In this document: positions 1 to 64,000 of the stretch, piece after piece
Position numbering within the stretch: the first letter of the stretch is position 1
How the letters are laid out: the number at the start of each line of letters is the position of its first letter
Source of the DNA: a virus
Reading direction: 5' to 3' (one strand)
DNA: 64,000 nucleotides
Virus record (IMG/VR): IMGVR_UViG_3300045988_140118
Position numbers and translations under genes: made by a program
Notes under the pieces: model-generated
Database searches by the model: none
Told to the model about the DNA's origin: nothing
What the model saw: the letters and a program-made list of their open reading frames with translations, nothing else

Positions 1-1
1 C

Positions 2-643
2 CTCAGATGTTATAAACGAACTTGCGGATTTTTATGTGACACCCCTGAAGCTCTCTTAGTCAAGAAGAGTTTTCCTGAAAAAGAGAAGACAATTCCCTGT
101 ATAGTTGATACGGTGGAAAAACTGGGAAACAAAATAATCTGTTTAACCGGAGGAGAGCCTCTACTACAAGAGGGAGTTGAAACTCTTCTTAAAACGTTAT
201 CTTCAAAAGGGTATAACGTAGTAGTGGAAACTAATGGAAGTGTGGGTATTTCTAAGTACCGAAACATAGAAAATGTTAGTTTTGTAGTAGACTATAAACT
301 ACCCTCGACAGGAGAAGATGGTAAAATGGATTCTACTGTGTGGCCTCTTATGAAAGCAGATGACTATCTAAAATTTGTGGTTTCAAACGGCGATGACTTA
401 CTAAACCTACGTACATGGTTAGGACTTTACGCTGCTTCTTTTAAAGGAATTATTGCAATAGGTTCTATGTGGGAAGTATGTTGTTTTAGTCAAGAGGAAC
501 TGTTGGCCCACATATCTTCTTTATCTGTGGAATTTCCCTCTGTAAGATTTTGCTTAAATATGCAAACCCACAAACTGATAAGCCTTTACGATCAGACTCC
601 GAAACTTGACTTACAAAGGATAAAAATCAAAAAAGATTTGTAG
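2..643 (+). CDS. queE: 7-carboxy-7-deazaguanine synthase-like radical SAM protein (QueE-like), 5' end cut by window edge
   Basis: Frame is open from nt 2 with no stop. Cys cluster RCYKRTCGFLCDT, LTGGEPLLQ, VVETNGS and DYKLPSTGE motifs resemble QueE. The Cys spacing is non-canonical. Confidence 0.7.
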   Translation, partial: LRCYKRTCGFLCDTPEALLVKKSFPEKEKTIPCIVDTVEKLGNKIICLTGGEPLLQEGVETLLKTLSSKGYNVVVETNGSVGISKYRNIENVSFVVDYKLPSTGEDGKMDSTVWPLMKADDYLKFVVSNGDDLLNLRTWLGLYAASFKGIIAIGSMWEVCCFSQEELLAHISSLSVEFPSVRFCLNMQTHKLISLYDQTPKLDLQRIKIKKDL

Positions 644-659
644 ATCATGCTTTTATTTG

Positions 660-667
660 TATCTTTG
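660..667 (+). promoter_or_regulatory. Bacteroidota-type -7 box TATCTTTG (TAnnTTTG), with TTTG at 637-640 (19 nt spacing)
   Basis: Exact match to TAnnTTTG 45 nt upstream of the ATG at 712. A -33-like TTTG sits at the canonical spacing. Confidence 0.6.
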
Positions 668-711
668 GAGGCGTATAAATTATTTGTTTTACTTTTAATT
701 AAAAGAAAATC

Positions 712-948
712 ATGGCTAAAATTACAGAATTGACCATTTTGAATCCATCGGATAAGACCCGTATGTATTCCGTTGCAACAGGAAAGGGTGCTCCTGCTGA
801 TGCAGACGATGTTTTAGTAACAGACATTCGTACTTACCCTGCTGGGTCACAGTATACCGATCTGACCGGAGGAAAGTTTTATGTTCGTACAAAAGAAGAA
901 GCCAAGGTTGCCGATTGGGCTAACATCGGATCTTCAGCTGGAGCATAA
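712..948 (+). CDS. hypothetical protein (78 aa)
   Basis: ATG ORF directly downstream of a promoter-like box. Balanced amino-acid composition. Confidence 0.6.
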   Translation: MAKITELTILNPSDKTRMYSVATGKGAPADADDVLVTDIRTYPAGSQYTDLTGGKFYVRTKEEAKVADWANIGSSAGA

Positions 949-966
949 AAGAGATTAACCATTAAA

Positions 967-1425
967 ATGGGGATGTGGGAATTTCTGCATCCCCTATTTT
1001 TATTTATGGATAGTATAAGAAAACTTATTAGGATTTATACGCCTTTTATCGTTACCCTTTGTAATTTGACATACGGTGTATTATTTCTGAAGGAAACATT
1101 AACCGATAACGAAGCATTTACTTTGAATGTTATTTCCGGTTGTTCTTTCAGCTTTGTGATATACGTTTGGGCTGCAAGTAAGCACATGTGTATATGGTAC
1201 AAACTGAATCTACTGAGCATGGTTTTGATGTTGGTGGATACAGTCTTATATTATGTAACTGATGTAATAGACCGAGTGTTATACAGCTACATTTATGTGT
1301 TATTAGCGACAGCAGGATTGATTTGCTTTCTAGCATTTTGGTTTACGTTCGTACTTTTTAGAAACGTGGTGTGTAATCGCAAACATTCAAAAGTACAAGA
1401 AGAACGCCAAGACCTAGTTCCTTGA
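967..1425 (+). CDS. hypothetical multi-pass membrane protein
   Basis: 152 aa with about 4 hydrophobic segments. The 3' end overlaps the convergent LuxR-type gene by 68 nt. Confidence 0.5.
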   Translation: MGMWEFLHPLFLFMDSIRKLIRIYTPFIVTLCNLTYGVLFLKETLTDNEAFTLNVISGCSFSFVIYVWAASKHMCIWYKLNLLSMVLMLVDTVLYYVTDVIDRVLYSYIYVLLATAGLICFLAFWFTFVLFRNVVCNRKHSKVQEERQDLVP

Positions 1426-1666
1426 TTGCTTGTAACGAGAATTTCTTTCCCTTCGTATGCGCAATGTATGCCGGGATTATTTCTGAGTTCTTGGATAATC
1501 CGTTATTAGCACGAATGTGTCTTGTATGGTTGTTTACTGTGAAACGGGAGATATGCAGCTTGTCAGCGATTTCCTTTTCTGAGAAACCTCTTGATATGTA
1601 ATCGGCTACCTCCAATTCTCTTGTACTAAAGATTGGTGTCTTTGCGTCATTGTATATCTTATCCAT
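1358..1666 (-). CDS. LuxR/GerE-type helix-turn-helix transcriptional regulator
   Basis: STRELEVADYISRGFSEKEIADKLHISRFTVNNHTRHIRANNGL matches the LuxR C-terminal HTH pattern (LTxRExEV..G.S.KEIA..L.IS..TV..H..I). Confidence 0.8.
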   Translation of the reverse strand: MDKIYNDAKTPIFSTRELEVADYISRGFSEKEIADKLHISRFTVNNHTRHIRANNGLSKNSEIIPAYIAHTKGKKFSLQAIKELGLGVLLVLLNVCDYTPRF

Positions 1667-1688
1667 AAGGAGTTAATTTGTAGTAATA

Positions 1689-1696
1689 CAAAAGTA
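1689..1696 (-). promoter_or_regulatory. -7 box TACTTTTG (read on minus strand) for the LuxR-type gene
   Basis: Plus-strand CAAAAGTA is TAnnTTTG on the minus strand, 23 nt upstream of the minus-strand ATG at 1666. Confidence 0.45.
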
Positions 1697-1721
1697 ACAA
1701 ATTAGAGGGACACTTGTTCTG

Positions 1722-1731
1722 CCCCCCCCCC
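1722..1731. repeat. C10 homopolymer in a divergent intergenic region
   Basis: Ten consecutive C counted in the sequence. It lies between divergent starts at 1666 (-) and 1751 (+). Confidence 0.95.
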
Positions 1732-1750
1732 TAGAAATTTTTAGAATATT

Positions 1751-2071
1751 ATGAAATACGAAGAATTGTTCGTTGAGATTCTGACCGTTGTGTCGGATGT
1801 TACCAGTTTAAGTGTAGTAGACATACTCACTTCCAACCGTGAAGAATGTGTAGATGCCAGACACATCTTAATATACACATTAAGCGTTAGAGGTTTCTCT
1901 GACTGCAAAATTGCGGAGTTAATGAAAATTACAAGACCTGCTGTTTGTATGGCACGTAATAGTTTCAAGTACAGAAGAAAGCGGTATTTCGTTAACCTTC
2001 ATTATCAAGAAGTTTACTCCCTAATTTTTGTCAGTAAAGAACCTGTTAACGATACGGTAAAGAAGCAGTAA
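1751..2071 (+). CDS. small HTH DNA-binding protein (DnaA domain IV-like / sigma region-4-like)
   Basis: SNREECVDARHILIYTLSVRGFSDCKIAELMKITRPAV resembles the DnaA C-terminal HTH pattern. Assignment is weak. Confidence 0.4.
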   Translation: MKYEELFVEILTVVSDVTSLSVVDILTSNREECVDARHILIYTLSVRGFSDCKIAELMKITRPAVCMARNSFKYRRKRYFVNLHYQEVYSLIFVSKEPVNDTVKKQ

Positions 2072-2165
2072 CTCGATCTTTTGCCAGTCATAACTAAATT
2101 CAGACCTTTGGAGTAATTCCTAAAGAGAGGAAGAATCTTTATTATTCAATCAAAAATTTAATGTT

Positions 2166-2675
2166 ATGACCGCAGAGGAATTAATGGCCATCAATGGTGT
2201 GACCAAAGGTACAGACATGAGTTCTTACGAACATTTTATGGTATCTGAAAAGTCAGCACGCAGACCTTCAGGAGTTGGTATTGCAGGCTTGGCAATCGGT
2301 AGCACTGCCCTTTTAGTAGGTGTTGGTGCTTGGATTTTCGGAGGTGTTTATGCTGCTCAGGGAGCTAAATCTAATGCCCGTGATATTGACCGTCTAGCTT
2401 CTTTCCAATTACAGGATCGTGCTGAACGTATCGGCTATCAGGGACAGAACACACCTGGAGTAGTTGACATCATTCGTATTATGAACAACGCTCAGAGTGG
2501 AGCAGGTGCCGGAGCTGGTGCCGGTGCTAACGCATTGGCTACTGCTGAAGCTCTCGCATTGCTTAACAATGCAAGTGGAGGTGGCATGGGACGCAACGGA
2601 CAGGTTTGTCCTCAACCAGTTGCTTTGTACCAGCCAGCTATGCCGTGCTCTTGCCCGGGTGGTTGCAATCAGTAA
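2166..2675 (+). CDS. hypothetical membrane protein with Gly/Ala-rich and Cys-rich C-terminus
   Basis: 169 aa with a TM segment (GIAGLAIGSTALLVGVGAWIFGGV), a GAGAGAGAGA run and a C-terminal CPQP...CSCPGGC. Confidence 0.55.
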   Translation: MTAEELMAINGVTKGTDMSSYEHFMVSEKSARRPSGVGIAGLAIGSTALLVGVGAWIFGGVYAAQGAKSNARDIDRLASFQLQDRAERIGYQGQNTPGVVDIIRIMNNAQSGAGAGAGAGANALATAEALALLNNASGGGMGRNGQVCPQPVALYQPAMPCSCPGGCNQ

Positions 2676-2734
2676 CAACAAAGAAAAGGGAGTGCTCTTT
2701 AGGGAGTATTCCCTTCTCCCTTTAGTACCTTAAT

Positions 2735-3088
2735 ATGTGGAATAGAAATAAAGTGACCCCAGAAATGATGAAAGGTATTAGACCTACAAGCAAATTGTCT
2801 CTGAAATTAACTTGTCTAGCGGTTAATAAAGGGGATGTTGACAAAGCTATGAAGATGTATGAATACTTTGCAAAGGACATGGATTTGCCTGATGTTGATC
2901 CTGTAGCTCCTACTACTTTTCAACAAGTGAAAGAAACTGCCGGAGGAATTTTTGGATGGGTGAAAGAAAACCAAGAAGATTTAGCGAAGGCTTTTAACAT
3001 GGTACAAAGTTTTCGATCCGGTAAGACAATAAGTGTGGCTCCTTCTGCTCCTGTGGAAGTTCCGCCACCATTACCCCCAGTAGAATAA
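2735..3088 (+). CDS. hypothetical protein
   Basis: 117 aa ATG ORF, co-directional and tightly spaced. Confidence 0.55.
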   Translation: MWNRNKVTPEMMKGIRPTSKLSLKLTCLAVNKGDVDKAMKMYEYFAKDMDLPDVDPVAPTTFQQVKETAGGIFGWVKENQEDLAKAFNMVQSFRSGKTISVAPSAPVEVPPPLPPVE

Positions 3089-3106
3089 TTGTAAACCGTG
3101 AATAAG

Positions 3107-3313
3107 ATGTTGAAACCTTTTGAACTCAAAGTTTTCATCTACGCAGAAGATGAACAGGAAGTTAAAGATGCTGCCAAGGCAGTATATGACTTTATAGAAG
3201 AGAATCGACAAGAAGGTAGAGTAATGACCGCCAAGAAACTTGCTGAAGCTCTTTCTCACTGGAAAGATAATTTTCTAGTAAAAACCGGAATTATTAATTT
3301 TTTAAATAAGTAA
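3107..3313 (+). CDS. hypothetical protein
   Basis: The ORF track starts at GTG 3098. The first ATG is at 3107. Confidence 0.5.
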   Translation: MLKPFELKVFIYAEDEQEVKDAAKAVYDFIEENRQEGRVMTAKKLAEALSHWKDNFLVKTGIINFLNK

Positions 3314-3318
3314 CGAAA

Positions 3319-3558
3319 ATGGCTAAACAAGGATGTGATAAAGATTGCAGTACTTGCGGTATCAATAACTGGACATATTGTGCTGTGCAATTTGGTTTGA
3401 AGAACCAAGAACTACTCCTGCAACAGCAAGAGATGATTTCCTCGTTAATAACAATTTTGTCTCCGTTATTTTCGCAAGCTACTGCCCCTATAGCTCCTTC
3501 AATTCCGGGGGAGGAAGATGTAAAAGAGAAAGTCCCGGAAAAAGAAACTAAAAAATAA
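3319..3558 (+). CDS. hypothetical protein with N-terminal Cys cluster
   Basis: CDKDCSTCGINNWTYC near the N-terminus. 79 aa. Confidence 0.5.
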   Translation: MAKQGCDKDCSTCGINNWTYCAVQFGLKNQELLLQQQEMISSLITILSPLFSQATAPIAPSIPGEEDVKEKVPEKETKK

Positions 3559-3570
3559 TTGGATAAGATT

Positions 3571-4017
3571 ATGATTCATGTAACTCCTATCGCAATTTCG
3601 GCTAACTCGCAGCAATATGCTTGCAGTATAACCGAGAATCTGTGTCAATGCTACTGCTTGAACGCAGATATTCAGCCTACGGCTGACGTTAAATTTTCCG
3701 TTGCTAGTCAACAAGTTGTTAATGGGATGACGTATCTCACCATTCTTGCAAAAGGTAGTATCACGTACTTACCTAGAGGTGCTAATAGATGTTGCTGCCG
3801 ACCGCTTACTAAGATGTTCGCAGAAACATTTGACTGTATTTTTGCTGGAGCTAAGACTTCTGCTCCTACACTTACTGTAGGCTCTACTTTGGATTCCGCA
3901 GCTAATGTAAAATGTAACGGCAATGTGTTTGCCTACAATTTATTGACCCCTGTAACTATAGCGTTTGCAACTGCCTCTGAGGAAAGTGCTGCTGTAGCTG
4001 CCTCTAAAGTGAAGTGA
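3571..4017 (+). CDS. hypothetical Cys-rich protein
   Basis: The ORF track starts at TTG 3559. The first ATG is at 3571. Several Cys clusters (CQCYC, RCCCRP). Confidence 0.5.
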   Translation: MIHVTPIAISANSQQYACSITENLCQCYCLNADIQPTADVKFSVASQQVVNGMTYLTILAKGSITYLPRGANRCCCRPLTKMFAETFDCIFAGAKTSAPTLTVGSTLDSAANVKCNGNVFAYNLLTPVTIAFATASEESAAVAASKVK

Positions 4018-4340
4018 TGAAAGACTTATTGTGCATAATGCTAATAGCCGTACTCTTTAACCATTTGGGACTTGCTGATACAGTAACTTTTCATACAAAG
4101 CGTAACGTCCTGATAAATTGTTCCAAATGCTTGACTTTTTGGAGTACACTTGGATATTCCCTGCTTGTTTTAAAGTGGGGAATTATCCTCGCTTTCTTAG
4201 CCGCTTTTTCTTGCGCCTATTGTGCATTATGGACAGAATTAGTTCTGAATGTTTTTAATTACTTTTATCAGAAAACCTATGGCAAAATATATTCCGAAAC
4301 CGATAAAGCAAATGCCGACTCGACCGATAAAATGCCCTAA
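4017..4340 (+). CDS. hypothetical membrane protein (about 3 TM)
   Basis: ATG 4017 shares one nucleotide with the upstream TGA stop. Hydrophobic segments and a charged C-terminus. Confidence 0.55.
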   Translation: MKDLLCIMLIAVLFNHLGLADTVTFHTKRNVLINCSKCLTFWSTLGYSLLVLKWGIILAFLAAFSCAYCALWTELVLNVFNYFYQKTYGKIYSETDKANADSTDKMP

Positions 4341-4352
4341 TTGTAAATAGCT

Positions 4353-4874
4353 ATGGATAAGAAAGAATTGCTAGAAAAGTTTGACGCTCTCTTGAAAGAA
4401 GCCATGAAGACTAACGATAAAGAAGATATTGTAATGTCGATGGATATGTTCAAGAAGACGTTTTTGTTGTTGGCTGATACGAATTTTCGTGATGCCAAAG
4501 AGGTATACGAGTGTTTCGATGGAACACTAAAGTATTATAATTTCCTGACTGAAACCGAAGCGGATGCGGTTGTAGACCACTTCGTTAATCAGGATGGAAG
4601 TAAAGGCCCTAAATGGAGGGATGCTGATGACCTGTTTAAGATCATTGAAGATATGGGTGGTAAAATAGAGTGTGCTCCATACTACAATAAATGGGCGCTG
4701 TACGTTACCATGAACAAATTTTTCTCCGATCAGAACAGTGCCATCTTAAAATGGGTAGGAGATAACAAAGACAAGTACATCGAGGCTTGCTATGACTTGT
4801 CCGTTACTCAGTTAAAAGACAAGGACCGTCCCAATTGGGTTCGGTGGTACTTTCACGTAGAAGATAAATTCTAA
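4353..4874 (+). CDS. hypothetical protein
   Basis: 173 aa with protein-like composition. Followed by an intrinsic terminator. Confidence 0.65.
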   Translation: MDKKELLEKFDALLKEAMKTNDKEDIVMSMDMFKKTFLLLADTNFRDAKEVYECFDGTLKYYNFLTETEADAVVDHFVNQDGSKGPKWRDADDLFKIIEDMGGKIECAPYYNKWALYVTMNKFFSDQNSAILKWVGDNKDKYIEACYDLSVTQLKDKDRPNWVRWYFHVEDKF

Positions 4875-4897
4875 GGTTTATTTTCGTCTATTCCGGT

Positions 4898-4937
4898 ATA
4901 GGGTGCTGCATGTGATATGTAACACCCTATTTTTTTA
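4898..4937 (+). terminator. rho-independent terminator
   Basis: ATAGGGTG (4898-4905) pairs with CACCCTAT (4923-4930), followed by a T-run. Confidence 0.7.
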
Positions 4938-5009
4938 AGCGTTCTGTCTCAATTTGGAAGTTTTCAAGTTTACCCGTATATTTACACATCTTAAAAAAGA
5001 AATTCCGCT

Positions 5010-5396
5010 ATGCTAGAACCAAATTTGTTTTCGCTTCTATTTCCGGAAGAACATCCTATAGGGGATGCCAAAATAATTATACGAGGAAGGTTTCCGGAAG
5101 AAATTACACCTATCTGCAATTTCTTGAATAAAGAACTTCCTTTTCATGCAGAAATACTTTTTACCAAAGACAAAGGGAATGATTTCGCTGTTAAGTGTTT
5201 GAACGAAGCGATAGATGCTATTTTTGAAGAAGATTATGACGGACCTAATTACATAGGAAAGTTTTCCGGTTGTGAGGTGTTTATTCCGTATAATTGCATA
5301 AAGTTTTTTGAGAAGTTTACGGATGTTCTCCACATTTCTGAGGTATTGGAAATACCTGGAACACATAGTGCGAGACTTTTAAAATGCAGAATGTGA
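5010..5396 (+). CDS. hypothetical protein
   Basis: 128 aa. The antisense ORF 5037-5366 has poorer composition. Confidence 0.55.
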   Translation: MLEPNLFSLLFPEEHPIGDAKIIIRGRFPEEITPICNFLNKELPFHAEILFTKDKGNDFAVKCLNEAIDAIFEEDYDGPNYIGKFSGCEVFIPYNCIKFFEKFTDVLHISEVLEIPGTHSARLLKCRM

Positions 5397-5689
5397 TGGG
5401 AAGATTTATACCTAAAATGCTAGTTCGTACTTCGTATGGTACAGGACCCTATAAGATTATAGACGTGACAGAAAATTGTGAGTGTCCGTCTTTTAGTGAT
5501 TCTATAACGTTACTAGATAAAGCACCCCATTCAAGGAAACATGTGCACATTCGTTGCCGTGACCTTGTAAATAGATACAGTAACTACTATCTGAACGGAT
5601 ATGATGAAAACGGGTTATCTGTATGGGATGAAAATAACCGTTTGATCGTATGTGCCGAAGAAACATTACTACTAACTTTATTTTTATAA
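5384..5689 (+). CDS. hypothetical protein
   Basis: 101 aa. The stop TAA overlaps the next ATG by 1 nt. Confidence 0.55.
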   Translation: MQNVMGRFIPKMLVRTSYGTGPYKIIDVTENCECPSFSDSITLLDKAPHSRKHVHIRCRDLVNRYSNYYLNGYDENGLSVWDENNRLIVCAEETLLLTLFL

Positions 5690-6171
5690 TGACACAATTA
5701 GAACTTGCTACGAGAATCAAAGAAGTGACTCCCTCTTTACAGAGGAGCGCTTACTATTTTACCGGGAATATGGATGATGCCTCTGACTTATTTCAGGATA
5801 CTATGGTTGCGGTGACTGCCAACATAGATAAATTTTCTCCTGAGACTAATTTCCATGCGTGGTGTCAAGTAGTTCTGAAGAATCTGTTTTATGATAAGTG
5901 GAGACAGAAAAATTCCCGTCCTCCCACTGTACCAACAAGTGAACAGTATTGCGGAAGTGTTGTAGATCCGTCTCCAATGGACTTTACCCATATTTGGAAT
6001 ACTATTGACCATTTACCAAAGCCGTGGTCTACTGTGATGAAGCTGCGTGTGTCCGGTTATGGGTACCAAGAGATCAGTGATAAATTAGGTATTCCGTTGG
6101 GAACTGTAAAAAGTAGAATCAGTCTTTCTAGAAAACGTCTGAGTAAAGATTTGGCTGAATATTTGTTTTAA
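5689..6171 (+). CDS. ECF-type sigma-70 family RNA polymerase sigma factor
   Basis: Region-2-like DLFQDTMVAV...FHAWCQVVLKNLFYDKWRQ and region-4 HTH GYQEISDKLGIPLGTVKSRISLSRKRL. Start moved to ATG 5689 (the track ORF begins at 5650). Confidence 0.8.
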   Translation: MTQLELATRIKEVTPSLQRSAYYFTGNMDDASDLFQDTMVAVTANIDKFSPETNFHAWCQVVLKNLFYDKWRQKNSRPPTVPTSEQYCGSVVDPSPMDFTHIWNTIDHLPKPWSTVMKLRVSGYGYQEISDKLGIPLGTVKSRISLSRKRLSKDLAEYLF

Positions 6172-6186
6172 TAAAGAATTAACTAG

Positions 6187-6194
6187 TATATTTG
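6187..6194 (+). promoter_or_regulatory. -7 box TATATTTG
   Basis: TAnnTTTG 26 nt upstream of the ATG at 6220. Confidence 0.5.
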
Positions 6195-6219
6195 TCAGAA
6201 ACTAAAACTTATTTATCGT

Positions 6220-6492
6220 ATGAATGAACAAGGTAAACTAGCAACAGATGTTGCTAACAATACAGTACAATGTTTAATGTTGGGAGAAGCAGTAAATGTA
6301 ACATCTGCTAATGTAACAGCCTATTTGCCTGTTATTCGGGTTTACGCTGAGGAAGCTACTAATTTGAAACTTTCCTCACAAGCGGGTGATGGAGTAGTGA
6401 TTCCCAAAGGAGGCGTAGAGTATTTTGGTGTGCGGTCGGGAGTTACCATAGTGGTAAACGGTAAAGCTAATATAATGGGTGTTAGGTTATGA
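6220..6492 (+). CDS. hypothetical protein
   Basis: 90 aa. Overlaps the next gene by 4 nt (ATGA). Confidence 0.55.
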   Translation: MNEQGKLATDVANNTVQCLMLGEAVNVTSANVTAYLPVIRVYAEEATNLKLSSQAGDGVVIPKGGVEYFGVRSGVTIVVNGKANIMGVRL

Positions 6493-7481
6493 TGAATCCA
6501 CAATTAGGGAGGTTGGGATCAGTCTCCCCATCGTTACTAAATGGTGGTTCTGCGAAACCTATTTTTCGTGGAGACTTAGTAGACTTCTTCACCTTTAAAG
6601 GGAAGGGTAATATGGACCTTGACCGTAATACAATAACCGGACTCCTAGAGAATAAATTAACAGCCTACAATTTTGGATGGAGTTTAATGTCAGGGTATGG
6701 GGGGTATAATGAAAATTATCTGACTTATTCTAAAGCTGCTAATGTATTCGTAACGGATGATCATTCTATTACGATAATGAACTTTGTTCCGGCCAATACT
6801 TGGATACTTTTCAAATATGGAACTGAGCATTTAAATACTACAAGAATAAGAGTGACAGGACTTACAGCCAATAACCAACTTGCTTATGGGTATTCACCTA
6901 CTAATGATGGAGCAAGAGTCTTAATGGCAATTCCCTCAGATGGAGAATATGATTTACCTAAGAGTGTAGTTAATACTCAAACTTATAATGTTGGTTTCAT
7001 TGTACAGAACGCCTTATCTCAAAATGTAACTATACAGCAAATTCCAGAATATGAAGGGGCAATAGTTACGGATGGCGTTAACGATTATCTGAAACTTGAT
7101 AAGGTAGGATATAAGATAGGAACTGTTATAATTAAATATGTCCCTATTTCAATACATGCAGGATGGAATGTAGTATTTGATACCTATAATGATGTTTATG
7201 AAAATAAATGCTTAATGTTCTACAATAGAATTGTTAGCAATTGGGGTTCTACTATGAACAGAAAAATTATAAATGATTATTCTGCATTTGTTAGCAACAC
7301 TCCTAAAAATGTAGATGTGCCTTTATATCTTGCAGCAAGGTATGAAAATACAGTTAAAGATTATCTTAATATGGCTCTATATGATATTGCTATTTACAGC
7401 ACTGCTCTGTCTGAGGAGGATGTTCAGAAAGAAATATCCGAAGCTTTTCCTAAATACGAACAATTAATTTTAAACAGGTGA
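6489..7481 (+). CDS. hypothetical protein with C-terminal LamG/concanavalin-like signature
   Basis: The C-terminal LYLAARYENTVKDYLNMALYDIAIYSTALSEEDVQKEI resembles the end of LamG-type lectin domains. Confidence 0.4.
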   Translation: MMNPQLGRLGSVSPSLLNGGSAKPIFRGDLVDFFTFKGKGNMDLDRNTITGLLENKLTAYNFGWSLMSGYGGYNENYLTYSKAANVFVTDDHSITIMNFVPANTWILFKYGTEHLNTTRIRVTGLTANNQLAYGYSPTNDGARVLMAIPSDGEYDLPKSVVNTQTYNVGFIVQNALSQNVTIQQIPEYEGAIVTDGVNDYLKLDKVGYKIGTVIIKYVPISIHAGWNVVFDTYNDVYENKCLMFYNRIVSNWGSTMNRKIINDYSAFVSNTPKNVDVPLYLAARYENTVKDYLNMALYDIAIYSTALSEEDVQKEISEAFPKYEQLILNR

Positions 7482-7780
7482 TTATGGATTTTTTTCTAAA
7501 GGAACCTTTATCTGTATACCAAAACGGAAATATGTACTCTATCCGGACGCAGACTAAAGGGGTAGAACAGTTAGGTCAAGTATTGTTTTTTGATGTGACT
7601 AAATCGGTGGCTATTTCCTTTGCAAAAGATTTTTGCTTAGAAAATACTTCCATGTTTCAGGTAAATAGAGTTATCAGTGATAAGGAAGTTTCATTAAGAG
7701 ACGTTCTTAAAGTAATTGCTGAGACTACTCTTTCTGACAATAAAAAACAAGAATTATTTTTAAAACTAAACTCTTTGTAA
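7478..7780 (+). CDS. hypothetical protein
   Basis: 100 aa with a 4-nt overlap to the upstream gene. Confidence 0.55.
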   Translation: MIMDFFLKEPLSVYQNGNMYSIRTQTKGVEQLGQVLFFDVTKSVAISFAKDFCLENTSMFQVNRVISDKEVSLRDVLKVIAETTLSDNKKQELFLKLNSL

Positions 7781-7781
7781 T

Positions 7782-8459
7782 ATGTTAGATAAAACAAAAA
7801 CCGATTCCGTATTAGGAGCAAGCGTAAATGAAATGCTTCTAGAGTTGGGAGTTGAAACTCCTATGGTTGGTTTAACTCCGTTAACGTCCGAAGATAAATA
7901 CGCCAGTATAAAAGATGCTGTTTTTGATATTATGCAGTGTTTGGGTCTTGACACGGAGGATGACAGTTTGGCACGTACTCCCCATAGAATAGCCAAGATG
8001 TTTTTGGACGAATTGTTTTGGGGACTTGACTACGATAATTTCCCGAAAATAACAACTATCGAGAATAAAATGCAGTATAATTCCTTGCTAATGGAAAGAC
8101 ACATTAAAGTTCATTCTATGTGTGAGCATCATTTCGTACCCATTATCGGAGAAGCTTTTATTGCATATATTCCCAACGAACGGGTGATAGGTCTTTCAAA
8201 GATCAATCGTGTTGTTGAGTTTTTCTGTAGAAGACCGCAAGTGCAAGAACGTTTATGTGAACAGATATTCCATACTTTACGCTATATTTTAGGCACCGAA
8301 AGCGTTGCCGTTCTTATTCGGGCAGAACATTCATGCGTAAAAGTAAGAGGTATTGAAGATATTAACTCTGACACGCAGACGTGCAGATTCTCCGGTGCGT
8401 TTAATGAAGTAGCTACCAGAGGAGAGTTTTACAGTTTAATCGGCATGAATAATGGCTAA
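7782..8459 (+). CDS. folE: GTP cyclohydrolase I (FolE type)
   Basis: RTPHRIAKMF, CEHHFVPIIGEAFIAYIP and GLSKINRVVEFFCRRPQVQERL are hallmark FolE motifs. Confidence 0.9.
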   Translation: MLDKTKTDSVLGASVNEMLLELGVETPMVGLTPLTSEDKYASIKDAVFDIMQCLGLDTEDDSLARTPHRIAKMFLDELFWGLDYDNFPKITTIENKMQYNSLLMERHIKVHSMCEHHFVPIIGEAFIAYIPNERVIGLSKINRVVEFFCRRPQVQERLCEQIFHTLRYILGTESVAVLIRAEHSCVKVRGIEDINSDTQTCRFSGAFNEVATRGEFYSLIGMNNG

Positions 8460-9033
8460 TAAAAAATACGTTGCTATTAATGGAATCTACGTAGAGAAAG
8501 CAATATTCTCTACGTATTTTGTTTGTGACTATGATGTATGCAAAGGAAAGTGCTGTTATGCTACCTTATCAGACGGGACCTATCTTTTAGGTGGTGGATT
8601 AACCAATGACGAGGCTAAGGAACTAACCCGAAAAAGACATGCACTCCTTAAGTATGTACCTAACAAACTACAGCAGTTTGCTGTTACTCCTGTAGTGTAC
8701 ACAGCTTTCGGAAATTTCACTTGTTTATCCGATAACAACGTATGTTGTTACTCTGATTCTGAAAATCGTTGTTGTGCCCTTAAAAACGCTCACAAAAGTG
8801 GCGATTTATCTTTTCCTATTCCGGTAGAGTGCTCTTTGTATCCGTTGAGTTATGAAGGACCGAATACCAAAGCTGGTTATTTAAAGCTTTTACATACGTT
8901 TGATGAATTTTGTGGGTGTGCCTATGAAAAGGGAAACAGAGAAAAAATATGCGTTATTGACTTTGTGAAAGATTCTATTATCCGCTTATTGGGAACAGAA
9001 TTTTTTGATGCTCTTAAAAACTATAAACTCTAA
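8452..9033 (+). CDS. Cys-rich protein, DUF3109-like
   Basis: The N-terminal FVCDYDVCKGKCC pattern and length (193 aa) resemble the Bacteroidota DUF3109 family. 8-nt overlap with folE. Confidence 0.45.
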   Translation: MANKKYVAINGIYVEKAIFSTYFVCDYDVCKGKCCYATLSDGTYLLGGGLTNDEAKELTRKRHALLKYVPNKLQQFAVTPVVYTAFGNFTCLSDNNVCCYSDSENRCCALKNAHKSGDLSFPIPVECSLYPLSYEGPNTKAGYLKLLHTFDEFCGCAYEKGNREKICVIDFVKDSIIRLLGTEFFDALKNYKL

Positions 9034-9047
9034 AATAAAAAAGAACT

Positions 9048-9377
9048 ATGACTCCTCCAGTATTTTCTACAGATGCAGACTTCAGAGTAAGTGTTCTATC
9101 TTACCTAAAAAGTGCCAACTCTATTAAAAAGTCTACTGTATTAGTAGCAACGACTAAGGGATATAAAGGGAAATTATTCTCAATAATTTTTCAGACCGTT
9201 TATTCCATAAAGAGTGAAAAAGCCCCTTTGGTTACTATTTTGAAAGGTTCTTGCTTTTTTATTGACTCTAGAAATCGCTTAGAGGTTTCTTGTGCTATGT
9301 CAAGCGTACCTCTTTCTACGTGTAGCTTCCCTACAAAGGACGAATACAATGCTTATTTAAATATTCCGGTAGTATGA
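9048..9377 (+). CDS. hypothetical protein
   Basis: 109 aa ATG ORF. Confidence 0.5.
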   Translation: MTPPVFSTDADFRVSVLSYLKSANSIKKSTVLVATTKGYKGKLFSIIFQTVYSIKSEKAPLVTILKGSCFFIDSRNRLEVSCAMSSVPLSTCSFPTKDEYNAYLNIPVV

Positions 9378-9622
9378 TAACTATTTTACTAACTACTTTA
9401 CTATTTCAGGTAGGCACCAATCTTATTTTATGGTATAAGTTTATACGGACTAAGAAACAAAAGGAGTGCGCTTACTATATAGACTATCGAAAGGGAAACA
9501 CAATATTAAGAGTGTTCAAACCTTTTTACGAAGGAAAAGTGATCTCCGAAATACCCCTACATAAAATTTTAGACCGTGGTACATTGAATCAGTATTACTT
9601 GTGGGTATTGATAGAGATGTGA
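9374..9622 (+). CDS. hypothetical protein with N-terminal TM segment
   Basis: 4-nt overlap with the upstream gene. MITILLTTLLFQVGTNLILWY is hydrophobic. Confidence 0.5.
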   Translation: MITILLTTLLFQVGTNLILWYKFIRTKKQKECAYYIDYRKGNTILRVFKPFYEGKVISEIPLHKILDRGTLNQYYLWVLIEM

Positions 9623-9676
9623 TTTGGAGAGTTATTAACTATCTCCTATATTTGAACCAAAATTTCTTAAAAACAG

Positions 9677-9982
9677 ATGAAAAGTATAAACAGTTTAGCA
9701 TTAGATTCTCTTAGGATCGCACTCCTGAGAAATAAAGTAACCATTTTTTCTGAAGAAGCCTCAGTCCATCAAGAGACTTGTGACAGTCTTCGTGAAGAAG
9801 TTGACGAGTTTTTACAAGCAAGTGAGTGTAAACCTTCCGAGCATTTACCTGAATATACTGAAGCAGTCGAAGAGCTTGCCGATATTGCTTTAGTAGCTTT
9901 GACCGAACTCTCCAGAAGAGGGGTTAACGTAGAGAAAGTTTTACTACTCAAAAGCATGTACAATGAAAGAAGAAATGATTGA
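9677..9982 (+). CDS. MazG-like nucleoside triphosphate pyrophosphohydrolase
   Basis: LREEVDEF...AVEELADIALVAL matches the ExxE / EExxD metal-binding helices of all-alpha NTP-PPases. About 100 aa. Confidence 0.5.
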   Translation: MKSINSLALDSLRIALLRNKVTIFSEEASVHQETCDSLREEVDEFLQASECKPSEHLPEYTEAVEELADIALVALTELSRRGVNVEKVLLLKSMYNERRND

Positions 9983-10274
9983 CTTTACCTGTTCCGGAAT
10001 GACCGTTGAAAACGCTACAGATTTACTGAATGTTTTTCTACAGGAATATTGTACAGAACATTCGTTTACGGAAACGTCCTTGAAAGAACACCTCTTTGTC
10101 ATTTCTTCTGGAGAAGGTTTTTCTGTCAACAAGAAAGACGATAACAATCCTATTTTTAAACTATCTAAGAAGGATACTGCTTTTGAAGGGACTATTTATG
10201 CTTCAGAAGAATCTTATCCAATAACTACAAAATTTCTCCGCAGGTTTACCTCTGTGGAGTCAATGATTTACTAA
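9963..10274 (+). CDS. hypothetical protein
   Basis: 103 aa ORF overlapping the upstream gene by 20 nt. Confidence 0.45.
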   Translation: MKEEMIDFTCSGMTVENATDLLNVFLQEYCTEHSFTETSLKEHLFVISSGEGFSVNKKDDNNPIFKLSKKDTAFEGTIYASEESYPITTKFLRRFTSVESMIY

Positions 10275-10290
10275 CTTAAAACAAAAAATT

Positions 10291-10857
10291 ATGCGATCTT
10301 TTAAAGTTTATTGCGGTGGAAAATTTCATGAAACCGTGGATCATTTAATTAACTTAGGCTATAAGACTTGTGCTTCTTGTACTGATGATGACGGACCTTT
10401 TATTGTCGCCACGGAAGACGGTTCTTTTATTTGGCTATCTGACTACAAAGCATTTAGAAGTGTCACGGATGTGATAGAACTTCCTTTGTCTGTAGTTAAT
10501 GCGTTTAAAGCTCAGGATATTATGTTTGAGATTCCTGCGGGATCTTCCGTGATGCCTCTTCTTGAAAAAGATGGAGTCCCTTCTATTTTTTCTGTCTCCG
10601 ATGGAGAAACATTTTATATAAGAACCGTTGATAGGGATAACCGTTTCGATGGGAATTTCCTGAAACTAACTCTTTTACCAATGGGAGAGATGTCAAACGA
10701 TGCAACCGAAGCCAGTAAAGTTGCTCGAAACATTTCCGGGATTACTGCCGGGGAACTACTAGCGGTACTGGTAGAACATTCTAAATACTACAAGCACATC
10801 GGTTCGGATGTTCGTGATTGTTTGCGGGCAGTGCATGTCACTTTTGAAGGACTTTAA
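10291..10857 (+). CDS. hypothetical protein
   Basis: 188 aa with protein-like composition. Confidence 0.6.
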   Translation: MRSFKVYCGGKFHETVDHLINLGYKTCASCTDDDGPFIVATEDGSFIWLSDYKAFRSVTDVIELPLSVVNAFKAQDIMFEIPAGSSVMPLLEKDGVPSIFSVSDGETFYIRTVDRDNRFDGNFLKLTLLPMGEMSNDATEASKVARNISGITAGELLAVLVEHSKYYKHIGSDVRDCLRAVHVTFEGL

Positions 10858-10914
10858 TCTTTGGAGTAATGGAATACATATCAGATTATCTGCCTTGTGA
10901 CGAAATAATTATCC

Positions 10915-11217
10915 GTGCCAGTGAAAACAACTCTGAAAAAGGAGATTCAGAATTTCCCGAAATTTATCTCCCTTAAAAATAAGCTGGTCCTCCGACTAAC
11001 CGGAATAGACTTGAAAGGCAATGGTATTTATGCCCATGAAAATAGACATAAGTTTTTACTAGTTGCCCGAAAGAAGGATAAGTTTATTATCCTGAACTAT
11101 CCGGAAGAGTCGGAGAATTTTACGGAATGTACTTTGTCCTCTCGATCTGCTTATATACAATCGGTAGGAGGTTGTGTTGACTATCAAAAAATAAAACGTA
11201 CTGAAAATTTATATTAA
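10915..11217 (+). CDS. hypothetical protein (GTG start)
   Basis: 100 aa ORF with no in-frame ATG, so a GTG start is implied. Confidence 0.4.
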   Translation: MPVKTTLKKEIQNFPKFISLKNKLVLRLTGIDLKGNGIYAHENRHKFLLVARKKDKFIILNYPEESENFTECTLSSRSAYIQSVGGCVDYQKIKRTENLY

Positions 11218-11218
11218 C

Positions 11219-11440
11219 ATGGATTCAGAAACTTATATAGTCCCTGTAGCTATTACAGTTAGAGGAAAAATCGCTTTAAAAGCGAACAATTGGGTTGAGG
11301 CTAGAACAATTGTTGAACAAGAAATTGATAATTTTGGGGTTGCCGTAACCATCCCTGATGGATTTTCCGTAGAACTACCTTTTGAGAAATGTCAGGAGTC
11401 GCTTGGTTTTGTAACAATTAAAGACAAAACTAAGAAGTGA
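11219..11440 (+). CDS. hypothetical protein
   Basis: 73 aa ATG ORF, 1 nt after the upstream stop. Confidence 0.5.
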   Translation: MDSETYIVPVAITVRGKIALKANNWVEARTIVEQEIDNFGVAVTIPDGFSVELPFEKCQESLGFVTIKDKTKK

Positions 11441-11498
11441 AAAAATCGCTCTTTAAATAGTTTTTCGCTTTCCGGAGATTGTATGTCTAAAAATTCAT

Positions 11499-11506
11499 TA
11501 TCTTTG
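11499..11506 (+). promoter_or_regulatory. -7 box TATCTTTG
   Basis: TAnnTTTG 24 nt upstream of the ATG at 11530. Confidence 0.5.
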
Positions 11507-11529
11507 CTTCGGATACAAAATTATATGGT

Positions 11530-12000
11530 ATGGCACAGTTAACTTCGTCTACTGTCCAAAAGATTCGGGTACTGCTTGCTTCTTGGACTTCTGTTAGACA
11601 AAAAACGCATGTGTTCCATTGGAATATTACAGGAAGTAGTTTTAATGAACTGCATAAATATTTTGAGGAACTCTATGATGAAGCAGTGAATAGTATGGAT
11701 AGTTGCGCAGAACGTCTACGACAAGTAGGAGTTTTCGTAGAAATGTCGCTAAAAGATGCTGCCGAATTATCCGTTCTCGGAGATGCCGGATTTTCTACGA
11801 CTGATGACCGGGAAATGGTAATCGACCTAATCAGATCTTATGCACAGCTTACCGCTTTACAAAATGAAATTTATTCGGAGGCTGATGAAGTAGGAGATTA
11901 TGTAACGGCTGACTTAATGACGCAGCTAAGTAAAACGAACGAGTTAAGAAGTTGGTTCTTATCTTCATGGTTAGGAGAACAGAATCAAACCCAGTTATAG
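11530..12000 (+). CDS. dps: Dps-like DNA-protecting ferritin-superfamily protein
   Basis: HVFHWNITGSSFNELHKYFEELYDEAVNSMDSCAERLRQVG matches the Dps ferroxidase-helix pattern (HW.v.G..F..lH..fee.y.....D..AER). 156 aa. Confidence 0.8.
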   Translation: MAQLTSSTVQKIRVLLASWTSVRQKTHVFHWNITGSSFNELHKYFEELYDEAVNSMDSCAERLRQVGVFVEMSLKDAAELSVLGDAGFSTTDDREMVIDLIRSYAQLTALQNEIYSEADEVGDYVTADLMTQLSKTNELRSWFLSSWLGEQNQTQL

Positions 12001-12117
12001 AATCATTTTTAAGTCATAATTGATTAGCTATAAAATTCATTCGATCCCGGACGTACAAAAAATACTTGTGAAAGTAGAGTCCAGTAAAATTAATTCGATT
12101 TGCATATTATGTAGGAA

Positions 12118-12150
12118 AGGATTGCCTGTGAAGGTAGTCCTTTTATTTTT
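12118..12150 (+). terminator. hairpin plus T-rich tract (first of two tandem terminators after dps)
   Basis: AGGATTGCC / GGTAGTCCT stem (2 G-U pairs) followed by TTTATTTTT. Confidence 0.5.
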
Positions 12151-12155
12151 ATAAG

Positions 12156-12195
12156 TACCCTCGACTCTCCTAAAAAAGAGTTTGAGGGTATTTTT
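12156..12195 (+). terminator. rho-independent terminator
   Basis: TACCCTCGACTC ... GAGTTTGAGGGTA stem followed by TTTTT. Confidence 0.7.
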
Positions 12196-12622
12196 GTGCC
12201 CAAGTTAGTTATAACTATATGTACCTAAAAAATCGCATTTTAAAACTACCTATTTTTCCCTATTTATTTTCCTTTCTACCTAGTTTCTTATAACTACCTG
12301 ATAAATTCCTTTTCCAGTAATTAAAAAACGCTCCCATGAAGCGGTATGTCTTACTATATGCAATAAGGAGAATCCCCTATATAAAGACGGTTCTGCAAAC
12401 AAGTCCCCCGGAAAGTTTGCCAAAAAGCTAAGGATTTTTGCGGATAAATGTTTTAATACTATTATAATAACATTAATACTATAAGTATGTGTAATGGGAG
12501 TGATGGGTAAGCAAGAAAGATAGAAATCTCCTATTACTAGATTACTGGCTAGATAGCAAGAAAACAGGGCTACACATAGCTGTAGGGCAGTGAGCGTTCG
12601 TGCAATTATAGAAATTAGCTGT

Positions 12623-12644
12623 GTATTTACGCAGGTATTTACGC
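12623..12644. repeat. tandem direct repeat GTATTTACGC x2
   Basis: Identical 10-mers at 12623-12632 and 12635-12644. Confidence 0.9.
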
Positions 12645-12876
12645 TTATTTAGTTTTAATTGGCTGGTTGGTTACTTACTTTTTTAGCTGTTTTTCTTGTT
12701 TAGAACCCTGTTTTTACCCTTCTAATTTGAGAAAAGTTAGGGAAGTTTACAAAAACAGCCTATTTTCTAATTTATGCCATCACTGAGTATCAGATAGTTA
12801 GCTCAAAAATTTCCGGGGGTTATATCTTTTTGCCCAATTCATAAAAATCATTACACAAAAACGAGCGATAACAATA

Positions 12877-13200
12877 ATTAGAAGCTAATTAGCGTAATTA
12901 CGTAGTAAATTAGCCGTGTAACTAATTAAATTACGCATGCAGAATTAAAATTAGCGTAGTTTTATTTTAGTTATTCTTTCTACTTTCTTATATAACTAAC
13001 TTAGCGATTAAAAATAAACTGGAAATTACGTGCGGAAATTAATTTCTACTTTAATTCTTATCTTATACTCCTATTATATACTAGAAACTAAATTAATTTG
13101 CGGCGAATATTTTAATTTCTAGTTCTAATTTTATCTATGTCTTATGATATAGGTATACATAGAATAAAATAGCGTGCGAAATTAAATCTACTTTGCTAAG
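12877..13200. repeat. AT-rich iteron-like repeat cluster
   Basis: Many AATTA(G/C)CG-type words lie between 12877 and 12960. Three spaced copies of a GCG(G)AA(A)TTAA(T)TTCTAC-like core sit at 13032-13049, 13100-13122 and 13172-13191. Confidence 0.7.
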
Positions 13201-13543
13201 CGTAGCGATTCTTTCTAATAGAAATTAAATAAGCCCAATTAAAAACGGCAAATAAACTAATTACTTTTAGTAAACCATATACTAAGTAGAGATACTTACT
13301 ATTACCTACTAAGTAACCGATGGATTTATTCAAAGAAACATCGAAGGAAAGATAACTTTAAATTTTTTGCGGCAATTTCTTATTCCTTATTCCCAGAAAG
13401 ATCTACCCGTAGATACATAGAGTGATTGGACGTGAGCTGACTGAGCTGAACCAAGAGAGGGGTACCCTTAAATGGACTTAGCAGGGCGGTTAGGTTCGGG
13501 TAGTACGCTTAGGTCACAGAGTGGAAAAGACGACCTGTATTTT

Positions 13544-13629
13544 TGTGACTGCATGTGTGATAGACAGTGTGTGGTGTGTAGTGTGTGTCTGAGAAATGTA
13601 GTGTGGTGGTGTGTGACTGCGTGTGTGAT
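13544..13629. repeat. GT-rich block bounded by an 18-nt direct repeat
   Basis: TGTGACTGCATGTGTGAT (13544-13561) and TGTGACTGCGTGTGTGAT (13612-13629) flank (GT)n-rich sequence. TGAGCTGA occurs twice at 13433-13449 just upstream. Confidence 0.9.
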
Positions 13630-13777
13630 CGAACGAAAAAGGACGCTACACGGTACGACTATCTAATGTGTATACCTATACAGTTACTTTGCATGTGATA
13701 ACTGTTAATTGATCTAAAAATAACAATGCCTTTTGAATAAAACTTTCTTTTCAGTTTGTTATCTAACATAAAATTAC

Positions 13778-13785
13778 TATCTTTG
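13778..13785 (+). promoter_or_regulatory. -7 box TATCTTTG with -33 TTTG at 13755-13758
   Basis: TAnnTTTG 42 nt upstream of the ATG at 13828. 19-nt spacing to TTTG. Confidence 0.6.
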
Positions 13786-13827
13786 TGTATAAAAGTTAAT
13801 CACCTAACAACATTAAAAGACAAGGTT

Positions 13828-14073
13828 ATGAAAGCAATTACAGAAAAAGAGACACTAAACAATAGGTTTTGTAAAACAGATAAAAAGACAAACAAAGTTA
13901 CTTTAACTAAAGTGAGTCGCAAACAAGCTGAAAAAATGGATATACGTACTTTATGTTTGTACATAGCTTCAGAGAGCCTAAGATTTAGAAGTGTTGCTAA
14001 AGCTACTGAAAATGCGAATCGGTGGTTAGCAGAAGGAGATAAAGAAAAAATAGTAAGTTTGTTTTTTGAATAA
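13828..14073 (+). CDS. hypothetical protein
   Basis: First ATG in track ORF 13756-14073. Sits downstream of the promoter box. Confidence 0.5.
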   Translation: MKAITEKETLNNRFCKTDKKTNKVTLTKVSRKQAEKMDIRTLCLYIASESLRFRSVAKATENANRWLAEGDKEKIVSLFFE

Positions 14074-14105
14074 TTAGAATATAGACCTTTTAAAAATATA
14101 CAATT

Positions 14106-14405
14106 ATGAAAACAGTTATTTCAAAATTAGACAAGAAGACATATTATCTGGCAGTTGCTACTAACTGCGAGTACAGTGAGTTTATTGAAGGAGAAAGATA
14201 CCAAGTGAGAAGCGCAACGAAAGAAGATTGCCCGGACTTTGAAGATTACTGTGTAGTAAATGGTACTTTCTGGGAAACACTTCCTGAGATAGACTTTCTT
14301 CGTATAAGCGGAAGACCCATGATCAACCGATACAATGGCACTTACTTTCTTCACAGACTGGTATTGAAGAGTGATTGCAAAAAGTATCTGTCTTATCTTA
14401 ACTAA
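14106..14405 (+). CDS. hypothetical protein
   Basis: 99 aa ATG ORF. Confidence 0.5.
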   Translation: MKTVISKLDKKTYYLAVATNCEYSEFIEGERYQVRSATKEDCPDFEDYCVVNGTFWETLPEIDFLRISGRPMINRYNGTYFLHRLVLKSDCKKYLSYLN

Positions 14406-14426
14406 TAATGAATTTGATATAAGAAA

Positions 14427-14654
14427 ATGGGAACTTCCAAGAAACAAGCTAATATTTTTGAAAAGGTGGCTACTTGCCAGAGTCCAACAGGAACTACCTA
14501 CGGATATATTTATACCAAGAACGGATGGTTTGGTTATTACATGTGTGGTTACAAATATCCGGAGAAAAAAGGTACCCTGGAAGAAGTTGAAAAATATGTC
14601 CGTGAAGAATGGGATTTGATTATAAAGAGAAGTGCGAAATTTAAGAATATGTAA
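14427..14654 (+). CDS. hypothetical protein
   Basis: 75 aa. Preferred over the overlapping ORF 14371-14619 on spacing and composition. Confidence 0.45.
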   Translation: MGTSKKQANIFEKVATCQSPTGTTYGYIYTKNGWFGYYMCGYKYPEKKGTLEEVEKYVREEWDLIIKRSAKFKNM

Positions 14655-14691
14655 AACCGGTAGCCGAAAGCTGCCACAACACCCAAAAATT

Positions 14692-15558
14692 ATGAAAACA
14701 ACTGTAGAAACTATTTCATTAGAAAAACTCCATGAAACTTGTGTAAAGAAATTCGGCGATACGCTGGATACGTACTACACCCGTAAAGTAACTGCCCGTT
14801 TGGCAAAGAAGATTACCCGTGAACTGGAAGAAATCGCTTCAGGTATGCGTAAACCGAAAACAGAGATCCTGCCTGTTGAGGAAGTAGAGAGCTTCGATTC
14901 GTTTACCGTAATGCTGGATGGCGAGAAGTATGTATTCAGTGGGGACGATGACGAATACTACCTGAAACCCGCCAAGAGAGTCAGAAGAAAAGCAAGTGCT
15001 CCGGCGGAAGAGACTCCGGTAACTCAAAAGGCTCCCACCAAGCTGGTAAGGAAAGAAGCTCCGAAAACCAAAGAGGTGAAATTGGTTCCGGGTAAGGACT
15101 ACGTATACGAGTTGGTACGTCCGTTACCCATGTGGAAAGGAGTGTACCCGTCTATGGAGGAGATTACGAAAGTTTGGAACGTGATTACGATGTCTTGTTC
15201 GGACGAGCTGCTGTTTCAGATGTTGAACGCAGCCACTATTCCGAATGTAAAAACCGAACGGATGCCGGAACTCAGTCGGATTCTTTCCGGTAAACAAAAA
15301 GACCGCAGCCAACTTCGGGTATTGGCGAACTTGCTGATTCACGATCTGGCCGGTGCGCTCAGCGGGAATGTTGCCATGTATACGGATAAAGCGGTGAAAA
15401 CGGTTGCCTCTTTTGTACAGAGCGTGCCGTACCGTACAGCCAACGTTACCGCTTACTTGGAGGAACGTGGTTTTAAGTTGACGGGTAACGTTTATAAACG
15501 TGGACGTACCGTACTGAATACCTACAAAGAGATAGCCGAATTTATAAACGCTTGTTAA
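14692..15558 (+). CDS. hypothetical protein
   Basis: Internal ATG of track ORF 14632-15558, chosen to avoid overlap with the upstream gene. 288 aa with a basic central linker. Confidence 0.6.
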   Translation: MKTTVETISLEKLHETCVKKFGDTLDTYYTRKVTARLAKKITRELEEIASGMRKPKTEILPVEEVESFDSFTVMLDGEKYVFSGDDDEYYLKPAKRVRRKASAPAEETPVTQKAPTKLVRKEAPKTKEVKLVPGKDYVYELVRPLPMWKGVYPSMEEITKVWNVITMSCSDELLFQMLNAATIPNVKTERMPELSRILSGKQKDRSQLRVLANLLIHDLAGALSGNVAMYTDKAVKTVASFVQSVPYRTANVTAYLEERGFKLTGNVYKRGRTVLNTYKEIAEFINAC

Positions 15559-15566
15559 GATAGGAT

Positions 15567-15800
15567 ATGGGACGAATGAATTACACAGTGGAGAGCAGCT
15601 TTATCAAATCGGCTGCTTACTCCGAAGAAAAACAATGCTTGCGTTTGGAGATCAGGGATTACTTTTATTACTATTACGGGATTACGAAAAATAGGTGTAC
15701 CCGTTTCCGTAACGCAACCAGCAGAGGAGCTTACTTCTGCACACACATCAAAGGACAGTTTACTTGTGTAAAACGAAAAATAAGGAGGGCAAAAAAGTGA
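15567..15800 (+). CDS. KTSC domain protein
   Basis: SSFIKSAAYSEEKQCLRLEIRD..YYYYGITKNRCTRFRNATSRGAYF fits the KTSC pattern (S..i..v.Y......L.v.F....Y.Y..Vp......f..A.S.G.yf). Confidence 0.55.
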   Translation: MGRMNYTVESSFIKSAAYSEEKQCLRLEIRDYFYYYYGITKNRCTRFRNATSRGAYFCTHIKGQFTCVKRKIRRAKK

Positions 15801-15811
15801 GAACACGTGAG

Positions 15812-16369
15812 ATGATTGACGCATTGGTAGGGAAAGACTCTAAACGGTTTGACCGTAAACATCTGGAATCGTTGCCGGCTGCTGCCGTAGGTGTAGTTTA
15901 TAAATGTGTATTCGGGGAGCCAAAAGTACTCCCCAATAACAAAGACTACGACAGTCAGGGAAATGAAGTGACCTACGAAATAAAAGAGGCGGACGATACC
16001 GAAATAGTGGAACCCTATGACCCTGAATACCTGGAGGAGAATCCGCAAAGGGACGAGGTACTTTCCACGTATGAAAAATGGTACTTGAAAGAGGTTGCCA
16101 AAATCGAGAAAGCGTTACGGCAAGTACGGGTTGCCTTTGATTGGGATGACCGCTTCGATACATTCCGGGTTGCTCGTTACCCTAGAGGTGAATATCCGGT
16201 TTATCGGTATATCTGGATCGAGGAAGACAATACGTATGCGTTCGGTCCGGCAGAAAGTATGGAGTCCGGACATGATACCGTAACCACTCCCAGGCTATCC
16301 GTACTTGTGAGAAAAGTAAAGACTTGGACAGAAACTAAATTAATAAAGAAAGATGAAAACCATGATTGA
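15812..16369 (+). CDS. hypothetical protein
   Basis: Internal ATG of track ORF 15764-16369, just after the upstream stop. Confidence 0.55.
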   Translation: MIDALVGKDSKRFDRKHLESLPAAAVGVVYKCVFGEPKVLPNNKDYDSQGNEVTYEIKEADDTEIVEPYDPEYLEENPQRDEVLSTYEKWYLKEVAKIEKALRQVRVAFDWDDRFDTFRVARYPRGEYPVYRYIWIEEDNTYAFGPAESMESGHDTVTTPRLSVLVRKVKTWTETKLIKKDENHD

Positions 16370-16556
16370 AGAAAAACCCAGACTTATCCGTTTCTTGGAC
16401 GGTGAATTTAAGAACAGAACCCTGCGTAAACCGTATCGGATGTGGTGGAGAAACTTTATGTATTCTACCGTAATGATCGTAGCTACCCTTTTGCTGTTCC
16501 TGTTTATACAGATATTGAGTAACATAGCTGATTACATTAATTACGTGGTAAGATGA
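16353..16556 (+). CDS. hypothetical protein with C-terminal TM segment
   Basis: 67 aa. YSTVMIVATLLLFLFIQIL is hydrophobic. Confidence 0.45.
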   Translation: MKTMIEEKPRLIRFLDGEFKNRTLRKPYRMWWRNFMYSTVMIVATLLLFLFIQILSNIADYINYVVR

Positions 16557-17206
16557 AAAAACGATTGTCTAGAAAAGAATACACGGAGATAAGTGAGGAG
16601 ATCAGAGCTGCCGTTGAAGAAGTAGCCAAAAAACACGGGTTCACAAGCAGCATCCCTTCCTTTACTTTTAACGAAGGTGTTAAAGGAATATTTAACGGAG
16701 TGCTCCGGTTGATGGATGGTGATGACATCCTGTTTACCTCAAAAGAACATACAACGGCTGATACGTATGCAAAAGATGTGGTGTTTCCCGGAGCACATAT
16801 CCTAGGAAGTAAGTTTAAAGGTGTCCCCGGACTTCCGGCCCTTACTTTCACCATAGTAGATATAAGAAAAAGTAAACTTACCCCTTTTGTAGTAGTAAGC
16901 GAGGAGGGTGATAAGTATAAGGTGGGAATCGAATTACTGCGCAGAGCTACTTTTATTACGGAGGAAGGAGATTGCGTCCCCTTTACAATGAAGACCTTTG
17001 TCAGTTTCTTGCAAGGTGAGACTTTTAGAGCCGCTTTTAAATTCTTCACATATGAAGAACGTTCCGACCTTAACCTGATTCGTGAAAAGATAAACCGGTT
17101 GGGCAATGTGCCTCTTGATGTGATTGAGAAGGTGTATAGGTTTGTTCTCCGGACAGATATGCTGAGTGCTTTTAAAGTAATAAAAAGATACGAAAAAACT
17201 TTGTGA
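16553..17206 (+). CDS. hypothetical protein
   Basis: 217 aa with balanced composition and a 4-nt overlap to the upstream gene. Preferred over the 261-aa antisense ORF. Confidence 0.6.
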   Translation: MKKRLSRKEYTEISEEIRAAVEEVAKKHGFTSSIPSFTFNEGVKGIFNGVLRLMDGDDILFTSKEHTTADTYAKDVVFPGAHILGSKFKGVPGLPALTFTIVDIRKSKLTPFVVVSEEGDKYKVGIELLRRATFITEEGDCVPFTMKTFVSFLQGETFRAAFKFFTYEERSDLNLIREKINRLGNVPLDVIEKVYRFVLRTDMLSAFKVIKRYEKTL

Positions 17207-17526
17207 TTATGAATACAAGAGATTTTAAGAGACTGATCGTGGTAGGATTTGACCTGCCTTCTTTGTACAAACGTTCGGTATGGAGACAAGCGGAAGAAGT
17301 GATGAACGTACTTGTGAAACATTGTCCGGTAGTGAAAGCCACTCCACGGTCAGCCTGCAAGTTTGCTTTTACCGGAGCCATGACAAATACGACCATAGAT
17401 GAACTGGTAAAAGTATACAGATCGAAAACTCCTCTGAGAAAAGAACTGGACGATATGCGTGAACTGGCTTCTCAGAACAACATTCCCTTAAACAGCTTTA
17501 AATTATTAACCCTTTATTTGAAATAA
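17203..17526 (+). CDS. hypothetical protein
   Basis: 107 aa with a 4-nt overlap to the upstream gene. Confidence 0.55.
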   Translation: MIMNTRDFKRLIVVGFDLPSLYKRSVWRQAEEVMNVLVKHCPVVKATPRSACKFAFTGAMTNTTIDELVKVYRSKTPLRKELDDMRELASQNNIPLNSFKLLTLYLK

Positions 17527-17527
17527 T

Positions 17528-18946
17528 ATGGAATCGAAAAAATTAATTGCCTGCCTGAAAGGTTGCAGAACCCGTTACAGTAAAAATGCAGATCCTAAGA
17601 TGGAGTCCAAAGTAGTAACTTCTTTATTAAAGGACAGTGACCCTTCTTTCCTGCAAATGTTGAAAGAAAAAAGTTCCGACCTATATCACTACGTAAATAC
17701 AGTTTTGAGCGTATCCGACCTTAAAACGCCTAAATTGACGAGATCTCCTGTGGTACTTCCTTCTGAAAATACGGAATGTCTCGCACACAGTACAAAAGGA
17801 GTGGTCTATGAAATTGACACCATCAAGAAAACCTGTAAACGGGTACTCTCCGATCTGTCACAGTTAGCCGATACAGAAATCGAGATGGAGGAAATGCCGA
17901 TGACGGTTTACCAAAGATACCTGAAGGATAAATTTTTCGGTGAGACTGTAGTCATTAAAAAAGGAAAACTCCTGTTCAGAGGATACCGGGTTTCCTGCAC
18001 AAAGGAAAACGGTTTTATGATTGAGGATACCATGAATAAATATAAAGTGGTAGATACAACATTCGAGGGCATCCCTACTCCGGCAGAATTGGGAGAATTT
18101 TTCGTCCGTCCTCGTGTAGAGCATACACCGGAAGATTTACATGCTGCTGTTGAAAGAGGCAAACAGCTAGCTTCCGAAAAAACAAAGACGGTCAGTATTG
18201 AAGTGGAAGAACCGGAAGAAGTAGACTTCGAAACACTCCGGTTAAAAGTGCTCGGAAAGATTAACGCTATCCGTGAAGGAAAGGTTTCAAACTTTGACCC
18301 GGTGGATTTTCCGAAGATGATACCGTTTCGCAGATGGAAACGTTCGGTATCTATCCATATTAATAAATGGAAGAACAAAAAGCTCCGGTATAAAACTTTA
18401 TTAGCCGCCATTGAGAAAGTAACTCGTGAGGAGACTTTCGTGGTAGAGGAAAAAAATCACCGGAGTTCTTTTGTAGGAACTATCCTTCCCGAATTTAAAA
18501 CAGTAGGACGGTTGATCGGTAACAAACTGGAGGTAGACGGTAAGTTGGTGGACGCTGTTCCTTTCTTGCAGGCTCACTTACTCCATTATGAACCGAAAGC
18601 CATGCAACAACTAATGCGATTTGCCCGACACGAGATTGATGCGGTAACTTTGCTACAGAATCCTTATCACGATGACTGGAAGATTGAGTACAACAGCAAA
18701 CTGTTACCCAATACCAAAGAGGTAGCCGATATTCTCTCCGCCTTACATGAAAGTACAGGACTTTGTGTACCACAAGATGTTTTATATGAAGCAGACCTGA
18801 AAATTGGAGATAAAATACTTATATTTGTCGATGGCTCTTGGAAACGTAAAACAATTACTGAGCTTGAAAACGGTATTTGTATCAATAAGGGAGTCGGGCT
18901 AATGAAATATGATAAGTGGATAAAATTAGACGATGAAAAGAAGTGA
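17528..18946 (+). CDS. hypothetical protein (472 aa)
   Basis: Long ATG ORF, 1 nt after the upstream stop. No motif recognised. Confidence 0.65.
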   Translation: MESKKLIACLKGCRTRYSKNADPKMESKVVTSLLKDSDPSFLQMLKEKSSDLYHYVNTVLSVSDLKTPKLTRSPVVLPSENTECLAHSTKGVVYEIDTIKKTCKRVLSDLSQLADTEIEMEEMPMTVYQRYLKDKFFGETVVIKKGKLLFRGYRVSCTKENGFMIEDTMNKYKVVDTTFEGIPTPAELGEFFVRPRVEHTPEDLHAAVERGKQLASEKTKTVSIEVEEPEEVDFETLRLKVLGKINAIREGKVSNFDPVDFPKMIPFRRWKRSVSIHINKWKNKKLRYKTLLAAIEKVTREETFVVEEKNHRSSFVGTILPEFKTVGRLIGNKLEVDGKLVDAVPFLQAHLLHYEPKAMQQLMRFARHEIDAVTLLQNPYHDDWKIEYNSKLLPNTKEVADILSALHESTGLCVPQDVLYEADLKIGDKILIFVDGSWKRKTITELENGICINKGVGLMKYDKWIKLDDEKK

Positions 18947-19292
18947 AATAAAGGATGCTATAATGCGGGTACAGATTGATGCTGCCATAATGACGATGGA
19001 ACAGTTTCTTTCAGAGTACTCCAACATTACAGAGGAACATTATTGGGGACAGATGAAAAATCTGGATTACCCGATGGTAAAGACAGTCTTGTTTAATAGT
19101 CTTCGGGAGGTAGCGGTGAATCCTCCTCCCGTTGAAAAGGCTATAATAGAAATGAATAAAAACTTATTCAAGGTTCAACTTTTAAAAATGCTATTTTATG
19201 AAAAATGTTTTGAGACTAAAGATTCTAGGTTTTATCCTGTTATGCTGTGCACAGATCAGTGCACAAAACAAGGTTTCTTTGTTACCTGCTGA
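18933..19292 (+). CDS. hypothetical protein
   Basis: 119 aa. The 3' end overlaps the next ORF by 95 nt, so one of the boundaries is uncertain. Confidence 0.45.
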   Translation: MKRSEIKDAIMRVQIDAAIMTMEQFLSEYSNITEEHYWGQMKNLDYPMVKTVLFNSLREVAVNPPPVEKAIIEMNKNLFKVQLLKMLFYEKCFETKDSRFYPVMLCTDQCTKQGFFVTC

Positions 19293-19677
19293 AATGGTAA
19301 AACACATAGGTGTTTCTGATCGCCCTTCTTTTGAAGAATTAATTGGTGCGCCTAGTGATTCTATCCCTGAACGAAATACATTCGTTTATCACGTGGTAAA
19401 TACGTATGATAATCTACCAACGTCCGTGCATGTTGTTTATAACGTACATACCGGAAAACTTGGTAGTGTACGTTTCGGTTCAAGAAAACATCTGGGTTAT
19501 TGGATGGACTTTTCCCTATTGCCTGGATTTGTTGCCAAACGTGACCAAACCATTTCCGGAAATCCGGAACATCGGGTTACTCTGAGAAGAGGAAAGTTCC
19601 TCTGTATTCTTGATAACATAGAATATGATTATTCGGGAGTTTCATATATGACGGTTATTTATTCTAGAAAGCCATGA
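19198..19677 (+). CDS. predicted secreted protein or lipoprotein
   Basis: N-terminal MKNVLRLKILGFILLCCAQISAQN: basic n-region, hydrophobic core, then either a Cys (lipobox-like LLC) or an AQISA/Q signal-peptidase I site. Confidence 0.55.
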   Translation: MKNVLRLKILGFILLCCAQISAQNKVSLLPAEMVKHIGVSDRPSFEELIGAPSDSIPERNTFVYHVVNTYDNLPTSVHVVYNVHTGKLGSVRFGSRKHLGYWMDFSLLPGFVAKRDQTISGNPEHRVTLRRGKFLCILDNIEYDYSGVSYMTVIYSRKP

Positions 19678-19778
19678 TCTTACTTGGAGTTATTTTTGTT
19701 CTTCTTGCCTGCATGACAAAGAAGAAATTTTGGAGAATCTTATTTTGGATACTTGCTATTTTAATTGTATTCTTTTGA
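19674..19778 (+). CDS. small hydrophobic protein (34 aa, two TM-like segments)
   Basis: Below the ORF-track cutoff, translated by hand: MILLGVIFVLLACMTKKKFWRILFWILAILIVFF. The ATG overlaps the upstream TGA (ATGA). It exactly fills the gap to the next gene. Confidence 0.4.
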   Translation: MILLGVIFVLLACMTKKKFWRILFWILAILIVFF

Positions 19779-19779
19779 T

Positions 19780-20100
19780 ATGGAATTACGTTGTTATAAT
19801 GTAAAGGAGATTTGGCATGAATGTGTCAAGTGCCGGATTGGAGATGACATAGGAATCTATGCTGACAAGTTTGAGCTTCGTAAAGAAGATATTAAGTCAA
19901 TGGTTTCCCAGATAAAGAATGACCACGGAGAAACTTATTGCTGTGAATGTCACATACGACAAGACGGTGAACAATGGACTCCTTATCGTCAGATAGTTGA
20001 GATGCTAATATTAATGGGAGCTAAAGCAGGTGCATTGCATTTCTGCGGCTCCTTAGTAGATAACCCTTTAATTCGTTTTGAACAATATGGCCAGAAATAG
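19780..20100 (+). CDS. hypothetical protein
   Basis: First ATG of track ORF 19765-20100. Confidence 0.5.
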   Translation: MELRCYNVKEIWHECVKCRIGDDIGIYADKFELRKEDIKSMVSQIKNDHGETYCCECHIRQDGEQWTPYRQIVEMLILMGAKAGALHFCGSLVDNPLIRFEQYGQK

Positions 20101-20371
20101 AAAACGTGTCGAGGCAGGTGATCCTGTAGAACTTAGTAACATTCGTGAAATGATAAGAGCGAAGATCATAGAGAATCATGGAAGTATCGCTTATTTCATG
20201 AAGTCCGATTTTGGAAAATCTTTAGGAGGTTTAAAAATAAGAACCTATTTGTATGACTCAGGACCTACAAATTTCAGAATTTTAAGAGACCTGTGTGAAC
20301 ATTTTGGGATCGGATCGCTTTCTAAGAAGGAGAAGATCATTCGCACAGTCACGTATAGATTGAGTAAGTAA
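20078..20371 (+). CDS. hypothetical protein (possible HTH)
   Basis: 97 aa with a basic N-terminus. No secure motif. Confidence 0.5.
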   Translation: MNNMARNRKRVEAGDPVELSNIREMIRAKIIENHGSIAYFMKSDFGKSLGGLKIRTYLYDSGPTNFRILRDLCEHFGIGSLSKKEKIIRTVTYRLSK

Positions 20372-20388
20372 GATCGTTTTTGTAGTAT

Positions 20389-20426
20389 GAAGCGCAACAA
20401 TTAATTTTGTTTGCGCTTCTTTTTTT
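20389..20426 (+). terminator. rho-independent terminator
   Basis: Perfect 9-bp stem GAAGCGCAA / TTGCGCTTC followed by T7. Confidence 0.8.
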
Positions 20427-20440
20427 GTCTAAAAGATTAG

Positions 20441-20448
20441 TATCTTTG
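20441..20448 (+). promoter_or_regulatory. -7 box TATCTTTG
   Basis: TAnnTTTG 36 nt upstream of the ATG at 20485. Confidence 0.5.
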
Positions 20449-20484
20449 TCCCAAAGGGGTGTGAACTTTAAAATTTTAAAACTT

Positions 20485-21135
20485 ATGCAGAAAGAGAAAC
20501 AAATAAAATCGTACCAGCGAAAAACCAAATCAGGTAAAGTAGTTACAGTAAAAGCACATACTGCTAAATATACTGCTGCCGACATGGCTGCTGAAGCATT
20601 GAGAAAAAAGCATGGTGCCGGTAATGAACTTGAAGGACTTAAAAGAAAATCTCCCGGTAATAAAGAAAAACCATCTGAAAGGCAATCCAAGGAACTTCTA
20701 CATTCATCGTCTGGAAAGGTATATAAGAGGGGTAGTTCTGGAGAACTCGTTGAGGTTAACCCATCAAAGACCTCTAAGAAAAAAGAGACTAAAAAACCGA
20801 AACCCCGTTCTAATGCAAAGAGTAAGAATAGGACTATAGGTACAGGAGTTAATGGACCCGTTAAGAAGAGTCCCAAGACGAAAGATGTACTGCCCATTCC
20901 CGAAGCCAAAACTAAGAAACGCATGTCTCCAAAAAGTACAAAAAGAACTGGACACGCTGGGAAATCTACCCCTTTTAGTGGACAGACACAGCTTAAACAG
21001 GAAATGGCTATGTGGAAGAAATCTCCAACAAGTGCTATGGGAAAAGCAAGTAGGAATAATATAACTAAACTTCTTCAAGAGAAGAAAAAGCAGGGTCATA
21101 AACTTACCAAAAGAGAAGAAGCCTTTTTGTGGTAG
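20485..21135 (+). CDS. highly basic Lys-rich protein with shared N-terminal motif (member A)
   Basis: Start moved to ATG 20485, downstream of the terminator and promoter. N-terminus MQKEKQIKSYQRKTKSGKVVTVKAHT. The rest is K/S/P-rich and looks disordered. Contains IGTGVNGPVKK. Confidence 0.65.
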   Translation: MQKEKQIKSYQRKTKSGKVVTVKAHTAKYTAADMAAEALRKKHGAGNELEGLKRKSPGNKEKPSERQSKELLHSSSGKVYKRGSSGELVEVNPSKTSKKKETKKPKPRSNAKSKNRTIGTGVNGPVKKSPKTKDVLPIPEAKTKKRMSPKSTKRTGHAGKSTPFSGQTQLKQEMAMWKKSPTSAMGKASRNNITKLLQEKKKQGHKLTKREEAFLW

Positions 21136-21150
21136 CTAAAATAAAATCAC

Positions 21151-21158
21151 TATCTTTG
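21151..21158 (+). promoter_or_regulatory. -7 box TATCTTTG with -33 TTTG at 21126-21129
   Basis: TAnnTTTG with 21-nt spacing to TTTG. 50 nt upstream of the ATG at 21209. Confidence 0.55.
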
Positions 21159-21159
21159 C

Positions 21160-21195
21160 AGGTGAGCATCGGTAAAACGGTGTTCACCTATTTTT
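21160..21195 (+). terminator. hairpin plus T-run (terminator or leader structure)
   Basis: AGGTGAGCA / TGTTCACCT stem (1 G-U pair) followed by TTTTT. It lies immediately after the -7 box, so its role is ambiguous. Confidence 0.45.
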
Positions 21196-21208
21196 GTACC
21201 CAATAGAA

Positions 21209-21421
21209 ATGCAGATAAATTCATCTAACATAAGAGAAGCTGACTATGATCGAAAAAGTCGTTTACTAAGGATGACTTTTATAAATCGTCCTCGTTGGGA
21301 GTATACTTATTACAATGTTCCCCCGACTATATGGACCCGCTTTCTTCAGGCATCCAGTAAGGGAGGTTACTTTTCCGACTTTATTAGGGATGTGTTTAGA
21401 TATAGTAGAATAATAAAGTAA
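21209..21421 (+). CDS. KTSC domain protein
   Basis: SSNIREADYDRKSRLLRMTFINRPRWEYTYYNVPPTIWTRFLQASSKGGYF fits the KTSC pattern. ATG 21209 chosen over the TTG at 21194. Confidence 0.6.
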   Translation: MQINSSNIREADYDRKSRLLRMTFINRPRWEYTYYNVPPTIWTRFLQASSKGGYFSDFIRDVFRYSRIIK

Positions 21422-21440
21422 CATTAAAATCGTAGAAATT

Positions 21441-21971
21441 ATGGGAACTATTACAAGAGTGTTTGAGTTTGATTGTGCCCATCGGGTAATGAATGAAAAA
21501 GTAAAATGTTTCAATTTGCATGGTCACAGGTTCAAAGCGGAAGTGACCCTTTCTTACTCAGAGAAAGCTGCTTTAGGTTATGCAACCGACTTTAAAGAAT
21601 TGAAAAGGATTTTAGGTGATTTCATAGACAGGTTTTTAGACCATGCCTGTTTACTGAACCCCGAAGATCTGGGTCTTATTACCATGTGCTCCGAAAATAA
21701 ATGGCGCTTGTGGATTATGGGATTAGGACATCATGCGGATGTTAATCCTTCTGCTGAGAATATTGCTTCTGAACTTTTCTACATCTTCAGACAGTTTTTT
21801 CCTAAAGACTCTCAAACCAGTATTGAGAAGATCCGTTTATACGAGACTCCTAATTGTTGGGTAGAGGTTACTGGCTACGACTATGAAGCCACAGAATCTT
21901 TTCAAAAAGAGATTATGAAGTGGAGAAACTCAAAAGGAACATTCAACTACGATATAAGAACTGATATTTGA
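21441..21971 (+). CDS. queD: 6-carboxy-5,6,7,8-tetrahydropterin synthase (QueD / PTPS family)
   Basis: FEFDCAHRV...CFNLHGHRFKAEVTL...DFKELKRILGDFIDRFLDHACLLN matches the QueD catalytic Cys/His and zinc-His pattern. Confidence 0.8.
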   Translation: MGTITRVFEFDCAHRVMNEKVKCFNLHGHRFKAEVTLSYSEKAALGYATDFKELKRILGDFIDRFLDHACLLNPEDLGLITMCSENKWRLWIMGLGHHADVNPSAENIASELFYIFRQFFPKDSQTSIEKIRLYETPNCWVEVTGYDYEATESFQKEIMKWRNSKGTFNYDIRTDI

Positions 21972-21972
21972 T

Positions 21973-23625
21973 ATGCCAAAACTAAGGAAGAAAACTCCTG
22001 ATGAAGAAGGGTATGTATTTCCCGCTACTGGTAAGAGTATAGATGATATACATACTGAAGACATTGCCGGAAAATCTATCTCTTTTGATGCCCACGAGAT
22101 TACAGGTAAGATTATCGAGTTCGGGAAAGTCCTTACAGGAATCTCTTTGTACAAGTATCAAGAAGACATAGCTTATGGAATTATATATTCCGTCATTACT
22201 TTTTCCGGAGATGTAAAGACTGTGCTTCTTTCCAGACAGTCCGGTAAGTCTGAGGTAATGGCATTTGTAATTGATACACTTACCGTTCTAATGCCGGCAC
22301 TTGCAAATATTATCCCTGAGTTCGAACAATTCCAGACCGGATTTCGAATAGGACTGTTTGCTCCACAAAGTGATCAGGTAGAAACTACTTATTCCAGAGC
22401 ACTTGCCAGAATTAATTCCGCTAATGCGGAAATGGTTTTAGATGACCCTGATATTGGTGTTTCTTTGGAAAGTGCCGTTCGTTTGCAATTAAGCAACGGT
22501 TCTTTTCTTGCCGGACAAACTGCCAGTAAACAATCTAAGATCGAGTCTAAAACTTATGACCTAGTAATTGTTGAAGAGGCTCAGGACGTTGATGACTTTA
22601 TTGTCAGCAAGTCCATAGAACCTATGCTTTCTTCTACTGCCGGAACTCTTATTAAAGTAGGTACTACTGGTATGACTAAGAATCACTTTTACTACGAGAT
22701 TCAACATAACCGAAACAGTGACCGAAAACTAAAAGATCCCAGAGTACGGAATCATTTTGAGTATGACTATAAAAAGATTATTCAAGACCGTAAAAAGCAA
22801 TATGATTTAGACCACAAACGTTTCCACCTTAATTACGAGGCGGATGTTTTGCGTAAAAAAGCTCGTTGGGGAGAAGACTCTCAGGCATTTAAACTTGCTT
22901 ATGCGTTGATATGGGACTTGGAAAGCGGTATGCTTATTACCGATAAAGAGTATAATAAACTTCTTAACCGTAAATTAGGCTATCAAGATCCTACCGAAAG
23001 AGACTTGGTAGTTGCTGGTCTGGATATTGCTAAAAGTCCTGCCAGCACTGTCTTGACTATCGGAAAAGTTATCCCAAACGAAGATCCTTTTGAAAGAAAG
23101 AAAAAACAAATTCTTGCGTGGGTTGACCTGAAAGGACTTGACTATGAAGCTCAACACCGTGTTATCATGGATTGTATTGTCGATTTCAATATTTCTATTA
23201 TCTTTGCGGATTATACAGGTGTCGGTAAGCCAGTAGTAGACCGTCTATCATTTGCTTGCGGAGAATATGTATCGGTTGTTCCGTACACATTTACTTCTCA
23301 GAGTAAATCGGATATGTGGTATAACTTCATTAACGAGATTCAGACGCAAAGTTTGATTATCCCGGCTAATAAAACAGTTCGTGAATCTGAGGAATATAAA
23401 TGCTTCGAGGAACAGATTAAAAACTGCCAAAAATATTATAACGGCTCTTACTTAGTCTGTGAAAAGTCGGAGGGATTTTTTGATGACTATGTAGATAGTA
23501 CAGCTCTTATGTGTTTGGCGGGTAATGACGAACCGGAGATTGAAGACGAGATGGAGGTAACTGACAATCCGTTGTACTCGAATATCTCAGATACAATTAA
23601 TGCACTTAGAAGATACTCTTTTTAA
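21973..23625 (+). CDS. terL: terminase large subunit
   Basis: Walker A-like LLSRQSGKSE, Walker B-like YDLVIVEEAQ and a C-terminal nuclease-like AGLDIAKSPASTVLTIG. Positioned upstream of the portal. Confidence 0.85.
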   Translation: MPKLRKKTPDEEGYVFPATGKSIDDIHTEDIAGKSISFDAHEITGKIIEFGKVLTGISLYKYQEDIAYGIIYSVITFSGDVKTVLLSRQSGKSEVMAFVIDTLTVLMPALANIIPEFEQFQTGFRIGLFAPQSDQVETTYSRALARINSANAEMVLDDPDIGVSLESAVRLQLSNGSFLAGQTASKQSKIESKTYDLVIVEEAQDVDDFIVSKSIEPMLSSTAGTLIKVGTTGMTKNHFYYEIQHNRNSDRKLKDPRVRNHFEYDYKKIIQDRKKQYDLDHKRFHLNYEADVLRKKARWGEDSQAFKLAYALIWDLESGMLITDKEYNKLLNRKLGYQDPTERDLVVAGLDIAKSPASTVLTIGKVIPNEDPFERKKKQILAWVDLKGLDYEAQHRVIMDCIVDFNISIIFADYTGVGKPVVDRLSFACGEYVSVVPYTFTSQSKSDMWYNFINEIQTQSLIIPANKTVRESEEYKCFEEQIKNCQKYYNGSYLVCEKSEGFFDDYVDSTALMCLAGNDEPEIEDEMEVTDNPLYSNISDTINALRRYSF

Positions 23626-23634
23626 AATTACGAT

Positions 23635-25230
23635 ATGGGAATAGGTACTATGAATCCTTCAGGACCCGGTAGCTATAACGGCTATCCCGGTTCCGATTAT
23701 TGGGCTGTAGACAGTCGGCCACTTAGCGAAGCTACAAATGTGCTTCGTTCTTTTGTTACGCAGAATATCGTTCAAGATAACCAATGGGAAATAGATCGGT
23801 TGACCCGGTATTATTTGTTCTGGAAATTTTATGATGGACTTCATTACAAAGACTTTAATGATGGGATGCTCTCTTTTAACTATATTCGAGCATTTATTGA
23901 TAAAGTAAATATGTTCCTGTTGGGAGATGAAGCATTTACCTTTCATGTGAAAAGTTTCTATTCTACACAGATAGATAACGAGCTTGAAAAAAATGCCGAG
24001 GAACTAATGATGTATCATTGGGGAAAGTCTAAGAAGGTTTCTCTCGCCTACGAGATGTTACAAATGGGGGGAATTACAGGTGATTGTTGGTTAGGGGTTG
24101 ACTGGATGCCTGATGACCTTGACAGATATTGTAAGATAAGTGTTTACGATAGCCGCCAGGTATTCCCCCATTTTAAAGGGGGAGACTTTAACAACATGGA
24201 TGCTTTGCTGATTCGTATTCCTCTAGATGTGAAAGGAAATGCCCAACCTTACCGTTTGTATGTAATCAGATGGACTCCCAAAAATATGGAGACGTGGTAT
24301 CAGAAAGACGTTTCTATTGATGAAGATTCCGTAGTTAAGTATGACTATACGAAAACTAAAAATGTATATGGATTTATTCCGATCGTACACATTAAAAATA
24401 AACCTAATTCTTCCGGATTTTACGGTAAATCTGATGCAAACGATATATTGAAAATAAACAAAGTATATAACGAATTAATTCAGCAAGTAAAGGCTGTCAT
24501 TGATTATCATGTAACACCTACGACCGTAATTACTGGAGCTTCTGCTAAATCACTGAAAAAAGGACTTGGACAAATATGGTCAGGACTTCCTGCCGAAGCC
24601 AATGTGTTTAATTTAGGTCTTGATGTGGATCTATCTGCTACAGTTAATTTTATCAAAGACTTAAAAACCGCTATGCACGAACTATCTGATGTTCCGGAAA
24701 ACGCATTAGGTAAAATTCAAGCAATAAGCAATACTTCCGCAGCCGCTTTGCAGATTACTTATCATCCGCTATTACAGCAAGCGAATATAAAAGCTATGAC
24801 TTATGGTGAAGGAATTGCCGAAGTAAACCGGATGATCTTTAGGATTCTTGATACGGTAGATCCTGAAAACGAACGTCTAGTTAAAATTAAACAACTAAAC
24901 CCCAATTTTCTTTCTGAGATGTTGGTAGAACCCGTTTTCGCTTATGGTTTCCCGAAAGATAAGATGGATGAATTGCAACGTGCCCAGTTGGAACTTAATA
25001 TGAAATTAGGTAGCAGACGTGAGATTATGGAACGTATGGGTAAACAGAACATTCCTGAACTTTTGCAGGAGATTGATGACGATACTGTACAACAAGCCCT
25101 GTTACAAGTAGAGATTAATGAAATGGTTGCTGGCGGAAATCCTGAAGAATCTACAGAAGCACCTTCTCTTGAAACAGAAGATATTTCTGGAAATGAAGAA
25201 TCTGTTAGCAGTGGTGAAATGACAGAATAA
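23635..25230 (+). CDS. portal protein
   Basis: 531 aa, directly after terL, with an acidic C-terminal tail. Synteny-based call. Confidence 0.7.
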   Translation: MGIGTMNPSGPGSYNGYPGSDYWAVDSRPLSEATNVLRSFVTQNIVQDNQWEIDRLTRYYLFWKFYDGLHYKDFNDGMLSFNYIRAFIDKVNMFLLGDEAFTFHVKSFYSTQIDNELEKNAEELMMYHWGKSKKVSLAYEMLQMGGITGDCWLGVDWMPDDLDRYCKISVYDSRQVFPHFKGGDFNNMDALLIRIPLDVKGNAQPYRLYVIRWTPKNMETWYQKDVSIDEDSVVKYDYTKTKNVYGFIPIVHIKNKPNSSGFYGKSDANDILKINKVYNELIQQVKAVIDYHVTPTTVITGASAKSLKKGLGQIWSGLPAEANVFNLGLDVDLSATVNFIKDLKTAMHELSDVPENALGKIQAISNTSAAALQITYHPLLQQANIKAMTYGEGIAEVNRMIFRILDTVDPENERLVKIKQLNPNFLSEMLVEPVFAYGFPKDKMDELQRAQLELNMKLGSRREIMERMGKQNIPELLQEIDDDTVQQALLQVEINEMVAGGNPEESTEAPSLETEDISGNEESVSSGEMTE

Positions 25231-25273
25231 CCTAAATTTTTGCGTTATATTTTGTTATTTAGAAATAAAGGTG

Positions 25274-25281
25274 TATTTTTG
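25274..25281 (+). promoter_or_regulatory. -7 box TATTTTTG with -33 TTTG at 25251-25254
   Basis: TAnnTTTG with 19-nt spacing to TTTG. 45 nt upstream of the ATG at 25326. Confidence 0.55.
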
Positions 25282-25325
25282 AACCGCTATCAGTAATTAA
25301 ATGTTTCACTAAAAATTTTAAAATC

Positions 25326-25523
25326 ATGGCTGGATTACAGACATTAGATCCCAAAGACCCGGAAGCATTGCACGATATAGGGCAGAGCAAGGGTATGAAA
25401 GTTAGCGAAAAATTCGTTAACCCCGGTACACCGGATTCACCGTTGGTTAGTAGAGAACAGATGACGCAGGCTACCATTAAAGGTAATGGCGCTGAAGTTA
25501 TGAAGGCTAACCTTATTAAGTAA
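25326..25523 (+). CDS. hypothetical protein
   Basis: 65 aa ORF downstream of a promoter box. The antisense 155-aa ORF was rejected. Confidence 0.5.
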   Translation: MAGLQTLDPKDPEALHDIGQSKGMKVSEKFVNPGTPDSPLVSREQMTQATIKGNGAEVMKANLIK

Positions 25524-25561
25524 CTATTCCCAATTTGTAAAACTTCTAATCGTAGAATAAA

Positions 25562-26278
25562 ATGGATCATACCGAAGAAACAACAGTAACTATCCCAGAA
25601 AGTATTACAATCGGCGGAATCTCTTATGTAGTTAGAGACACTCCGGAATTGCTTAAGTTCATGCAAGCCGTTGCTAAAGTTGAGAAAAACAAGATGTACA
25701 CGCAGTTCGAACTTTTGCGGAAACAAATCAACCAGTTATCAAAGACTCCTGTATCTACTACCCCTTTGGATGCAACATCATTGATAGCCGAGTTGAAAGA
25801 ATCTTTTGTAACCAAAGAAGATTTGGCGAACACAGTAAAAGAAGCGTTGCAGCCGGTTATTTCTTACAATCAGCAAACGCAGCAGGAAACTCTTGAAACA
25901 TTCCGGGAGAAACTACTTAAAGAAAATGACGGAAAATGTATTCCTGAACTGGTCACTGGAAACAGCAAAGAGGAACTTCTTCAATCCCTTGAAAAATCAA
26001 AAGAGCTTTATTCGAAGTATGGTGGAGGTCCGGTTGGTCGCCCGCAAGACGCTAGTCCTGTAGTAGATCCTACTTTGGCACGCCAAGCTGCTAATCTCGC
26101 TCCTGAAGATATTGCTCCCAGATATATTCCTCCTGTTCCTGCTCCGGCACCTAGAGTTTCTGCTCCCGAATTTACAGGACAATCTGGACTTGAAAATATC
26201 AAGAGCCTCTCTCCTGAAGAGTTCGCTGCCAAACGTGCCGAACTTGAAAATACACTTAAACAGTTGTATGGAAACTAA
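25562..26278 (+). CDS. putative scaffolding protein
   Basis: 238 aa, predicted helical/coiled (QFELLRKQINQLSK, ELLQSLEKSKELYSKY) with a Pro-rich tail. Lies between the portal and the major capsid gene. Confidence 0.5.
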   Translation: MDHTEETTVTIPESITIGGISYVVRDTPELLKFMQAVAKVEKNKMYTQFELLRKQINQLSKTPVSTTPLDATSLIAELKESFVTKEDLANTVKEALQPVISYNQQTQQETLETFREKLLKENDGKCIPELVTGNSKEELLQSLEKSKELYSKYGGGPVGRPQDASPVVDPTLARQAANLAPEDIAPRYIPPVPAPAPRVSAPEFTGQSGLENIKSLSPEEFAAKRAELENTLKQLYGN

Positions 26279-26320
26279 TTTCGTCCTACCCATTAAATAA
26301 CTAAAAACAAGAAAAAGAAG

Positions 26321-27322
26321 ATGATTACATTGTTGACATTCTTACTGGCTACGTTAGGTAGCATAGTAGTAGGATTTGCTTTCGGTGAGACTACTGCTGC
26401 TGGTGCTAATACTGGTGGCTATACAGCTATACCACAAGCAGTCCGTGACTTTTATTCACGTGAGGTTATGTTTAAAGCACAGCCTCGTTTGCGTTTTTTG
26501 CAGTTTGCTAAAATAAAACGAGACTTACAGGCCGTTCGTGGAAAATCTATTGTATTTGTTAAATACGGAAACCTTGAAGGTGGTGGTTCTTTGGAGGAAA
26601 GTGATGTGCTGACTCCGGAAGGTATGACTACTTCTGAAATTAGTATCCCGGTTAAAGAACAGGGAAATGCTGTTCAGGTTACTGAATACCTTTTGAGAAC
26701 TTCTATTTTGGATGTGTTGGGTGATGCTTCAAAACTATTGGCTAATAACGTTGCTAAGGTATTGGATACTCAGTTCCGTGATACTGTTTTGAAAACACCT
26801 AATACTGTATATGGAGGTACTGCTACACAATTATCGGAACTTTCTACAAGCAATGGTGCGTTTACTACAAAAACAGTAAAAGATGCCGTTGAAATTTTGG
26901 CTACTCACAATGCACCGAGAATTGCAGGTGACTACTACGTTTGTGTCGCTCACCCCCATCAATTGAGACAGTTGCGTGACGATAAGGAATGGATTAATGC
27001 CAATACTTATATGGGACGTAGACAGTTGTATATCGGTGAAGTAGGTATGTACGAAGGAACTATCTTTATTGAAACTACTCAGATGCCTATGCTTAACGCT
27101 GCGGGAATTAAAGCTAAGTATGGTTCCGGGGCTACTGTAGATACTGCTTATGAAGCCGTGTTCTTCGGAGACAACGCTTATGGTTGGGGAGTTGCTTTGG
27201 ACGTAGAACTTCGTGATGACGGTGTGGTAGAACTTGGACGTAAACATACTCTTGGCTGGTATGGTATTTGGGGAACCGGCATTATCGAGGAGAATAACAT
27301 TGTAAAAGCTCTCACTGTATAA
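26321..27322 (+). CDS. major capsid protein
   Basis: 333 aa at the canonical position. YSREVMFKAQPRLRFLQFAKIKRDLQAVRGKSIVFVKYGNLEGG resembles N4 gp56-type major capsid proteins. Unusual hydrophobic N-terminus. Confidence 0.7.
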   Translation: MITLLTFLLATLGSIVVGFAFGETTAAGANTGGYTAIPQAVRDFYSREVMFKAQPRLRFLQFAKIKRDLQAVRGKSIVFVKYGNLEGGGSLEESDVLTPEGMTTSEISIPVKEQGNAVQVTEYLLRTSILDVLGDASKLLANNVAKVLDTQFRDTVLKTPNTVYGGTATQLSELSTSNGAFTTKTVKDAVEILATHNAPRIAGDYYVCVAHPHQLRQLRDDKEWINANTYMGRRQLYIGEVGMYEGTIFIETTQMPMLNAAGIKAKYGSGATVDTAYEAVFFGDNAYGWGVALDVELRDDGVVELGRKHTLGWYGIWGTGIIEENNIVKALTV

Positions 27323-27358
27323 GGTGAGAGTATTTCTTTAACGCTTAAAATTTGCATT

Positions 27359-27619
27359 ATGGCTAGACAAAAAATTGAAGACCCAGATTTGTTACAACCG
27401 GATCTGAACGAGGAAAAAAATGAAGAAGGAGTCGAAAAGCAACCGGTAAAAGATGCTACTGTACAAGAAAAACAGAGAAAGGTTTCTTGTAGAGTTGTTG
27501 ATGACGTTAATGTATTTATCGGTAGCAGACATATTGTATGCAAGAAAGATTCTAATGTGAGTCTTGATTCAGACGTAGCTGCTATCTTGTCACACGCTGG
27601 AAAACTATATAGACTTTAA
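27359..27619 (+). CDS. hypothetical head-associated protein
   Basis: 86 aa ORF immediately after the capsid gene. Confidence 0.5.
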   Translation: MARQKIEDPDLLQPDLNEEKNEEGVEKQPVKDATVQEKQRKVSCRVVDDVNVFIGSRHIVCKKDSNVSLDSDVAAILSHAGKLYRL

Positions 27620-27623
27620 ATAA

Positions 27624-28598
27624 ATGGCACAGTCCAAGGTAACTTTGAAAGAGATAATGGTAGCGGTCCGGGAGTTAACTTTCGACCGCTTCATTATTCC
27701 GGCATTTGCAATAAAACAGATGGGGAAGGATGTTTATATTGATATTGATCCTTCTTTTAAACCTGTTAGTGAGGAACCCGTAGAACCTGGAAGATTAAGA
27801 ATCTTCAAAAAAGAAACCTCCATTGACCCCGATACGGAAACTGAAGAAATAATTGAAAAACCTATCGTAGAATTATTGTTTGCTGACTATCCAGAAGTAG
27901 ACGATATATTGAATCAGCTAATAGATCAAGGAATCGTAATTGCGTATACTCCGTATTATCGTAGCGAAGAACCCTCCACCAGCCTTATAAAAACTACTTT
28001 CGAACTTACTGAAGATCGTACTATTTTCAGACGCTATTTTTTTGCGGACGAAGAAATTATAGATGTTATTCAATGGTACTATTATACCGTACTTAGAATA
28101 CCCAATGCAGAAATTAATGATGAACTGGTTGGCCTTTTAAAACGTCCCTCTGAGAGACATCTCTCCGTTTGGGTAGCTTACCAGTTAGTTGATAAACGGC
28201 GTATGTATGAAGCTGCTGCCAATAGCATAGGACAGTCTTTTACTGATGGCTCTGACTATACCGGCTCTTCCGGCAGTTCCTCTCCTACATCTACAACGGT
28301 ACAAATTGGCTCCGTTTTTTCTATCACGGAGGATGCACAACAAGGTTATTTTTACGAGGATTTCAATCGTGTGGGTTCTGACAATACATGGGGTGACAGA
28401 TATTCTTTTTGGTATAAGCTTATGCTTTACCTAAGAAACATTCTTGAAGAACATTTTGGAGATTACCGCTTGCGTAAAGACAATGTGATTCCCGGATATA
28501 TTTCTTTGCAAAGGGAACTTGACTTTAGAGAATATTTCGACAGCTATCCGTTTACTCTATCCCCACTGTCCCGTGGAATCTTATCTAAAACACCCTAA
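27624..28598 (+). CDS. hypothetical structural protein
   Basis: 324 aa in the head/neck module. No motif recognised. Confidence 0.6.
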   Translation: MAQSKVTLKEIMVAVRELTFDRFIIPAFAIKQMGKDVYIDIDPSFKPVSEEPVEPGRLRIFKKETSIDPDTETEEIIEKPIVELLFADYPEVDDILNQLIDQGIVIAYTPYYRSEEPSTSLIKTTFELTEDRTIFRRYFFADEEIIDVIQWYYYTVLRIPNAEINDELVGLLKRPSERHLSVWVAYQLVDKRRMYEAAANSIGQSFTDGSDYTGSSGSSSPTSTTVQIGSVFSITEDAQQGYFYEDFNRVGSDNTWGDRYSFWYKLMLYLRNILEEHFGDYRLRKDNVIPGYISLQRELDFREYFDSYPFTLSPLSRGILSKTP

Positions 28599-28601
28599 AA
28601 T

Positions 28602-29054
28602 ATGGAAATACAAGTAAAGTCCTATCAGAGAAGGACAAAATCTGGAAAGCTTATCACTGTAAAACCCTACTCCCGTAAAGGTGATAAAAAAGCTAAAGTA
28701 ACCGGACAAAAAGTTCGCGGAAATGAACTAGTGTCTATGAAGCTAGAGAATTACGTTAATAATCTTGGTCCGGACGATTTTAAGGAACTGGTTGATACTC
28801 TGGAAGAGTACGCTGATACTACTTTGTGGAGTAAAACAGGAACCGTCAAAAGACAGAATGTTATAAATCTTATCAGAGAAGAGGCAGCTCACTCAGGAGA
28901 AGGTCCTAATAGGAATCCTATGGATTTTGTTGTTAAATCTCTTATGAAAGGTAAAGCGAAAACCCCCTTAACCTCTAAACAAGCTGATAAGAGATATGCG
29001 TTTTATGACGATAAGACCCTTAAAAAAGTACGTAATAGAGTAAGAAGCACTTAA
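28602..29054 (+). CDS. basic protein with shared N-terminal motif (member B)
   Basis: N-terminus MEIQVKSYQRRTKSGKLITVKPYSRKG is paralogous to 20485, 29496 and 30651. Confidence 0.65.
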   Translation: MEIQVKSYQRRTKSGKLITVKPYSRKGDKKAKVTGQKVRGNELVSMKLENYVNNLGPDDFKELVDTLEEYADTTLWSKTGTVKRQNVINLIREEAAHSGEGPNRNPMDFVVKSLMKGKAKTPLTSKQADKRYAFYDDKTLKKVRNRVRST

Positions 29055-29055
29055 T

Positions 29056-29493
29056 ATGTTAGTAGATAAAGCAAGATTTTTGTCCTACCAGAACTTGTTT
29101 TATAGGAAGCTGCAACAGACTCCTTATAAAATTCAGCTTGAAGTGGTTACTGTGCAGAGAGTGGAACCTACTGAAGACTTTTCTTTTGATGCTTTCGTAG
29201 GAGACAGTCCGAGAGAATCTACGTTTTATAGTTTTCAAGCTCTTTACGAAAAGGAGATTCCAAACCGCACCCGTGAGAAATACGGCCTTCCTAAAGAAGT
29301 AAACGGGGTTGTTTATCTCTCCCCTTTACAATTAGTACCCAAATTAGGTGACTACCATCTGAACTGGAATAAGACGAAAGTACATTTTGAAGGAAGAGTA
29401 CAAGTAGTTGATAAAATAGTCTACCTTGAAGAATTATACGGAAGCTGTGTAGGCTTACAGATATTTATCAAGGATGATTTAAAAGGAGGTTAA
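29056..29493 (+). CDS. hypothetical head-tail joining protein
   Basis: 145 aa. Position only. Confidence 0.5.
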   Translation: MLVDKARFLSYQNLFYRKLQQTPYKIQLEVVTVQRVEPTEDFSFDAFVGDSPRESTFYSFQALYEKEIPNRTREKYGLPKEVNGVVYLSPLQLVPKLGDYHLNWNKTKVHFEGRVQVVDKIVYLEELYGSCVGLQIFIKDDLKGG

Positions 29494-29495
29494 CT

Positions 29496-29804
29496 ATGAC
29501 AAAAGTAAAGACACATAAGCGTAAAGGAAAGAATAAGGTTTCCGTTGTTAAGCAGCACAATCGTAAAGATAAGGTGTCTGCTTTTCGTGGTGCTAAAGAG
29601 TTCTCTGAAAAACAACGAGATAAACTTTCTTCCAAAGGAGAAGCATTACCTGATGGTTCTTACCCAATCGCCAGTAAACGGGATTTGGCAAACGCTATTT
29701 CTTCTTACGGACGTGCTAAGAATCCTGAGATTGTTAAACGATGGATCAAGAAACGTGCTAAAGCTCTTGGTGCTTGTGACATGATCCCTGCAAACTGGAA
29801 GTAA
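29496..29804 (+). CDS. basic protein with shared N-terminal motif (member D)
   Basis: N-terminus MTKVKTHKRKGKNKVSVVKQHNRKDK. C-terminal LPDGSYPIASKRDLANAISSYGRAKN...KKRAKALG. Confidence 0.6.
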   Translation: MTKVKTHKRKGKNKVSVVKQHNRKDKVSAFRGAKEFSEKQRDKLSSKGEALPDGSYPIASKRDLANAISSYGRAKNPEIVKRWIKKRAKALGACDMIPANWK

Positions 29805-29806
29805 GT

Positions 29807-30049
29807 ATGGCTACTAACCAAAAAGATATTGATCATATTAATGCGCATAAGAATTTGGACGTTCAAACTAGTGTGATTCCTCGTTATCCTGAGATAGAGA
29901 AAATTGTTCGGTACGAACGTACTCCGGAACACTATCGTGAAGAGAACGAGGTTGCCGCTTATGCCGCTATGGGAAGACCTAATGCCAATACCAATACTAA
30001 GAGTTGGTATCGGGATATTTATGAATTTTATCAGAACAATGAATACTAA
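29807..30049 (+). CDS. hypothetical protein
   Basis: 80 aa ATG ORF, 2 nt after the upstream stop. Confidence 0.5.
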   Translation: MATNQKDIDHINAHKNLDVQTSVIPRYPEIEKIVRYERTPEHYREENEVAAYAAMGRPNANTNTKSWYRDIYEFYQNNEY

Positions 30050-30080
30050 GATCTATTTTATTAACTAAAAACAAATTGTT

Positions 30081-30194
30081 ATGCCTACAAAATCTAAAAA
30101 GACAAAAGAGGAAAATCCACCTGTAAACCCCAAAGGTACTAAAAAAGATCCTCCTATTGGAACTGGAGTAAATGGACCCGTAATAAAGAGATGA
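30081..30194 (+). CDS. small basic protein (37 aa)
   Basis: Below the ORF-track cutoff, translated by hand: MPTKSKKTKEENPPVNPKGTKKDPPIGTGVNGPVIKR. Shares IGTGVNGPV with the 20485 protein. It fills the intergenic gap exactly. Confidence 0.45.
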   Translation: MPTKSKKTKEENPPVNPKGTKKDPPIGTGVNGPVIKR

Positions 30195-30195
30195 T

Positions 30196-30654
30196 ATGCG
30201 TAAATTCCCTAGATTACCAAAAGCCTTACTTAAAACACCTCCTGGCTTTAAAAAACCAAAGGTGTCTGACTTTAAGACTGACATGCAACATTTAGGGGAA
30301 GAAATTGCCGAAGATTTTAAAGAGACAGTAATTGCCAACATAGAGGAGAATAATTACAATTTCGAAAATGCTCCTAGTACAGTAAAACAAAAAGGCAGTG
30401 ATACCCCTCTGATAAATACTCAGGAATTAGTAGATTCTATCTATAGGGAAGGGACTGTTGTTTCAGTAGAGAATACTCCACGAGACGATAGTCCCTTAAC
30501 TAATTTAGAGTTGGCTATGGTTCTTGAATATGGTACAAAGGATAGGCATATTCCTGCACGTCCGGTCTGGAGAAATACATATCGTGACTTTAAAGAGGAA
30601 GCACGGGAAAAAGTTGAAGAGTTTTTTAAACTTCAAAAGTCTAAGAAGAAATGA
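30196..30654 (+). CDS. HK97 gp10-like head-tail adaptor
   Basis: ELAMVLEYGTKDRHIPARPVWR matches the gp10-family signature (E.GT.....PARPf). Confidence 0.55.
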   Translation: MRKFPRLPKALLKTPPGFKKPKVSDFKTDMQHLGEEIAEDFKETVIANIEENNYNFENAPSTVKQKGSDTPLINTQELVDSIYREGTVVSVENTPRDDSPLTNLELAMVLEYGTKDRHIPARPVWRNTYRDFKEEAREKVEEFFKLQKSKKK

Positions 30655-31118
30655 CAGAGATTACCATTAAAGGATATTCAAGAAGATCTCGTAAAGGGAA
30701 CTTGGTCAAAGTAAACAGCTACAAACGGAGGGTAGGAAAGAAAGGAGTCATCTCTCCCAAAAAGACTTCTCCTGTCAAAGAAGCTGCTACTTCTACACCT
30801 ACACCCGGTGCTGAGATAAAAACAAAACTTAGTCCTGAAGAACTTGCACGTAGACGTGCTTGGGATAAAGAGGCTAGAAGAGCCAGTATGTCTGCTTATG
30901 GCGGACGTGCCGAAACAAAAGAAGAGTGGCAGAGACGAGTCCAACGTGAAGAGGATGATCGAAAATCTAACGAGATTCCCGGATATAAACCTAAACGGTC
31001 AACTCCCCCTGCTAGAGAGATTAAGAAAAAGAAAGCCGACATCTTTGCCCGCATTGAAGACAAGATCGCTCGTTTTTCTGAAAAATACGGTAAGAAGAAA
31101 TATAAACGCTATTTATAA
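30651..31118 (+). CDS. basic protein with shared N-terminal motif (member C)
   Basis: N-terminus MTEITIKGYSRRSRKGNLVKVNSYKRRVGKKG. The remainder is K/R/E-rich. Confidence 0.6.
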   Translation: MTEITIKGYSRRSRKGNLVKVNSYKRRVGKKGVISPKKTSPVKEAATSTPTPGAEIKTKLSPEELARRRAWDKEARRASMSAYGGRAETKEEWQRRVQREEDDRKSNEIPGYKPKRSTPPAREIKKKKADIFARIEDKIARFSEKYGKKKYKRYL

Positions 31119-31432
31119 TGGATACTTTATTTATTAAACTATTTGAGATTTTCTCTCTCCCTTACATGTTTTCCGTAATTTGTGGAAGCTACTTTATCAT
31201 TAAGATGGTTGACTTTCTAAACGGCGAGGCTAAAGTACCTTGTTGGTTGAAAAGAACGATCACCTTTTTTGTTGGTGCTCTCCTTTTCGGTGTTTTCGTT
31301 GCGTATACCGATACTTCGTGCGAGTGCCTTATATCTTCTTACTTTTGCGCTGTATTTACTTACGATGCGGCTATAAAAGTGCTGATTAAAAAATTTGGTA
31401 TAGACTATAAAAAAGATGCTTCGGACGATTAA
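31118..31432 (+). CDS. small 3-TM membrane protein (holin-like)
   Basis: 104 aa with three hydrophobic segments and a charged C-terminus (KKFGIDYKKDASDD). Holin assignment is inferred from topology only. Confidence 0.4.
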   Translation: MDTLFIKLFEIFSLPYMFSVICGSYFIIKMVDFLNGEAKVPCWLKRTITFFVGALLFGVFVAYTDTSCECLISSYFCAVFTYDAAIKVLIKKFGIDYKKDASDD

Positions 31433-32006
31433 ACAAACCAATGAAGAATTTTTCCGTCTGTTTCACGGGTTGAAGATACCTATGGACGGTACGGAATTTC
31501 CTGTACTTTCCCGTTATGCCCGTAAATCTAGTAAGGACTATGTGGAGGAACAGGAAAATCAGATATACCCATGTATCGCCATACAAGACTATATACCCGT
31601 TCCTAAGAAAGAATGGTTTATAGACATGAAATCTTATTTCGGAGGTAAGGACTTTCAAAATCTAACCGGATACTTGTATCTAAGACCTATCTGGATGGAG
31701 TTTCGTTATGACGTAAGTATAGCTACCAAAAGCTATAAAGAGTATCTTGCCATGCAGGACTATTTCAACAGAAAATTTGTGTACGGAAAAGCATTTATTT
31801 TTTGTAAGCAATTAGTAGTTGAGGATACTGTAGGCGTGGTAGTTCCTTACACGACCAGACCACAAGATATACCTCGTACAGATGGAGTTTACGAAACCAA
31901 TTACGAGTTTACGCTAAATGTTTGGTTATACGTTAAAGACCCCCAAGAAGTACAACTTATTCAAAAAATTGTAGTAGATGCCCGTCCTCACCTATTGGAT
32001 ATTTAA
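31416..32006 (+). CDS. hypothetical neck / tail-completion protein
   Basis: 196 aa. Position only. Confidence 0.5.
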   Translation: MLRTIKQTNEEFFRLFHGLKIPMDGTEFPVLSRYARKSSKDYVEEQENQIYPCIAIQDYIPVPKKEWFIDMKSYFGGKDFQNLTGYLYLRPIWMEFRYDVSIATKSYKEYLAMQDYFNRKFVYGKAFIFCKQLVVEDTVGVVVPYTTRPQDIPRTDGVYETNYEFTLNVWLYVKDPQEVQLIQKIVVDARPHLLDI

Positions 32007-32045
32007 AATAAAAGATTTATATTTGAACAACTAAAATAGACAACT

Positions 32046-32249
32046 ATGACTGACGAAAAGAAAGTAGAATCTCCGGTTTCTAAACCAAAACGGGTAGTTT
32101 CTACGACAAAGAGAATCCGAAATATGGGAAAAAACAAAATAGAGCTTGTCATAGACGGGAAAGTTATTCCTCTCCTTCCTAGACAAACTTGTGAGGTTCC
32201 CGAAGAGTATGATGTTCCGAAAGGAGTTAATTTACTCGTACTGATATGA
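32046..32249 (+). CDS. hypothetical protein
   Basis: 67 aa ATG ORF. Confidence 0.45.
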   Translation: MTDEKKVESPVSKPKRVVSTTKRIRNMGKNKIELVIDGKVIPLLPRQTCEVPEEYDVPKGVNLLVLI

Positions 32250-32614
32250 TAGTAGGCTTTACTGTAACAGATTATAAAGGACATGAAAAGATTGCGGTTG
32301 AATTTATCAGAAAATACTGCATCTTAAGTAGTCCGGACATTGCGCAGAATATTGTTAATGCAGGACCCGGAGTAAACATTTACTCTGACTCGTTAACGGC
32401 AGCGTTGGTACAAGGACAACCCTTTTTAAGTACTCTTATTGAGACACGATCCGGAAGATCTATGGTAGTTTCAACAGTGAATTTTACAGTAGAGCTTACC
32501 TATAACGGGAGGATAAAGAGGTTACTCCCTACTGAGTATTTTTACATTGCCCCGACAGAAAAGGGACAATTTGATTATTACAAAGAACTAGGACTTATTA
32601 AAATTATAGATTAA
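32246..32614 (+). CDS. hypothetical protein
   Basis: 122 aa with a 4-nt overlap to the upstream gene. Confidence 0.5.
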   Translation: MIVGFTVTDYKGHEKIAVEFIRKYCILSSPDIAQNIVNAGPGVNIYSDSLTAALVQGQPFLSTLIETRSGRSMVVSTVNFTVELTYNGRIKRLLPTEYFYIAPTEKGQFDYYKELGLIKIID

Positions 32615-32985
32615 TGGGCGATGATATTGCTGAAAACTTAGAGCTTATGTGTGACAGGGATAATCCACAGGATAAAAAAATCCTCCTGCTCGCAAGGTTA
32701 ATGCAAGGACGATTTGAGACTCTTTCTAACAATCAGGAAGAGCTTAAAAAATCTCTGGAGCATACCAATAAAAAACTAGATCGTATTCTAGATACTATTG
32801 AACAGTACGAGAGTGCTGCCGAGAATTGCCCTGTGTCTAAAAACAAAGATGATATCGAAACACTGATCTTATTTTTTAGGTACCCTAAACTAAGTTTCAT
32901 CTTAATCATTGGCATTGCTGCTCTCCTTGGAGGCTTAGTAAGTAATGGTTTCACAGATATGATAAAAGCATTATTAGGAGTATGA
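32614..32985 (+). CDS. tail-anchored membrane protein upstream of the endolysin (possible lysis component)
   Basis: 123 aa with a coiled N-terminal part and a C-terminal TM (LSFILIIGIAALLGGLVSNGF). 4-nt overlap with the amidase gene. Confidence 0.45.
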   Translation: MGDDIAENLELMCDRDNPQDKKILLLARLMQGRFETLSNNQEELKKSLEHTNKKLDRILDTIEQYESAAENCPVSKNKDDIETLILFFRYPKLSFILIIGIAALLGGLVSNGFTDMIKALLGV

Positions 32986-33593
32986 AAAAATTAGTGATTG
33001 TTCTAGATCCTGCACATGGTGAGAATGTTGCGGGAAAATGTTCTCCCGATAAAACCCATTATGAATACTTATGGAGTCGGGAAAGATGTAAGGCTTTAAA
33101 AAGTCTTTTGGAGGATAGAGGTTATCGAGTAGTGTTCACTACAGACTCTATCAATGAACCGGGATTATCGAAAAGAAAGAATTTTGCTTCTGCATTAAAG
33201 GTTGAAAAAGGTCAATTAAAACTTCTTATTTCTCCACATAATAATGCAGCAGGACGTGGTGATAACTGGATGACTGCTACCGGTATCGAAGTATGGACTT
33301 CTCCGGGGGTTACTAAATCCGATGAATGTGCTGATATTATCATAGACCAGCTTGCAAAAGACTTTCCTGATATAAAAATGCGCTTAAATTCTTCTCAATG
33401 TCTACAAAAAGATAAAGAGGCGAATTTTACCGTTTTAATGGGTGCCGATTATATGGCCGTATTAATAGAATGGTTATTTCAGGACAATAAAAAGGATGTG
33501 GAACTTCTCAAAGACGTTACTGTCAATAAACGTTTTGAAAAGTCATTAGTAGAAGCTATCGAAAGAATCAATAATCATTTCTCTAAGGTATGA
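32982..33593 (+). CDS. N-acetylmuramoyl-L-alanine amidase (Amidase_3-type endolysin)
   Basis: LDPAHGENVAGK, ISPHNNAAG and VLIEWLFQDNKKD correspond to the Zn-ligand and closing motifs of Amidase_3 enzymes. Confidence 0.75.
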   Translation: MKKLVIVLDPAHGENVAGKCSPDKTHYEYLWSRERCKALKSLLEDRGYRVVFTTDSINEPGLSKRKNFASALKVEKGQLKLLISPHNNAAGRGDNWMTATGIEVWTSPGVTKSDECADIIIDQLAKDFPDIKMRLNSSQCLQKDKEANFTVLMGADYMAVLIEWLFQDNKKDVELLKDVTVNKRFEKSLVEAIERINNHFSKV

Positions 33594-33943
33594 AGAAACA
33601 GACTAAAGTGAATTTATTTTTCGTGAGCATTGCTATAATTGGAGTTATTATTGCTATATTTGCGCTGTATGCTAGATCGGTAACTCCGGTTTTGCCTACT
33701 AAGAACGATGTGTATCGGGCAAATATAAAAGTTCTTTCCGATACTGTGGAAGAACTTAGAAGAGATATAGCTCGCTACGAAGAACAGATAAACCAACTTA
33801 ACCTTGAAAAAGAAAACCTAAAAAGAGAAATTGACAAAATTATAAAAGCCAATGAAGAGACTGATAACAAGCTTGTTAATGGTACTTTGGATGACAACGT
33901 GGAGTTTCTCTCAAAGTACCTATCCGAAAATTCTGATGAATGA
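33590..33943 (+). CDS. i-spanin-like protein (N-terminal TM plus coiled coil)
   Basis: MKKQTKVNLFFVSIAIIGVIIAIFALYA followed by heptad-rich EELRRDIARYEEQINQLNLEKENLKREIDKII. 4-nt overlap with the amidase gene. Confidence 0.5.
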   Translation: MKKQTKVNLFFVSIAIIGVIIAIFALYARSVTPVLPTKNDVYRANIKVLSDTVEELRRDIARYEEQINQLNLEKENLKREIDKIIKANEETDNKLVNGTLDDNVEFLSKYLSENSDE

Positions 33944-34274
33944 CGGGGATACAGTTGTAGCTATAACTCCTCCGCAGCTTCTTACTGTAAACAGACATCT
34001 TAACAGCTATATCCATTTGAAGAAAATGACAGAACTTCTTCAGATGGATATTCTCGTTTCTGATTCTTTAATAAGATCTCAGAAAACAGTCATGCAAAAA
34101 CAAGACTCTATTATCCTGTTTCAGAAGATTCAAGTAAACGAGTCCATACGTTTTGTAGATGACCTGGAATCTCAATTAAAAAAACAGAAGAAAACTTCCC
34201 GAAAAAACGCTATATTTACCGGACTTGGGTGTACCGTGATCGGAGTAATTGCAGGGATTCTTATTTTAAAATAA
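33852..34274 (+). CDS. membrane protein overlapping the spanin-like gene out of frame
   Basis: Signal-like N-terminus MKRLITSLLMVLWMTTWSFSQS and a C-terminal TM (AIFTGLGCTVIGVIAGILIL). 92-nt out-of-frame overlap with 33590-33943. Alternative start at ATG 33936. Confidence 0.4.
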   Translation: MKRLITSLLMVLWMTTWSFSQSTYPKILMNDGDTVVAITPPQLLTVNRHLNSYIHLKKMTELLQMDILVSDSLIRSQKTVMQKQDSIILFQKIQVNESIRFVDDLESQLKKQKKTSRKNAIFTGLGCTVIGVIAGILILK

Positions 34275-34304
34275 AAGGGGTATCATTAACTAATTTATAA
34301 AAAG

Positions 34305-36023
34305 ATGAATAATGTAGGATTAACAATTACAGAGGGTGTTGCTAGAGGTGCTACTCCCTACACTGGCCCTTCCAAAAGAAATATAGGTCTTTTAGGAGGT
34401 TTTATTCGAGGTGCCGCTTTCACACCTACGAAGGTTACATCTATGGAAGATGTAAATACGATATTCGGAGGACTCAGTTCCTCTTTCTATGGGCCTGCTA
34501 TCGTCAAGAGTATTTTTGATGAAGCTGGTGAAGCAAAAGTTACTTTGTACTTGGCTAGAGCCGTTTCCGAAACATCTCAAACAGCTACCGGAGAAGTTTC
34601 TATTGGCGATTCTTCCGCTAAGATGACCGGTACTGCTGCCTATAAAGGAAATCCTGATCCCGGAGCTTGGGGAAATAAAGTAACGCTTACTTTGTATTCA
34701 TACGGGTATAAAGTCAAAGATGCGTTTACCTTAACTATTTCCTACAATGGAGGTACTCCGGAAAGTTATTCGTATGACACTCTAGCCAAAATACAGGATG
34801 CCGTTAACAAGGTTAGCAAATATGCTACCGTGGTATTCTCTAAAGAGATAGAAAAACTTACCTTCAAAGAAATTTCTGGAACTGCCACTACAACAACTGC
34901 CAGTAAGGAGGTTACGGGTGTAGGAACTACGTTTACTTCATTGAAACCGGGAAATGTATTGTACAACAATGCAAACGAAATTGTGGGTACTATCGCTGAG
35001 ATAAAAAGTGATACTTCGATACTTCTGACAAGCAAAGCCTTTGTTGCTGTTGCTGCCGGAACTATTAAGGCACGTGATGATAAAGAATTCTCTGTCACCC
35101 TTGCTAAAGGTGTTGATGGTGAGCTTTCTGAATCCGATTTTTACCCCGGCGGTGATTCCATAAATGCTACGGGTATCAAGTGCTTCGATGGCTATGACGT
35201 ACAGATTCTTGGAGTTACCGAGTTTCATTCTCTGTCTATGGCAAAAGTGCTTAACCAATATCTCCAAGAAGTGAAAGGTCCTGTGGGTATTATTAACTTG
35301 CCGTTAAATGCGGATGAAGGAACTGCTGAGTTATACGCTTTGGAATTGCAGACGAACGGTATTAGTTACATGGCTGGTGCCTACATGGGATGGGCAAAAG
35401 TTCCGGATGAAAATGGGGATGCCATCTTAATTCCGGTAATGGGACCTGTTTTGGGTGCTGCCTATATCAGAACCCCTTATATTCAGGGAGACTTTATTCA
35501 TATACCGCCCGGAGGTTCTGATTCTATATTCAACAACGTATTGGATATGGTTCCTCAGCGTTTATCACAGACAGTCATTAATAAACTGGTCCAGCAATAT
35601 TCTTGTAATGTGATTCAGTACGTTGAACGACTCGGCTTCTATGTAGGAAGTTCTAGAACGTACTCAACAAATTCTCTGTATTCAAGCATCCACGTTCGTT
35701 TACAGACTTCCTACTACAGACAGTCTTTGAACGCTAAATTACGTTTTGCTGAACAGAAACCCAATACTCCGGAATTAAAACGGGAGATTTTGGTGGAATG
35801 TAGTACGTTCTTTAAAACGGAATATGATAACGGCGCTTTGGAGAGAAGTGTTCCGTTTGATACTGCTTATACGGGTATCTGTGATAAGAGCAACAACCCG
35901 GTTACGCAAGACAGAAAACTCCTGAATGTAGATATTCTTTGGATACCTACAGAATGTACTGAAAGTATTCACCTGTCCTTGCAAAGAAATGATGGAGTAT
36001 TAACCACTAATGAAGAAGAATAA
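34305..36023 (+). CDS. contractile tail sheath protein
   Basis: 572 aa. N-terminal GLTITEGVARGATPYTG...IGLLGGFIRGAAFTPTKVTSMEDVNTIFGG and C-terminal NVIQYVERLGFYVGSSRTYS match sheath family patterns. Followed by the tube gene. Confidence 0.85.
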   Translation: MNNVGLTITEGVARGATPYTGPSKRNIGLLGGFIRGAAFTPTKVTSMEDVNTIFGGLSSSFYGPAIVKSIFDEAGEAKVTLYLARAVSETSQTATGEVSIGDSSAKMTGTAAYKGNPDPGAWGNKVTLTLYSYGYKVKDAFTLTISYNGGTPESYSYDTLAKIQDAVNKVSKYATVVFSKEIEKLTFKEISGTATTTTASKEVTGVGTTFTSLKPGNVLYNNANEIVGTIAEIKSDTSILLTSKAFVAVAAGTIKARDDKEFSVTLAKGVDGELSESDFYPGGDSINATGIKCFDGYDVQILGVTEFHSLSMAKVLNQYLQEVKGPVGIINLPLNADEGTAELYALELQTNGISYMAGAYMGWAKVPDENGDAILIPVMGPVLGAAYIRTPYIQGDFIHIPPGGSDSIFNNVLDMVPQRLSQTVINKLVQQYSCNVIQYVERLGFYVGSSRTYSTNSLYSSIHVRLQTSYYRQSLNAKLRFAEQKPNTPELKREILVECSTFFKTEYDNGALERSVPFDTAYTGICDKSNNPVTQDRKLLNVDILWIPTECTESIHLSLQRNDGVLTTNEEE

Positions 36024-36025
36024 AT

Positions 36026-36487
36026 ATGGCTACACCGCAAAAACCGCAGGATTTGTATGTTGCTAATGGGTGGTATTTGAATATACCTGTTCCCGGAATT
36101 TTAAGCAACGCTATTTTTGAAACCTTGGAGGGTATGGGTAAGACATCTGGAAATGTTGAGACTGTTGATGCCGGCACTAACAGAAAATATAAATTCTCCA
36201 CCCAAATTACAGATTATGGAGAAATGACCCTGACCCGTACTTATCAAGGTAACGCAACTGATAGAGCTATGGAAACTTTGGTCACTACTATGATCGAGAA
36301 CGGGGTTAAACTTCCGGTTACTGCTGTAAAGCTGCATAACGGACAAGAAGTATTTACCGTTGTTTTTGAAGGTTTCCGTTTTAACAGCGCTACGTACCCT
36401 ACTTTTGATATTGCCAGCGAAGAGAAGTTCACCGTTTCATACGGAGCTACTTGTGATGCGTGGTCAATTATCCCGGTAGGAGCATAA
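36026..36487 (+). CDS. tail tube protein
   Basis: 153 aa, immediately after the sheath gene. Confidence 0.7.
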   Translation: MATPQKPQDLYVANGWYLNIPVPGILSNAIFETLEGMGKTSGNVETVDAGTNRKYKFSTQITDYGEMTLTRTYQGNATDRAMETLVTTMIENGVKLPVTAVKLHNGQEVFTVVFEGFRFNSATYPTFDIASEEKFTVSYGATCDAWSIIPVGA

Positions 36488-36523
36488 GAAAAGACTTTAT
36501 TAACTAATAACACTAACTGAATT

Positions 36524-37414
36524 ATGGATGGCGTATTTTTTGAACTTCCTGTAGGTCTTTCCCAACAAGGAAATATCTACAAAAATGTAGAACTGCTTAG
36601 AACTAATGGTGTTGCTGAAAAAGTTTTTTTGAAGAAACTTGCAGAAAAACCCTTTACTTGGCAAGGTAATGTGGTATCTATTGCAGTAAAGAGTATCGGA
36701 CCTTTTGAGATAGGTTCTGAATGTCGGCAAAATTATCTGAAAGATAACTCCGTAACTATACCTCAGATTGTCCGGAATCTTACCTTAGCGGATATTAATA
36801 CCCTGATGGTTGAAATTCACCGCAGATGTTGGGTATCCTTTATCCCAAAACAAGAAGTTATCTGCAAGTATTGCGGAAAACGGTTAGTCGCAGATATTGA
36901 TCTTGATAAGATTGATTATTTTCCGGAAACCAAAGAACAAATGGAACAGTTCAGTGATATAGGTTATTCCTCTATCGAAGTAAATTTGAAAGATGGTTTT
37001 ATTCCTCCGGTCATTCCTAAGATTACCGATCAGGAAAAATATCAGGGAATCACTGAACAATGCTATAACCGCTTTGTTTTTAGACCCCCTCTTTTGCAGG
37101 ATGCTATTAAACATGAAGCTTATTTTAGCGACACCATCGGTTTTTGGAGACGAATTGCGATTGACTGTTTAACAGCGATTCAGAAGGTAGATGAAAACGG
37201 GTTCGTAGTTGATACGCTACCTATTGAATTTCATACCTACTATGGACTGAAGATGTTTAATGAATATCTTACCGGAATTGATCTCCGTTCCATAAGAACT
37301 GAACTCACAGAACATTTGCCAACATTACCGTATGCGTATTACGAACCGTGCGGATGTGAGGATCAGAAGGATATTCCTATGATAATGGAGGCATCGTCTT
37401 TTTTCTCGGAATGA
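36524..37414 (+). CDS. tail assembly chaperone (zero-frame product)
   Basis: Lies between the tube and tape-measure genes. Ends 7 nt after a T_TTT_TTC slippery heptamer. Confidence 0.55.
   Translation: MDGVFFELPVGLSQQGNIYKNVELLRTNGVAEKVFLKKLAEKPFTWQGNVVSIAVKSIGPFEIGSECRQNYLKDNSVTIPQIVRNLTLADINTLMVEIHRRCWVSFIPKQEVICKYCGKRLVADIDLDKIDYFPETKEQMEQFSDIGYSSIEVNLKDGFIPPVIPKITDQEKYQGITEQCYNRFVFRPPLLQDAIKHEAYFSDTIGFWRRIAIDCLTAIQKVDENGFVVDTLPIEFHTYYGLKMFNEYLTGIDLRSIRTELTEHLPTLPYAYYEPCGCEDQKDIPMIMEASSFFSE
37399..37405 (+). promoter_or_regulatory. -1 programmed frameshift slippery heptamer T_TTT_TTC
   Basis: In the zero frame (tct ttt ttc tcg gaa tga) the heptamer is X_XXY_YYZ. The -1 frame is open from 37360 and continues through ORF 37411-37680. 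Confidence 0.55.
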
Positions 37415-37680
37415 CGTTAAACCCTTCGGAATACAAACTTTGGGAAAAAGAATATCCTATGTTTACCCAATGGGCATTACAGAAGGATGTTCTTTTTTTG
37501 CCAAAGGAGTTATCCGAAACTGAAGAAGAAAAACAGTGGAGTTTAACGTCTAGAATCTATGTTTTGATGAAACGCCTCGGACAGAGTTACGAGACAATTA
37601 TGAAGATGTCTGCCGAAGAAAGAGACGAACTGTTTGACCTGGAAATGTCCCTTATTAAAGAAGAAAGTAAAAACCAATAA
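37411..37680 (+). CDS. tail assembly chaperone extension ORF (-1 frame; also has its own ATG)
   Basis: 89 aa ORF in the -1 frame relative to 36524-37414. Ends 10 nt before the tape-measure ATG. Confidence 0.5.
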   Translation: MTLNPSEYKLWEKEYPMFTQWALQKDVLFLPKELSETEEEKQWSLTSRIYVLMKRLGQSYETIMKMSAEERDELFDLEMSLIKEESKNQ

Positions 37681-37690
37681 GGAAATAAAT

Positions 37691-39790
37691 ATGGCTAGAA
37701 GTACCACTGGAAACCAATCACAATTTACCTACGACTTTGGAATTTCCATTGCCCAAAGTACCGTAAATAAGATGATCCGCCTAACCGGAGCTACCGTTAC
37801 GCTTGCCTCAGCTATGTATGCCCTACAGAATACTGCGGACAAGTATGTAAAGACGTTACGTGAAAATGCTCTCCGTTTTGGAGGTTATTTATCCACTATC
37901 AGAGCTATGGAGGAGGCGCAAAACCGCTTAATCAAAGGACAAACTTCCTTTTCTGTGGACGACCAATTAAGAGGAATGAATCGCTTGGCTTCTGTCGGTA
38001 TCAAAGTAGGTAAAGATTTTGATTTTATCAATAAAGCTGCCCATGCTACCGGAAAGAATTTTGCCGAATTTTCCGGAGCCATAGCTTCTGCCATACAAGG
38101 TAACATGTCCTCTTTGGTTGATATGGGACTTCTTACTCAAAGAGCTACACGGATGTTTGACAAATATCAGGCTAACACGATTATGCGACAACAAGCCATT
38201 CTCAATTTTGTCAAACAACATAAGGGTCTTATGAATCTGATTAAAAACGATTTTATGACTATTCAAGACCAGACTTCCCGACTTAAACAAACATGGAAGG
38301 GATTCCTTACTTCTATCATAGGTAAACCTAATGATCCGGGTAGCTTATACGGCTCAGTGGTAAAATCACTTAAAGGAATTGCCGATGCTTTTTCCAGGAA
38401 TTTTAAAAGTATCCAACAATATGGAAAAGGCATTGGTACTGTCCTTTCTTGGGTTGTTCGCCAAATTGGAAATACCGTTGTTTGGTTAGGACGAAAAGCA
38501 AAAGCCGTAACTCAAACCCTGTTGGGGAGTAGTGAGAATTTCGTAAACCGGATGCGCTCTTTGGTAGTGTGGCTTGAATTTTGGAAACTAAAGATACTTG
38601 ACTTTTTCAATGCCTACAAAGAAGAGATAAAATTTGCCCTCAAATTATTACTCGCTTTTAAAGCATTGAAGATGGTATTCGCCATTGGTAATTTTGCCAT
38701 CGGAACTGTTACCCGTTACGGAGCTGCCCTTTCTGGAGTTCTTGGAACTGCCAGAAAACTGAAGGGGGTTATCTCCGGAATTTTCGGTATGCTGGGAACT
38801 AAATTACCTTGGGTAAGACGTGCTATCTCTTGGATGTCAGGTTCCCGTGGTTTAGGACTCGTTGTAAGTTTACTCAATAATGCAAAAGCTATCTTTTCCG
38901 GTATCGGAGGATATTTATCCGGAACTCTTATTGGAAGAGTTGCCTCTCTTGCCGGAACTTTTGGACTAGTTTATGCTACCTTAAAATCGGTACATGATGC
39001 CTTAAAGTGGATTGGAAATTATGTTCCGGGCATAGGTGATTGGATAAAACGTGCTGACAACGCTATTAGTGATTCTGTACAATCTTACAAAAGAATGTAC
39101 TATGATGTCTCTTTAGCTGTCCGTACCTACTGGAGCGATTTTAAAAATTGGTATACGAAGAATATCAGCGATCCTATTATTGCCAAATGGAAAAATGATG
39201 GGATGCCTCAATTCTTCGAAAGACTGAAGAACAGTATTCTTGATTTTGGTAGGAAGATTCAGACCGCTTTACTTGAACCTTTCCGGAGAACGTTCGGACC
39301 TATTATTGATTTTCTAAAGAATCGGTACGCTACCTATAAACAGACCAAAATGGTATCCGATATGCGGGAAAAACTTCATAAAAGCCAAAGTGACTATTTG
39401 GAGGTGCTCGCTATTAATGCCACTAAACAACGGTATAAAGCTGCGGGTCTTCCTGTACCTGATTTGAAATACCCGACCAGAGTTCAGGAACTTCTTGACC
39501 AAAGGAATGGGACCGTTCCTATCGGTACAGAAGCTACCAGCGCAAAAAAAGGAGCTACTACCGGAGGTATCGGTAATATTTTGAAAGGAAATCCTATGTT
39601 ACTGACACCGAAAGCTCCGGAAGAGGATATTACTAGTTCCTACAGTGATGGAAGTCTTACCTTGGATACAGGTGCCGTTCAAATCATTGTTCAGAAAGGG
39701 GAGAATATTGATGAAACAAAACTTGCCAGAGAGGTACGCAGAATCTTAAAAGATCTACAACGTGAAACTAATGTGAGAGGAGGTAAATAA
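37691..39790 (+). CDS. tail tape measure protein
   Basis: About 700 aa with a Gly/hydrophobic-rich central region, at the canonical position. ATG 37691 chosen (the track ORF opens at 37634). Confidence 0.8.
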   Translation: MARSTTGNQSQFTYDFGISIAQSTVNKMIRLTGATVTLASAMYALQNTADKYVKTLRENALRFGGYLSTIRAMEEAQNRLIKGQTSFSVDDQLRGMNRLASVGIKVGKDFDFINKAAHATGKNFAEFSGAIASAIQGNMSSLVDMGLLTQRATRMFDKYQANTIMRQQAILNFVKQHKGLMNLIKNDFMTIQDQTSRLKQTWKGFLTSIIGKPNDPGSLYGSVVKSLKGIADAFSRNFKSIQQYGKGIGTVLSWVVRQIGNTVVWLGRKAKAVTQTLLGSSENFVNRMRSLVVWLEFWKLKILDFFNAYKEEIKFALKLLLAFKALKMVFAIGNFAIGTVTRYGAALSGVLGTARKLKGVISGIFGMLGTKLPWVRRAISWMSGSRGLGLVVSLLNNAKAIFSGIGGYLSGTLIGRVASLAGTFGLVYATLKSVHDALKWIGNYVPGIGDWIKRADNAISDSVQSYKRMYYDVSLAVRTYWSDFKNWYTKNISDPIIAKWKNDGMPQFFERLKNSILDFGRKIQTALLEPFRRTFGPIIDFLKNRYATYKQTKMVSDMREKLHKSQSDYLEVLAINATKQRYKAAGLPVPDLKYPTRVQELLDQRNGTVPIGTEATSAKKGATTGGIGNILKGNPMLLTPKAPEEDITSSYSDGSLTLDTGAVQIIVQKGENIDETKLAREVRRILKDLQRETNVRGGK

Positions 39791-40581
39791 TGTCAGTATT
39801 AGAAGCATTGGGTCAAAGCCCTATAAATTCCGCCATAACTGCCGGACTTTCTAAATTCACTTCGTTACTACGAAACAGAGTTTCAAACGCTTTTTCTGAC
39901 GATCCCGGAAGATACCCTAGAGGTTATGTAAAGACCAGAGGTATTCTTATTGAGAAAGAAAAAATCGCTAAACAGGAGTTTGATAAAGGCTACTTTTTCC
40001 AGTTTAACCCTGCTGAGATACAGGATGTGAAGAATACTCTGTACGAAGTGCGCTCTTATGCAGGCATGGCGTATAACGATTATATCTGGAGTAACGGAGG
40101 TGAGAGAATCATCTCCTTCCAACTTTTTTTGGATAATACTCCCCAAAGTAAGACTGAACAATTTAGACCACAAGCTATTAATAATACGGCTCTTGCCAAT
40201 ACTATACAGTCGGAAGGATCTAACAATGGAAACTCTTTCCAATGGATTAATAACGGCGCTTACTCTAATACTAGAGTATCCGAGAGAGGTATTCTTCCTG
40301 AAGTAGAGTTAATACAGTCCTTTTTATATCCTGCTCCTATAGGAAATGAAAACACCCCTTTATTTACAGAAGGTGGGATTGTTACCTCTACACAATTCAG
40401 ACCTCCGGCTACTTTAGTTTTCGCATTGGGTCCTTTTTATTTGGAAGGAGTGCTTAGATCTGCTCCTGTAACGTATCAGCTTTTTGATTCGGATCTTACT
40501 CCTATACGAGCTACGATCTCTATTGAATTTGCCGTATTTGAATTTGAGACAGTTAGTAAAATAGAAATACCATTAAGATGA
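39790..40581 (+). CDS. hypothetical tail/baseplate protein
   Basis: 263 aa. The ATG overlaps the tape-measure stop (TAATG). Confidence 0.55.
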   Translation: MSVLEALGQSPINSAITAGLSKFTSLLRNRVSNAFSDDPGRYPRGYVKTRGILIEKEKIAKQEFDKGYFFQFNPAEIQDVKNTLYEVRSYAGMAYNDYIWSNGGERIISFQLFLDNTPQSKTEQFRPQAINNTALANTIQSEGSNNGNSFQWINNGAYSNTRVSERGILPEVELIQSFLYPAPIGNENTPLFTEGGIVTSTQFRPPATLVFALGPFYLEGVLRSAPVTYQLFDSDLTPIRATISIEFAVFEFETVSKIEIPLR

Positions 40582-40910
40582 TAAGCCCTAACTTTTACAC
40601 AAAGAGAAACTTAGTCGAACAATTTTTAGGAGGCAAAGTTCCCCACTATCCAGTAAAGGATGCCTCTGTTACCTTAGAATGGTACGACTATCTAATTAAA
40701 GCTAATGAAACGCTTTATACGATCGCTGCCAGAATTTTTGGCGATAACCTTGAATATATGTGGACGTACATTGCTGACAATAATCCTCCACGGATGCCGG
40801 ATGACTGGCATGTTGGAGACGTAGTTCGATTGCCCCGAATAATAATCAGAGATTCAGACACTATAAAAACTGTTTATAGCCATGCAACAACCACTTCAAC
40901 CGCAATTTAA
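40578..40910 (+). CDS. LysM-domain tail protein (P2 gpX-like)
   Basis: YLIKANETLYTIAARIFGDNLEYMWTYIADNNP...GDVVRLP fits the LysM pattern. About 110 aa, upstream of the gpD-like gene. Confidence 0.6.
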   Translation: MISPNFYTKRNLVEQFLGGKVPHYPVKDASVTLEWYDYLIKANETLYTIAARIFGDNLEYMWTYIADNNPPRMPDDWHVGDVVRLPRIIIRDSDTIKTVYSHATTTSTAI

Positions 40911-42285
40911 AATAAGAGTTTATCCGACCGGATCTTATCCGGGTACCGGAGATACTTTTTCAAAGAAAGGTAATCGCTATGATGCGGCTACCTTTGATAC
41001 TTTTATGGATATAGAGACTTGTGTTTCCTACGGAGTCACTTATTCAGAAGAAGCCTCCATGATTAACCGTTTGTCCTTTACAGTGGATAAACACGCTGAT
41101 ATACTTTTACAGAGATTTTATATCGGTATGTGGGTAGTTTTATATGGGGGATATTATTCACAGGATGGTTCCGGAGTACGTAAGATATTCAGTGGTACAA
41201 TAACTCGTATTAATGCTTCGTTTCCTGATAATGGAGCTATTAAGTTTTCTGTCGAGTGTCTTGGCTACGGATTTAACCAGATGGGTAAGGACACTTTTAA
41301 GAATTATGTATACCCGGATAAAAATAGTGAACGTTCCTTTGTCAAGGGTAAATCTTCTATCAGCCTTGCTAATTTGGTAAGAGGAATAGCCGAAACTAAT
41401 AACCTGCTCGTAGGAGAAATTTCTCTCCCTAAAGAATCATCCACAGTAGAGTTCACAGAAAGAAAGCCCCGTTATCAGAAAAACATGTCTGACTGGGCAT
41501 TTCTTCTTCACTTGGCCACTTCATACGGATGCTCTTTATGGACTGAAAACCATGATGGAAAAGAGTATATTTACTTTGTAGATATTAATAAGGCCGCTAA
41601 TACGATCAATGACCAGATAAGTTTTGTGTACCCGTTAAAAAGTGAAAAGATACCTAATGCCGCCAAAGCTTCTCCTGTAGATCGAAGCGTAACCTCGTTA
41701 CTCGGCTCTGAGATACAATCTTTTCCTGATTCCACGTGGAACCGTCCCCGTATTTTAAGAGATGTCACCGTTACCGAAGATATTGCACAAGCTACCGCAG
41801 TGGTAAGAACTTCTGTAAATATTGATATGGGTACTGGTGATGCGAAGGAAACCATCTCCGAAATCCGTAACGAGGATGGAAAACAGGTTATTTACCAGTA
41901 TGAATTAGATGAAGCACGTGTAGAATATATACACCGGACTAACCCTGAACTTGCTGACCGTATCCGGAGCCAAGGAGCTACCTCTATGGAATGGAGAAGT
42001 AATTCATCCGCCAAAGAAGAAACTGACCCTAGATACGCTGCTTACTATTATAAACAGACTAAGATTGTTGATGCCGAAGTAGCCGTTTTTGACCGTGCTT
42101 TTTTCGGTATCGAAATAGAAGCTACTTGTAATATGGATTTAGACATACGCTCACAGCGTTCTTACTCGATCCGTGGAATATCTCGCTACAATAGCAGTAA
42201 TAACACGGGAAGATATTTTTTGAGAGGTTTGAAACATGTATGGGATTCTGACGGAACACATACAGAATTATCTTTTATACGATGA
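40882..42285 (+). CDS. baseplate hub protein (late control gpD / Mu gp44-like)
   Basis: 467 aa, positioned between the LysM protein and the spike-like protein. Assignment rests mainly on synteny. Confidence 0.5.
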   Translation: MQQPLQPQFKIRVYPTGSYPGTGDTFSKKGNRYDAATFDTFMDIETCVSYGVTYSEEASMINRLSFTVDKHADILLQRFYIGMWVVLYGGYYSQDGSGVRKIFSGTITRINASFPDNGAIKFSVECLGYGFNQMGKDTFKNYVYPDKNSERSFVKGKSSISLANLVRGIAETNNLLVGEISLPKESSTVEFTERKPRYQKNMSDWAFLLHLATSYGCSLWTENHDGKEYIYFVDINKAANTINDQISFVYPLKSEKIPNAAKASPVDRSVTSLLGSEIQSFPDSTWNRPRILRDVTVTEDIAQATAVVRTSVNIDMGTGDAKETISEIRNEDGKQVIYQYELDEARVEYIHRTNPELADRIRSQGATSMEWRSNSSAKEETDPRYAAYYYKQTKIVDAEVAVFDRAFFGIEIEATCNMDLDIRSQRSYSIRGISRYNSSNNTGRYFLRGLKHVWDSDGTHTELSFIR

Positions 42286-42704
42286 TAGAATTTGCACAGT
42301 TAACAGATGACCTTGATGGTGACTACCTGAAAGTAAAAATGCGCACGGGAGAGGAGATATTTGCTCCTCTATTAAATATTGGTACATCCACGTCACTACC
42401 TACGAAAAAGTGGCTCAGTGCCAATAAAAAACACTTTATTGCCCTTGTTACGTATGAAAGAGATTATTTCTCCCATCCAATTATAATAGGATTTTATCCG
42501 GTAAAGGGTGCCAAGACCGCAGATTTTGATATTATTTTTAAATTGCTTACTTTAGTCGAGGATTTGCTTGCGGAACTCAGGGTTGCTAAGACTAACACAA
42601 TGTTAGGACCTCAACCCTTCTTTCCGGATACAAATGTCAATTTGAAGAAGATTGAACTCGATCTAGCCGAATTAAAAAAAGAACGTTTAGAAATTAATAA
42701 ATAA
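42282..42704 (+). CDS. baseplate spike / gpV-like protein
   Basis: 140 aa with an OB-fold-like N-terminal part (HPIIIGFYPV) and a C-terminal helix. Position after the hub. Confidence 0.45.
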   Translation: MIEFAQLTDDLDGDYLKVKMRTGEEIFAPLLNIGTSTSLPTKKWLSANKKHFIALVTYERDYFSHPIIIGFYPVKGAKTADFDIIFKLLTLVEDLLAELRVAKTNTMLGPQPFFPDTNVNLKKIELDLAELKKERLEINK

Positions 42705-45700
42705 TGGAAACTCTTGAACAGCTTCGACAACAACTAACGAATGATTTGAAAAACTCTTTTTTAAAAAGAGCTTCTGATACTGATTCGAACAGAAAACCTC
42801 TTGATGTTATCGGAGAAGTTTCTTTAATGCTTGCTACTAACATAGCGGACTATTCGGAAAAGTTGCTTAGAGAAATTGTAACTCCCGGTTACGTAACAGA
42901 TGAATACGATAAGAGGTATACACTCCTTACTACATTCAACGCCCACGAGAGTAATTTGCGGGATGCCAAACATATCACTAAGGAACAGTTAGACGTTATT
43001 AATTTGGTTACTTCGTGGTTTGGTTTTGACCCGGACGAAAATGCCGTATACGTAAAGAACAAATATAACTTCTACGCTGAGGGAGGAGTATCCGCTAAAG
43101 GATTTTCTGCCGGAGGTAGCGGTGGAGGTGGAGGAATGGACGAAGAGTTGCTTTGGTCTATCTTAGGCGATGGTGATAATCCTAATAAACAGATTGCGCT
43201 TTCACACTTAGACACCCTGCTTAAAAATATCAACAATACCTATTATACCAAACAACAGATTCAAGCTAACTATCTTACCGCTTCTGAAATTTCTGCTAAG
43301 TATATCAGCAAAGAGGCTTTTCCGAAAATCTTTTCTGATGAAATGGCGAAATGGTTTAAGAAGGACGAAGACGGTAACATCTATGCCGAAGTTAATTTCT
43401 ATTCTACTCAGGGAATCTCTGCCAAAGGACTTGGTTCCGGTAGTGGCGGAGGAGGTGGTATGGATGAAGAATTACTGTGGGCTATTTTAGGTGACGGAGA
43501 AAATCCAGATAAACAGATCGCTATCAGTCACCTGTCTACGGCTCTCAGTAACTATGCTACGCATACTTGGGTAACAGATAAACATTACGCTACCGAAGCT
43601 TGGGTAACTGCTAAAAAGTACGCTACTATTGACTGGGTAAACGAGACATTCGTTAAAAAGGCTGACTATACTGACCTATGGTTAGCCGAAATGGATAAGT
43701 GGTTTAAAAAAGATGACTCCGGTAATATTTATACGGAGGTTAATTTCTACTCCAATAAAGGAGTATCCGCTAAGGGTCTTGATGCTTCCGGTGGAGGTGG
43801 TGGCGGTATGGACGAGGAATTGTTATGGAGTATACTCGGTGACGGAGAAAATCCTAACAAGCAAATTGCCCTTACCCACTTGACAACGGCTCTGTCCGGT
43901 TACTATACCAGTACGCAGGTAAACTCGGCTATCAACGATGCCGTTAAGTATTATATTCCGACCAGTCAGAAAGGAGTTGCCGGAGGTGTTGCTCCTTTAG
44001 GAAGTGACGGTTTAATATCCTCTAGTTTCTTACCTAGCTATGTAGATGACGTACTTGAATTTGCAAGTCTTTCGGCTTTTCCCTCAACAGGAGAATCCGG
44101 TAAAATCTACATTGCCGTAGATACCAACCTTACTTACAGATGGTCCGGAACACAGTATGTAGAGGTAAGTAAGTCACTCGCTTTAGGAGAGACTGAGAGT
44201 ACCGCTTATGCGGGTAATAAAGGTGCTGCTAACCGTGCAGACATAGATAAATTAAAAAGAGCTACTTTTTGGGGTGCCTCTTACCAAAGTGATGGGAATG
44301 TTTATGGAACTTTCACAGGTACTAAAATCATTCTGTCCGATCTGATCGAGACACCGAAAATAAAAATCGGGGATGCGTTTATAGAATATGACGCTGAAAG
44401 AACGGCTCTGAAAGTAGTTCGGTATCTGGCTGATGGTACTGAGACTGTCGCTTCTCTTTATGCTACAGGTGGAATATCTGCCAGAGGATTCAGTCCCTCC
44501 GGTGGAGGTGGTGGCGGCGGTGCTGGCTCTATCTCTTTGAATGGTACTTTGTACGAATCAGTAGACGGAGTTATTACCTTGCCTAATTTAAAGCTTGCAG
44601 AACCTACTACATTTACCTTACATGAAAACTACGTTTCTGTTAGAACTGCTGGAAGAACCTCTAACCAGTATTATGAATTTTGGGATACTGATGCAGGCTG
44701 GGCAATACTTGCTGCTAAAGGATTTAAAACTCCTGAAGGTACTTCTTCTCAGTTCCTCAAAGCAGATGGGAGTAAAGATGGGAATTTGTATGCCTTAGCT
44801 TATAATAACAATCAAAATAAAGTCTTAGAATCTAATGTTAGTAATTCTCTACATGTTATTGATAGAAGAAATGATACTATACTTCCTTCAAGCTTAGATT
44901 ATTACAGTATCAGTACCTTTTTCAGAGCTGGTGGAAATATGCCTGACGGTAACTGGTGGTCAGGTATTCATGTGAAAGGTTGGGGAGATGGCTATTGTGC
45001 ATGGGAACTTGCCGGACCTTCTTCTACTAACAACACTGCTTATAATCTTCGTTATAGAACAGGTATTGGTGATACATGGGGTGATTGGAAAATGATTATG
45101 ACCGATGTAGAATGTGACAAGAACTACGTTAAAAAGGCTGGGGATACTATGACTGGACGTCTTACTGCGCCTTTTTTTAGAGCGAACAATATGATCTCTG
45201 TCGGAGTTCCTGTAGAACAATTATCTTCGTCTAGAGCTGAATTAAACATAATCACATTAACAAATAATCCTTGTGATATATGGATGGGAGCTAATAATCA
45301 AAGATATTGGTCTATTACAGCTAGAGATTCTACCGAAAATTATCAATTAGGTATATACAATAGTAAAGTATCTAGTTGGAACGCTATCTTTAGAGACAAT
45401 ATTAATGACTTTTATGTTAAGACAGAAGTACGTGATACTTTCTTGGTCTTACCGACAACAGGTGGTGGTTATAACGAGGGCATTAGAATAGGAAATGCTT
45501 CAAACGGATGGTCTAATGTTCAATTTGGATCTCAAAATGCTTGGAACGGTAAAGTTGATGGGCAATGGCTTATAGGAAGAAATCCGGTAAAGTATTTCCA
45601 GATTTGTTTAGCCGGAACTGAAACTGCCAACACTTCAAAACCGGGTAAAGGAATCTCTATAGATATTAATGGTTATCTGGATACTGGTTATATTCGTCCT

Positions 45701-47653
45701 AATATAGATACTGAATATAAAGCGACTTATTTCTATGCTTCAGATGATAGTTTCATAAGAAGAACTACTTGGGATTACGCTCTAAACTGTTTAAACCAAA
45801 ATCAATTAACTCTAGATCTTTCAAGCCTTGATTCTAATAAGTGGTATCCCTGTACTATCAATGCTCCGGCTTATGGTGGAACTCCATTGAGAATCACTAT
45901 CTTTAATGGTCTTAGAGGTAATAAGCCATCGTGGGCATCACATAATTCTGGATTCTCTTTGTTACTAGATTATTATGTGACGGGTTCCGGTTGGGGAACG
46001 TTAAGTGCTGTTTCTAAACTAGACTGGTATCACGGATCTTATGGTGGGGAAACTGCTTTTGGAGGTAGACAACAAAACACGATGGGATCTGCTGAGATTG
46101 TTTATCTGCGTGGCGGAGGTGTCTATTATTATAGAACTACTAATCATGGAAAGTTAAACGTTCATCCAAATGGGTATTCTTGGGCTAACGGATCTTATAC
46201 ATATAGTGCAGCAGTAAAAACCTCACAAGATAATTCTCCAATAGATAAAACATTTGATCAGGTATATTGGGCACCTGTGAATTTAAGAACAACAAGAACT
46301 TTATGGGGCCAACCTTTTAATGGTAATCAAGACGTATCTGGAGCTTTACAAAATGTAACTACTATCAATGCTTCTAGCACTATCTATACAGGCGGAGATA
46401 TTATAGCTTACAGTAGACTGTTTTGTGGAGGTTATTTATATGTTCATAGAAACGCATATAGTGGTAGTGCAGCTCCTGCTATATCCTTAGCAATCGGAGA
46501 TACTGATACCGGATTTAATTGGGATCATGACGGAGTTATTAATTTTGTGTCTAATGCCACTAATGCTGGATATTGGGGATCAACAGACGCAAGATTCCAT
46601 AACGCATATTTCAGGATACCTAGTGGAAACGACTATTCTCAATTGGGTATAATGGTCAACGGTAACGGTACTTCCAACACTATTAAACCTGGAATCGGTT
46701 TTCACCAACCCGGAGTATTTGCAGGATCTATAAGAATGAATGATGGTTCTACATTTGGACTCTATGCTCAGGGTGGTAGTGGTCTAGCAAATCTTAGTTT
46801 GAATGGCTGGTATACAAATTACGGGTATATAAATGGCAATGGATTATATCTAACATCGGGTTGGTTTAGAGCACACGGAGCTACTGGTTGGTATAATCAA
46901 ACATACGGTGGAGGTATGTACATGACAGATACTGTATATGTTAGAACCTACAACAATAAATCACTAAAAGCATCCACGTTAGCTTTAGGAGATAGAGATA
47001 ATGATAATAGTGCTAGATACATATCATGCTACGGAAAGGCAGATGTTAGTTACATTAACTTTGGTTATACTCCAGGTGGTGGTAATTGTGGTGAATTGTC
47101 ATTTGCATATACGGCATCAAGTGGGCCAAGTAACTATATAGGGTTAGGATTTTATGGTGGATCAGGTGCTAACCTAAAATTGTATTATAATAATTCCTCA
47201 ATACTAATTGGTAGTCTTAGTGTTAATGGTAATATCGTAGCTACCGGAGGTGTGACCGCTAAATCAACATCGGATATTCGCCTAAAAATTAAATTGGAAT
47301 CCCCAAAAAGTTATAAGGAGAGAATCCTAGAATTAGGTCCTGTTTTTGATTATCAGTTTAATTCTTTGGCTAAATCAAGAGTAGGAAAAAACGCTGATAG
47401 CCTAAACCATATCGGCCTAGGTTATCAAACGGCCAAAGTTTCCATGCCTGTCATTACAGGACTTGACGAAGACGGTTACGGCTACATAAACTATATCCAC
47501 CCTGATTTGATCGCTTTATCTATCGGAGCCATTCAAGAAATAATATCCGAAGAGTATACTATCAAAAAGGATATTGACTCCCTTAAAAACAGAGTCCGGC
47601 AATTAGAAGCGGAGAATAAACAGTTAAAAGAAAGGTTAGGCTTAATTGCCTAA
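42704..47653 (+). CDS. giant tail fibre protein with C-terminal S74-type intramolecular chaperone domain
   Basis: 1649 aa. Fibre motifs QKGVAGGVAPLGSDGLISSSFLP and GESGKIYIAVDTNLTYRWSGTQYVEV. Three internal Gly-run repeats. C-terminal TSDIRLK...HIGLGYQ...AIQEI plus a coiled coil. Confidence 0.85.
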   Translation: METLEQLRQQLTNDLKNSFLKRASDTDSNRKPLDVIGEVSLMLATNIADYSEKLLREIVTPGYVTDEYDKRYTLLTTFNAHESNLRDAKHITKEQLDVINLVTSWFGFDPDENAVYVKNKYNFYAEGGVSAKGFSAGGSGGGGGMDEELLWSILGDGDNPNKQIALSHLDTLLKNINNTYYTKQQIQANYLTASEISAKYISKEAFPKIFSDEMAKWFKKDEDGNIYAEVNFYSTQGISAKGLGSGSGGGGGMDEELLWAILGDGENPDKQIAISHLSTALSNYATHTWVTDKHYATEAWVTAKKYATIDWVNETFVKKADYTDLWLAEMDKWFKKDDSGNIYTEVNFYSNKGVSAKGLDASGGGGGGMDEELLWSILGDGENPNKQIALTHLTTALSGYYTSTQVNSAINDAVKYYIPTSQKGVAGGVAPLGSDGLISSSFLPSYVDDVLEFASLSAFPSTGESGKIYIAVDTNLTYRWSGTQYVEVSKSLALGETESTAYAGNKGAANRADIDKLKRATFWGASYQSDGNVYGTFTGTKIILSDLIETPKIKIGDAFIEYDAERTALKVVRYLADGTETVASLYATGGISARGFSPSGGGGGGGAGSISLNGTLYESVDGVITLPNLKLAEPTTFTLHENYVSVRTAGRTSNQYYEFWDTDAGWAILAAKGFKTPEGTSSQFLKADGSKDGNLYALAYNNNQNKVLESNVSNSLHVIDRRNDTILPSSLDYYSISTFFRAGGNMPDGNWWSGIHVKGWGDGYCAWELAGPSSTNNTAYNLRYRTGIGDTWGDWKMIMTDVECDKNYVKKAGDTMTGRLTAPFFRANNMISVGVPVEQLSSSRAELNIITLTNNPCDIWMGANNQRYWSITARDSTENYQLGIYNSKVSSWNAIFRDNINDFYVKTEVRDTFLVLPTTGGGYNEGIRIGNASNGWSNVQFGSQNAWNGKVDGQWLIGRNPVKYFQICLAGTETANTSKPGKGISIDINGYLDTGYIRPNIDTEYKATYFYASDDSFIRRTTWDYALNCLNQNQLTLDLSSLDSNKWYPCTINAPAYGGTPLRITIFNGLRGNKPSWASHNSGFSLLLDYYVTGSGWGTLSAVSKLDWYHGSYGGETAFGGRQQNTMGSAEIVYLRGGGVYYYRTTNHGKLNVHPNGYSWANGSYTYSAAVKTSQDNSPIDKTFDQVYWAPVNLRTTRTLWGQPFNGNQDVSGALQNVTTINASSTIYTGGDIIAYSRLFCGGYLYVHRNAYSGSAAPAISLAIGDTDTGFNWDHDGVINFVSNATNAGYWGSTDARFHNAYFRIPSGNDYSQLGIMVNGNGTSNTIKPGIGFHQPGVFAGSIRMNDGSTFGLYAQGGSGLANLSLNGWYTNYGYINGNGLYLTSGWFRAHGATGWYNQTYGGGMYMTDTVYVRTYNNKSLKASTLALGDRDNDNSARYISCYGKADVSYINFGYTPGGGNCGELSFAYTASSGPSNYIGLGFYGGSGANLKLYYNNSSILIGSLSVNGNIVATGGVTAKSTSDIRLKIKLESPKSYKERILELGPVFDYQFNSLAKSRVGKNADSLNHIGLGYQTAKVSMPVITGLDEDGYGYINYIHPDLIALSIGAIQEIISEEYTIKKDIDSLKNRVRQLEAENKQLKERLGLIA
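43016..43894 (+). repeat. three ~66-aa intragenic repeats in the fibre gene
   Basis: WF(K/G)(K/F)D.D.N.Y....NFY...G(V/I)SAKG.....GGGGG(G)MDEELLW.ILGDG(E/D)NP.KQIA..HL occurs at 43016-43213, 43349-43546 and 43700-43894. A degenerate fourth copy lies near 44455-44530. Confidence 0.9.
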
Positions 47654-47655
47654 CC
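47634..47655. terminator. hairpin shared by the two convergent fibre genes (putative bidirectional terminator)
   Basis: GGTTAGGC (47634-47641) pairs with GCCTAACC (47648-47655), loop TTAATT. Both stop codons lie inside it. A-rich upstream and T-rich downstream. Confidence 0.5.
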
Positions 47656-50032
47656 CTCTTTGTTTTAACATGGAAATTTCTGCCTCTAGATCTTTAATAC
47701 GTCTTTCAAGTTGTTGCGTCTTATTTTCAACTTTATATAAACCTAAGATATTCAGTTGGACTGCTCCTGCAATTAAGGAAATAAAATCGGGACTTATGTA
47801 GTTAATGTAACCATACCCGTCTTTATCCAGACCACAGATAGTCGGCATAATGTTCTTTACATTTTGGTAAGCCAGACCGATATGTTTGCAGTTATCCGCA
47901 TTTTTTTCTTTCCGGCTTTTAGCGATATGGTTATATTCAAAATCAAAAACCCTTCCTAAAGATAACAGCTTTTTTTGGTAGTCTGTAGATTCTAGAAATA
48001 CGTTTTTCAGTCGAAGGTCTGAGGTACTCTTTGCAGTAACTCCACCGGAGGCTACTAAGTTTCCATTCATCTGTAGAGTGCTGTAGGAAAGCTCTATCAT
48101 GTAACTACCGGTAGAGTTGTTAACATTTCCATCTCTACGGCCTATATACATATTACCGTTATTATTGGAGTAAATGCCCCATGTATATTTACTATTAGCC
48201 AAATTAATACCTATGTGGTCACTGTTATATAGCTTTAGACCGCAATGATGGCCACCAATACCCCACTGTCTGTAACCAGAGTTATATAATACTTTGTTGT
48301 TATAAATACTAACCATATCATAATCAGTCATATAGATCCCACCTCCATAAGTTTGGGAGTACCATCCGGTCGCACCATCTGTACGTATCCAAGACGAAGC
48401 TCGAATATCTCCAGCTACATTTAATTTATAAGTAGCATCAATGCTCCCAATAACAGCATTACCACCTCCATAACACATCTGTAAATGGTGTCCTGATTTA
48501 TGCTGTAGATATAATCTAGAGTTCCAGTTATTTATCTCAGAAGAACATCCTCCATCGTTTCCAGAATTATCAGTTTCTATACAAATATTTCTACTTTTTA
48601 AGCCAATACTTGAAAAAAATGTTTGAGCTGACCAATTAACACCATCTTTATTACTATTATAAGCAGTCCATACTTCATAATTAGTTCCGTATGAAGTTCC
48701 ATTAGAATTTTGGGTGCTTATACCAAATCTAGGCGTTCCATTTCTAATAAAATGTAAAGCGCACATGGGAAGGACATCGTTTCCTGAATATCCATTTATC
48801 CATAAGGTATCTCCCCATGGACCACCCCAACCAATACCAGTCATGGCTACCCTAAGACCCATGTTCTGATTAAAATAAGTTTGAGGATTAGCTTGAGTTC
48901 CTCCATTATATCTTGTAGGCAAGTATGTAGCATAGCCATCTGCATTTCCGTTTATATTTCCGGTTATTTTATTCTTAGAAGTTAAATTCGTAAACACAGC
49001 AGCACCATTAGTTCTAATACTCCAATAGGCTTCCGCAGCTCCATTGGCAGAACAAATGTCTTGACAATATACCCATCCGGAATTTCCTGAAGATCCTATA
49101 TACAGATTATGTGTTACAGAGCTTACTCTTTGTGTTTTTGTTTGGTTTACATAGATATATGTAAATTGCCAGCCTTCTGTTCCCAACATACCTTCACCGG
49201 GATTTCCGGAACTATAAGGAATTATACCTAATCGTGGCGCTCGTATATAAACATTATCAGAATCCCCTACAATAGCCATACCATAATAACCGTTTTTATT
49301 TAAGGCACGAATGTAATTAGTATCGTGCCTGTTCATGGAAGTCTTAGGAATACTTGTCACTTTTGACAATCCGGCTTCAGAAGTAATAATAGATATATTA
49401 TATGGCTGATTAACATAATTACTCGGTACATTTTGTCCATTAAATACTTGATATACATAAACTTTAATATAATTCCAGTTATAAGAAGTATCTCCAAGTA
49501 ATATACAACAACCACTTCCATCATGGGCAATTCTCACTGCTCCTTCAAAAGCTCCATTTAATTGATAGCTACAATTATAATATGACTGAGAACTTGAATA
49601 ATTATAGAAGCTAACTGTAATTTCTGAGCTACCTCTACCATTATATTCATAGAGCATTATCTTGTAGACACCCATAGTATTAGTCCAAGTAACAGGTAAT
49701 CGTATTTTCAGAGTTCCAATTACTGAGCTACTTTGATTATCCATTATAGTGTCAGTTCCAAAATAATTTATTACGGCTCCAGTGCCTGCTGAATACTCTG
49801 TGGCTACTCTCGACATATTGAGTTTTCTACCAAGAATCCACGGAGCTTCAAACCAGGGTTCATTTTCTGTAGATACTAACTTAATGCCAGCCGGGGCACG
49901 ATAGCTATCATAATCAGTGTATGCAAAAGCAACTTCTTGTGCGTGACTTTCTTTAAAACCTATTTTAGTCGGAGAACTAATAGAAGGCGAAGCAGGAATA
50001 TTTGGCACATCTATTATTAAAGCTCCAGTCAT
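47642..50032 (-). CDS. second tail fibre / receptor-binding protein with S74-type chaperone domain (only minus-strand structural gene)
   Basis: 796 aa. The C-terminal ~250 aa are homologous to fibre 1 (GATGWYSQTYGGGIYMTD; GGVTAKSTSDLRLK...HIGLAYQ...coiled coil). The N-terminal 500 aa are unrelated. Confidence 0.8.
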   Translation of the reverse strand: MTGALIIDVPNIPASPSISSPTKIGFKESHAQEVAFAYTDYDSYRAPAGIKLVSTENEPWFEAPWILGRKLNMSRVATEYSAGTGAVINYFGTDTIMDNQSSSVIGTLKIRLPVTWTNTMGVYKIMLYEYNGRGSSEITVSFYNYSSSQSYYNCSYQLNGAFEGAVRIAHDGSGCCILLGDTSYNWNYIKVYVYQVFNGQNVPSNYVNQPYNISIITSEAGLSKVTSIPKTSMNRHDTNYIRALNKNGYYGMAIVGDSDNVYIRAPRLGIIPYSSGNPGEGMLGTEGWQFTYIYVNQTKTQRVSSVTHNLYIGSSGNSGWVYCQDICSANGAAEAYWSIRTNGAAVFTNLTSKNKITGNINGNADGYATYLPTRYNGGTQANPQTYFNQNMGLRVAMTGIGWGGPWGDTLWINGYSGNDVLPMCALHFIRNGTPRFGISTQNSNGTSYGTNYEVWTAYNSNKDGVNWSAQTFFSSIGLKSRNICIETDNSGNDGGCSSEINNWNSRLYLQHKSGHHLQMCYGGGNAVIGSIDATYKLNVAGDIRASSWIRTDGATGWYSQTYGGGIYMTDYDMVSIYNNKVLYNSGYRQWGIGGHHCGLKLYNSDHIGINLANSKYTWGIYSNNNGNMYIGRRDGNVNNSTGSYMIELSYSTLQMNGNLVASGGVTAKSTSDLRLKNVFLESTDYQKKLLSLGRVFDFEYNHIAKSRKEKNADNCKHIGLAYQNVKNIMPTICGLDKDGYGYINYISPDFISLIAGAVQLNILGLYKVENKTQQLERRIKDLEAEISMLKQRGLGN

Positions 50033-50098
50033 AGTATCCCCAGCCTTTTTAACCCGAATTAAAATATCAATGTAGATAGGTAGTTTACAAGATTTTAG

Positions 50099-50106
50099 TA
50101 TATTTG
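50099..50106 (+). promoter_or_regulatory. -7 box TATATTTG
   Basis: TAnnTTTG 30 nt upstream of the ATG at 50137, in the divergent region next to the minus-strand fibre gene. Confidence 0.5.
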
Positions 50107-50136
50107 CGGAATTACCGAATTAAAATAATCAATTAT

Positions 50137-50295
50137 ATGGCTAAAAGTATGTACCCTTCTTTTCCTTGGAACGCAAAAACCAAGGAAACATCTCTCCTTG
50201 AAAAAAGAGTTGAGGAACTTTCCAAGAGTCTTGAACTGCTTGAAAAAACTGTGCAAGAACTCAATATTGAACTGAAGAAACTAAAACAGAAGTAA
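50137..50295 (+). CDS. small coiled-coil protein
   Basis: 52 aa from the first ATG. LLEKRVEELSKSLELLEKTVQELNIELKKLKQK is heptad-like. Confidence 0.5.
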   Translation: MAKSMYPSFPWNAKTKETSLLEKRVEELSKSLELLEKTVQELNIELKKLKQK

Positions 50296-50296
50296 T

Positions 50297-51349
50297 ATGT
50301 CACACGCTAACGGAATAATTACTGCTCCGGTAAGTATTGAGGACGTAAAACTGACGATTGGCTGTTCCAGTGATAGCTTAGGCACTCTTTGCGCAAAAGC
50401 AAAGAAAGGTGGAAAGAGTGGTTATGCGTTCAACATTGTAGAAAACGGAGGTACCGTAAACAGTGGAGAACTTCTTGCTGATTCTTACCCCTACTGGAAT
50501 ATATATTCCAATGAAAGTCCAGGAGAATGGTTGGCTGCTGCAAGTGCTGACGGACCTCTTATTATGGAGTTAAAACGTTTTCTAGGAGATAGGAATAAAG
50601 GATATGGTTTCGGCCTTCATCATTTTGATGGGTATAATCATAACGCTGCTGCTCCTTTCCCCGGAGGACAACCTCTTGAATTTACGGAAGGTGCCGGAAG
50701 TGGGTCTGTTACTTACACAGTAACCTTAAAACCCAACACGGGTAGTTATAACTGGGCTAAAATTTCCGGAGCTACTTTATTTCAGTCCAGAGTCTATAAT
50801 GGAAGTATTTTAATTGCTCAAAGTACACCTGTAGCTATCAGTTCCGGGACAGTCACTATTTCTGTGCCTCTGACAATTAATACAGCTAGTGTTGGAGTAT
50901 TCAGATATAAGACACGTTTGTACATCGGTAGCGGATCTGTTAACGACTTTAATTCACTAGGCTATATTCCGGTTGAAGGGGAAATAACAGTCACTATTAC
51001 GGCTAAACCTGTTATAACTGCGAGTGTTAGAGTTAGTGGTAGAGTTAATGTATTTGCGATGGCTGAAGGAGTTACTTCTAACAATACTACCCGGTTTAGC
51101 GGTACGTACAGATTAAATTCAGGTGTTACTACAGATGGTAAGACTCTCAGAAGTATGACCTATAGTTGGGGATCTGCTGCTGCCGGCAATGAAGGTTCTC
51201 TGACTGTTACCTCGTTTAATTTCAGGGAAGGACCTTCTTATCTTAGAAGTTATTCTGCCGGAGACAATGTGGAAACCTTTACATCCGATCCTGCTAGAGT
51301 TCCTAGGGACTTTATAAATTCTTATCAAGTATTATTTGTTTATGAATAA
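50297..51349 (+). CDS. paralog L1 of unrecognised ANGxITAP family (putative receptor-binding/tail accessory protein)
   Basis: MSHANGIITAPVSIEDVKLTIGCSSDSLGTLC ... HHFDGYNHNAAAPF shared with L2 and L3. C-terminal two thirds are unique. Confidence 0.7.
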   Translation: MSHANGIITAPVSIEDVKLTIGCSSDSLGTLCAKAKKGGKSGYAFNIVENGGTVNSGELLADSYPYWNIYSNESPGEWLAAASADGPLIMELKRFLGDRNKGYGFGLHHFDGYNHNAAAPFPGGQPLEFTEGAGSGSVTYTVTLKPNTGSYNWAKISGATLFQSRVYNGSILIAQSTPVAISSGTVTISVPLTINTASVGVFRYKTRLYIGSGSVNDFNSLGYIPVEGEITVTITAKPVITASVRVSGRVNVFAMAEGVTSNNTTRFSGTYRLNSGVTTDGKTLRSMTYSWGSAAAGNEGSLTVTSFNFREGPSYLRSYSAGDNVETFTSDPARVPRDFINSYQVLFVYE

Positions 51350-51352
51350 CTT

Positions 51353-51559
51353 ATGAAAAATTTATTTAAACTTTACAGAGAATGGAGGGATAGGAAATTT
51401 GTCGAACGCATCAACAGAGTCTATTTTAAGAAAGATGAAAAGTCTAATCTGTACTTAGAAGGTTCATTACATGTTTCGAAAGATATAATTGTTTATGATG
51501 GTATTGCTACCAATATAGACAGTATGAAAGAGTATGTATCTAAAAACCAAAGACAATGA
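51353..51559 (+). CDS. small protein carrying one copy of the fibre-repeat motif
   Basis: YFKKDEKSNLYLEGSLHVSKD aligns with WFKKDEDGNIYAEVNFYSTQG of fibre 1. Confidence 0.5.
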   Translation: MKNLFKLYREWRDRKFVERINRVYFKKDEKSNLYLEGSLHVSKDIIVYDGIATNIDSMKEYVSKNQRQ

Positions 51560-51777
51560 AAAAAGCAACTTTAGTAATTAAGGGAGATTTGATCTCTCTT
51601 GGACGTATTGCTCCTGCAAGGGAGGGGGGGGGCAACCTTGTTTGTAATGTCTCCGAGAAAACTCTAGAGAGTATAGACATATCAACTGCAACCGTTATAG
51701 AGGGAACTATCCAAGTGGATAATTTTCTTTATAACGGTTTTGTTGTGGTAACAGGTCAAACATGGGCTAAAAAATAG
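51556..51777 (+). CDS. paralog S1 (small beta-rich protein) containing a G9 tract
   Basis: MKKATLVIKGDL...EGGGNL...STATVIEGT...GFVVVTG is homologous to S2. The G9 tract encodes GGG. Confidence 0.6.
   Translation: MKKATLVIKGDLISLGRIAPAREGGGNLVCNVSEKTLESIDISTATVIEGTIQVDNFLYNGFVVVTGQTWAKK
51624..51632 (+). repeat. G9 homopolymer inside S1
   Basis: Nine consecutive G counted, in the context GAG GGG GGG GGC. Gain or loss of one G gives a stop within 8-9 codons. Confidence 0.95.
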
Positions 51778-51785
51778 GAGGTCGT

Positions 51786-52934
51786 ATGCCACATAGTAAT
51801 GGAAAAATTACGGCTCCTATTTCTATAGATGATGTAAAGTATACGATCGGAACTTCTTCAGATGACCTTGGTACTCTCTGTATCAGCGACGCTGTTAATT
51901 CCCATGCGAAGTATAAACCTGTCAGACTTGACAGCCTTCTAGGAAGTTTGGAGTCTGGGTATTTTCAAATCGAAGATACCCGAACGAGTGTACCTTATAG
52001 TACGGATTGGTGGAGAAGTAAAAACGGTTATGCCGGATTCCAGATGGACCAGGTAAATAATGTGGGAAACCCCAATCTTCCTGATCCGGTATGGACGTAT
52101 CTGAAACCTGACACTTATTACAGACTTCACGATTTTGAAGGTTACAATCACAACGCACCCAAAGACCTGTTTACGGTAGGAGTCCCTGAAAAAGTAGCTC
52201 TTAATAAAGGGTTCAGGATGACCGTCCATATTCCCCAATCAAGAGACGGTGCTTTATGCCTTCCGGATATTTTTAATAAGGGCGCTTTTGACAGCGATTA
52301 TATCCGGTTTGTGGTTAATCTTAGAAGCCCTAGTAATCCTAATGCAACGTATGTAGAGCGTGAGCTTCCCGTCACTACCGAGAATAATGTTATCCAGTGG
52401 ACCGATGATGAAGTTCGTTTGGGAGGTACGGTAGGTGGTAAGCTTTGGTGCCATGTTTACATGAAAAACCATTTGGGGAGGTATGTAAGTCTGAGAAATA
52501 CAGAAGCTACCAAAACCATATTTGAGATGCAGTACGTTTCCAGCGATCCGTTCCTGTTACAGATTCGCTGTCAGGCTGTCCTACGTTATCTGGTAAGCAA
52601 ACCTTATCAATTAAAGGTTATGAATCTCACCCCTATCATCAATGCCATGAACTACGCAGGGGGAACTTTGCCGGCTACTACCATTGCCATGTATAGGTAT
52701 TATACGGACAGTACGGATTATGTTAGAGAGCTTGAATTGTGGAAAAAAGATTTCCCTGAAACTACTGTTGCTGCCGGAGATCACTACACAATGCCGGGCA
52801 TACCTTTTGAATTTGAAGTAGACACGTATGGATGGGATTCCTATGTAGGAGAAAAAGTCATCTTTATTTGGTGGCAATACCAGATACAAGAACTTGCAAG
52901 ATTAGTCGTAACTATTAACCGCATGAATAGCTAG
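51786..52934 (+). CDS. paralog L2 of ANGxITAP family
   Basis: MPHSNGKITAPISIDDVKYTIGTSSDDLGTLC ... HDFEGYNHNAPKD. AGGAGG 6 nt upstream of the ATG. Confidence 0.7.
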   Translation: MPHSNGKITAPISIDDVKYTIGTSSDDLGTLCISDAVNSHAKYKPVRLDSLLGSLESGYFQIEDTRTSVPYSTDWWRSKNGYAGFQMDQVNNVGNPNLPDPVWTYLKPDTYYRLHDFEGYNHNAPKDLFTVGVPEKVALNKGFRMTVHIPQSRDGALCLPDIFNKGAFDSDYIRFVVNLRSPSNPNATYVERELPVTTENNVIQWTDDEVRLGGTVGGKLWCHVYMKNHLGRYVSLRNTEATKTIFEMQYVSSDPFLLQIRCQAVLRYLVSKPYQLKVMNLTPIINAMNYAGGTLPATTIAMYRYYTDSTDYVRELELWKKDFPETTVAAGDHYTMPGIPFEFEVDTYGWDSYVGEKVIFIWWQYQIQELARLVVTINRMNS

Positions 52935-52935
52935 T

Positions 52936-53169
52936 ATGAAAAAAGTAGATTTATTGATTAAAGGCAATTTATTTGCTGACAAAGTGGAGGGGGGGGGCGA
53001 GCTTTCCCTAGACGTAACAACACTGGCTGACCCCAGTAAGTATGACCTGACAAATGCCACAATCATAGAAGGAGACCTGGATATAGTCTCTTTAACGGGT
53101 TGTGGCATTGTTGTATGCACAGGTGCAGTAACAAGTAGAAAGAAAGGAGGTTGCGATGGCTTACGCTAA
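52936..53169 (+). CDS. paralog S2 containing a G9 tract
   Basis: MKKVDLLIKGNL...EGGGEL...TNATIIEGD...GIVVCTG. The 3' end overlaps the L3 start by 14 nt. Confidence 0.6.
   Translation: MKKVDLLIKGNLFADKVEGGGELSLDVTTLADPSKYDLTNATIIEGDLDIVSLTGCGIVVCTGAVTSRKKGGCDGLR
52989..52997 (+). repeat. G9 homopolymer inside S2
   Basis: Nine consecutive G counted, in the same GAG GGG GGG GGC context as S1. Gain or loss of one G gives a stop within 5-11 codons. Confidence 0.95.
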
Positions 53170-54244
53170 TGGTAAGATAACAGCTCCTATCGCTGCTTCT
53201 GACCCGTATTATGTTTTGGGTGTTGCAGCTCCTAGTTCCGGTTGGGATGTCGGTTATATTTGCGGAGCTGCCGTAAAAGATAAGATCAATGTACTTAGTA
53301 GGAAAAAACCTGTGAAGTACCCGCAACTGTTTACAGATGACTATCCTGAATGGTATAAAGCCGCTAATGGTAATTTTGGAATTGTTTTGCCGGAATCCGG
53401 AAGTAGTTCTGCACTTCCCTCTGCCGGACAACCTATGGCAAGATGGGGGTTTGATTATCCTACTGGTGGAAATTCAGAACCTTATAGACTTACTGATTAT
53501 ATAGGATATAACCACAACGCACCCACTATTTTTAGCATGCACCCTGACCCGGCAGTTTATCCGAGTGCACAATTTAGGTGTTCTATTCTATTAAAACAGA
53601 ACGCTGAGATTTCTTTGAATGAAATAAACTTTATCAGAACTGCTTATATCGGTTGTATTGTCCGGCACCAGGCAAACGGAGAACTTCGATTCAGGACTTT
53701 GAATAAATCCGTGATGGAGATGATGGCGCAAGAATACATAGTTACCCTTGATATTCCTGCATGGCCTGATGGTAAGGTGGATGTCTATATGGTCGCTTCT
53801 ATGGCTGAAGCATCTGAACAGTCGTATGTGGGAGTCAATACCACGATTTTTTCACTGAACCAGAGTCATCTTGAAACAGCACATGAAATTAGGACTCTTG
53901 CCAAACCTGAACCGAACAGCTTTAAATTCGAGTACAAGGTCGTTAATGAATTTGCGAATGAATATCATTTGGAATGTACATTTACGTCTATTAAAGGTGC
54001 ATGGGAGAAAGCCCGATTCTCAGTTATGCTTGAATCAGATCCAGTCGGTGCTTTCCTTGGCGGTATGGGTGAGTCTTTATCTCCTGCTCCGATCGGAGAA
54101 ATGCTGTCACAGGGAGAGTCGTATACATTCAACTCTCAGTCATTTACTCGTGTGCAGACTTCACAGAATAACTATGTGAATTATACGGCTAGATACTTAG
54201 GAGATAATTATCAAGCAGGTTCTATTTTGTTTAGAGCTAAATAA
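53156..54244 (+). CDS. paralog L3 of ANGxITAP family
   Basis: MAYANGKITAPIAASDPYYVLG ... TDYIGYNHNAPTIF. AGGAGG upstream of the ATG. Confidence 0.7.
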   Translation: MAYANGKITAPIAASDPYYVLGVAAPSSGWDVGYICGAAVKDKINVLSRKKPVKYPQLFTDDYPEWYKAANGNFGIVLPESGSSSALPSAGQPMARWGFDYPTGGNSEPYRLTDYIGYNHNAPTIFSMHPDPAVYPSAQFRCSILLKQNAEISLNEINFIRTAYIGCIVRHQANGELRFRTLNKSVMEMMAQEYIVTLDIPAWPDGKVDVYMVASMAEASEQSYVGVNTTIFSLNQSHLETAHEIRTLAKPEPNSFKFEYKVVNEFANEYHLECTFTSIKGAWEKARFSVMLESDPVGAFLGGMGESLSPAPIGEMLSQGESYTFNSQSFTRVQTSQNNYVNYTARYLGDNYQAGSILFRAK

Positions 54245-54270
54245 CTTTTGCATTTTTCCTAAAAATAGTC

Positions 54271-54278
54271 TATCTTAG
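54271..54278 (+). promoter_or_regulatory. -7-like box TATCTTAG (one mismatch) with -33 TTTG at 54247-54250
   Basis: 20-nt spacing to TTTG. 39 nt upstream of the ATG at 54318. Confidence 0.4.
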
Positions 54279-54317
54279 CACCGTGAGAATTAATTGTTTA
54301 ATTTAAAAATCGTATTT

Positions 54318-54674
54318 ATGGCAGCTATTAGTGTAACTGTAGACAATGGTGATTTGGTAAATGTAACTAGAAAGGATGCTACCGTTGTTAGCGAGAACCT
54401 GAACTTGGTAGGTACCGAGTTGGTTATTACTACAGGAAAAGTTCTTTCTTTTAAAGGAAACGTACATAGTAAAGCTTCCAAAACTGTTATTGGAACTTTC
54501 GAGTACAATAACAATGCCGGAAGTTCCGGAGCTATGATTCCTGCTTCTAGCTATGAATCGGTAGTTCGGATTACAAATGAATCCTACGCGGATAAACAGG
54601 TTGAAGCTACTGAAGCTTTGTTGCTTGGGATTGCTAAGTTTTCCGAGCTCCCTACGAATACTTTGTGTGAATAA
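54318..54674 (+). CDS. paralog S3 (longer, no G tract)
   Basis: DATVVSENLNLVGTELVITTG aligns with NATIIEGDLDIVSLTGCGIVVCTG of S2. First ATG of track ORF 54294-54674. Confidence 0.55.
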   Translation: MAAISVTVDNGDLVNVTRKDATVVSENLNLVGTELVITTGKVLSFKGNVHSKASKTVIGTFEYNNNAGSSGAMIPASSYESVVRITNESYADKQVEATEALLLGIAKFSELPTNTLCE

Positions 54675-54692
54675 CCTTTTAAAAAATTGATT

Positions 54693-55199
54693 ATGTCTGG
54701 AAAGAAAACTGCGCCCGCAGAAAACGAAGAAGTAACTGAAAAGAAAAATGTTGCTTTGGTTATTGATATGGCCAAAGGTGATATTCAGAAATTGTCCAGT
54801 GTATTAAAGACAATCCACTACGGAAAAATGTCCTTTAACGGAAAAATGGCTCTTGTAAAGAATGGTCTTACGATCATACAAAAGTCTAAAGAATTGGAAG
54901 AGGAACGAAAACTCGCTTATGACGGATTTATCCCGGAAGAATATAAAAAACTGGAGGAGAAACAAACCAATGGTGAAGATCTTACTCCGGAGGAAAGCGA
55001 CAGATTCTCCAAAATGAACCAGCAATACGGCATTAAACTTAACGAGATGTTTGCTGCACTTAATGCCGAACAGGTTCCGATGAAGATTATCCCTCTTTCA
55101 ATGGCCGACTATAAAATATTGATGGAGGCTAATGAAAGCGCCATCAATGGGGAAGGATTCGTGTACATTTACCAATATCTAACCGAACAGGAGGACTAA
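54693..55199 (+). CDS. hypothetical protein
   Basis: First ATG of track ORF 54687-55199. 168 aa, acidic and helical. Confidence 0.55.
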   Translation: MSGKKTAPAENEEVTEKKNVALVIDMAKGDIQKLSSVLKTIHYGKMSFNGKMALVKNGLTIIQKSKELEEERKLAYDGFIPEEYKKLEEKQTNGEDLTPEESDRFSKMNQQYGIKLNEMFAALNAEQVPMKIIPLSMADYKILMEANESAINGEGFVYIYQYLTEQED

Positions 55200-55203
55200 C
55201 ATT

Positions 55204-55566
55204 ATGCCAAAAGGACTACCTAGCAGATTTTCTCTTGAAAGAGGACGTTTTTTGCTGACTGACGGAACTACCAAAGCACGGGATGCTATTTGGTTTTATT
55301 GCATTTTCGATAAATTCCGGATTTATACGTCTGATTACGGAGCCGGTTTTTATACGCTATTGCAGAAATCTGCTTCGTATCTATTGGCAAATAGAACATT
55401 AATACTTGGGAATCTCCGCAGGGGGATTTCTAAGTATGTTTCTTATGTTACCGTAAAGAACCTAGATATTGGCTATCTTGAAGGACGTACCTCTTATGCG
55501 GTGATGGTAGAGTATACCTCCCCGGACGATACAAAAACTGAAATACGAGACGTAACATTTATCTAA
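55204..55566 (+). CDS. baseplate wedge protein (gpW / gp25-like)
   Basis: 120 aa, immediately upstream of the baseplate J-like gene. Size and position fit gp25/W. Confidence 0.55.
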   Translation: MPKGLPSRFSLERGRFLLTDGTTKARDAIWFYCIFDKFRIYTSDYGAGFYTLLQKSASYLLANRTLILGNLRRGISKYVSYVTVKNLDIGYLEGRTSYAVMVEYTSPDDTKTEIRDVTFI

Positions 55567-55568
55567 AT

Positions 55569-57074
55569 ATGGCTCAGACAAAAGAAGAATTATTGCAATA
55601 CTTTTCCGGACTTGACTTGGCTCTCCTTCAAAAGTTAGAGAGGTACTCCAAAATGCTGATTATTCCGGATGAAGATCTGCTGACAAATGCCACCATGATA
55701 CAGATGGTTGATAAGGCACATTCGTTGGCCGATGTTTTATTTCCGCAATGGACTGATAGAAGTAAGTCCGATTTTGGAGAGTTCTTAGTGGAACTCTTTG
55801 CTGTTTTTTCCGAAAAGGATTTTTGGTATCTTAATGCGTTCGCCAATGAAGGTATTCTCCAAAAAATGCGTTCCTACAGCAATGCGTTTGCCAAAGCTTC
55901 TTCTTTAGGTTTCAGACCTACTTTGTGCAAAGGAGCTACTGCGCAGTTTCAGGTAACTTTTGCTGCCGGATCTGCTGTTACGTACCGGAGAGGGGACATT
56001 GTTATTAGTGCCGGGGATTCTAAATTCACGAATGACACCGATTTTGCAGTAGAATCCGCTAGTGGTGCATTAACGAAGACCCTTTCTTTGCGTGAAGGGA
56101 CACAGATTGCCGAGGATGTTACTTATAACGGCTATTCTGTATTGATACGTAAAGAAAACATTGATATAGACAGTCTGAGAGTAATTATAGACAATATCAT
56201 ATACACCAGAGTCTCTAATTTCGGCACCTCCGGTCCTACAAGTACGCACTACATGGTATTACCGGAAGAAGACGGTTCTGCCAGCATATTTTTCGGAAGT
56301 AACGGACTTGGTGTACAACCTAAAGTTGGCAAAGGTATCCGGGTTGAATATCGTAGATGTAACGGTACGGATGGTAACATCGCAAAAACTGAGGCTACTG
56401 TTTCCGATAGCTTATCTAATAGACAGGCTACTTCTGCCACTATGCTTGCAGAAGCTTCCGGAGGTACTTATCCTGCTTCCTTTACTTCCATTAAACAACA
56501 AGCCCCTTTGTATTTTAGTACGAAAGGTGCAGCCATCAATGAAAAAATTTCCGAGGATACTCTTAATAGTTTTTCGTTTGTTCGACAATCTAAGGTATCT
56601 GTCATAGGTAGAGAAGTAAATTACCGGATTATTCCGGTATCAGGTGCTAAAGAACCCAACGATTCTGAGAAGCAATATATTAATCAGAATTTTGCTCCGT
56701 ATGTAATGACTGGCTATGTTGCCACGTATACGCCTAACACCTATGTAAACGTACTTTACCGCCTCTCTGCTGATAAATTATATATTGACTGCATAATTGC
56801 ACCCAATTATAATAAAACGGCTATTATGTCCTCCGTGCAACAAATTATAAGGGATGTTACAAACCCACTTGTAAAGGCTACCTACGGAGGTTCTCTGATA
56901 AAGTCCGATATGGACCTTCTTATAAGATCTTCTGTTGCCGGAGTTCAGAGTGTCACTTTTAAAATGCTCAAAGGACAAACCGAGAGTGTAATGCCTGACT
57001 TAACTTTAGGAGATGCTGAGATATTTACACCGATTGATTTAACTAAAGTGGAGGTTAGAACAAATGTCGTTTAG
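55569..57074 (+). CDS. baseplate J-like protein (gpJ / Mu gp47-like)
   Basis: 501 aa. WTDRSKSDFGEFLVELFAVFSEKDFWYLNAFANEGIL...ASSLGFRPTLCKGATAQFQVTF fits the Baseplate_J N-terminal pattern. Confidence 0.65.
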   Translation: MAQTKEELLQYFSGLDLALLQKLERYSKMLIIPDEDLLTNATMIQMVDKAHSLADVLFPQWTDRSKSDFGEFLVELFAVFSEKDFWYLNAFANEGILQKMRSYSNAFAKASSLGFRPTLCKGATAQFQVTFAAGSAVTYRRGDIVISAGDSKFTNDTDFAVESASGALTKTLSLREGTQIAEDVTYNGYSVLIRKENIDIDSLRVIIDNIIYTRVSNFGTSGPTSTHYMVLPEEDGSASIFFGSNGLGVQPKVGKGIRVEYRRCNGTDGNIAKTEATVSDSLSNRQATSATMLAEASGGTYPASFTSIKQQAPLYFSTKGAAINEKISEDTLNSFSFVRQSKVSVIGREVNYRIIPVSGAKEPNDSEKQYINQNFAPYVMTGYVATYTPNTYVNVLYRLSADKLYIDCIIAPNYNKTAIMSSVQQIIRDVTNPLVKATYGGSLIKSDMDLLIRSSVAGVQSVTFKMLKGQTESVMPDLTLGDAEIFTPIDLTKVEVRTNVV

Positions 57075-57714
57075 TGAGTATGTTCCCGAACAAGTTCTGG
57101 AGTCAGGTGAAGCCAGGAACTTTTTAAACGTCATGGATCTGGTCCAAGAACTTAAAACCGAAATAATTTCTGAAGGACTTCGGGTAAACAATAATGCGGT
57201 CAACCTAAATAAGAAATGGATTGTCAAGAGATTAATCGACTGTGGACTTAACAGTGTTCCGGTGGAGTTTCCGTTACCTGTATTGTTACAGGTTCTTTTA
57301 AACATAGATACTCTTTTCAGAACTAGAGGAAGTAAAATTGGAGTTGAATTTTTCTGTAGTGTATTCTCTTTAGGAAGTGTTACAGTGGACGATTCTAAAT
57401 TTTATGCTTCTCCGATCACCTTATTACTGGATTCTAAAGTACAAGGTTTTATCGTGGATGACAGCACTGACCCCAAACTTTGCTTAGTAGATGATTCCTC
57501 AAAAATTAATCCGGCAGTGTCTTTAGGCATCTCCATACAAAGTAGATACTTTAACGGGAATTATCCTACAGAAGCTTCACTGATCAAGAGTTTCATCTCC
57601 ACTAACATAGGTCAGTTCTTAGGATTTTCTCCAAATAAGACGATCAACTTTACATATACAACCAGAGATTCTTTTTATTATCACCCACTTTTAAACACCT
57701 ATTTCCATGAGTAA
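57064..57714 (+). CDS. tail protein I-like baseplate protein
   Basis: 216 aa overlapping gpJ-like by 11 nt. LLQVLLNIDTLFRTRGSKIGVEFF resembles the gpI signature (h+.KGT..gle). Confidence 0.5.
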   Translation: MSFSEYVPEQVLESGEARNFLNVMDLVQELKTEIISEGLRVNNNAVNLNKKWIVKRLIDCGLNSVPVEFPLPVLLQVLLNIDTLFRTRGSKIGVEFFCSVFSLGSVTVDDSKFYASPITLLLDSKVQGFIVDDSTDPKLCLVDDSSKINPAVSLGISIQSRYFNGNYPTEASLIKSFISTNIGQFLGFSPNKTINFTYTTRDSFYYHPLLNTYFHE

Positions 57715-58789
57715 GATCATAAATAAACCGTTTAATGCAGCGATTAAAATTTTCAGGACCATCTTTAAAGGATCTCCGAATTTAATCACGTCCGCAGACC
57801 TTAACAGACAAATTGAGGCTCTCAAATATCAAATGGACTCCCTTGATGAAAAGGTAGGGGTTCTCAGTGATTTTATGCCTTCTATTACTTACGAATCCGG
57901 AAGTATTTCTGTTACTCCTATCTTTACATATTTGGAAGTAAAAGGCTGCTCTTTTAATCCTTCGAAGGCTGTACTTACCACTGCTTTAACGGGTAGTGGA
58001 AAAGTCTATGTATGCCTTACCGCAGAACAAGAAGAAGTAACGTATGCTACTGATTTTTCGCACGATATAGCCGGAGCTAAGTTCGAAGATGGTACTTCGA
58101 TGGAGGCTGCTAACCAAATGGTTTATAAGAACGAAGGTTTGGTCATTACTTCCAACCCGGCAGGAGTAAGTAATTTTGTCGCTATTCTTGCCATGTATTC
58201 CCTAAATAGTAATGGAACTGTAGAACAAACATTGAACACCATTACGAGATACCAAAGCGCCCTACTAAAACAAACTGTTCCAATACTTCGTAATTTCGAA
58301 GAAAATCCGGAAGAAAATAAACCTGCTAACGGTATGGCTTATGATAAAGCGTTCAGTGTATTGTGGAAAGCTACCTCAGCCATAAGTACAAGATTTCTCG
58401 AATTTATCTTACCGAAAACGGAGAAAAGTGCTATTTTTACAATGACTTTGGATGGTACGGATACGATTCCGGTATCCATCAATGGAAGTGTCGAGACATA
58501 TTTAGGTATCGTTAAGGTACAATTGCTTGCAGATTTCACTTCGTGGACTCCTACGAATAAAACCAGAGTGAACGTATCTGGCATGTCTCCTGTAGGAACA
58601 TTCCCTACTACGACCGGAAGAACTCGGATGCAAACCGGAGGGTATGCTTCAGACACGGATATTAATAAAACAGTCTCCCTATTGTGGCATATTAATACAG
58701 ACGGCACACTTGCGATCACATTAAAAGCGGATGACCCGAATAACGTAAAGTCACTTGGAACGTTTTTACTGTTTGGTGTGTATTTCTAA
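57707..58789 (+). CDS. baseplate-attached short fibre / distal baseplate protein
   Basis: 360 aa in the position of P2 gpH-type genes. No motif recognised. Confidence 0.4.
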   Translation: MSKIINKPFNAAIKIFRTIFKGSPNLITSADLNRQIEALKYQMDSLDEKVGVLSDFMPSITYESGSISVTPIFTYLEVKGCSFNPSKAVLTTALTGSGKVYVCLTAEQEEVTYATDFSHDIAGAKFEDGTSMEAANQMVYKNEGLVITSNPAGVSNFVAILAMYSLNSNGTVEQTLNTITRYQSALLKQTVPILRNFEENPEENKPANGMAYDKAFSVLWKATSAISTRFLEFILPKTEKSAIFTMTLDGTDTIPVSINGSVETYLGIVKVQLLADFTSWTPTNKTRVNVSGMSPVGTFPTTTGRTRMQTGGYASDTDINKTVSLLWHINTDGTLAITLKADDPNNVKSLGTFLLFGVYF

Positions 58790-58878
58790 AAGAATTTTGA
58801 GATCGTCTAAAAATTTTGTATACTTGTAGTTCAATTTAAAGTAGTTGTAGATGCAACTAACAAAATTGTGACCGGACA

Positions 58879-58931
58879 ATATATTATATCTATTAGTATA
58901 TTATATAATATATATTAATATATAAATATAG
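58879..58931. repeat. near-pure A/T low-complexity tract
   Basis: ATATATTATATCTATTAGTATATTATATAATATATATTAATATATAAATATAG contains only about 4 G/C. Lies 44 nt upstream of the helicase ATG. Confidence 0.9.
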
Positions 58932-58974
58932 TGTGTCGATGGAAGTTAGACTTTGCAGATGATTTTGTTAGCGC

Positions 58975-61620
58975 ATGTTTAATAACTTGTTAAAAAATAG
59001 CTGTATGGAAGTAGGCAGTAATTTAATATTAACTGAACGAGAGATAACAAAATATTTTAAGAGTTCGGTACAAGATATTCAGGATATGCTTTCATTACCG
59101 AATCCGGAATACCAAAATATTATGCGGTTTGGGAAAGGGAAGTTCTACAAGAATGTTCCCTCCCACATTTGCTATTTACGCACGGAAGGTATTCTGATTC
59201 CTCGTTACGTCTTACCTCGTTATTTTTTCGGGGAACTTGGTTCTGACCTAACTTACGAGAGTTATGTAAACGTAGGACGTTCTTTGGAGTCAGACCATAC
59301 CATTTCGTTACGTGGTTATCAAAAAGACTTCTTTAAAGCCAATAGTTCCACGATTGATTCCAGTACTGGACTTCTTCTGGAAGCTCCTTGCGGACATGGG
59401 AAATGCCACGGTAAAGGTACTCGTATTCTTATGTACGATGGCACCGTTAAAAATGTCGAGGATATTAAGGTCGGTGATTTACTTATGGGAGATGACAGTA
59501 CCCCCAGACGTGTATTGTCTCTTGCCAGAGGAAGAGAAGAAATGTTTGAAGTAATTCAGAAGAAAGGAATAACGTATACCGTGAATAAGTCCCATATTCT
59601 GTCCTTAAGGTATCGTCCTTGGAGTGGTAGAAGTAAAAAAGCTACTTCCTACGAAAGAGATCACTACGATCAGGTATTCGATCTTCCCCTTACTGAATAC
59701 TTGGACTACGCTCCTTCAAAAAAGTCTGGGTATTATGGCTATTGTGTTCCCGTTGACTATCCCGAAAGAAACCTTAAATTCGATCCCTACTTACTTGGAT
59801 GTTGGTTAGGTGATGGTACGAGTAAAGAACTGTCCTTTACCTGTTCGAAAAATGATAGGACTTTGGTGCATTATTACGCTGAGGTAGCCGCTTTCTATAA
59901 TTTACAACTTAACCGAATAAAACAAATTAATTCTGATGGTACTAGAAATAATTCGAATTTATACAGACTTAAAAGTTCAGTTAGGGTAAAAGGTCATTGG
60001 AAAAATACTCTTTGGGATCTGTTTAAAGAATACGGACTGAAGGATAATAAACACATCCCTGATGACTTTTTGGTTAACTCCAGAGAAAACAGATTAAAAC
60101 TTCTTGCCGGTATTCTGGATACTGACGGTCATTTAAGACAGGGTATTTTTGATCTTGTGCAGAAACGCAAAAATCTTATTTTGCAGATACGTTCATTGTG
60201 TTGGTCATTAGGTTTCAGAGCACGGTTAACCGAAAAAATTTTAGGAGGACAATCTTATTGGCGATTGAGTATTTCTGGAAACATTCACGAGATTCCTACT
60301 AAACTACCCAGAAAAAAAGCTCCGGTTCGTACAATTAACAAAGATCCTTTTGTTAACGGTATTTCCGTAAAATCTATAGGGGAAGGGGATTATTATGGTT
60401 TTATGATTGATGGAAATCATAGATACTGCCTCGAAGATGGAACAGTTACCCATAATACGGTCATGGGCATTTGGTTAGCCTACCTGCGCTATGTACAAAC
60501 TCTTGTTTTAGTACCTACGTATTATTTAGCCCGCCAGTGGAAAGAGCGCATAGAACAAGTTTCTACCGCCAGCGTTTATATTGTTACTTCGAAGGATTCC
60601 GCCATTCCCATAGACAGTGATTTTACGATTGCCGTAATGGATTTGTTTTCAGTGCGGACACTTCCTGAGTCATTCGTAAAGAACGTCGGCCATGTTATTC
60701 TTGACGAGGCTCACAGGATCGGTGCCGAGACGTATATGCCTATTCTGGATCAAATACCTGCCCGTTATCGAACGGCTCTCACAGCTACCTTTAGACGCAG
60801 TGACGGAGTACATAAAATTTTGAAATACCATTTCGGGGAACATATTCAAATGGAAAATCGCTTTCCGAAACCCAGAGTTTTTTCTATGCCTACCGGAGTT
60901 ACCGTTGAAATGTGCCTTAGTAAAAACAAAAAATACCAGCACTTCATCGAGTTCTTAGACTCCAATGATCTGGACTATACTGAAACTCAGAAAACAATCG
61001 CTTTTCCTAAAGACGTTCCCTATGAAGAGATTGCTGCCCGCCAGTTAAAAGTGGGTTCCCTGACAAAAACAGCCTATGCCGAGATTTGTTCCTGTTTACG
61101 AAGAGGCAAAGAATTGTCTTATTCAGTCGTTGAGTCGTATTTGAATGAAAGTTCTTCCAGACGTAAGCGTGTCATCTCGTTAATACAACGCTGTTTGGAT
61201 GCCGGACGTACCGTACTGTTCCTATCTAAGCGCAAAGATATACTGCACGTTCTGTACAAGCACTTTGCTAAATACCGTCCTATGCTGATTGTCTCCGGAA
61301 CAGATGATTTATCCGCAGAGGAATCAAAGTATTTGCAAGAGGCTTGCCCACTTATTTTGGGAGTTACCCAACTTGCTAAAGAGGGTTTAGATGTTGACCG
61401 ACTGGATACCCTTGTTGTGTATCTTCCTTTGAAAGACCTTGAACAAGCTTTGGGGCGTATTTCCCGGTTACATCCGAAAAAGAAAGACCCTATCGCTTTT
61501 TATATGCTTGATAACTGTGCCCTAACTTGGGCAACGTTTATGAACGCTAAACGGATGATGAAGAAGTATGCCGATTATGTCGATTCCAGGACTTTACAAA
61601 CAATAAACACGATTTTATAA
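58975..61620 (+). CDS. SF2 (DEAH, ResIII-like) helicase interrupted by an intein
   Basis: Extein motifs: LRGYQ, split Walker A APCGHGK|T, DEAH (VILDEAHRIG), TATFRR and QALGRISR. The intein occupies 59404-60456. Confidence 0.85.
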   Translation: MFNNLLKNSCMEVGSNLILTEREITKYFKSSVQDIQDMLSLPNPEYQNIMRFGKGKFYKNVPSHICYLRTEGILIPRYVLPRYFFGELGSDLTYESYVNVGRSLESDHTISLRGYQKDFFKANSSTIDSSTGLLLEAPCGHGKCHGKGTRILMYDGTVKNVEDIKVGDLLMGDDSTPRRVLSLARGREEMFEVIQKKGITYTVNKSHILSLRYRPWSGRSKKATSYERDHYDQVFDLPLTEYLDYAPSKKSGYYGYCVPVDYPERNLKFDPYLLGCWLGDGTSKELSFTCSKNDRTLVHYYAEVAAFYNLQLNRIKQINSDGTRNNSNLYRLKSSVRVKGHWKNTLWDLFKEYGLKDNKHIPDDFLVNSRENRLKLLAGILDTDGHLRQGIFDLVQKRKNLILQIRSLCWSLGFRARLTEKILGGQSYWRLSISGNIHEIPTKLPRKKAPVRTINKDPFVNGISVKSIGEGDYYGFMIDGNHRYCLEDGTVTHNTVMGIWLAYLRYVQTLVLVPTYYLARQWKERIEQVSTASVYIVTSKDSAIPIDSDFTIAVMDLFSVRTLPESFVKNVGHVILDEAHRIGAETYMPILDQIPARYRTALTATFRRSDGVHKILKYHFGEHIQMENRFPKPRVFSMPTGVTVEMCLSKNKKYQHFIEFLDSNDLDYTETQKTIAFPKDVPYEEIAARQLKVGSLTKTAYAEICSCLRRGKELSYSVVESYLNESSSRRKRVISLIQRCLDAGRTVLFLSKRKDILHVLYKHFAKYRPMLIVSGTDDLSAEESKYLQEACPLILGVTQLAKEGLDVDRLDTLVVYLPLKDLEQALGRISRLHPKKKDPIAFYMLDNCALTWATFMNAKRMMKKYADYVDSRTLQTINTIL
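59404..60456 (+). mobile_element. intein with LAGLIDADG homing endonuclease, inserted in the helicase P-loop
   Basis: Starts with Cys (CHGKGTRILMYDGT, Hint block A) directly after GHGK and ends VTHN followed by Thr. Two LAGLIDADG motifs (LLGCWLGDGT, LLAGILDTDGH). 351 codons, in frame. Confidence 0.85.
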
Positions 61621-61705
61621 CAAATGATTTGGAAGTTATCTAAAACTTTCGTTTATTTGTTGCTGTCAATATGATTTGCCAGTGTTTTTAATCATTAGTC
61701 AATTA

Positions 61706-61774
61706 AGAAAGGGGTCGTAGTTAGTAAATTCAGAATCATTGCGGCGAACAAAAACCTACTACGGCCCTCTTTCT
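61706..61774. other. long imperfect inverted repeat (hairpin)
   Basis: AGAAAGGGGTCGTAG (61706-61720) pairs with CTACGGCCCTCTTTCT (61759-61774) with one bulge and one wobble. About 38-nt loop. Confidence 0.6.
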
Positions 61775-61790
61775 AAAAATTCAAAAAACC

Positions 61791-61985
61791 ATGTTTCAAA
61801 GAATCGTTAGAGAAGTTTGCAAAGTGATTATGTTCACGATCTTTTGGGGAATACCCATTTTGCTTTCTTGGATGAACAACAATAACAACTACTTGTTTTT
61901 ATTTAGCGTTTCTATACTTGGGACTATTTGGTTGTTCAATCATTACGAAGATATTGAGAGAATTATTGAACACTCTGAAAATTAA
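61791..61985 (+). CDS. small two-TM membrane protein
   Basis: 64 aa with two hydrophobic segments. Confidence 0.5.
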   Translation: MFQRIVREVCKVIMFTIFWGIPILLSWMNNNNNYLFLFSVSILGTIWLFNHYEDIERIIEHSEN

Positions 61986-61997
61986 ACTTAAGTAGAA

Positions 61998-62624
61998 ATG
62001 AACAAAATAAATACAGGCGTAAATAGACGGGAAAGACGCTTACTCCTCAGAAGGGGAGCACGTAAGGATGAAAGAGTGACGTATTTAGACAACAAAGGTT
62101 GTGAGTACGACTATAAATGGGTCGCTAAAATTGCGTCATTTTTCAATGTGATTATTGGGTGTTTTCATAATGGCTTTCCAGTTGTAGTACCAAAGCTTTG
62201 GTATCCTGCGTGGGCGTTTTACCCGTTCTTTTTTGTACGTTCTGATCTGAGAGTTGCTGACCCAATAGCCGTTCTTAATCATGAACGTATACATGTCAGA
62301 CAACAGTATGATATACACCTTTTAGTAAGTCTCCCTTTGCTTGTTTTCCTTTGCTATGCGGAGATTAATAACATATTTAATGTTATTCCTTATCTTTGTA
62401 CTTTGCCGTTTATACCAACGGTTTTATATATGCTAAATTTCGGGTATGCTTTTATTCTGCACAGACTTATTCGGAGAGGAAAAGTCTACCGTTCCTTGCA
62501 AGAAATAAGGTCTGCCACTTGTTTTGAAAGAGAAGCTATCTGCCATGCACCTAATGCAGATTATTTGTATACCCGAAAATTTTTAGCTGTACTGAAATAT
62601 ACCGGAATAAAAATATTCAGATAA
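61998..62624 (+). CDS. membrane protein with HExxH motif (putative zinc metallopeptidase-like)
   Basis: LNHERIHVRQ contains HExxH, flanked by hydrophobic segments. Family not recognised. Confidence 0.45.
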   Translation: MNKINTGVNRRERRLLLRRGARKDERVTYLDNKGCEYDYKWVAKIASFFNVIIGCFHNGFPVVVPKLWYPAWAFYPFFFVRSDLRVADPIAVLNHERIHVRQQYDIHLLVSLPLLVFLCYAEINNIFNVIPYLCTLPFIPTVLYMLNFGYAFILHRLIRRGKVYRSLQEIRSATCFEREAICHAPNADYLYTRKFLAVLKYTGIKIFR

Positions 62625-62876
62625 ATGGAACTCAAACCTATCTTGTCTTTCAATGAACAGACTCCTATGGGAGAGTACGAGAAACTTTTTTCGTCTCCCA
62701 TAGGTACTGTTTTTAGAATCTATGAAGGAGATTTTGAAACTGTGACCAGACGCATTAATGACTTGTTGCAGGAAAAATCCTCCACGGTTAATTTTAGATA
62801 TGCTCCTATTGTTCCCGGTTTACCGTTATATACGATGTACGGACCTGAGCATTGTATTGTTACCATGAACAGCTAG
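62625..62876 (+). CDS. hypothetical protein
   Basis: 83 aa. The ATG directly abuts the upstream stop. Confidence 0.5.
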   Translation: MELKPILSFNEQTPMGEYEKLFSSPIGTVFRIYEGDFETVTRRINDLLQEKSSTVNFRYAPIVPGLPLYTMYGPEHCIVTMNS

Positions 62877-62914
62877 ATCTACTAGCTTGATTTGGAACGT
62901 TTCTAACAAGTAAC

Positions 62915-62922
62915 TATATTTG
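62915..62922 (+). promoter_or_regulatory. -7 box TATATTTG with -33 TTTG at 62891-62894
   Basis: 20-nt spacing to TTTG. 72 nt upstream of the ATG at 62994. Confidence 0.55.
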
Positions 62923-62993
62923 TACCAATCTTAAAAACAACACCCGATAATTAACCGGGTAATTAATAATCACTAATTAAATAAAGAACAATT

Positions 62994-63908
62994 ATGAAAA
63001 CTGGAAAGATTAAACCGGTAAGCACTACCGTCCTTCAATTTCCCGCAGGTGTAGAAATTAATGTTATTGAACACGAAGGTATCATGTATTTTCCGATGGC
63101 TAACTTCGCTTCTCTGTTCGGAGAATCTGATACGGAACATGCAGCTCTGGCTCCTGAACCTAAAACTAAGAAATCTGCTCCGGCTCCTGAACCCGAAGAA
63201 AAAACCGCTAACAAGTCGTTTACTGAGGACGAGTTGACAGAGATGGATGTTAAGGAACTTACCAAAATTTTGAAAGAAACTTTCGGTATTAATCCCGATG
63301 ACTATGATGGTAAGAATACCAACAAGAAACTCCGCTTACTTATTTTGAAAGCTCAGGCTGACGGTGGTGAAGAAGCTGTCGAAGAAGATGAAGAGGATGA
63401 TGAAAATGACAAGCCGGCTCTGAAACCGAAAAAATCTGCTAAGAAACCGTCTGATGACGAACAGGATTTGGAAGAAACAGTAGGAGATCTTCTTGAACGC
63501 TTCGATGAAGGTGACTTGAAAAAGAAGAAAGCTATTGATGAAATTGTCGCTCTGGGTGATGACCTTGATTCGGATGTAGTTGCCGATCTGCTTGATGAAT
63601 TTTCCGAATCAGAAGACAGTATCGAAGACTGGACTGATAAAATCGTTGACTTTATCAAAACCGGTAAGGTAGCGAAAAAGAAACCTGCTGCAAAAGGTAA
63701 AAAGTCGAAGGATGAAGATCTAGTTGCTCCGGAAGATCTGGAAGTAGGTGATCGTGTTTCTGTATGGTGGGACAATGACGAACAGGATTGGTTCGATGGT
63801 GAAGTAAAATCCATTAAGGGTAAGAAAATCATGATTCACTATGACGATGACACGGATGAAAAATTAGATCCGGAAGTACATACTAAAATTAAGAGACTGG
63901 ATGACTAA
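62994..63908 (+). CDS. highly acidic protein with C-terminal Tudor/Agenet/SH3-like barrel signature
   Basis: Long D/E runs (EEAVEEDEEDDENDK, DDLDSDVVADLLDEFSESEDSIEDW). C-terminal VGDRVSVWWDNDEQDWFDGEVKSIKGKKIMIHYDDDTDEKLDPEVHTKIKRL. Confidence 0.65.
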   Translation: MKTGKIKPVSTTVLQFPAGVEINVIEHEGIMYFPMANFASLFGESDTEHAALAPEPKTKKSAPAPEPEEKTANKSFTEDELTEMDVKELTKILKETFGINPDDYDGKNTNKKLRLLILKAQADGGEEAVEEDEEDDENDKPALKPKKSAKKPSDDEQDLEETVGDLLERFDEGDLKKKKAIDEIVALGDDLDSDVVADLLDEFSESEDSIEDWTDKIVDFIKTGKVAKKKPAAKGKKSKDEDLVAPEDLEVGDRVSVWWDNDEQDWFDGEVKSIKGKKIMIHYDDDTDEKLDPEVHTKIKRLDD

Positions 63909-63930
63909 TAAGTCCCTAAATTAAATAAGA

Positions 63931-63958
63931 GTCGGGATATAAATGTCCCGACTTTTTT
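63931..63958 (+). terminator. rho-independent terminator
   Basis: GTCGGGA / TCCCGAC stem followed by T6. Confidence 0.75.
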
Positions 63959-64000
63959 ATTATCTAATAACTAATACACATTAAGATTATGAAAAAAAAT

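Follow-up and report, generated by a model that had tools for sequence, protein, structure and literature searches.

Why does this phage leave almost 1.5 kb of its genome free of genes? In the window, that is, the whole 64,000-nt stretch of viral DNA analyzed here (64 kb), positions 12001 to 13471 make up 1,471 nt without an ORF of at least 60 amino acids in any frame, and the next-longest ORF-free stretches measure 185, 170, 135, and 117 nt. A preliminary description, made by eye, had called this stretch ORF-free and had put the remaining large gaps at about 110 to 185 nt; both statements were reproduced. It had also named three candidates for the function of the stretch: a replication origin or partition site, genome termini, or a locus for non-coding RNA. 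As described below, the stretch is the phage's one conserved non-coding control region, located between the last gene (dps) and the first gene, and sequence comparison supports the view that it is a conserved, functional non-coding element.

A non-coding region between the last and the first gene

The window's genes lie on the plus strand from 113 to 47653. From left to right, the region consists of terminators, a variable AT-rich spacer, a single-copy core, a G+T-rich block, and an AT-rich stretch with a promoter (Table 1). Both composition extremes of the 64 kb fall within the ORF-free region, namely, the lowest-GC 300-nt segment (24% GC, 12868-13167) and the most G+T-rich 100-nt segment (0.75, at 13528-13536), the latter in the G+T block. 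No tRNAs were found. An ORF of 64 amino acids (13472-13666) has its start codon within the conserved core, and we considered it as a hidden small protein. Its reading frame is not kept among relatives, as the counterpart runs into a stop after 11 to 14 codons in L021 and BS162P1 and lacks an ATG in L013. The ORF is spurious, and therefore the non-coding region extends to the gene start at 13828.

Table 1. Features of the non-coding region and its borders, in window coordinates
Feature	Position	Strand	Basis or remark
dps/ferritin-like gene, last gene of the upstream transcription unit	11530..12000	+	Pfam Ferritin, 7e-21
Two tandem intrinsic terminators	12115..12199	+	Terminator scan; hairpins 12115-12144 and ~12153-12193, U run after each
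CTACCT x3 short repeats	12246..12299	+	Sequence and repeat finder; weak; conservation in relatives not shown
Terminator-like hairpin, then T run	12329..12343	-	Scan; putative
Module M1: GCGG, A+T-only stretch with TTAATACTAT x2, GTATGTGTG	12440..12495	+	Weak alignment
Conserved island common to BS162P1	12742..12814	+	83.6% identity over 73 nt
AT-richest segment, array of palindromic TAATTA-type motifs (GCTAATTAGC, GTAATTAC, GCGnAAATTA)	12870..13260	.	Motif counts, GC
Core: CCCTTAAAT-N24-GGGTA-N7-TAGGT	13465..13514	+	Single copy; phage relatives and integrase-linked islands
TATTTTTG, match to the Bacteroides -7 box TAnnTTTG	13538..13545	+	Sequence; candidate box
G+T-rich, C-poor block	13544..13640	+	C = 8%, G+T = 70%
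Bacteroides-type -33/-7 promoter ahead of the next gene (ATG 13828)	13755..13785	+	Exact TTTG-N-TAnnTTTG match

On its left side, the region is preceded by dps not only in the window but also in the isolate BS162P1, the L021 clade, the MT835482 clade, and phage L172. The two tandem terminators that had been placed after dps were recovered as hairpins followed by U runs; their fold has a minimum free energy of -38.2 kcal/mol (z = -6.6), and none of 200 shuffled sequences was equally stable. As judged by eye, the first hairpin (loop TGTGAAR) is kept in BS162P1 and L021 despite an altered stem sequence. For the putative minus-strand hairpin at 12329-12343, BS162P1 and L131 likewise have a GCTCCCA motif. 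On the right side, the canonical -33/-7 promoter assigned earlier to the next gene holds as a TTTG-N-TAnnTTTG match at 13755-13785. The Bacteroides-type promoter pattern occurs at 12 sites in the window versus 2.85 expected, and conservation with BS162P1 and L131 extends over the promoter area. A second candidate, the TATTTTTG box, lies 73 nt after the core start and has no -33 TTTG upstream. The G+T block contains a 21-nt direct repeat (13544-13564 and 13612-13632) together with GTGTGA-type motifs, all on the plus strand, and counterparts of the block follow the core in BS162P1, L004, L021, and L172.

Sequence conservation among relatives, whose absence the preliminary description would have taken as a refutation, was found. 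All relatives found carry the region in a syntenic position; they form a family of approximately 88-kb Bacteroidales myophages that includes BS162P1, isolated on B. salyersiae. Conservation in the L021 clade amounts to 93 to 98% for the left module, the core, and the G+T block, versus 55 to 62% for the dps region and 71 to 87% for the downstream genes.

The variable spacer and the conserved core

All of the short repeats named in the preliminary description were found at their positions in the spacer; the 10-nt two-copy repeats are weak evidence taken alone. Motifs of the TAATACTA type and the TAATTA type recur in the homologous regions of relatives. The arrangement of module M1 (TCGCGG, AATGTTT/TAATTT, and 40 to 50 nt of pure A+T) is seen in BS162P1, L021, L172, L131, L004, and the island locus L165, with a weak alignment of 50% mean column identity. 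We also considered the TTAATACTAT repeat of this module as a phage-specific promoter motif and rejected it, since it is not repeated elsewhere in the window. Further to the right, the conserved island at 12742-12814 is 83.6% identical to BS162P1, versus 67% for the neighboring dps gene. In the AT-richest segment, AATTAGC/GCTAATT has five occurrences, against a single one in the 62 kb outside the region, and the TAATTA-type palindromic motifs look like putative protein-binding sites. TAATTA-type motifs are likewise present, in sequence that is not alignable, in BS162P1, L004, L021, and MT835482, and the array segment (12870-13260) is the indel-rich, variable part in the L021 clade. The iteron-like AATTA-GCG cluster proposed earlier holds as a motif enrichment but not as classical iterons, the motifs being 7 to 13 nt long, irregularly spaced, and in both orientations.

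The dps-to-core interval is 1.5 kb long and ORF-free in the window, approximately 1.5 to 1.8 kb in BS162P1 and L021, and, in the MT835482 and L172 clades, filled by short genes over 4.6 to 6.9 kb. Therefore, the spacer is a variable slot. Short coding genes at this place in relatives had been named beforehand as a point against a non-coding element; they are present in these two related clades, whereas the window and its closer relatives are ORF-free. The same variability raises the question of whether 12200-13400 is a mostly functionless spacer, a decayed or emptied accessory-gene slot in which only the terminators, core, and promoter matter. The hypervariability of the interval across the family and the indel-rich array segments agree with such a decay. 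However, a tblastn search with 23 short proteins of L172 and MT835482 gave no significant remnant of decayed genes in the region or in the whole window (best E, 0.017), several blocks are highly conserved either within a clade or between the window and BS162P1 (83.6%), and TAATTA-type motifs recur across clades. We regard an emptied slot as very unlikely to be the whole explanation.

The core is a unique conserved DNA site of about 50 to 90 bp with invariant patches at fixed spacing. Its family consensus is CCCTTAAAY-N24-GGGTR-N7-TAGGT, the conservation around it spans approximately 13440-13545, and CCCTTAAA, GGGT, and TAGGT are invariant in 31 diverse representatives. It is single copy in the 64-kb window and was found in all phage relatives and in integrase-linked islands. 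In a scan allowing gaps of 21 to 27 nt, the spacing was identical in all true relatives but one among the matches listed. Inspection of the 31-sequence alignment by eye also suggested that the patches after GGGT recur every 11 to 12 bp or so. A metagenome scan with one 18-base pattern returned 75 loci, about 73 of them genuine, including 29 that are islands and not phages.

Given that the orientation of the core is fixed relative to the genes, the core, or a longer transcript starting from M1, might be a functional RNA, as one of the earlier candidates would have it. A local hairpin (ACCCC-UUAAAU-GGGGU) can form in some clades, as can an inner one that is variable, and some of the changes are two-sided; pairing in the candidate helices is seen in 62.5% of cells versus at most 45% when the partners are slid, and a hairpin followed by a U-rich run is visible by eye after the core in the window and L021. 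Nevertheless, the helices pair in only 62 to 79% of cells, and RNAalifold on the 31 diverse sequences, at -1.35 kcal/mol, gave 3 invariant and 0 covarying pairs. The lone apparent compensatory pair (UA/CG with UG intermediates), which had looked promising with 14 sequences, collapsed with 31, being unpaired in 16 of them. The fold of the window sequence was no better than that of shuffled sequences (z = -0.62 on the plus strand and +0.84 on the minus strand), and no canonical promoter lies upstream of the core. Both checks that the preliminary description had suggested for an RNA came out negative, with 0 Rfam matches between 11000 and 15000 (cmscan, both strands, E <= 1) and no convincing covariation; a similar Rfam scan of the island locus L165 gave only subthreshold chance matches, located outside the core. 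The RNA reading is not supported, and we consider it very unlikely. With no Rfam match for the core and neither a consensus fold nor convincing covariation in the 31 sequences, the core reads as a protein-recognized DNA site rather than a structured RNA, an argument made from the negative side.

Three other identities were tried for the core and rejected. A repeated promoter element does not fit a site that is single copy. As for an attachment site (attP), no integrase homologue was found in the window or in phage-type loci, and no second core copy was found in the island loci. A poxvirus-type TopIB target was suggested by the invariant CCCTT of the core; of the loci compared, those of the BS162P1 and L021 clades alone have a TopIB gene, which the window and the MT835482-type and L172-type loci lack.

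Genome junction, replication origin, or regulatory site

Termini and a replication origin, both unproven, remain the leading proposals among the three made in the preliminary description. With a probability of roughly 0.4, we favor the region as the head-to-tail junction of a one-directional genome, combining a packaging or terminal-repeat recognition site with the start of early transcription. In this scheme, the virion DNA would be linear with a short terminal repeat inside the region, and in replicating concatemers the region would form the head-to-tail junction. The packaging machinery may recognize the core, possibly together with the adjacent oriented G+T repeats, to make the ends; the core would be bound by protein as double-stranded DNA and not as folded RNA, on the negative evidence given above. 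The tandem terminators at 12115-12199 would close the upstream transcription unit, and early transcription is predicted to begin just right of the core, where the promoter match is found. The spacer is non-essential sequence, as shown by the short genes that fill this variable slot in related phages.

Several observations are consistent with a junction. As expected where terminal repeats join, the genes were found to run in one direction, with a single large non-coding gap separating the last from the first. The uniqueness of the ORF-free stretch and its composition extremes, the single-copy core with its fixed spacing, the constraint seen in the L021 clade, the monotonic rise of the cumulative GC skew in BS162P1, and the presence of the core in islands point the same way. 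In the isolate BS162P1, 145 of 146 genes lie on one (+) strand and the assembly is circular with a 55-nt end overlap; with a circular and one-directional genome, its homologous non-coding region of approximately 2 kb is therefore the single start and end point. The TerL protein has its nearest matches outside the family in Bacillus BCD7 (34%) and the Streptomyces BRock group (31%). The BCD7 record is circular and uninformative on ends, while that of BRock has an exact 221-nt direct terminal repeat; its two ends carry 869 and 412 nt of non-coding DNA, or about 1.06 kb after joining. Counting against the proposal, TerL is only 31% identical to that of the phage with known ends, and in the islands described below a promoter follows the core within approximately 100 nt, which fits a regulatory role equally well.

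We also considered a cos site of the lambda/P2 type. Such sites adjoin terminase genes, whereas TerL starts here at 21973, 8.2 kb downstream of the region; this type was rejected, and the distance also counts against the junction proposal. Contig ends were tried as a proxy for termini and discarded as well. Four contigs break inside the region (BS162P1, L012, L023, and L131), at differing positions next to repeats; the L012 contig, for example, starts in a 24-nt tandem repeat of three copies. The scatter of these breaks is due to the repeats, and full-length metagenomic contigs are cut at arbitrary places, carrying the core at arbitrary internal positions. A literature search on the genome ends of BS162P1 found nothing.

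Among known systems, one close layout is that of the T7 type, with a one-directional genome, short terminal repeats, and repeat arrays and early promoter(s) inside the left end. Like the T7 type and BRock, the genome studied here is one-directional with a single non-coding region of about 1 to 2 kb between the last and first genes, and, as in the T7 type, short repeats are clustered and putative early promoter(s) lie on the inner side of the presumptive left end. Unlike them, it belongs to a myovirus-like phage of Bacteroides with a putative terminal repeat; no sequence similarity to the T7 or BRock ends was found, and TerL shares only 31% identity with that of BRock, the nearest by TerL among phages whose ends are deposited. 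Phage T5 has a repeat-rich non-coding boundary region with a proposed injection-stop signal, and its terminal repeats, approximately 10 kb long, contain genes. The likeness to the boundary of T5, a large lytic phage with terminal repeats, would lie in a long repeat-rich non-coding region near a genome end, and the difference in the length and gene content of the T5 repeats.

A replication origin, which we consider possible but doubtful, would have an initiator of phage or host binding the core and/or the TAATTA-type array and the pure A+T blocks unwinding. The strand-asymmetric G+T block after the -7-like box may favor a priming RNA-DNA hybrid, by analogy with ColE1 and T4 oriF, and the islands would copy the site for replication by the machinery of the infecting phage. 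The region holds the lowest-GC segment of the window (24%), as looked for in an A+T-rich unwinding element, and pure A+T blocks occur in M1, while relatives have them behind the G+T block; in the clades of phage that were compared, the core, the G+T-rich block, and the A+T-only block follow one another in this order. The most extreme G+T segment of the 64 kb starts just before the TAnnTTTG box. The short motifs are strongly enriched (AATTAGC, 5 versus 1), their type recurs in all ORF-free relatives, and no replication genes were recognizable in the islands. Around the BS162P1 circle, the cumulative GC skew rises monotonically with a discontinuity at the region, a pattern that is confounded by one-directional transcription.

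The comparison with iteron and transcription-primed origins (lambda ori, P1 oriR, P4 ori/crr, ColE1, and T4 oriF) cuts both ways. Shared with them are AT-rich blocks of the unwinding type, clustered short motifs, and a G-rich, strand-asymmetric block that follows a promoter-like box. However, the region has no classical iterons (at least 3 direct repeats of about 17 to 22 bp with regular spacing), and DnaA boxes are not enriched. No initiator gene was recognizable next to it, as Pfam, PHROGs, and PDB sequence searches with the neighboring genes returned nothing on their function. Moreover, the motif array, the most variable and indel-rich part, is replaced by short genes in related clades and is dispensable there.

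A purely regulatory role, in which the core is an operator or activator site controlling the rightward promoter(s) and hence the early genes, seems to us unlikely, and somewhat more so than an origin. The islands would then reuse the core so that the same regulator switches their cargo, e.g., on infection. In phages and islands alike, the core is always upstream of and co-oriented with the next genes. As seen by eye, islands of several clades have a TAnnTTTG box approximately 96 to 119 nt past the start of the core, and the window has TATTTTTG at +73 and the full promoter at +290. In islands, a palindrome of 16 to 20 bp (CCGGATTTnnGGAAATCCGG) lies between the core and the promoter, and the regular phasing of the patches after GGGT could also suit a regulator. 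Nevertheless, the core and the nearest promoter-like box are 73 to approximately 300 nt apart, depending on the context, and the +73 box of the window lacks a -33 element. A single operator also leaves unexplained the extra 1.5 kb of non-coding DNA, the G+T block, and a conservation above that of the flanking genes.

Core-bearing islands in gut Bacteroidales

The core is also found in chromosomal defense islands of gut Bacteroidales, downstream of an integrase and an excisionase-like gene; int1 and/or HTH_17 lie upstream of and co-oriented with the core at 29 metagenome loci and 4 genome loci. The islands share 80 to 95% nucleotide identity with phage L172 over up to 1.35 kb left of the core, including short phage genes. 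The cargo inspected consists of variable, defense-like genes, upstream of which the core sits. Searches for homologues of 30 window proteins found none in the islands, and no phage structural or replication genes were recognized in the island loci examined. No islands were found among IMG/VR viral contigs, a collection that selects for viral hallmark genes.

An integrase and an excisionase, together with a cis site in common with a phage and a lack of recognizable structural genes, are what one looks for in a satellite, and the islands show this combination. Satellites such as P4 and the cos-type PICIs typically copy the packaging site of their helper phage. As in the helper/satellite cos or pac sites of P2/P4, cos-type PICIs, and PICMI, a site of the phage family is here carried by small integrase-bearing islands. 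In contrast to those systems, the terminase genes are not adjacent to the core, the islands also share short phage genes left of it and were not found among the IMG/VR viral contigs, and their cleavage, packaging, and induction are putative. They also lack the G+T and A+T blocks; should these blocks be part of the packaging signal, it would be of no use to the islands. Tentatively, and at odds well short of even, the core and its left flank may be a cis-acting packaging or replication signal of virulent-looking Bacteroidales myophages, copied by undescribed integrase-excisionase defense islands in Bacteroides, Parabacteroides, and Rikenellaceae. The islands would then be phage satellites or hitchers, mobilized or amplified by the infecting phage.

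The approximately 88-kb phages are common in human gut metagenomes and almost wholly unannotated, and a single-copy invariant site offers a handle for locating their ends, origin, or early switch, as well as a search key for relatives. A limited literature search on Bacteroides satellites found nothing, and within that search a functional link between phage and islands would have no described satellite-like precedent in Bacteroidales and would provide a route by which defense systems move between gut bacteria. If the islands are indeed satellites, anti-phage systems would be spread through the gut microbiome by the infecting phage.

The ORF-free region and its conserved core

The window is a segment of a phage genome (its products include large terminase, portal, major head protein, sheath-like protein and baseplate proteins), with plus-strand genes spanning 113 to 47653. 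The preliminary description had pointed to an ORF-free region behind the dps gene, and this was borne out: over 1,471 nt, no ORF of at least 60 aa exists in any frame, and the stretch is eight times longer than the next longest one in the window (185 nt). Two tandem terminators proposed after dps were recovered by a terminator scan (fold z = -6.6), and the Bacteroides-type promoter and the short repeats described there were likewise found in place. The motif AATTAGC occurs five times in the region and once in the other 62 kb. A 64-aa ORF, whose ATG sits within the conserved element, was rejected as a gene because its start is missing or its frame interrupted in relatives. The arms of a perfect 12-nt inverted repeat, with 509 nt between them, flank the core and the G+T-rich block; this repeat could be a chance product of AT-rich DNA.

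Positions of features in the window and in related loci (L-numbers denote phage or island loci)
Sequence	Position	Feature
Window	7782-8459	GTP cyclohydrolase I (6e-58)
Window	11530-12000	Dps/ferritin-like gene, final gene before the non-coding region, conserved family-wide
Window	12001-13471	ORF-free stretch
Window	12440-12495	M1, a module of GCGG and pure A+T
Window	12742-12814	Non-coding conserved island, 83.6% identical to BS162P1
Window	12868 (start)	Lowest-GC 300-nt window of the 64 kb (24%), inside the region
Window	13148-13159 and 13669-13680	Inverted repeat TATAGGTATACA / TGTATACCTATA
Window	13409-13524	Non-coding conserved island, 69% identical to BS162P1
Window	13465-13514	Core, CCCTTAAA(Y)-N24-GGGT(R)-N7-TAGGT
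Window	13472-13666	64-aa ORF, rejected
Window	13528-13536	Highest G+T 100-nt window of the 64 kb (0.75)
Window	13755-13785	TTTG/TAnnTTTG promoter
Window	21441-21971	QueD-like enzyme (1e-24)
Window	21973-23625	Large terminase, 1.65 kb
Window	58975-61620	881-aa DEAD/ResIII helicase with intein-type insertion
BS162P1	1827-2591	Poxvirus-type topoisomerase IB gene
BS162P1	9334-12057 (L235:3335-6058)	Large terminase, ~2.7 kb, one annotated CDS
MT835482	11123-13837	Large terminase, ~2.7 kb
L012	1-95	Three tandem copies of GAACAGTTACTTTTATCACGGATA
L021	8292-9023	Poxvirus-type topoisomerase IB gene
L131	540-800	Two tandem core copies
L147	600-2130	Short-gene array
L165	1465-11749	Island locus
L172	403-7000 (minus strand)	Short-gene array

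The sole deposited phage matching the window was Bacteroides phage BS162P1 (OP172706, 88.9 kb). Relatives were collected with a conserved 472-aa downstream protein as query (19 IMG/VR loci), by DNA-pattern scans of IMG/VR, and by scans of metagenomes (75 loci) and GTDB genomes (12 loci, 5 of them genuine); they form a family of ~85- to 93-kb phages from human gut samples. Since the ends of the BS162P1 record overlap by 55 nt, it represents a circular assembly, cut within a ~2-kb non-coding region between the dps homologue and the first gene. In this phage, 145 of 146 genes lie on the same strand and the cumulative GC skew rises monotonically around the circle; therefore, the non-coding region is the gene circle's single start and end point.

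The dps genes of the window and BS162P1 share 67% DNA identity, and two non-coding islands stand out against this value, 12742-12814 (83.6%) and 13409-13524 (69%). Across all clades, only one block could be aligned, the core. When 31 diverse representatives were aligned, its patches CCCTTAAA, GGGT and TAGGT were invariant, and no indels occurred from the core start to beyond TAGGT. In the metagenome set, the search pattern itself imposes the fixed spacing; a scan allowing gaps of 21 to 27 nt gave about 20 true members among the matches listed, all with the same spacing except the second tandem copy in L131. That copy, 138 nt from the first, has a spacer 2 nt longer, and a hairpin with an 11-bp stem comes after the copy. 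The window holds a single core copy. The 24-nt unit repeated in L012 lies ~100 to 200 nt upstream of the core, and the L012 contig (88,455 nt) begins inside this repeat; L021 has a single unit at that position.

The remaining elements, namely M1, TAATTA-type palindromes (e.g., GCTAATTAGC and GTAATTAC), the oriented G+T-rich block after the core and an A+T-only block ahead of the first gene's promoter, recur in relatives as types and not as alignable sequence. Among the 13 sequences of the L021 clade, conservation was 93 to 98% for the M1 side, a middle block and the core with its G+T block, compared with 55 to 62% for the dps region and 71 to 87% for downstream genes; indels were concentrated in the TAATTA-array segments.

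Coding genes in relatives would have spoken against a non-coding region, and here the outcome was divided. The spacer is ORF-free, as in the window, in BS162P1, the L021 clade, L004 and L131, whereas in the MT835482 and L172/L247 clades the dps-to-core distance reaches 4.6 to 6.9 kb and is filled with co-oriented short genes (70 to 190 aa). Several belong to paralogous families, partly very acidic, that gave no Pfam match. The arrays in L172, L147 and L247 contain up to about 19 such genes, including a very acidic protein of 76 aa and paralogous families of 73 to 90 aa whose members end in DFIDLFL-like motifs, all without any Pfam match. These are possibly early anti-defence genes; no trace of them was found in the region or elsewhere in the window. 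Because sister clades fill the interval in this way, most of 12200-13400 is not indispensable sequence, though parts are conserved among close relatives.

Elsewhere in the window, the helicase insertion matches Pfam Hom_end_hint (aa 144 to 212, 8e-20), and PHROGs "terminase" matches to aa 130 to 420 probably reflect this intein. The presence of both GTP cyclohydrolase I and a QueD-like enzyme suggests a 7-deazaguanine DNA-modification pathway. By tblastn, the BS162P1 and MT835482 large terminases matched in two pieces, so they probably carry an in-frame, intein-like insertion.

DNA site or RNA

A non-coding RNA locus, one of the possibilities raised initially, gained no support. An Rfam search of the region returned no match at E <= 1, no tRNA was found, and the window sequence did not fold more stably than shuffled sequences on either strand. 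One pair flanking an ACCC/GGGT helix appeared to covary among 14 sequences, but this signal was lost with 31, where RNAalifold detected three invariant pairs but none that covaried, with an energy of -1.35 kcal/mol. The long-range helix was paired in 79% of cells, its only variable pairs being unpaired in about half of the sequences, and the local hairpin with the inner hairpin in 62%. Invariant patches at fixed spacing with freely varying sequence between them are characteristic of protein-DNA recognition sites, and on this pattern we regard the core as most probably a DNA site, although it may be a small RNA with little structure.

Chromosomal islands carrying the core

The core was also found in 29 metagenome and 4 genome loci that are not phages, the latter from Parabacteroides, two Rikenellaceae and one Bacteroidales MAG (882-kb contig). 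There it lies downstream of, and co-oriented with, a tyrosine integrase (Arm-DNA-bind_5 domain; 28 to 100% identity among islands) and an HTH_17 excisionase-like gene. The core start is followed, after ~96 to 119 nt, by a TAnnTTTG promoter box and then by variable cargo (2 to 7 kb); many loci also have, beyond the cargo and on the opposite strand, a conserved 160-aa gene and a conserved 300-aa recombinase. This layout, with two to four short phage-like genes between the excisionase-like gene and the core, is common to a family of Bacteroidales chromosomal islands (loci within L148-L230, e.g., L165, L166, L182, L201, L223, L227 and L230). The cargo looks like anti-phage defence: EcoRII, Dcm and Vsr were assigned by Pfam matches, and we read a STAND-type NTPase, an OLD/UvrD-like pair, a reverse transcriptase and PD-(D/E)XK-like proteins from sequence motifs in the translations, not from family searches.

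Islands and phage L172 have up to 1.35 kb left of the core in common (80 to 95% nucleotide identity), comprising two to four short phage genes with up to 98% amino acid identity; homology breaks off at +41 or +84 relative to the start of the core. The core was rejected as a flanking att repeat, since no second copy was found in the island loci. No islands were found among IMG/VR viral contigs.

Candidate functions

The core is a unique site with a set orientation, is strongly conserved and has been copied by integrative islands. It could serve in packaging or end formation, as an origin or as a regulatory site, and these readings are not mutually exclusive. We tentatively favour packaging or end formation (probability about 0.4), because this region is the only junction of a one-directional genome, because of the ends of Streptomyces phage BRock, the nearest characterised terminase relative (31% identity), and because known satellites typically borrow packaging sites. 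In the BRock record (NC_048650.1; L237, L238), the two ends carry an exact direct repeat of 221 nt. The first gene begins at position 869, 412 nt separate the end of the last gene from the right end, and the joined ends span ~1 kb of non-coding DNA. However, substantial evidence speaks against this reading: contig ends gave no consistent signal, the terminase genes lie 8 kb from the core, and the G+T block is missing from islands.

A replication origin, a less probable reading, would fit the A+T-rich blocks, the motif arrays and the order promoter-like box, G+T block, A+T block, yet true iterons are absent, neither an initiator gene nor DnaA boxes were found, and sister clades do without the arrays. 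Slightly less probable again is a regulatory site, which would account for the constant position upstream of co-oriented promoters and for the palindrome that separates core from promoter in islands, but would leave the remainder of the region unexplained.

Tested against their defining features, the region did not qualify as a member of an Rfam family, a structured RNA, an iteron origin, a lambda/P2-type cos site, an att site or a topoisomerase IB (TopIB) target. The first five bases of the invariant core octamer, CCCTT, are the classical target pentamer of TopIB; only the BS162P1 and L021 clades have a TopIB gene 2.3 to 2.8 kb downstream of the core. A limited search of the searchable literature found no description of the core element, the BS162P1 ends or Bacteroides satellites. 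In its layout, the region is similar to the concatemer junction or left-end control region of phages with terminal repeats; the islands add a resemblance to the sharing of cos sites between helpers and satellites. We rate the region as a phage cis-acting control region, and of these findings its link to the chromosomal islands has the best chance of being truly new.

Follow-up and report, generated by a model that had tools for sequence, protein, structure and literature searches.

Why do four otherwise dissimilar Lys/Arg-rich proteins, dispersed among the packaging and head genes of one phage, begin with the same short motif? The window analysed here is the whole 64,000-nucleotide (64 kb) stretch of DNA, from a phage assigned to a gut Bacteroides host. 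The four N-terminal sequences quoted in the first-pass annotation match four of its open reading frames, each on the plus strand:

20485..21135, plus strand: P1, 216 aa, pI 10.6, member of a large 'MKKEK...' family
28602..29054, plus strand: P2, 150 aa, basic, with a near-orphan C-terminal part
29496..29804, plus strand: P3, 102 aa, a short-turn hairpin followed by a conserved helical domain
30651..31118, plus strand: P4, 155 aa, pI 10.5, its ATG overlapping the stop of a Neck1-like gene

All four proteins are basic (pI 10.0-10.6) and no significant similarity was found among their C-terminal parts, both as first described. The further description of them as largely low-complexity fits P1 and P4 but not P3, which is ~82% identical across the clade and whose conserved helical domain (ALPDGSYPI...DLANAI...GRA...KRAKALG) also occurs alone, in hairpin-free proteins of 69-95 aa. 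P1 is identical to BFVD entry A0A8S5S9Q4 ('Myoviridae sp. ctByu2'), and its family combines a conserved 50-residue leader with a C-terminal part that varies in size from 71 to 644 aa. Only two relatives of the P2 cargo part were found.

The reported placement was also borne out. [quoted passage not shown]

21973-23625, plus strand: TerL (PHROGs)
23635-25230, plus strand: portal (PHROGs)
25562-26278, plus strand: acidic scaffold-like protein, within the context block 21973..27322 (pI 4.9-5.5)
26321-27322, plus strand: MCP (PHROGs)
30196..30654, plus strand: tail-completion/Neck1-like gene (phrog_222, 1.7e-19), directly upstream of P4

Streptomyces phage GiJojo has the same gene order, with annotated portal, scaffolding protein and MCP. 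No protease gene lies between portal and MCP in the window, and searches that included PHROGs detected no prohead protease or other peptidase family anywhere in its 64 kb; related capsid modules are likewise annotated with portal, scaffolding protein and MCP and without a protease. The portal, the scaffold-like protein, MCP and a 324-aa protein have pI values of 4.6-5.5, against 10-10.6 for the proteins that carry the motif.

A basic hairpin at four N-termini

A loose regular expression and a local HMM, applied to all six frames of the window, find the motif at exactly four places, each at most seven residues from a start codon:

20503..20571, plus strand: P1 β-ribbon, residues 7-29, IKSYQRKTKSGKVVTVKAHTAKY; local HMM 49.9 bits
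28614..28682, plus strand: P2 β-ribbon, residues 5-27, VKSYQRRTKSGKLITVKPYSRKG; local HMM 47.6 bits
29505..29567, plus strand: P3 hairpin of the K-N-K-V class, residues 4-24, VKTHKRKGKNKVSVVKQHNRK; local HMM 32.7 bits
30666..30731, plus strand: P4 β-ribbon, residues 6-27, IKGYSRRSRKGNLVKVNSYKRR; local HMM 30.2 bits

The ribbon comprises two copies of [IV]-[KR]-x-[YH]-x-R-[KR] flanking a variable turn, some 25 residues in all. It is strongly basic, and Tyr/His and Arg are conserved at alternating positions. P3 is a variant in which the turn is shorter by one residue (K-N-K-V). The guess that this region forms a hairpin agrees with AlphaFold2, which predicts a β-ribbon with strands at residues 2-13 and 19-30 of P1 (pLDDT 91-97), followed by a helix, and a shorter hairpin with strands at 8-10 and 15-17 of P3 (pLDDT 65-71); the P2 ribbon superposes on that of P1 with an rmsd of 0.6 Å over 29 columns. 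The region had not been recognised as a named domain, and sequence searches of Pfam, PHROGs, NCBIfam and PDB, together with Foldseek, name nothing either. The N-terminal regions of P1-P4 have no match at E ≤ 1 in Pfam, PHROGs or NCBIfam, a PDB profile search over the motif returned only a chance match (0.36), and Foldseek against BFVD returned only uncharacterised proteins of the window's own phage. The leader, of 25-50 residues, is undescribed.

A compositional accident of Lys/Arg-rich sequence, or a gene-calling artefact, would be in keeping with the composition of these proteins and with the narrow family HMMs, which tie P3 and P4 to P1 marginally (9.0 and 10.8 bits; shuffle maximum 8.5-8.9), but is highly improbable. 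Residue shuffles predict 0.057 matches for the whole window, or 0.004 when confined to K/R-rich segments, against four observed, and P2 scores 37.6 bits against an HMM built from the external P1 family only (shuffle maximum 8.6). The four sites are kept syntenically in more than 20 related genomes in which synonymous change is saturated, a profile search among 1.84 billion proteins recovers 235 representatives at E ≤ 0.001, and AlphaFold2 confidence is high. Reassignment of start codons cannot remove the motif from the N-terminus, because P2, P3 and P4 have no alternative upstream in-frame start and the ATG of P1 is the invariant M1 of its 70-member family. Accident and artefact are ruled out for P1, P2 and P4, and P3 is joined to them by two bridging sequences, a P3 orthologue with a GK-type hairpin (P0218) and a sequence that resembles both hairpin classes (P0109). 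The similarity is confirmed, and is stronger than the first-pass annotation stated.

A conserved leader and its changing cargo

The shared module is present in P1-P4 as reported, but the length given for it was too short, since G-x-E-[LFI] follows the hairpin in 4/4 proteins. This second conserved element, G-[AS]-G-x-E-[LFY], stands 10-25 residues past the hairpin:

20614..20631, plus strand: P1 second element GAGNEL, residues 44-49
28719..28730, plus strand: P2 second element RGNEL (GNEL, residues 40-43)
29589..29603, plus strand: P3 second element GAKEF, residues 32-36
30807..30818, plus strand: P4 second element PGAEI (GAEI, residues 53-56), PGDEF in orthologues

Neither G44 nor G46 varies among the 70 members of the P1 family, and E48 almost never does. 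G-x-E-[LFIYM] occurs within 45 residues after the hairpin in 113/174 carriers (shuffles, 6.5 ± 2.4) and in the next 45-residue window in 3/104, a count dominated by the P1 family, though the element is present in at least eight cargo families. P1-P4 share a portable, bipartite N-terminal leader, made up of the basic, predicted β-ribbon, a Lys-rich linker and, in this clade, G-[AS]-G-x-E-[LFY].

In phages whose MCP is ~80% identical to that of the window, leader identity is 56-80%, and the cargo of P1, P2 and P4 either aligns at 19-35% identity or cannot be aligned; P4 orthologues, for example, retain the ribbon (IKEHRRKNKKGEWITVKGYTRR) ahead of a cargo part that is 29-35% identical. Comparison of the leader with its orthologues gives pN/pS values of 0.17-0.42, with pS saturated, and the cargo parts of P1, P2 and P4 give 0.53-0.80. 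P1 and P2 share 14/23 residues, nine of them through different codons, and their third-position identity is 9/23. Purifying selection maintains the leader, at the level of protein rather than DNA, as its cargo turns over.

In 164/187 relatives the motif begins no later than residue 8. The cargo forms 35 clusters (34 singletons). Several of the relatives with a later motif start look like miscalled starts. Tagged genes number four in the window, ~11 in one more distant relative (L026) and ~13 in another (L050), and concentrate in two hot spots, upstream of TerL and among the head and neck genes. Their products include a GNAT acetyltransferase encoded between TerL and portal (L052, L053), a zincin-like HExxH protein in L026 and L050 (mutually homologous at 2e-10; no homologue in the window) and a TopoIB-like protein, judged by eye only. 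In L056, five consecutive large genes beside a tail-fibre gene have one near-N-terminal copy each. The only cultured relative is Bacteroides phage BS162P1, in whose examined part all products are hypothetical except a topoisomerase and an endonuclease; our literature search found no paper that mentions it.

The hairpin also occurs away from N-termini and away from phage heads. Polyvalent proteins (P0049, P0139, P0089, P0094) have two to four internal copies between effector domains, among them InPase, ART-PolyVal and SAM-lyase domains, each copy preceding a domain. P0049 has an InPase domain and P0139 all three, within the 2-15 effector domains of a polyvalent protein; P1-P4 fall outside that range, with one cargo part each and no Pfam effector domain. 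In chromosomal Armatimonadota proteins near-identical hairpins (e.g. VKSYTRKTKSGKVVTVKGYTRK) are found in tandem pairs after a signal peptide, so the ribbon is not intrinsically capsid-specific. Nor is the motif tied to the capsid fold as such; among distant MCP relatives (40-47% identity; L031-L039, GiJojo) none was found within ~10 kb of the MCP gene.

A candidate signal for virion incorporation

We propose, with a probability of about 0.45, that the leader marks internal or ejected proteins for incorporation into the virion. A virion-loading tag is the most likely reading because relatives attach the leader to dozens of fast-changing proteins, including a few enzymes. Of the two functions offered by the first-pass annotation, the targeting or encapsidation tag is the better supported, on comparative evidence, and the histone-like condenser fits less well. 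The tag reading draws on the N-terminal position of the leader on 35 unrelated cargo clusters, on the enzyme cargo, on the 4-13 tagged genes per genome within late head/neck operons, on the conservation of the leader while cargo diverges and on the charge complementarity between tagged and acidic head proteins. It also draws on the copies in polyvalent proteins, which PMC5512222 predicts to be packaged; according to that paper, effector proteins are loaded into the phage head and co-injected with the DNA. Against it stand the Armatimonadota hairpins, the motif-free distant MCP relatives and the internal rather than N-terminal position of the polyvalent copies.

In such a scheme late-expressed, leader-bearing proteins would be recruited into the assembling procapsid, probably through binding of the basic ribbon to an acidic inner component, for instance the scaffold, the portal or MCP on its inner face. 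They would remain with the DNA as internal proteins and may thereby reach the next Bacteroides cell. Cargo following the leader would be free to diversify or be swapped, giving each phage an individual repertoire of injected basic proteins and enzymes. A T4-like version with a cleavable propeptide would be without its enzyme, as no prohead protease was found. P1, whose position might be that of a small terminase, could have a different, DNA-related role.

The main rival, somewhat less probable than the tag, is that the ribbon is instead a generic binder of nucleic acid or another polyanion and its carriers histone-like condensers or DNA escorts, tethered to the phage genome in the head or to incoming or host DNA, with virion presence a by-product. 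The basic ribbon with its alternating conserved residues, the carriers' own pI of 10-10.6, the location of P1 just upstream of the packaging genes and the TopoIB-like cargo, a DNA enzyme, all agree with this; the secreted Armatimonadota tandem hairpins show the unit working outside capsids, as befits a general ligand-binding module, but are located where DNA is absent. Since proteins presumably cannot pass the portal into the procapsid with the DNA, DNA binding alone would fail to account for the late-operon, N-terminal, many-cargo pattern. The strict N-terminal position (164/187) is unexpected for a DNA-binding domain, ART, InPase, SAM lyase, GNAT and peptidase cargo need no obvious DNA tether, least of all in two to four copies, and searches of Pfam, NCBIfam and PDB found no similarity to known DNA-binding families such as HU/IHF and similar folds.

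The second element raises the alternative, which we consider unlikely, that the leader serves chiefly as a signal for processing or maturation, its ribbon and/or G-x-E-[LF] recognised by a protease that would split polyproteins into units or remove a propeptide. Candidate enzymes are the tagged zincin-like peptidase of L026 and L050, the MPTase domains of polyvalent proteins and a host enzyme. Enrichment of the element after the hairpin and the location of polyvalent copies between domains favour such a signal, and the element resembles the Glu-directed sites of T4 gp21. It is also similar to A-X-E↓, where the SPN3US prohead protease gp245 cuts (PMC10052503), and processing of polyvalent proteins by zincin-like peptidases has been proposed (PMC5512222). 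However, the window yielded no peptidase family and no homologue of the HExxH protein from L026/L050, annotations of related capsid modules include no protease, the tagged proteins of the peptidase-bearing L026 and L050 mostly lack G-x-E, and the enrichment owes most to one family.

Relation to known packaging and DNA-binding systems

The virion-incorporation reading has its model in T4, where the capsid targeting sequence (CTS), a short N-terminal sequence common to otherwise unrelated proteins of one phage, directs internal proteins into the prohead for delivery with the DNA. The same arrangement is found here, and cargo loci vary between related phages in both systems; targeting is demonstrated in T4 and proposed for the present leader. 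The T4 CTS has about 10 residues (MKTYQEFIAE) and no basic hairpin, and we see no resemblance to this leader, which is a 25-residue β-ribbon with a linker and GxE[LF]; Pfam and PHROGs have no match linking the two. The gp21 prohead protease removes the CTS, whereas no protease gene was found in the window, although G-x-E-[LF] is conserved. The T4 proteins IPI, IPII and IPIII are diverse, fast-evolving and mostly basic, and have the short N-terminal sequence as their sole common part (PMC3012670).

Ejection proteins of the giant phages SPN3US and phiKZ have propeptides that are likewise N-terminal and on head proteins, cleaved at A/S/G-X-E. These are mostly long (111-254 residues), our literature search turned up no account of a motif common to them, and the gp245/gp21-type protease essential in giant phages is not detectable in the window. 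Encapsulins load unrelated cargo into an HK97-fold shell by means of a short, conserved peptide at one terminus; those peptides differ in being usually C-terminal, Gly/Ser/Leu-rich and non-basic, with a demonstrated binding pocket. HU/IHF arms and ribbon-helix-helix proteins resemble the predicted leader in having a basic two-stranded antiparallel ribbon and then a helix, but their ribbons act in dimeric folded domains, not as N-terminal tags on unrelated cargo, and no sequence or profile similarity to the leader was found.

Polyvalent proteins are predicted to be packaged and delivered with the DNA in the work of Iyer, Burroughs, Anand, de Souza and Aravind 2017 (PMC5512222), which contains no description of this hairpin that we could find; the hairpin also matches no Pfam family derived from that work. 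P1-P4 differ from polyvalent proteins in being small, with one cargo each and no recognisable effector domain. As a group, the single-domain tagged proteins resemble polyvalent proteins that have been unbundled.

Four basic proteins with a common N-terminal leader

Four proteins encoded in the window (P1-P4, pI 10.0-10.6) share an N-terminal leader made of a β-ribbon (the hairpin motif), a Lys-rich linker and a G-x-E element; the rest of each chain is called cargo here and leader-bearing proteins are called tagged.

20485-21135, + strand, P1 (ORF)
28602-29054, + strand, P2 (ORF)
29496-29804, + strand, P3 (ORF)
30651-31118, + strand, P4 (ORF)

The four N-termini are as quoted in the first-pass annotation, whose description of the proteins as basic and otherwise dissimilar is borne out, the remainder of P1-P4 having no significant mutual similarity. 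Across the six-frame translation of the 64 kb window, a loose regular expression matched the motif at four places only, and a local HMM gave the identical outcome, P1-P4 alone. Against these 4 occurrences, shuffles lead us to expect 0.057 from the six-frame residues and 0.004 from K/R-rich segments, which together with the family HMM scores rules out chance or composition as the source of the similarity. The N-terminal position of the motif also survives inspection of the start codons: in P2, P3 and P4 the ATG is the first in-frame start after the preceding stop codon, and that of P1 aligns with a methionine (M1) invariant in a family of 70 members, ruling out a start-codon artefact. P1 and P2 are identical at 14 of 23 residues, 9 of which are specified by different codons, and the window holds no repeats of 25 or more bases; the similarity therefore lies at the protein level, and a DNA-level repeat or recent duplication is ruled out.

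Pfam, PHROGs and NCBIfam scans of P1-P4 were empty over the motif, in agreement with the earlier view that it is no named domain. PDB sequence and profile searches returned chance-level matches alone, whilst with Foldseek the P1 model matched, in BFVD, proteins of this same phage and generic hairpins only, and the P3 model had no match below E = 3 in the PDB. A word-indexed search with the motif alignment recovered short proteins only; an exhaustive profile search, run on 1.84 billion representatives, returned 235 proteins with E ≤ 0.001, the best match of which, the NACHT-LRR repeat protein P0048, was discarded as a false positive. The leader is a genuine module, conserved and so far undescribed.

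Almost all invariant positions of the P1 family fall in residues 1-50. AlphaFold2, with a 70-sequence alignment, predicts a two-stranded β-ribbon for P1 residues 1-30 (pLDDT 91-97) and a helix for residues 31-55, the remainder being mostly of low confidence with some C-terminal helices; the ribbon fits the BFVD model of P2 to 0.6 Å across 29 columns. The P1 model also contains a second small hairpin at residues 79-91 (window 20719-20757; KVYKRGSSGELVEV, pLDDT ~74), which resembles a further, degenerate instance of the motif. The second element of the leader, G-[AS]-G-x-E-[LFY], lies 10 to 25 residues past the hairpin and is found in 113 of 174 carriers, against 6.5 ± 2.4 in shuffles and 3/104 in the next 45-residue window. 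It is present in P1-P4 (GAGNEL, RGNEL, GAKEF, PGAEI). P3 is assigned to the same module with less certainty. Its AlphaFold2 model combines a shorter hairpin (pLDDT 65-71) with a helical domain (pLDDT 75-88), and narrow family HMMs tie it weakly to the other three, while two related proteins bridge the classes: P0218, a P3 orthologue with a GK-type hairpin, and P0109, which resembles both.

Genome setting and turnover of the cargo

The tagged genes of the window are grouped at two sites, upstream of the large terminase gene (TerL) and among the neck genes, as they also are in the related loci L026 and L050.

21194-21421, KTSC-domain protein (PF13619, 5.4e-17), between P1 and the QueD-like gene
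21441-21971, QueD-like enzyme (6-pyruvoyl-tetrahydropterin synthase; PHROGs)
21973-23625, TerL (PHROGs)
23635-25230, portal (PHROGs)
26321-27322, major capsid protein, MCP (PHROGs)
27624-28598, 324-aa protein
30196-30654, Neck1-like protein (PHROGs)

No small terminase was identified in the window, and we considered whether P1 might be one. Terminator-like hairpins are located at window 21160-21189, directly after P1 (12-bp stem), and at 27308-27331, directly after the MCP gene; given the former, P1 may be the last gene of a transcription unit that does not include the packaging genes. By eye, the C-terminal sequence of L026 647-982 resembles the window KTSC-domain protein. A 238-aa acidic protein in the portal-MCP interval (25562-26278) takes the place of the annotated scaffolding protein of Streptomyces phage GiJojo, whose MCP is 41% identical to that of the window. 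The MCP ORF starts with a hydrophobic signal-like stretch of ~25 residues (window 26321-26430; MITLLTFLLATLGSIVVGFAF); the L026 MCP start is likewise hydrophobic, and similarity of the window MCP to other MCPs starts near residue 37.

The nearest cultured phage is Bacteroides phage BS162P1 (MCP 86% identical, host B. salyersiae BSC162), the genes of which are annotated as hypothetical nearly throughout the part of the record examined. Its own leader-bearing genes occupy record positions 7445-7780, 7787-8482 and 18272-18580, with a fourth near 19600. We found no paper on BS162P1 or on the motif, and the identical proteins in BFVD, from 'Myoviridae sp. ctByu2', are all uncharacterised. The window TerL is intein-free (550 aa); that of locus L053 (529-3252) carries an intein (Pfam Intein_splicing and LAGLIDADG), which presumably also accounts for TerL lengths of 907-915 aa in L026 (4352-7099) and BS162P1 (9334-12057). 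A ResIII/DEAD helicase of the window (58975-61620) is split by a Hint/homing-endonuclease intein (PF05203). Also encoded in the window are a sigma-70 family factor containing regions 2 and 4 (5650-6171), a GTP cyclohydrolase I (7782-8459; PF01227, 5.7e-58) and a DUF3109 protein (8452-9033); the latter two, with the QueD-like enzyme, suggest 7-deazaguanine-type modification of the phage DNA.

Among 39 IMG/VR loci retrieved via the MCP, the motif is kept at all four positions where the MCP is ~80% identical. The C-terminal identity to those relatives is 28% for P1 and 36% over 72 residues for P4, and the C-terminal part of P2 has no detectable similarity to theirs; P3 is the exception, at ~82%. 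pN/pS is 0.17-0.42 in the leader versus 0.53-0.80 in the cargo of P1, P2 and P4, with synonymous sites saturated (pS 0.6-0.9). Tagged genes are more numerous in farther relatives, at ~11 in L026 (MCP 58% identical) and ~13 in L050. Some of those in L050 have a minimal turn (VKSHKRKGRIVKAHSRK), which reduces the invariant core to two [IV]-[KR]-x-[YH]-x-R-[KR] copies flanking a variable turn.

The motif starts at or before residue 8 in 164 of 187 sequences. What follows it is highly diverse: the cargo falls into 35 clusters, of which 34 are singletons and the other, the P1 family, has 72 members; almost no cargo part contains a Pfam domain, and the P2 cargo has two relatives only in a collection of 5.8 billion clusters. 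Enzymes are found as cargo in a few cases. A GNAT acetyltransferase is encoded between the TerL and portal genes of loci L052 and L053, and zincin-like HExxH proteins occur in L026 (13564-14127) and L050 (10221-10637); these are homologous outside the leader (2e-10), the former weakly matching the anthrax lethal factor family. A tagged protein in a Woesearchaeota MAG looks, by eye, TopoIB-like. The helical domain of P3 also occurs without the hairpin, in stand-alone proteins of 69-95 aa.

Three further loci show the motif in unusual settings. In L026, a NUMOD4/HNH-like ORF (1908-2315) has it at the C-terminus (YTRVKSHYRKGKNKVSVVINHKRKRK), the sole C-terminal copy seen. In L050, a hairpin (VVKSHIRKGRVVRSHKR) lies just upstream of the called ATG of a DUF5754 protein (9116-9460; PF19058, 8e-17), which suggests a non-ATG start and tagged DUF5754 cargo. 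The annotated CDS of the P4-like gene in BS162P1 (19645-19995) begins 3' of the hairpin; the leader (VQIKPYKRRGKNGSMVSVSGYTRRVGRKG) lies near 19600, outside the annotated protein, with no ATG just upstream of it.

The hairpin in polyvalent proteins and in cellular genomes

Internal copies of the hairpin (VKxHxRRSKTGKxxTVKxHxDSR), 2-4 in each protein and mostly preceding a domain, are found in P0049 (InPase domain), P0139 (InPase, ART-PolyVal and SAM-lyase domains), and P0089 and P0094, in which no Pfam domain was found. Locus L056 has a run of five large genes next to a tail-fibre gene (Peptidase_S74), all five with a near-N-terminal copy. One published account describes effector proteins that are packaged in the phage head and injected along with the DNA, and considers packaging likely for polyvalent proteins of the phage-type InPase kind; a search of it by term found no description of the hairpin (PMC5512222).

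Across 185,579 genomes, the pattern R[KR]TKSGKxxTV[KR] gave 5 matches, 2 of them out of frame. The true cellular cases are small Armatimonadota proteins in which two tandem hairpins (VKGYTRKTKSGKVVTVKGYTRK) follow a signal peptide; one of their genes adjoins dnaN and a gene for an ECF sigma factor.

L045 178-858, Armatimonadota chromosomal tandem-hairpin gene
L048 973-1461, Armatimonadota chromosomal tandem-hairpin gene
L043 3002-3295, Armatimonadota chromosomal tandem-hairpin gene

The bacterial and phage ribbons are too alike for convergence, and the Armatimonadota hairpins show that the ribbon stands as a unit by itself, with no restriction to capsids. In 50,697 phage records, tblastn with three motif variants found BS162P1 and MT835482 only, plus one chance-level match (E = 2); in IMG/VR, some 30 stretches fit the pattern, and nearly all of them belong to this lineage.

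Capsid loading and polyanion binding as possible roles of the leader

The first-pass annotation had offered a targeting or encapsidation tag and a DNA-binding hairpin as alternatives. From the sequence patterns, the leader is most likely a virion-incorporation (capsid-loading) signal on internal or ejected proteins, as six features together fit the expectation for such a leader: it is strictly N-terminal and under purifying selection, its cargo is unrelated, fast-evolving and sometimes enzymatic, and the tagged genes, many per genome, lie inside tightly packed late head/neck operons, with the leader reused in polyvalent proteins. The main rival, a general-purpose ribbon with affinity for DNA or some other polyanion, would account for the basic and aromatic make-up and for the secreted bacterial versions, but sits less well with enzymes as cargo, with multiple copies and with the N-terminal constraint. 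The two roles are compatible rather than exclusive. Tagged proteins are basic, and three head proteins (portal, scaffold-like protein, MCP) are acidic; these opposite charges suggest that the leader could dock electrostatically on one of the three. We give a probability of roughly 0.4 to a broader proposal, in which the β-ribbon leader is an unrecognised portable tag marking a hypervariable protein arsenal for capsid packaging and host injection; the arsenal would include the small basic proteins, the GNAT, the zincin-like peptidase and, from polyvalent proteins, the ADP-ribosyltransferase, InPase and SAM-lyase units.

Gene content gives no support to a cleavable propeptide with a T4-like protease. 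A peptidase family was detected neither in the head-module genes nor in 58 further ORFs of the window, a homologue of the HExxH protein of L026 and L050 is absent from the window, and no protease lies between portal and MCP in the window phage or in the GiJojo annotation. The G-x-E element of the leader does resemble A-X-E↓, at which the prohead protease of SPN3US cleaves (PMC10052503).

The lineage concerned comprises abundant, almost uncharacterised human-gut Bacteroides phages. Should the leader be a polyanion binder instead, it would be a new small basic module common to phages and secreted Armatimonadota proteins. If it is a loading signal, candidate injected proteins, likely anti-defence or takeover factors, could be listed from sequence alone, and a recurring inter-domain element of polyvalent proteins would be explained. 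If the portable-tag proposal is true, the tag alone would reveal injected early effectors throughout a group of gut Bacteroides phages, and also in unrelated phages with polyvalent proteins. To our knowledge, a sequence rule for head-loaded, injected proteins is known in few phages besides T4; a loading signal of this kind would allow foreign cargo to be loaded into Bacteroides phages, as the capsid targeting sequence (CTS) does for T4.

Follow-up and report, generated by a model that had tools for sequence, protein, structure and literature searches.

Putative host-binding proteins encoded next to the tail fibers of Bacteroidales phages, and candidate poly-G switches in the small genes that precede them

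We analyzed a 64,000-nucleotide stretch of DNA (the window; IMG/VR record IMGVR_UViG_3300045988_140118) from an uncultured gut Bacteroidales phage, in which three large genes (L1 to L3) adjoin the tail fibers and alternate with two small ones (S1 and S2) (Table 1). An earlier note, made from the letters alone, had described the three large open reading frames, all of which are present, and had placed them within a baseplate operon. That setting was broadly right: genes for a sheath protein, a CIS_tube-domain protein, and a weak GPD-hub-like protein lie upstream of the fibers, and those for a gp25-like protein and a J/gp6-like wedge protein lie downstream of the array. The giant fiber contains repeats of the form …WFKKDxxGNIY…NFYSxxGxSAKG-polyGly-MDEELLW…, and its C terminus resembles an intramolecular chaperone (…TGGVTAKSTSDIRLK…). 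It shares 42 to 54% identity with the "peptidase" fiber proteins of the crAss-like phages cr112_1 and cr106_1, and homologous fibers in several other loci match Pfam Peptidase_S74. The C-terminal ~250 aa of the second fiber are 41% identical to the giant fiber and 39 to 42% identical to the crAss-like fibers. Two smaller open reading frames flank L1. The upstream one, for which we sought a family match and found none, is called as a gene in all related assemblies, and the downstream one is likewise kept in all of them. A hidden Markov model (HMM) of the S family ruled out the downstream frame as a member; it gave the best match to a fiber-repeat HMM among 2,662 small open reading frames, over only 11 residues (E = 0.004).

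Table 1. Features of the L array and the adjoining tail genes, with positions in the window
Feature	Position	Strand	Remarks
Giant tail fiber, 1649 aa	42704..47653	+	Three ~110-aa repeats; chaperone-like C-terminal end
Second tail fiber, 796 aa	47642..50032	-	Converges on the giant fiber
Small coiled-coil-like ORF, 52 aa	50137..50295	+	Abuts L1
L1, 350 aa	50297..51349	+	First in array; without upstream S; N-domain HMM E = 1e-36
68-aa ORF	51353..51559	+	Between L1 and S1; 4-nt overlap with S1 start
S1, 73 aa	51556..51777	+	Directly upstream of L2; paralogue of S2
G9 homopolymer in S1	51624..51632	+	E-G-G-G written GAG GGG GGG GGC
L2, 382 aa	51786..52934	+	79% identity to cr106_1 gp008 and cr112_1 gp035
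S2, 77 aa	52936..53169	+	Stop codon 11 nt inside L3 (14-nt overlap)
G9 homopolymer in S2	52989..52997	+	Length varies among 20 assemblies
L3, 362 aa	53156..54244	+	86% identity to cr106_1 gp010
Orphan ORF, 118 aa	54318..54674	+	T-family position; alternative TTG start at 54294
U-family protein, 170 aa	54687..55199	+	Closes the cassette; U HMM E = 1e-44; predicted helical, acidic

The first ~125 aa of the L proteins proved homologous by formal alignment, with BLASTP E values of 3e-14 (L1/L2), 1e-13 (L2/L3), and 7e-9 (L1/L3). The motifs on which the earlier note had based this similarity were also confirmed: MxHxNGxITAP, SSDxLGTLC in L1 and L2, and GYNHNA[AP] in all three. Beyond GYNHNA, pairwise comparison detected no similarity and the C-terminal parts of the paralogues could not be aligned, in agreement with the complete divergence that had been claimed. 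A profile search with the N-domain retrieved 3,996 cluster representatives at E ≤ 1e-3 (2,131 at E ≤ 1e-10); the domain nearly always begins at residue 1, in proteins of 340 to 430 aa. Sequence searches of Pfam, PHROGs, NCBIfam, and PDB gave no family or relative, and these libraries together with Foldseek yielded no characterized receptor-binding protein (RBP), anchor domain, or chaperone similar to L. An AF2 model of L2 showed a confident N-domain and two Ig/FN3-like beta-sandwiches, for which Foldseek returned only generic Ig/FN3 matches; the distal sandwich had a marginal CBM3-like match (E = 0.0076). Conserved polar residues are numerous in the N-domain (D16, D27, N38, K44, R113, D116, and Y120), and a search among close relatives for a hypervariable region in L proteins found none. 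Carriers are Bacteroidales phages of the myo-, sipho-, and crAss-like podovirus types, and the family occurs at only three loci in cellular genomes, one of them a prophage. L is a very large unnamed family of probable host-binding proteins.

S1 and S2 are paralogues (BLASTP E = 6e-11, 38% identity) in a family of ~160 clusters whose intact members are well conserved. The AF2 model of S1 (pLDDT, 92.8) has ten short strands. Searches of Pfam, PHROGs, NCBIfam, and PDB with S1, S2, and U gave no match. The paralogy of S1 and S2 had been proposed earlier together with a third small copy, which did not hold up: the orphan frame shows no BLASTP alignment to S1 or S2, scores E = 0.54 with the S HMM, and reaches 7% in hhalign against the S profile. 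It also failed as a T-family member (hhalign probability, 4% against the T profile) and has a homologue with 66% identity in the related contig L009. The proposed order of large then small gene has to be reversed, since S lies immediately upstream of L across 63 loci with a single exception, locus L034; the conserved unit is therefore S→L rather than L→S. The 14-nt overlap seen between S2 and L3 recurs in unrelated loci. S is sometimes present without any L upstream, the first L of an array and single L genes have no S, and whether a given L type comes with an S varies with where it lies in the array. Thus, the two families do adjoin each other in other genomes, but S does not appear to be dedicated to the L upstream of it. 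Neither S nor U matched a tail fiber assembly chaperone (Tfa/Caudo_TAP, gp38, or gp57A) by sequence, and neither follows the pattern of one chaperone gene directly behind every fiber or RBP gene: S lies upstream of L and is missing from first and single L genes, and U occurs once per cassette, at its end.

Over 33 loci, the gene order is giant fiber, L in one to three copies, and then T and U. L is almost always just downstream of the giant tail fiber, usually with T and U, and U was found alongside L in 27 of the 33 loci; a search for known relatives of U found none. The same order occurs in crAss-like podoviruses, Parabacteroides phages, a Muribaculaceae prophage, and this myovirus, and in the three phage morphotypes the fibers preceding L are of the S74-chaperone type. 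L, S, T, and U are all missing together from PhiCrAss001, of the cr112_1 genus. As an exception to this placement, loci L035-L037 have an S-L pair amid replication and anti-defense genes, well away from the tail module. Cultured Parabacteroides phages (PD691P4 and relatives) have an L-S-L-T-U cassette with a G10 tract. We found no published virion analysis of the cultured carriers (Parabacteroides PD691/PD482 phages and Bacteroides phage C3_41T2LP).

L2 and L3 are 79 to 86% identical to proteins of crAss-like phages, and the flanking U is only ~30% identical. Along L2 and L3, identity rises from 58 to 68% over the first 30 to 60 residues to 93 to 100% at the distal end; between L3 and cr106_1 gp010, residues 301 to 362 are 100% identical, whereas residues 1 to 30 are only 60% identical. 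The last 58 aa of L1 share 88% identity with the C terminus of cr106_1 gp012, a protein whose N terminus is unrelated to L. Blocks of DNA homology begin and end within the conserved 5' ends of L genes, and copy number also varies between loci (one to three L genes). These sequence comparisons indicate recent transfer of L genes between this phage and unrelated crAss-like phages.

Nearly every S gene spells its Gly-Gly-Gly motif with a G9 to G11 homopolymer. Of only three G/C runs of at least 7 in the 64 kb, two are the tracts of S1 and S2, and L1 to L3 contain none; the tracts are confined to the upstream S frames. In 676 kb of sequence, we counted 46 runs of at least nine G's against 0.7 expected, and 41 of the 46 fall in S genes, which make up about 1% of that sequence. 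GGG is the rarest glycine codon of this phage (8% of Gly codons), the ten Gly runs in its fiber genes use mixed codons with no homopolymer, and the homopolymer is retained at synonymous positions in S subfamilies that are only 26 to 48% identical. Among 20 assemblies, S1 was ON in 14 (G9 or G6) and OFF in 6 (G10, G8, or G7), and S2 was ON in 13 (G9 or G6) and OFF in 7 (G8), with lengths taken from assembled contigs, which may contain homopolymer errors (one OFF contig had 2.7x coverage). All four ON/OFF combinations were present, and the variants include in-frame G6 as well as both +1 and -1 changes. WIN/L050 and L053 have 0 mismatches over 3.9 kb, their sole difference being one G in the S2 tract, and OFF states also occur on long contigs of 51 to 89 kb. 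In other S types, G10 is intact in L024 and L029, G9 is broken in cr112_1 and L043, and G11 is broken in L025. S may be dispensable, since cr112_1 and cr106_1 (gp011), both deposited as complete genomes, have a broken copy. An OFF state of S also need not silence L because L2 and L3 each have their own Shine-Dalgarno-like GGAGG just upstream.

We propose, at an even chance of being correct, that the L proteins are fiber-docked exchangeable adhesins whose accessory copies are controlled by poly-G phase variation. In each, the conserved first ~125 aa would most likely dock the protein to the fiber apparatus of the virion, and the two variable C-terminal beta-sandwich domains would most likely bind the host surface; by analogy with tentaclins and Hoc, which anchor via the C terminus, this polarity could be reversed. 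L genes are swapped as cassettes between unrelated phages with common hosts, and the breakpoints lie within the conserved 5' end or close to it. The L that directly follows the fiber would be constitutive, and each further L would be tightly coupled to the preceding S, a ~75-aa, beta-solenoid-like protein presumably needed to make or mount the L downstream of it. Slipped-strand gain or loss of one G would turn S off and on. If the S1 and S2 tracts switch independently, the phage population would therefore be a mixture of four genotypes, with particles presumably displaying L1 alone, L1 plus L2, L1 plus L3, or all three. The population thus probably varies which putative binding proteins are displayed, which may affect host range and would amount to bet-hedging against hosts whose own surfaces phase-vary. 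The earlier idea of interchangeable receptor-binding proteins with an anchor and a divergent distal part gains indirect support from position, fold, exchange, tip sharing, and copy number and loses its dedicated S partner; the ON/OFF tracts turn its multispecificity into stochastically switched multispecificity. We put somewhat less weight, a little short of even, on the broader proposal of a portable cassette that Bacteroidales phages of the three tail types, among them crAss-like phages, have in common, in which each accessory L is gated by the poly-G switch of its own S and one genotype continuously gives rise to particles with different combinations of adhesins.

The L proteins might instead be Hoc- or tentaclin-type proteins that decorate the virion or mediate adhesion, which would hold the phage to mucus or other gut glycans or make a nonessential first contact without determining the host. 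Ligand binding could then fall to the N-domain and anchoring to the variable C terminus. Tentaclins are proposed adhesins of gut phages, 313 to 649 aa long, with a globular N-terminal domain and Ig-like domains (PMC10743442), an arrangement that L shares with them and with Hoc-like proteins; moreover, the L N-domain is rich in conserved polar residues, and a common ligand would simply explain its conservation across phages with very different fibers. However, tentaclins have a variable N-domain (DUF6273/C-type lectin, targeted by a diversity-generating retroelement [DGR]) and a conserved C-terminal Ig anchor (PMC10743442), and L has the opposite polarity, a conserved N-domain and a variable C terminus. 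We found no DUF6273 match at E ≤ 1 for L1 to L3 or at E ≤ 1e-3 for 100 family members, and a conserved C-terminal Ig anchor is likewise missing from L. A C-terminal anchor is also hard to reconcile with C termini that are 93 to 100% identical between a myovirus and crAss-like phages whose fibers are only 42 to 54% identical. The constant position of L directly after the tail fiber gene in three morphotypes, and an L1 tip common to a protein with a different N terminus, the classic pattern of a receptor-binding tip, further make a decoration role unlikely.

A different objection concerns the tracts, whose length differences could stem from homopolymer errors in sequencing or assembly or could reflect neutral decay of unneeded small genes. 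All lengths do come from assembled contigs, one OFF case at low coverage, the broken S genes in complete genomes suggest dispensability, and L2 and L3 have ribosome-binding-like sequences of their own. Error or decay nevertheless seems improbable to us given a homopolymer kept at synonymous positions despite the rare GGG codon in a phage whose fiber genes avoid such runs, the concentration of long G-runs in S genes, the occurrence of in-frame, +1, and -1 variants with OFF states on long contigs, and the good conservation and confident fold of intact S proteins, which argues against decay. We give a similarly low probability to the suggestion that L, S, T, and U are nonvirion proteins, either intracellular or assembly factors such as fiber maturation helpers or a moron-like module directed at the host, for example in superinfection exclusion; adjacency to fiber genes would then reflect coregulation only. 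In keeping with such a role, the displaced S-L pair of L035-L037 ends an early/replication operon beside anti-defense-type genes, U is helical, acidic, of the size of a tail fiber assembly protein, and at the usual site of such genes, and L has no structural homology to known tail proteins. On the other hand, Ig-like-sandwich proteins of 350 to 430 aa with horizontally exchanged distal ends are unlike chaperones, the L family is nearly missing from cellular genomes, and tandem divergent copies suggest diversification of specificity rather than a housekeeping role in assembly.

Branched multi-RBP systems, such as TSP1-4 of the Ackermannviridae phage CBA120, gp63.1/gp66 of G7C, and LtfA/LtfB of the T5-like phage DT57C, have neighboring RBP genes whose products attach through a conserved N-terminal part and diverge distally, and their cassettes recombine at the conserved part. 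The L array shares the side-by-side genes, conserved N terminus, divergent distal part, and cassette exchange; L is not known to resemble the anchor domains of these systems in sequence or fold. Its distal parts are predicted to be small Ig-like sandwiches, in contrast to beta-helical depolymerases and fibers, the protein is probably not trimeric-fiber-like, and extra L copies bring a small, putatively switchable gene, unlike in those systems. In Campylobacter (Fletchervirus) phages, hypermutable poly-G tracts lead to phase-variable RBP expression (Sorensen et al. 2021, Cell Rep 35:109214, as cited in PMC10579305 and PMC10877375). As far as that account goes, the two cases have in common G tracts within coding sequence of a phage host recognition module, a frame that would be toggled by a one-base change in length, and a host group that phase-varies its own surface. 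On the same account, they differ in that the tract here lies in a separate ~75-aa frame upstream of the putative adhesin rather than in the adhesin gene, that each genome has two independent tracts, that the protein families are unrelated, and that the hosts are Bacteroidales, with crAss-like phages among the carriers. Host recognition modules common to podo-, myo-, and siphoviruses of one host, or to different families, are also found in Alteromonas phages A5, V22, and P24 (PMC10579305) and in Crassvirales of B. cellulosilyticus (PMC10028833). As there, fiber and accessory genes are shared between genomes that are otherwise unrelated; unlike those modules of fiber and chaperone, this one contains L, S, T, and U, and single L genes move alone within it.

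The L family, of some 4,000 cluster representatives, and the accompanying S, T, and U families are missing from every library that we searched, yet they occupy the host recognition position in many gut Bacteroidales phages. These include crAss-like phages, the most abundant human gut viruses (PMC10172136). If L proteins are exchangeable adhesins, they would offer a handle for predicting host range from metagenomes. Small genes that look broken in assembled phage genomes are better kept in annotation than dismissed as errors. Provided that the poly-G tracts act as true switches, the gut virome itself would undergo phase variation, with a bearing on how phages persist with hosts that phase-vary their capsules. 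Should the portable cassette reading be true, it would be a phage-side counterpart of host capsule phase variation and may contribute to the long-term coexistence of gut phages and their hosts.

The three large open reading frames that an earlier note had described beside the tail fibres (L1 to L3) are present, and formal alignment supports the relatedness claimed for their N termini over about 125 residues (BLASTP, 3e-14, 1e-13, and 7e-9). The quoted L motifs were found as given, and past GYNHNA nothing aligns. The small genes S1 and S2 are paralogous (E=6e-11). The gene at 54318-54674, which had been taken for a third S, does not belong to that family, since BLASTP gave no alignment with it, the S HMM reached E=0.54, and hhalign gave 7% against S. 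It was also rejected as a member of T (hhalign probability, 4%), which together with U makes up two further families that accompany L. With the family HMMs, the 64 kb yields three copies of L, two of S, and one of U, and T is absent.

Coordinates of the L/S array, the neighbouring fibre genes, and the G tracts
Feature	Coordinates	Strand	Remark
Tail fibre gene 1	42704-47653	+	giant fibre, 5' of L array
Tail fibre gene 2	47642-50032	-	large fibre
L1	50297-51349		large protein
S1	51556-51777		small paralogue
G tract in S1	51624-51632		G/C run of at least 7
L2	51786-52934		large protein
S2	52936-53169		small paralogue
G tract in S2	52989-52997		G/C run of at least 7
L3	53156-54244		large protein
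U	54687-55199		accompanying family

The window comes from an uncultured gut phage of ~92 kb, and its products include a tail sheath, a J/gp6-like baseplate wedge protein, a CIS_tube-domain protein, a weak GPD-hub-like match, and a weak gp25-like match. The L/S array lies directly after both fibre genes, with baseplate genes of the hub side on one flank and of the wedge side on the other. The L and S proteins have identical counterparts among the 'Myoviridae sp. ctByu2' entries, every one annotated as hypothetical. A promoter and terminator scan gave no signal over background. In the giant fibre, three repeats of ~110 aa stand in tandem, with MDEELLW at residues 145, 253, and 369 and a poly-Gly linker of mixed codons ahead of each. 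The protein also has the fibre motif 'YVKKAGDTMTG' and, C-terminally, a chaperone-like start, STSDIRLK; it had no Pfam match at E≤1e-3, whereas homologues elsewhere do match Peptidase_S74. A correspondence between the three fibre repeats and the three L genes was rejected because crAss-like fibres have one MDExLLW repeat yet two L genes. Between L1 and S1, a 68-aa ORF (51353-51559) has the segment 'YFKKDEKSNLY', resembling the fibre repeat 'WFKKDEDGNIY', and ranks first for the fibre-repeat HMM among 2,662 small ORFs (E=0.004, over 11 residues only). Elsewhere in the window, an 881-aa ResIII/DEAD helicase (58975-61620) is split by an intein with Hom_end_hint (E=8e-20) and LAGLIDADG_3 homing-endonuclease domains.

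Run against 1.84 billion representatives, the L N-domain profile picked up 3,996 proteins at E≤1e-3, of which 2,131 also passed E≤1e-10. The domain nearly always starts at residue 1 of a protein of 340 to 430 aa and has the consensus MxxSNGIITAPVSIxDVxxxLGxxSxDLGTLCxSxxINxWAKYKP ... PxGGxxxPYRLxDFxGYNHNA. In none of 100 diverse members did the N-domain match a Pfam or PHROGs family, and sequence searches of NCBIfam and PDB with L gave zero matches. L is almost missing from cellular genomes (three loci, one a Muribaculaceae prophage); its GenBank phage carriers are two crAss-like MAGs, four Parabacteroides distasonis phages, one Bacteroides uniformis phage, and one unannotated fragment. The N-domains of the window paralogues are just 30-40% identical, which argues that the array grew via cassette accretion and not by recent duplication.

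AlphaFold2 with the family alignment modelled L2 as a confident N-domain (pLDDT >90 at residues 1-50 and 80-160) followed by two beta-sandwich domains. With this model, Foldseek returned only generic tandem Ig/FN3 matches from PDB and only uncharacterised relatives and FN3/Ig tail proteins from BFVD, and the full-length L profile gave a marginal CBM3-like match on the distal sandwich (E=0.0076). Foldseek also matched L to transglutaminases at low TM (TMq ~0.2) across ~270 alignment columns; these low-TM matches appear to reflect the predicted tandem Ig-like barrels and not a catalytic core, and we rejected a transglutaminase identity. Reading the N-domain as a Cys-His enzyme built on C32 and on H122 of GYNHNA fared no better, since many members have R, S, D, N, or Q in place of H122, C32 is not universal, and Y120 alone is invariant. 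Close relatives of L showed no hypervariable patch; substitutions are spread evenly.

The L genes have been exchanged between phages. L2 shares 79% identity with cr106_1 gp008 and cr112_1 gp035, and L3 shares 86% with cr106_1 gp010, against ~30% for the neighbouring U proteins and 42-54% for the fibres. These L orthologues differ most over their first 30-60 residues (58-68% identity) and least at the distal end (93-100%). A DNA homology block at 51895-53188, which begins near codon 37 of L2, spans S2, and extends into the first 11 codons of L3, is colinear with four crAss-like loci, where the following L body differs. The edges of this block place breakpoints within the conserved 5' ends of the L genes, which have only a short stretch of microhomology in common. 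The order is also reversed, with the L3 type before the L2 type in cr106_1. Over its last 58 residues, L1 shares 88% identity with cr106_1 gp012, a protein whose N terminus is unrelated and which has its own small ORF upstream. Judged from sequence, this pattern is the one expected for receptor-binding modules common to phages of one host, and there is precedent for host-recognition modules common to different morphotypes (PMC10579305) and shared in Crassvirales (PMC10028833). In crAss-like phages, another small-plus-large pair stands 5' of the L genes (6252-7752 in cr106_1, L002, NC_055871.1) and consists of an 81-aa ORF overlapping by 11 nt a 421-475-aa protein with a non-L N terminus and a tip as in L1. 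Fibre-accessory genes may generally be led by a small ORF.

These genes form part of a larger cassette built of four protein families without names, L, S, T, and U. In 33 mapped loci, the recurring order was a giant tail protein (1,100-1,780 aa), one to three L genes, T (~95 aa, in 19 loci), and U (a helical acidic protein of ~150-170 aa, in 27 loci), with a U-L-T order in some. Fold and sequence searches with T and U gave no significant match, and neither family has known relatives. Copy number varies among related loci, as the earlier note had proposed to compare, with one (20), two (10), or three (3) L genes per architecture and the window at the maximum. Peptidase_S74, which serves tail fibres and spikes as an intramolecular chaperone, was matched by two of six giant proteins tested. 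The carriers are crAss-like podoviruses (cr106_1 and cr112_1), siphovirus-like Parabacteroides phages, and the window myovirus. L, S, T, and U are all missing from PhiCrAss001, which is of the same genus as cr112_1, and this joint absence argues that the four families travel as a functional set; the PhiCrAss001 gp22 fibre bears further unresolved fibre proteins (PMC10172136). No conserved docking segment is universal across the giant fibres, which are mosaics with several common modules. A segment around residues 1190-1420 of the window fibre is common to most of them, and several (L006, L043, L044, L056, and others) match Shufflon_N, the constant region of shufflon PilV-type proteins. The L/S cassette of the window also occurs in other backbones. 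In locus L058, a 2,378-aa Shufflon_N-containing fibre stands in place of L1; its C terminus has no similarity to L1. Locus L009 (IMGVR_UViG_3300045988_107942) has L1-S1-L2-S2-L3 and a 204-aa U, followed by opposite-strand antirepressor-like genes where baseplate genes would stand.

The S family comprises ~160 clusters, all hypothetical. The predicted fold of S1 (pLDDT 92.8, ten short strands) suggests a mini beta-solenoid, and fold and sequence searches of PDB with S1 gave no significant match. Across loci, S lies directly 5' of an L gene, the exception being an S-like gene, P0312. The two are separated by 4-9 nt or overlap by 11 or 14 nt; in the 14-nt overlap, which recurs in unrelated loci, the S stop codon falls in L codons 4-5. 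The first L behind the fibre has no S, a given L type lacks S when first in the array and is preceded by S otherwise, and three loci (L035-L037) have a lone S-L pair with no L upstream. That pair (92 and 336 aa) ends a replication-type operon in phages with an SPP1-type portal and adjoins Tad2-like/Sequestin, SocA_Panacea, and antirepressor genes.

The association of large and small genes thus holds in other loci, with the order opposite to that first proposed: the unit is S followed by L. Since S tracks position and sits 5' of the next L, these data argue against S as a dedicated chaperone of the upstream L. Co-variation did not discriminate between the two L neighbours of S (rho 0.33 for the downstream and 0.42 for the upstream L, from pairs that are not independent). 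S as a free-standing fibre segment was suggested by the likeness of the C-terminal VVxTGxVxAK to the fibre ATGGVTAKS, and one S member, in a different context, runs on into the GDTMTG fibre motif; the S HMM match to the fibre was not significant (E=1.6), and we rejected this reading.

Nearly all S genes carry a G9-G11 run at conserved GGG-motif codons, the one subfamily without a tract being the 92-aa type of L035-L037. The 64-kb window has only three G/C runs of at least 7, two of them in S1 and S2. In 676 kb of loci we observed 46 runs of at least nine G against 0.7 expected, and 41 of the 46 lie within S genes. GGG makes up 8% of glycine codons in the window phage, and none of ten Gly runs (3-7 residues) in fibre genes is homopolymeric. 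We obtained cassette assemblies via exact-protein look-ups; tract lengths were taken from assembled contigs, not reads. In 20 independent assemblies, S1 was intact in 14 (G9 or in-frame G6) and broken in 6 (G10, G8, and G7), and S2 was intact in 13 (G9 and G6) and broken in 7 (G8). All four ON/OFF combinations (S frame intact or broken) were present, and L2 and L3 remained intact throughout. Some assemblies were identical over 3.9 kb apart from one G in the S2 tract. Scans of public collections for tract variants gave one match in the JGI metagenomes and two to three in IMG/VR. Other S types were intact at G10 and broken at G9 or G11, the cr112_1 S gene is broken because its tract is one G short of the G10 run that close relatives keep intact, and the number of glycines varies among related S proteins. 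These tracts bear the sequence signature of a slipped-strand contingency locus.

In cr112_1 (L001, NC_055881.1), the GenBank annotation omits the frameshifted S (G9) at 12975-13207, between gp035 and gp034. The annotated start of gp034 (13140-14351) is probably 18 codons too early; the family N terminus MSLSNGIITAP starts at locus position 13194. The sole other long G/C run of the window is a C10 at 1722-1731, in the 84-nt gap between divergent small HTH-like genes (1358-1666, minus strand, and 1751-2071, plus strand), 20 nt 5' of the ATG of the latter; a further phase-variable site is conceivable here, with a promoter or leader as its target. In two crAss-like contigs, a non-coding tract after the last L (L041:7453 and L043:8844) is G9 in one and G10 in the other, ~40 nt 5' of an 85-aa gene.

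Hypermutable polyG tracts underlie phase-variable expression of receptor-binding proteins in Campylobacter phages (Sorensen et al. 2021, as relayed in PMC10579305 and PMC10877375). The working is similar, with no sequence or fold in common, and here the tract lies in the S gene, unlike in those phages, where it lies in the adhesin gene. Branched systems of several receptor-binding proteins with conserved anchors also work similarly and are unrelated in sequence and fold. Tentaclins have a like topology, but in L the conserved and variable ends are the other way round and a DUF6273 domain is absent.

The protein families, gene order, L exchange, tracts, and their polymorphism are demonstrated, and we propose a mechanism that would connect them. 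L would dock to the fibre apparatus through its conserved N-domain, a virion location and polarity that we infer, and its variable Ig-like domains would face the host. L1 would always be made, and L2 and L3 would each be gated by the state of the preceding S gene. The S protein might be required for mounting or folding the L that follows it, or translation of L might be coupled to that of S; L2 and L3 each have their own upstream GGAGG, which counts against simple translational coupling. Independent switching of S1 and S2 would then yield four particle types, which may differ in host range.
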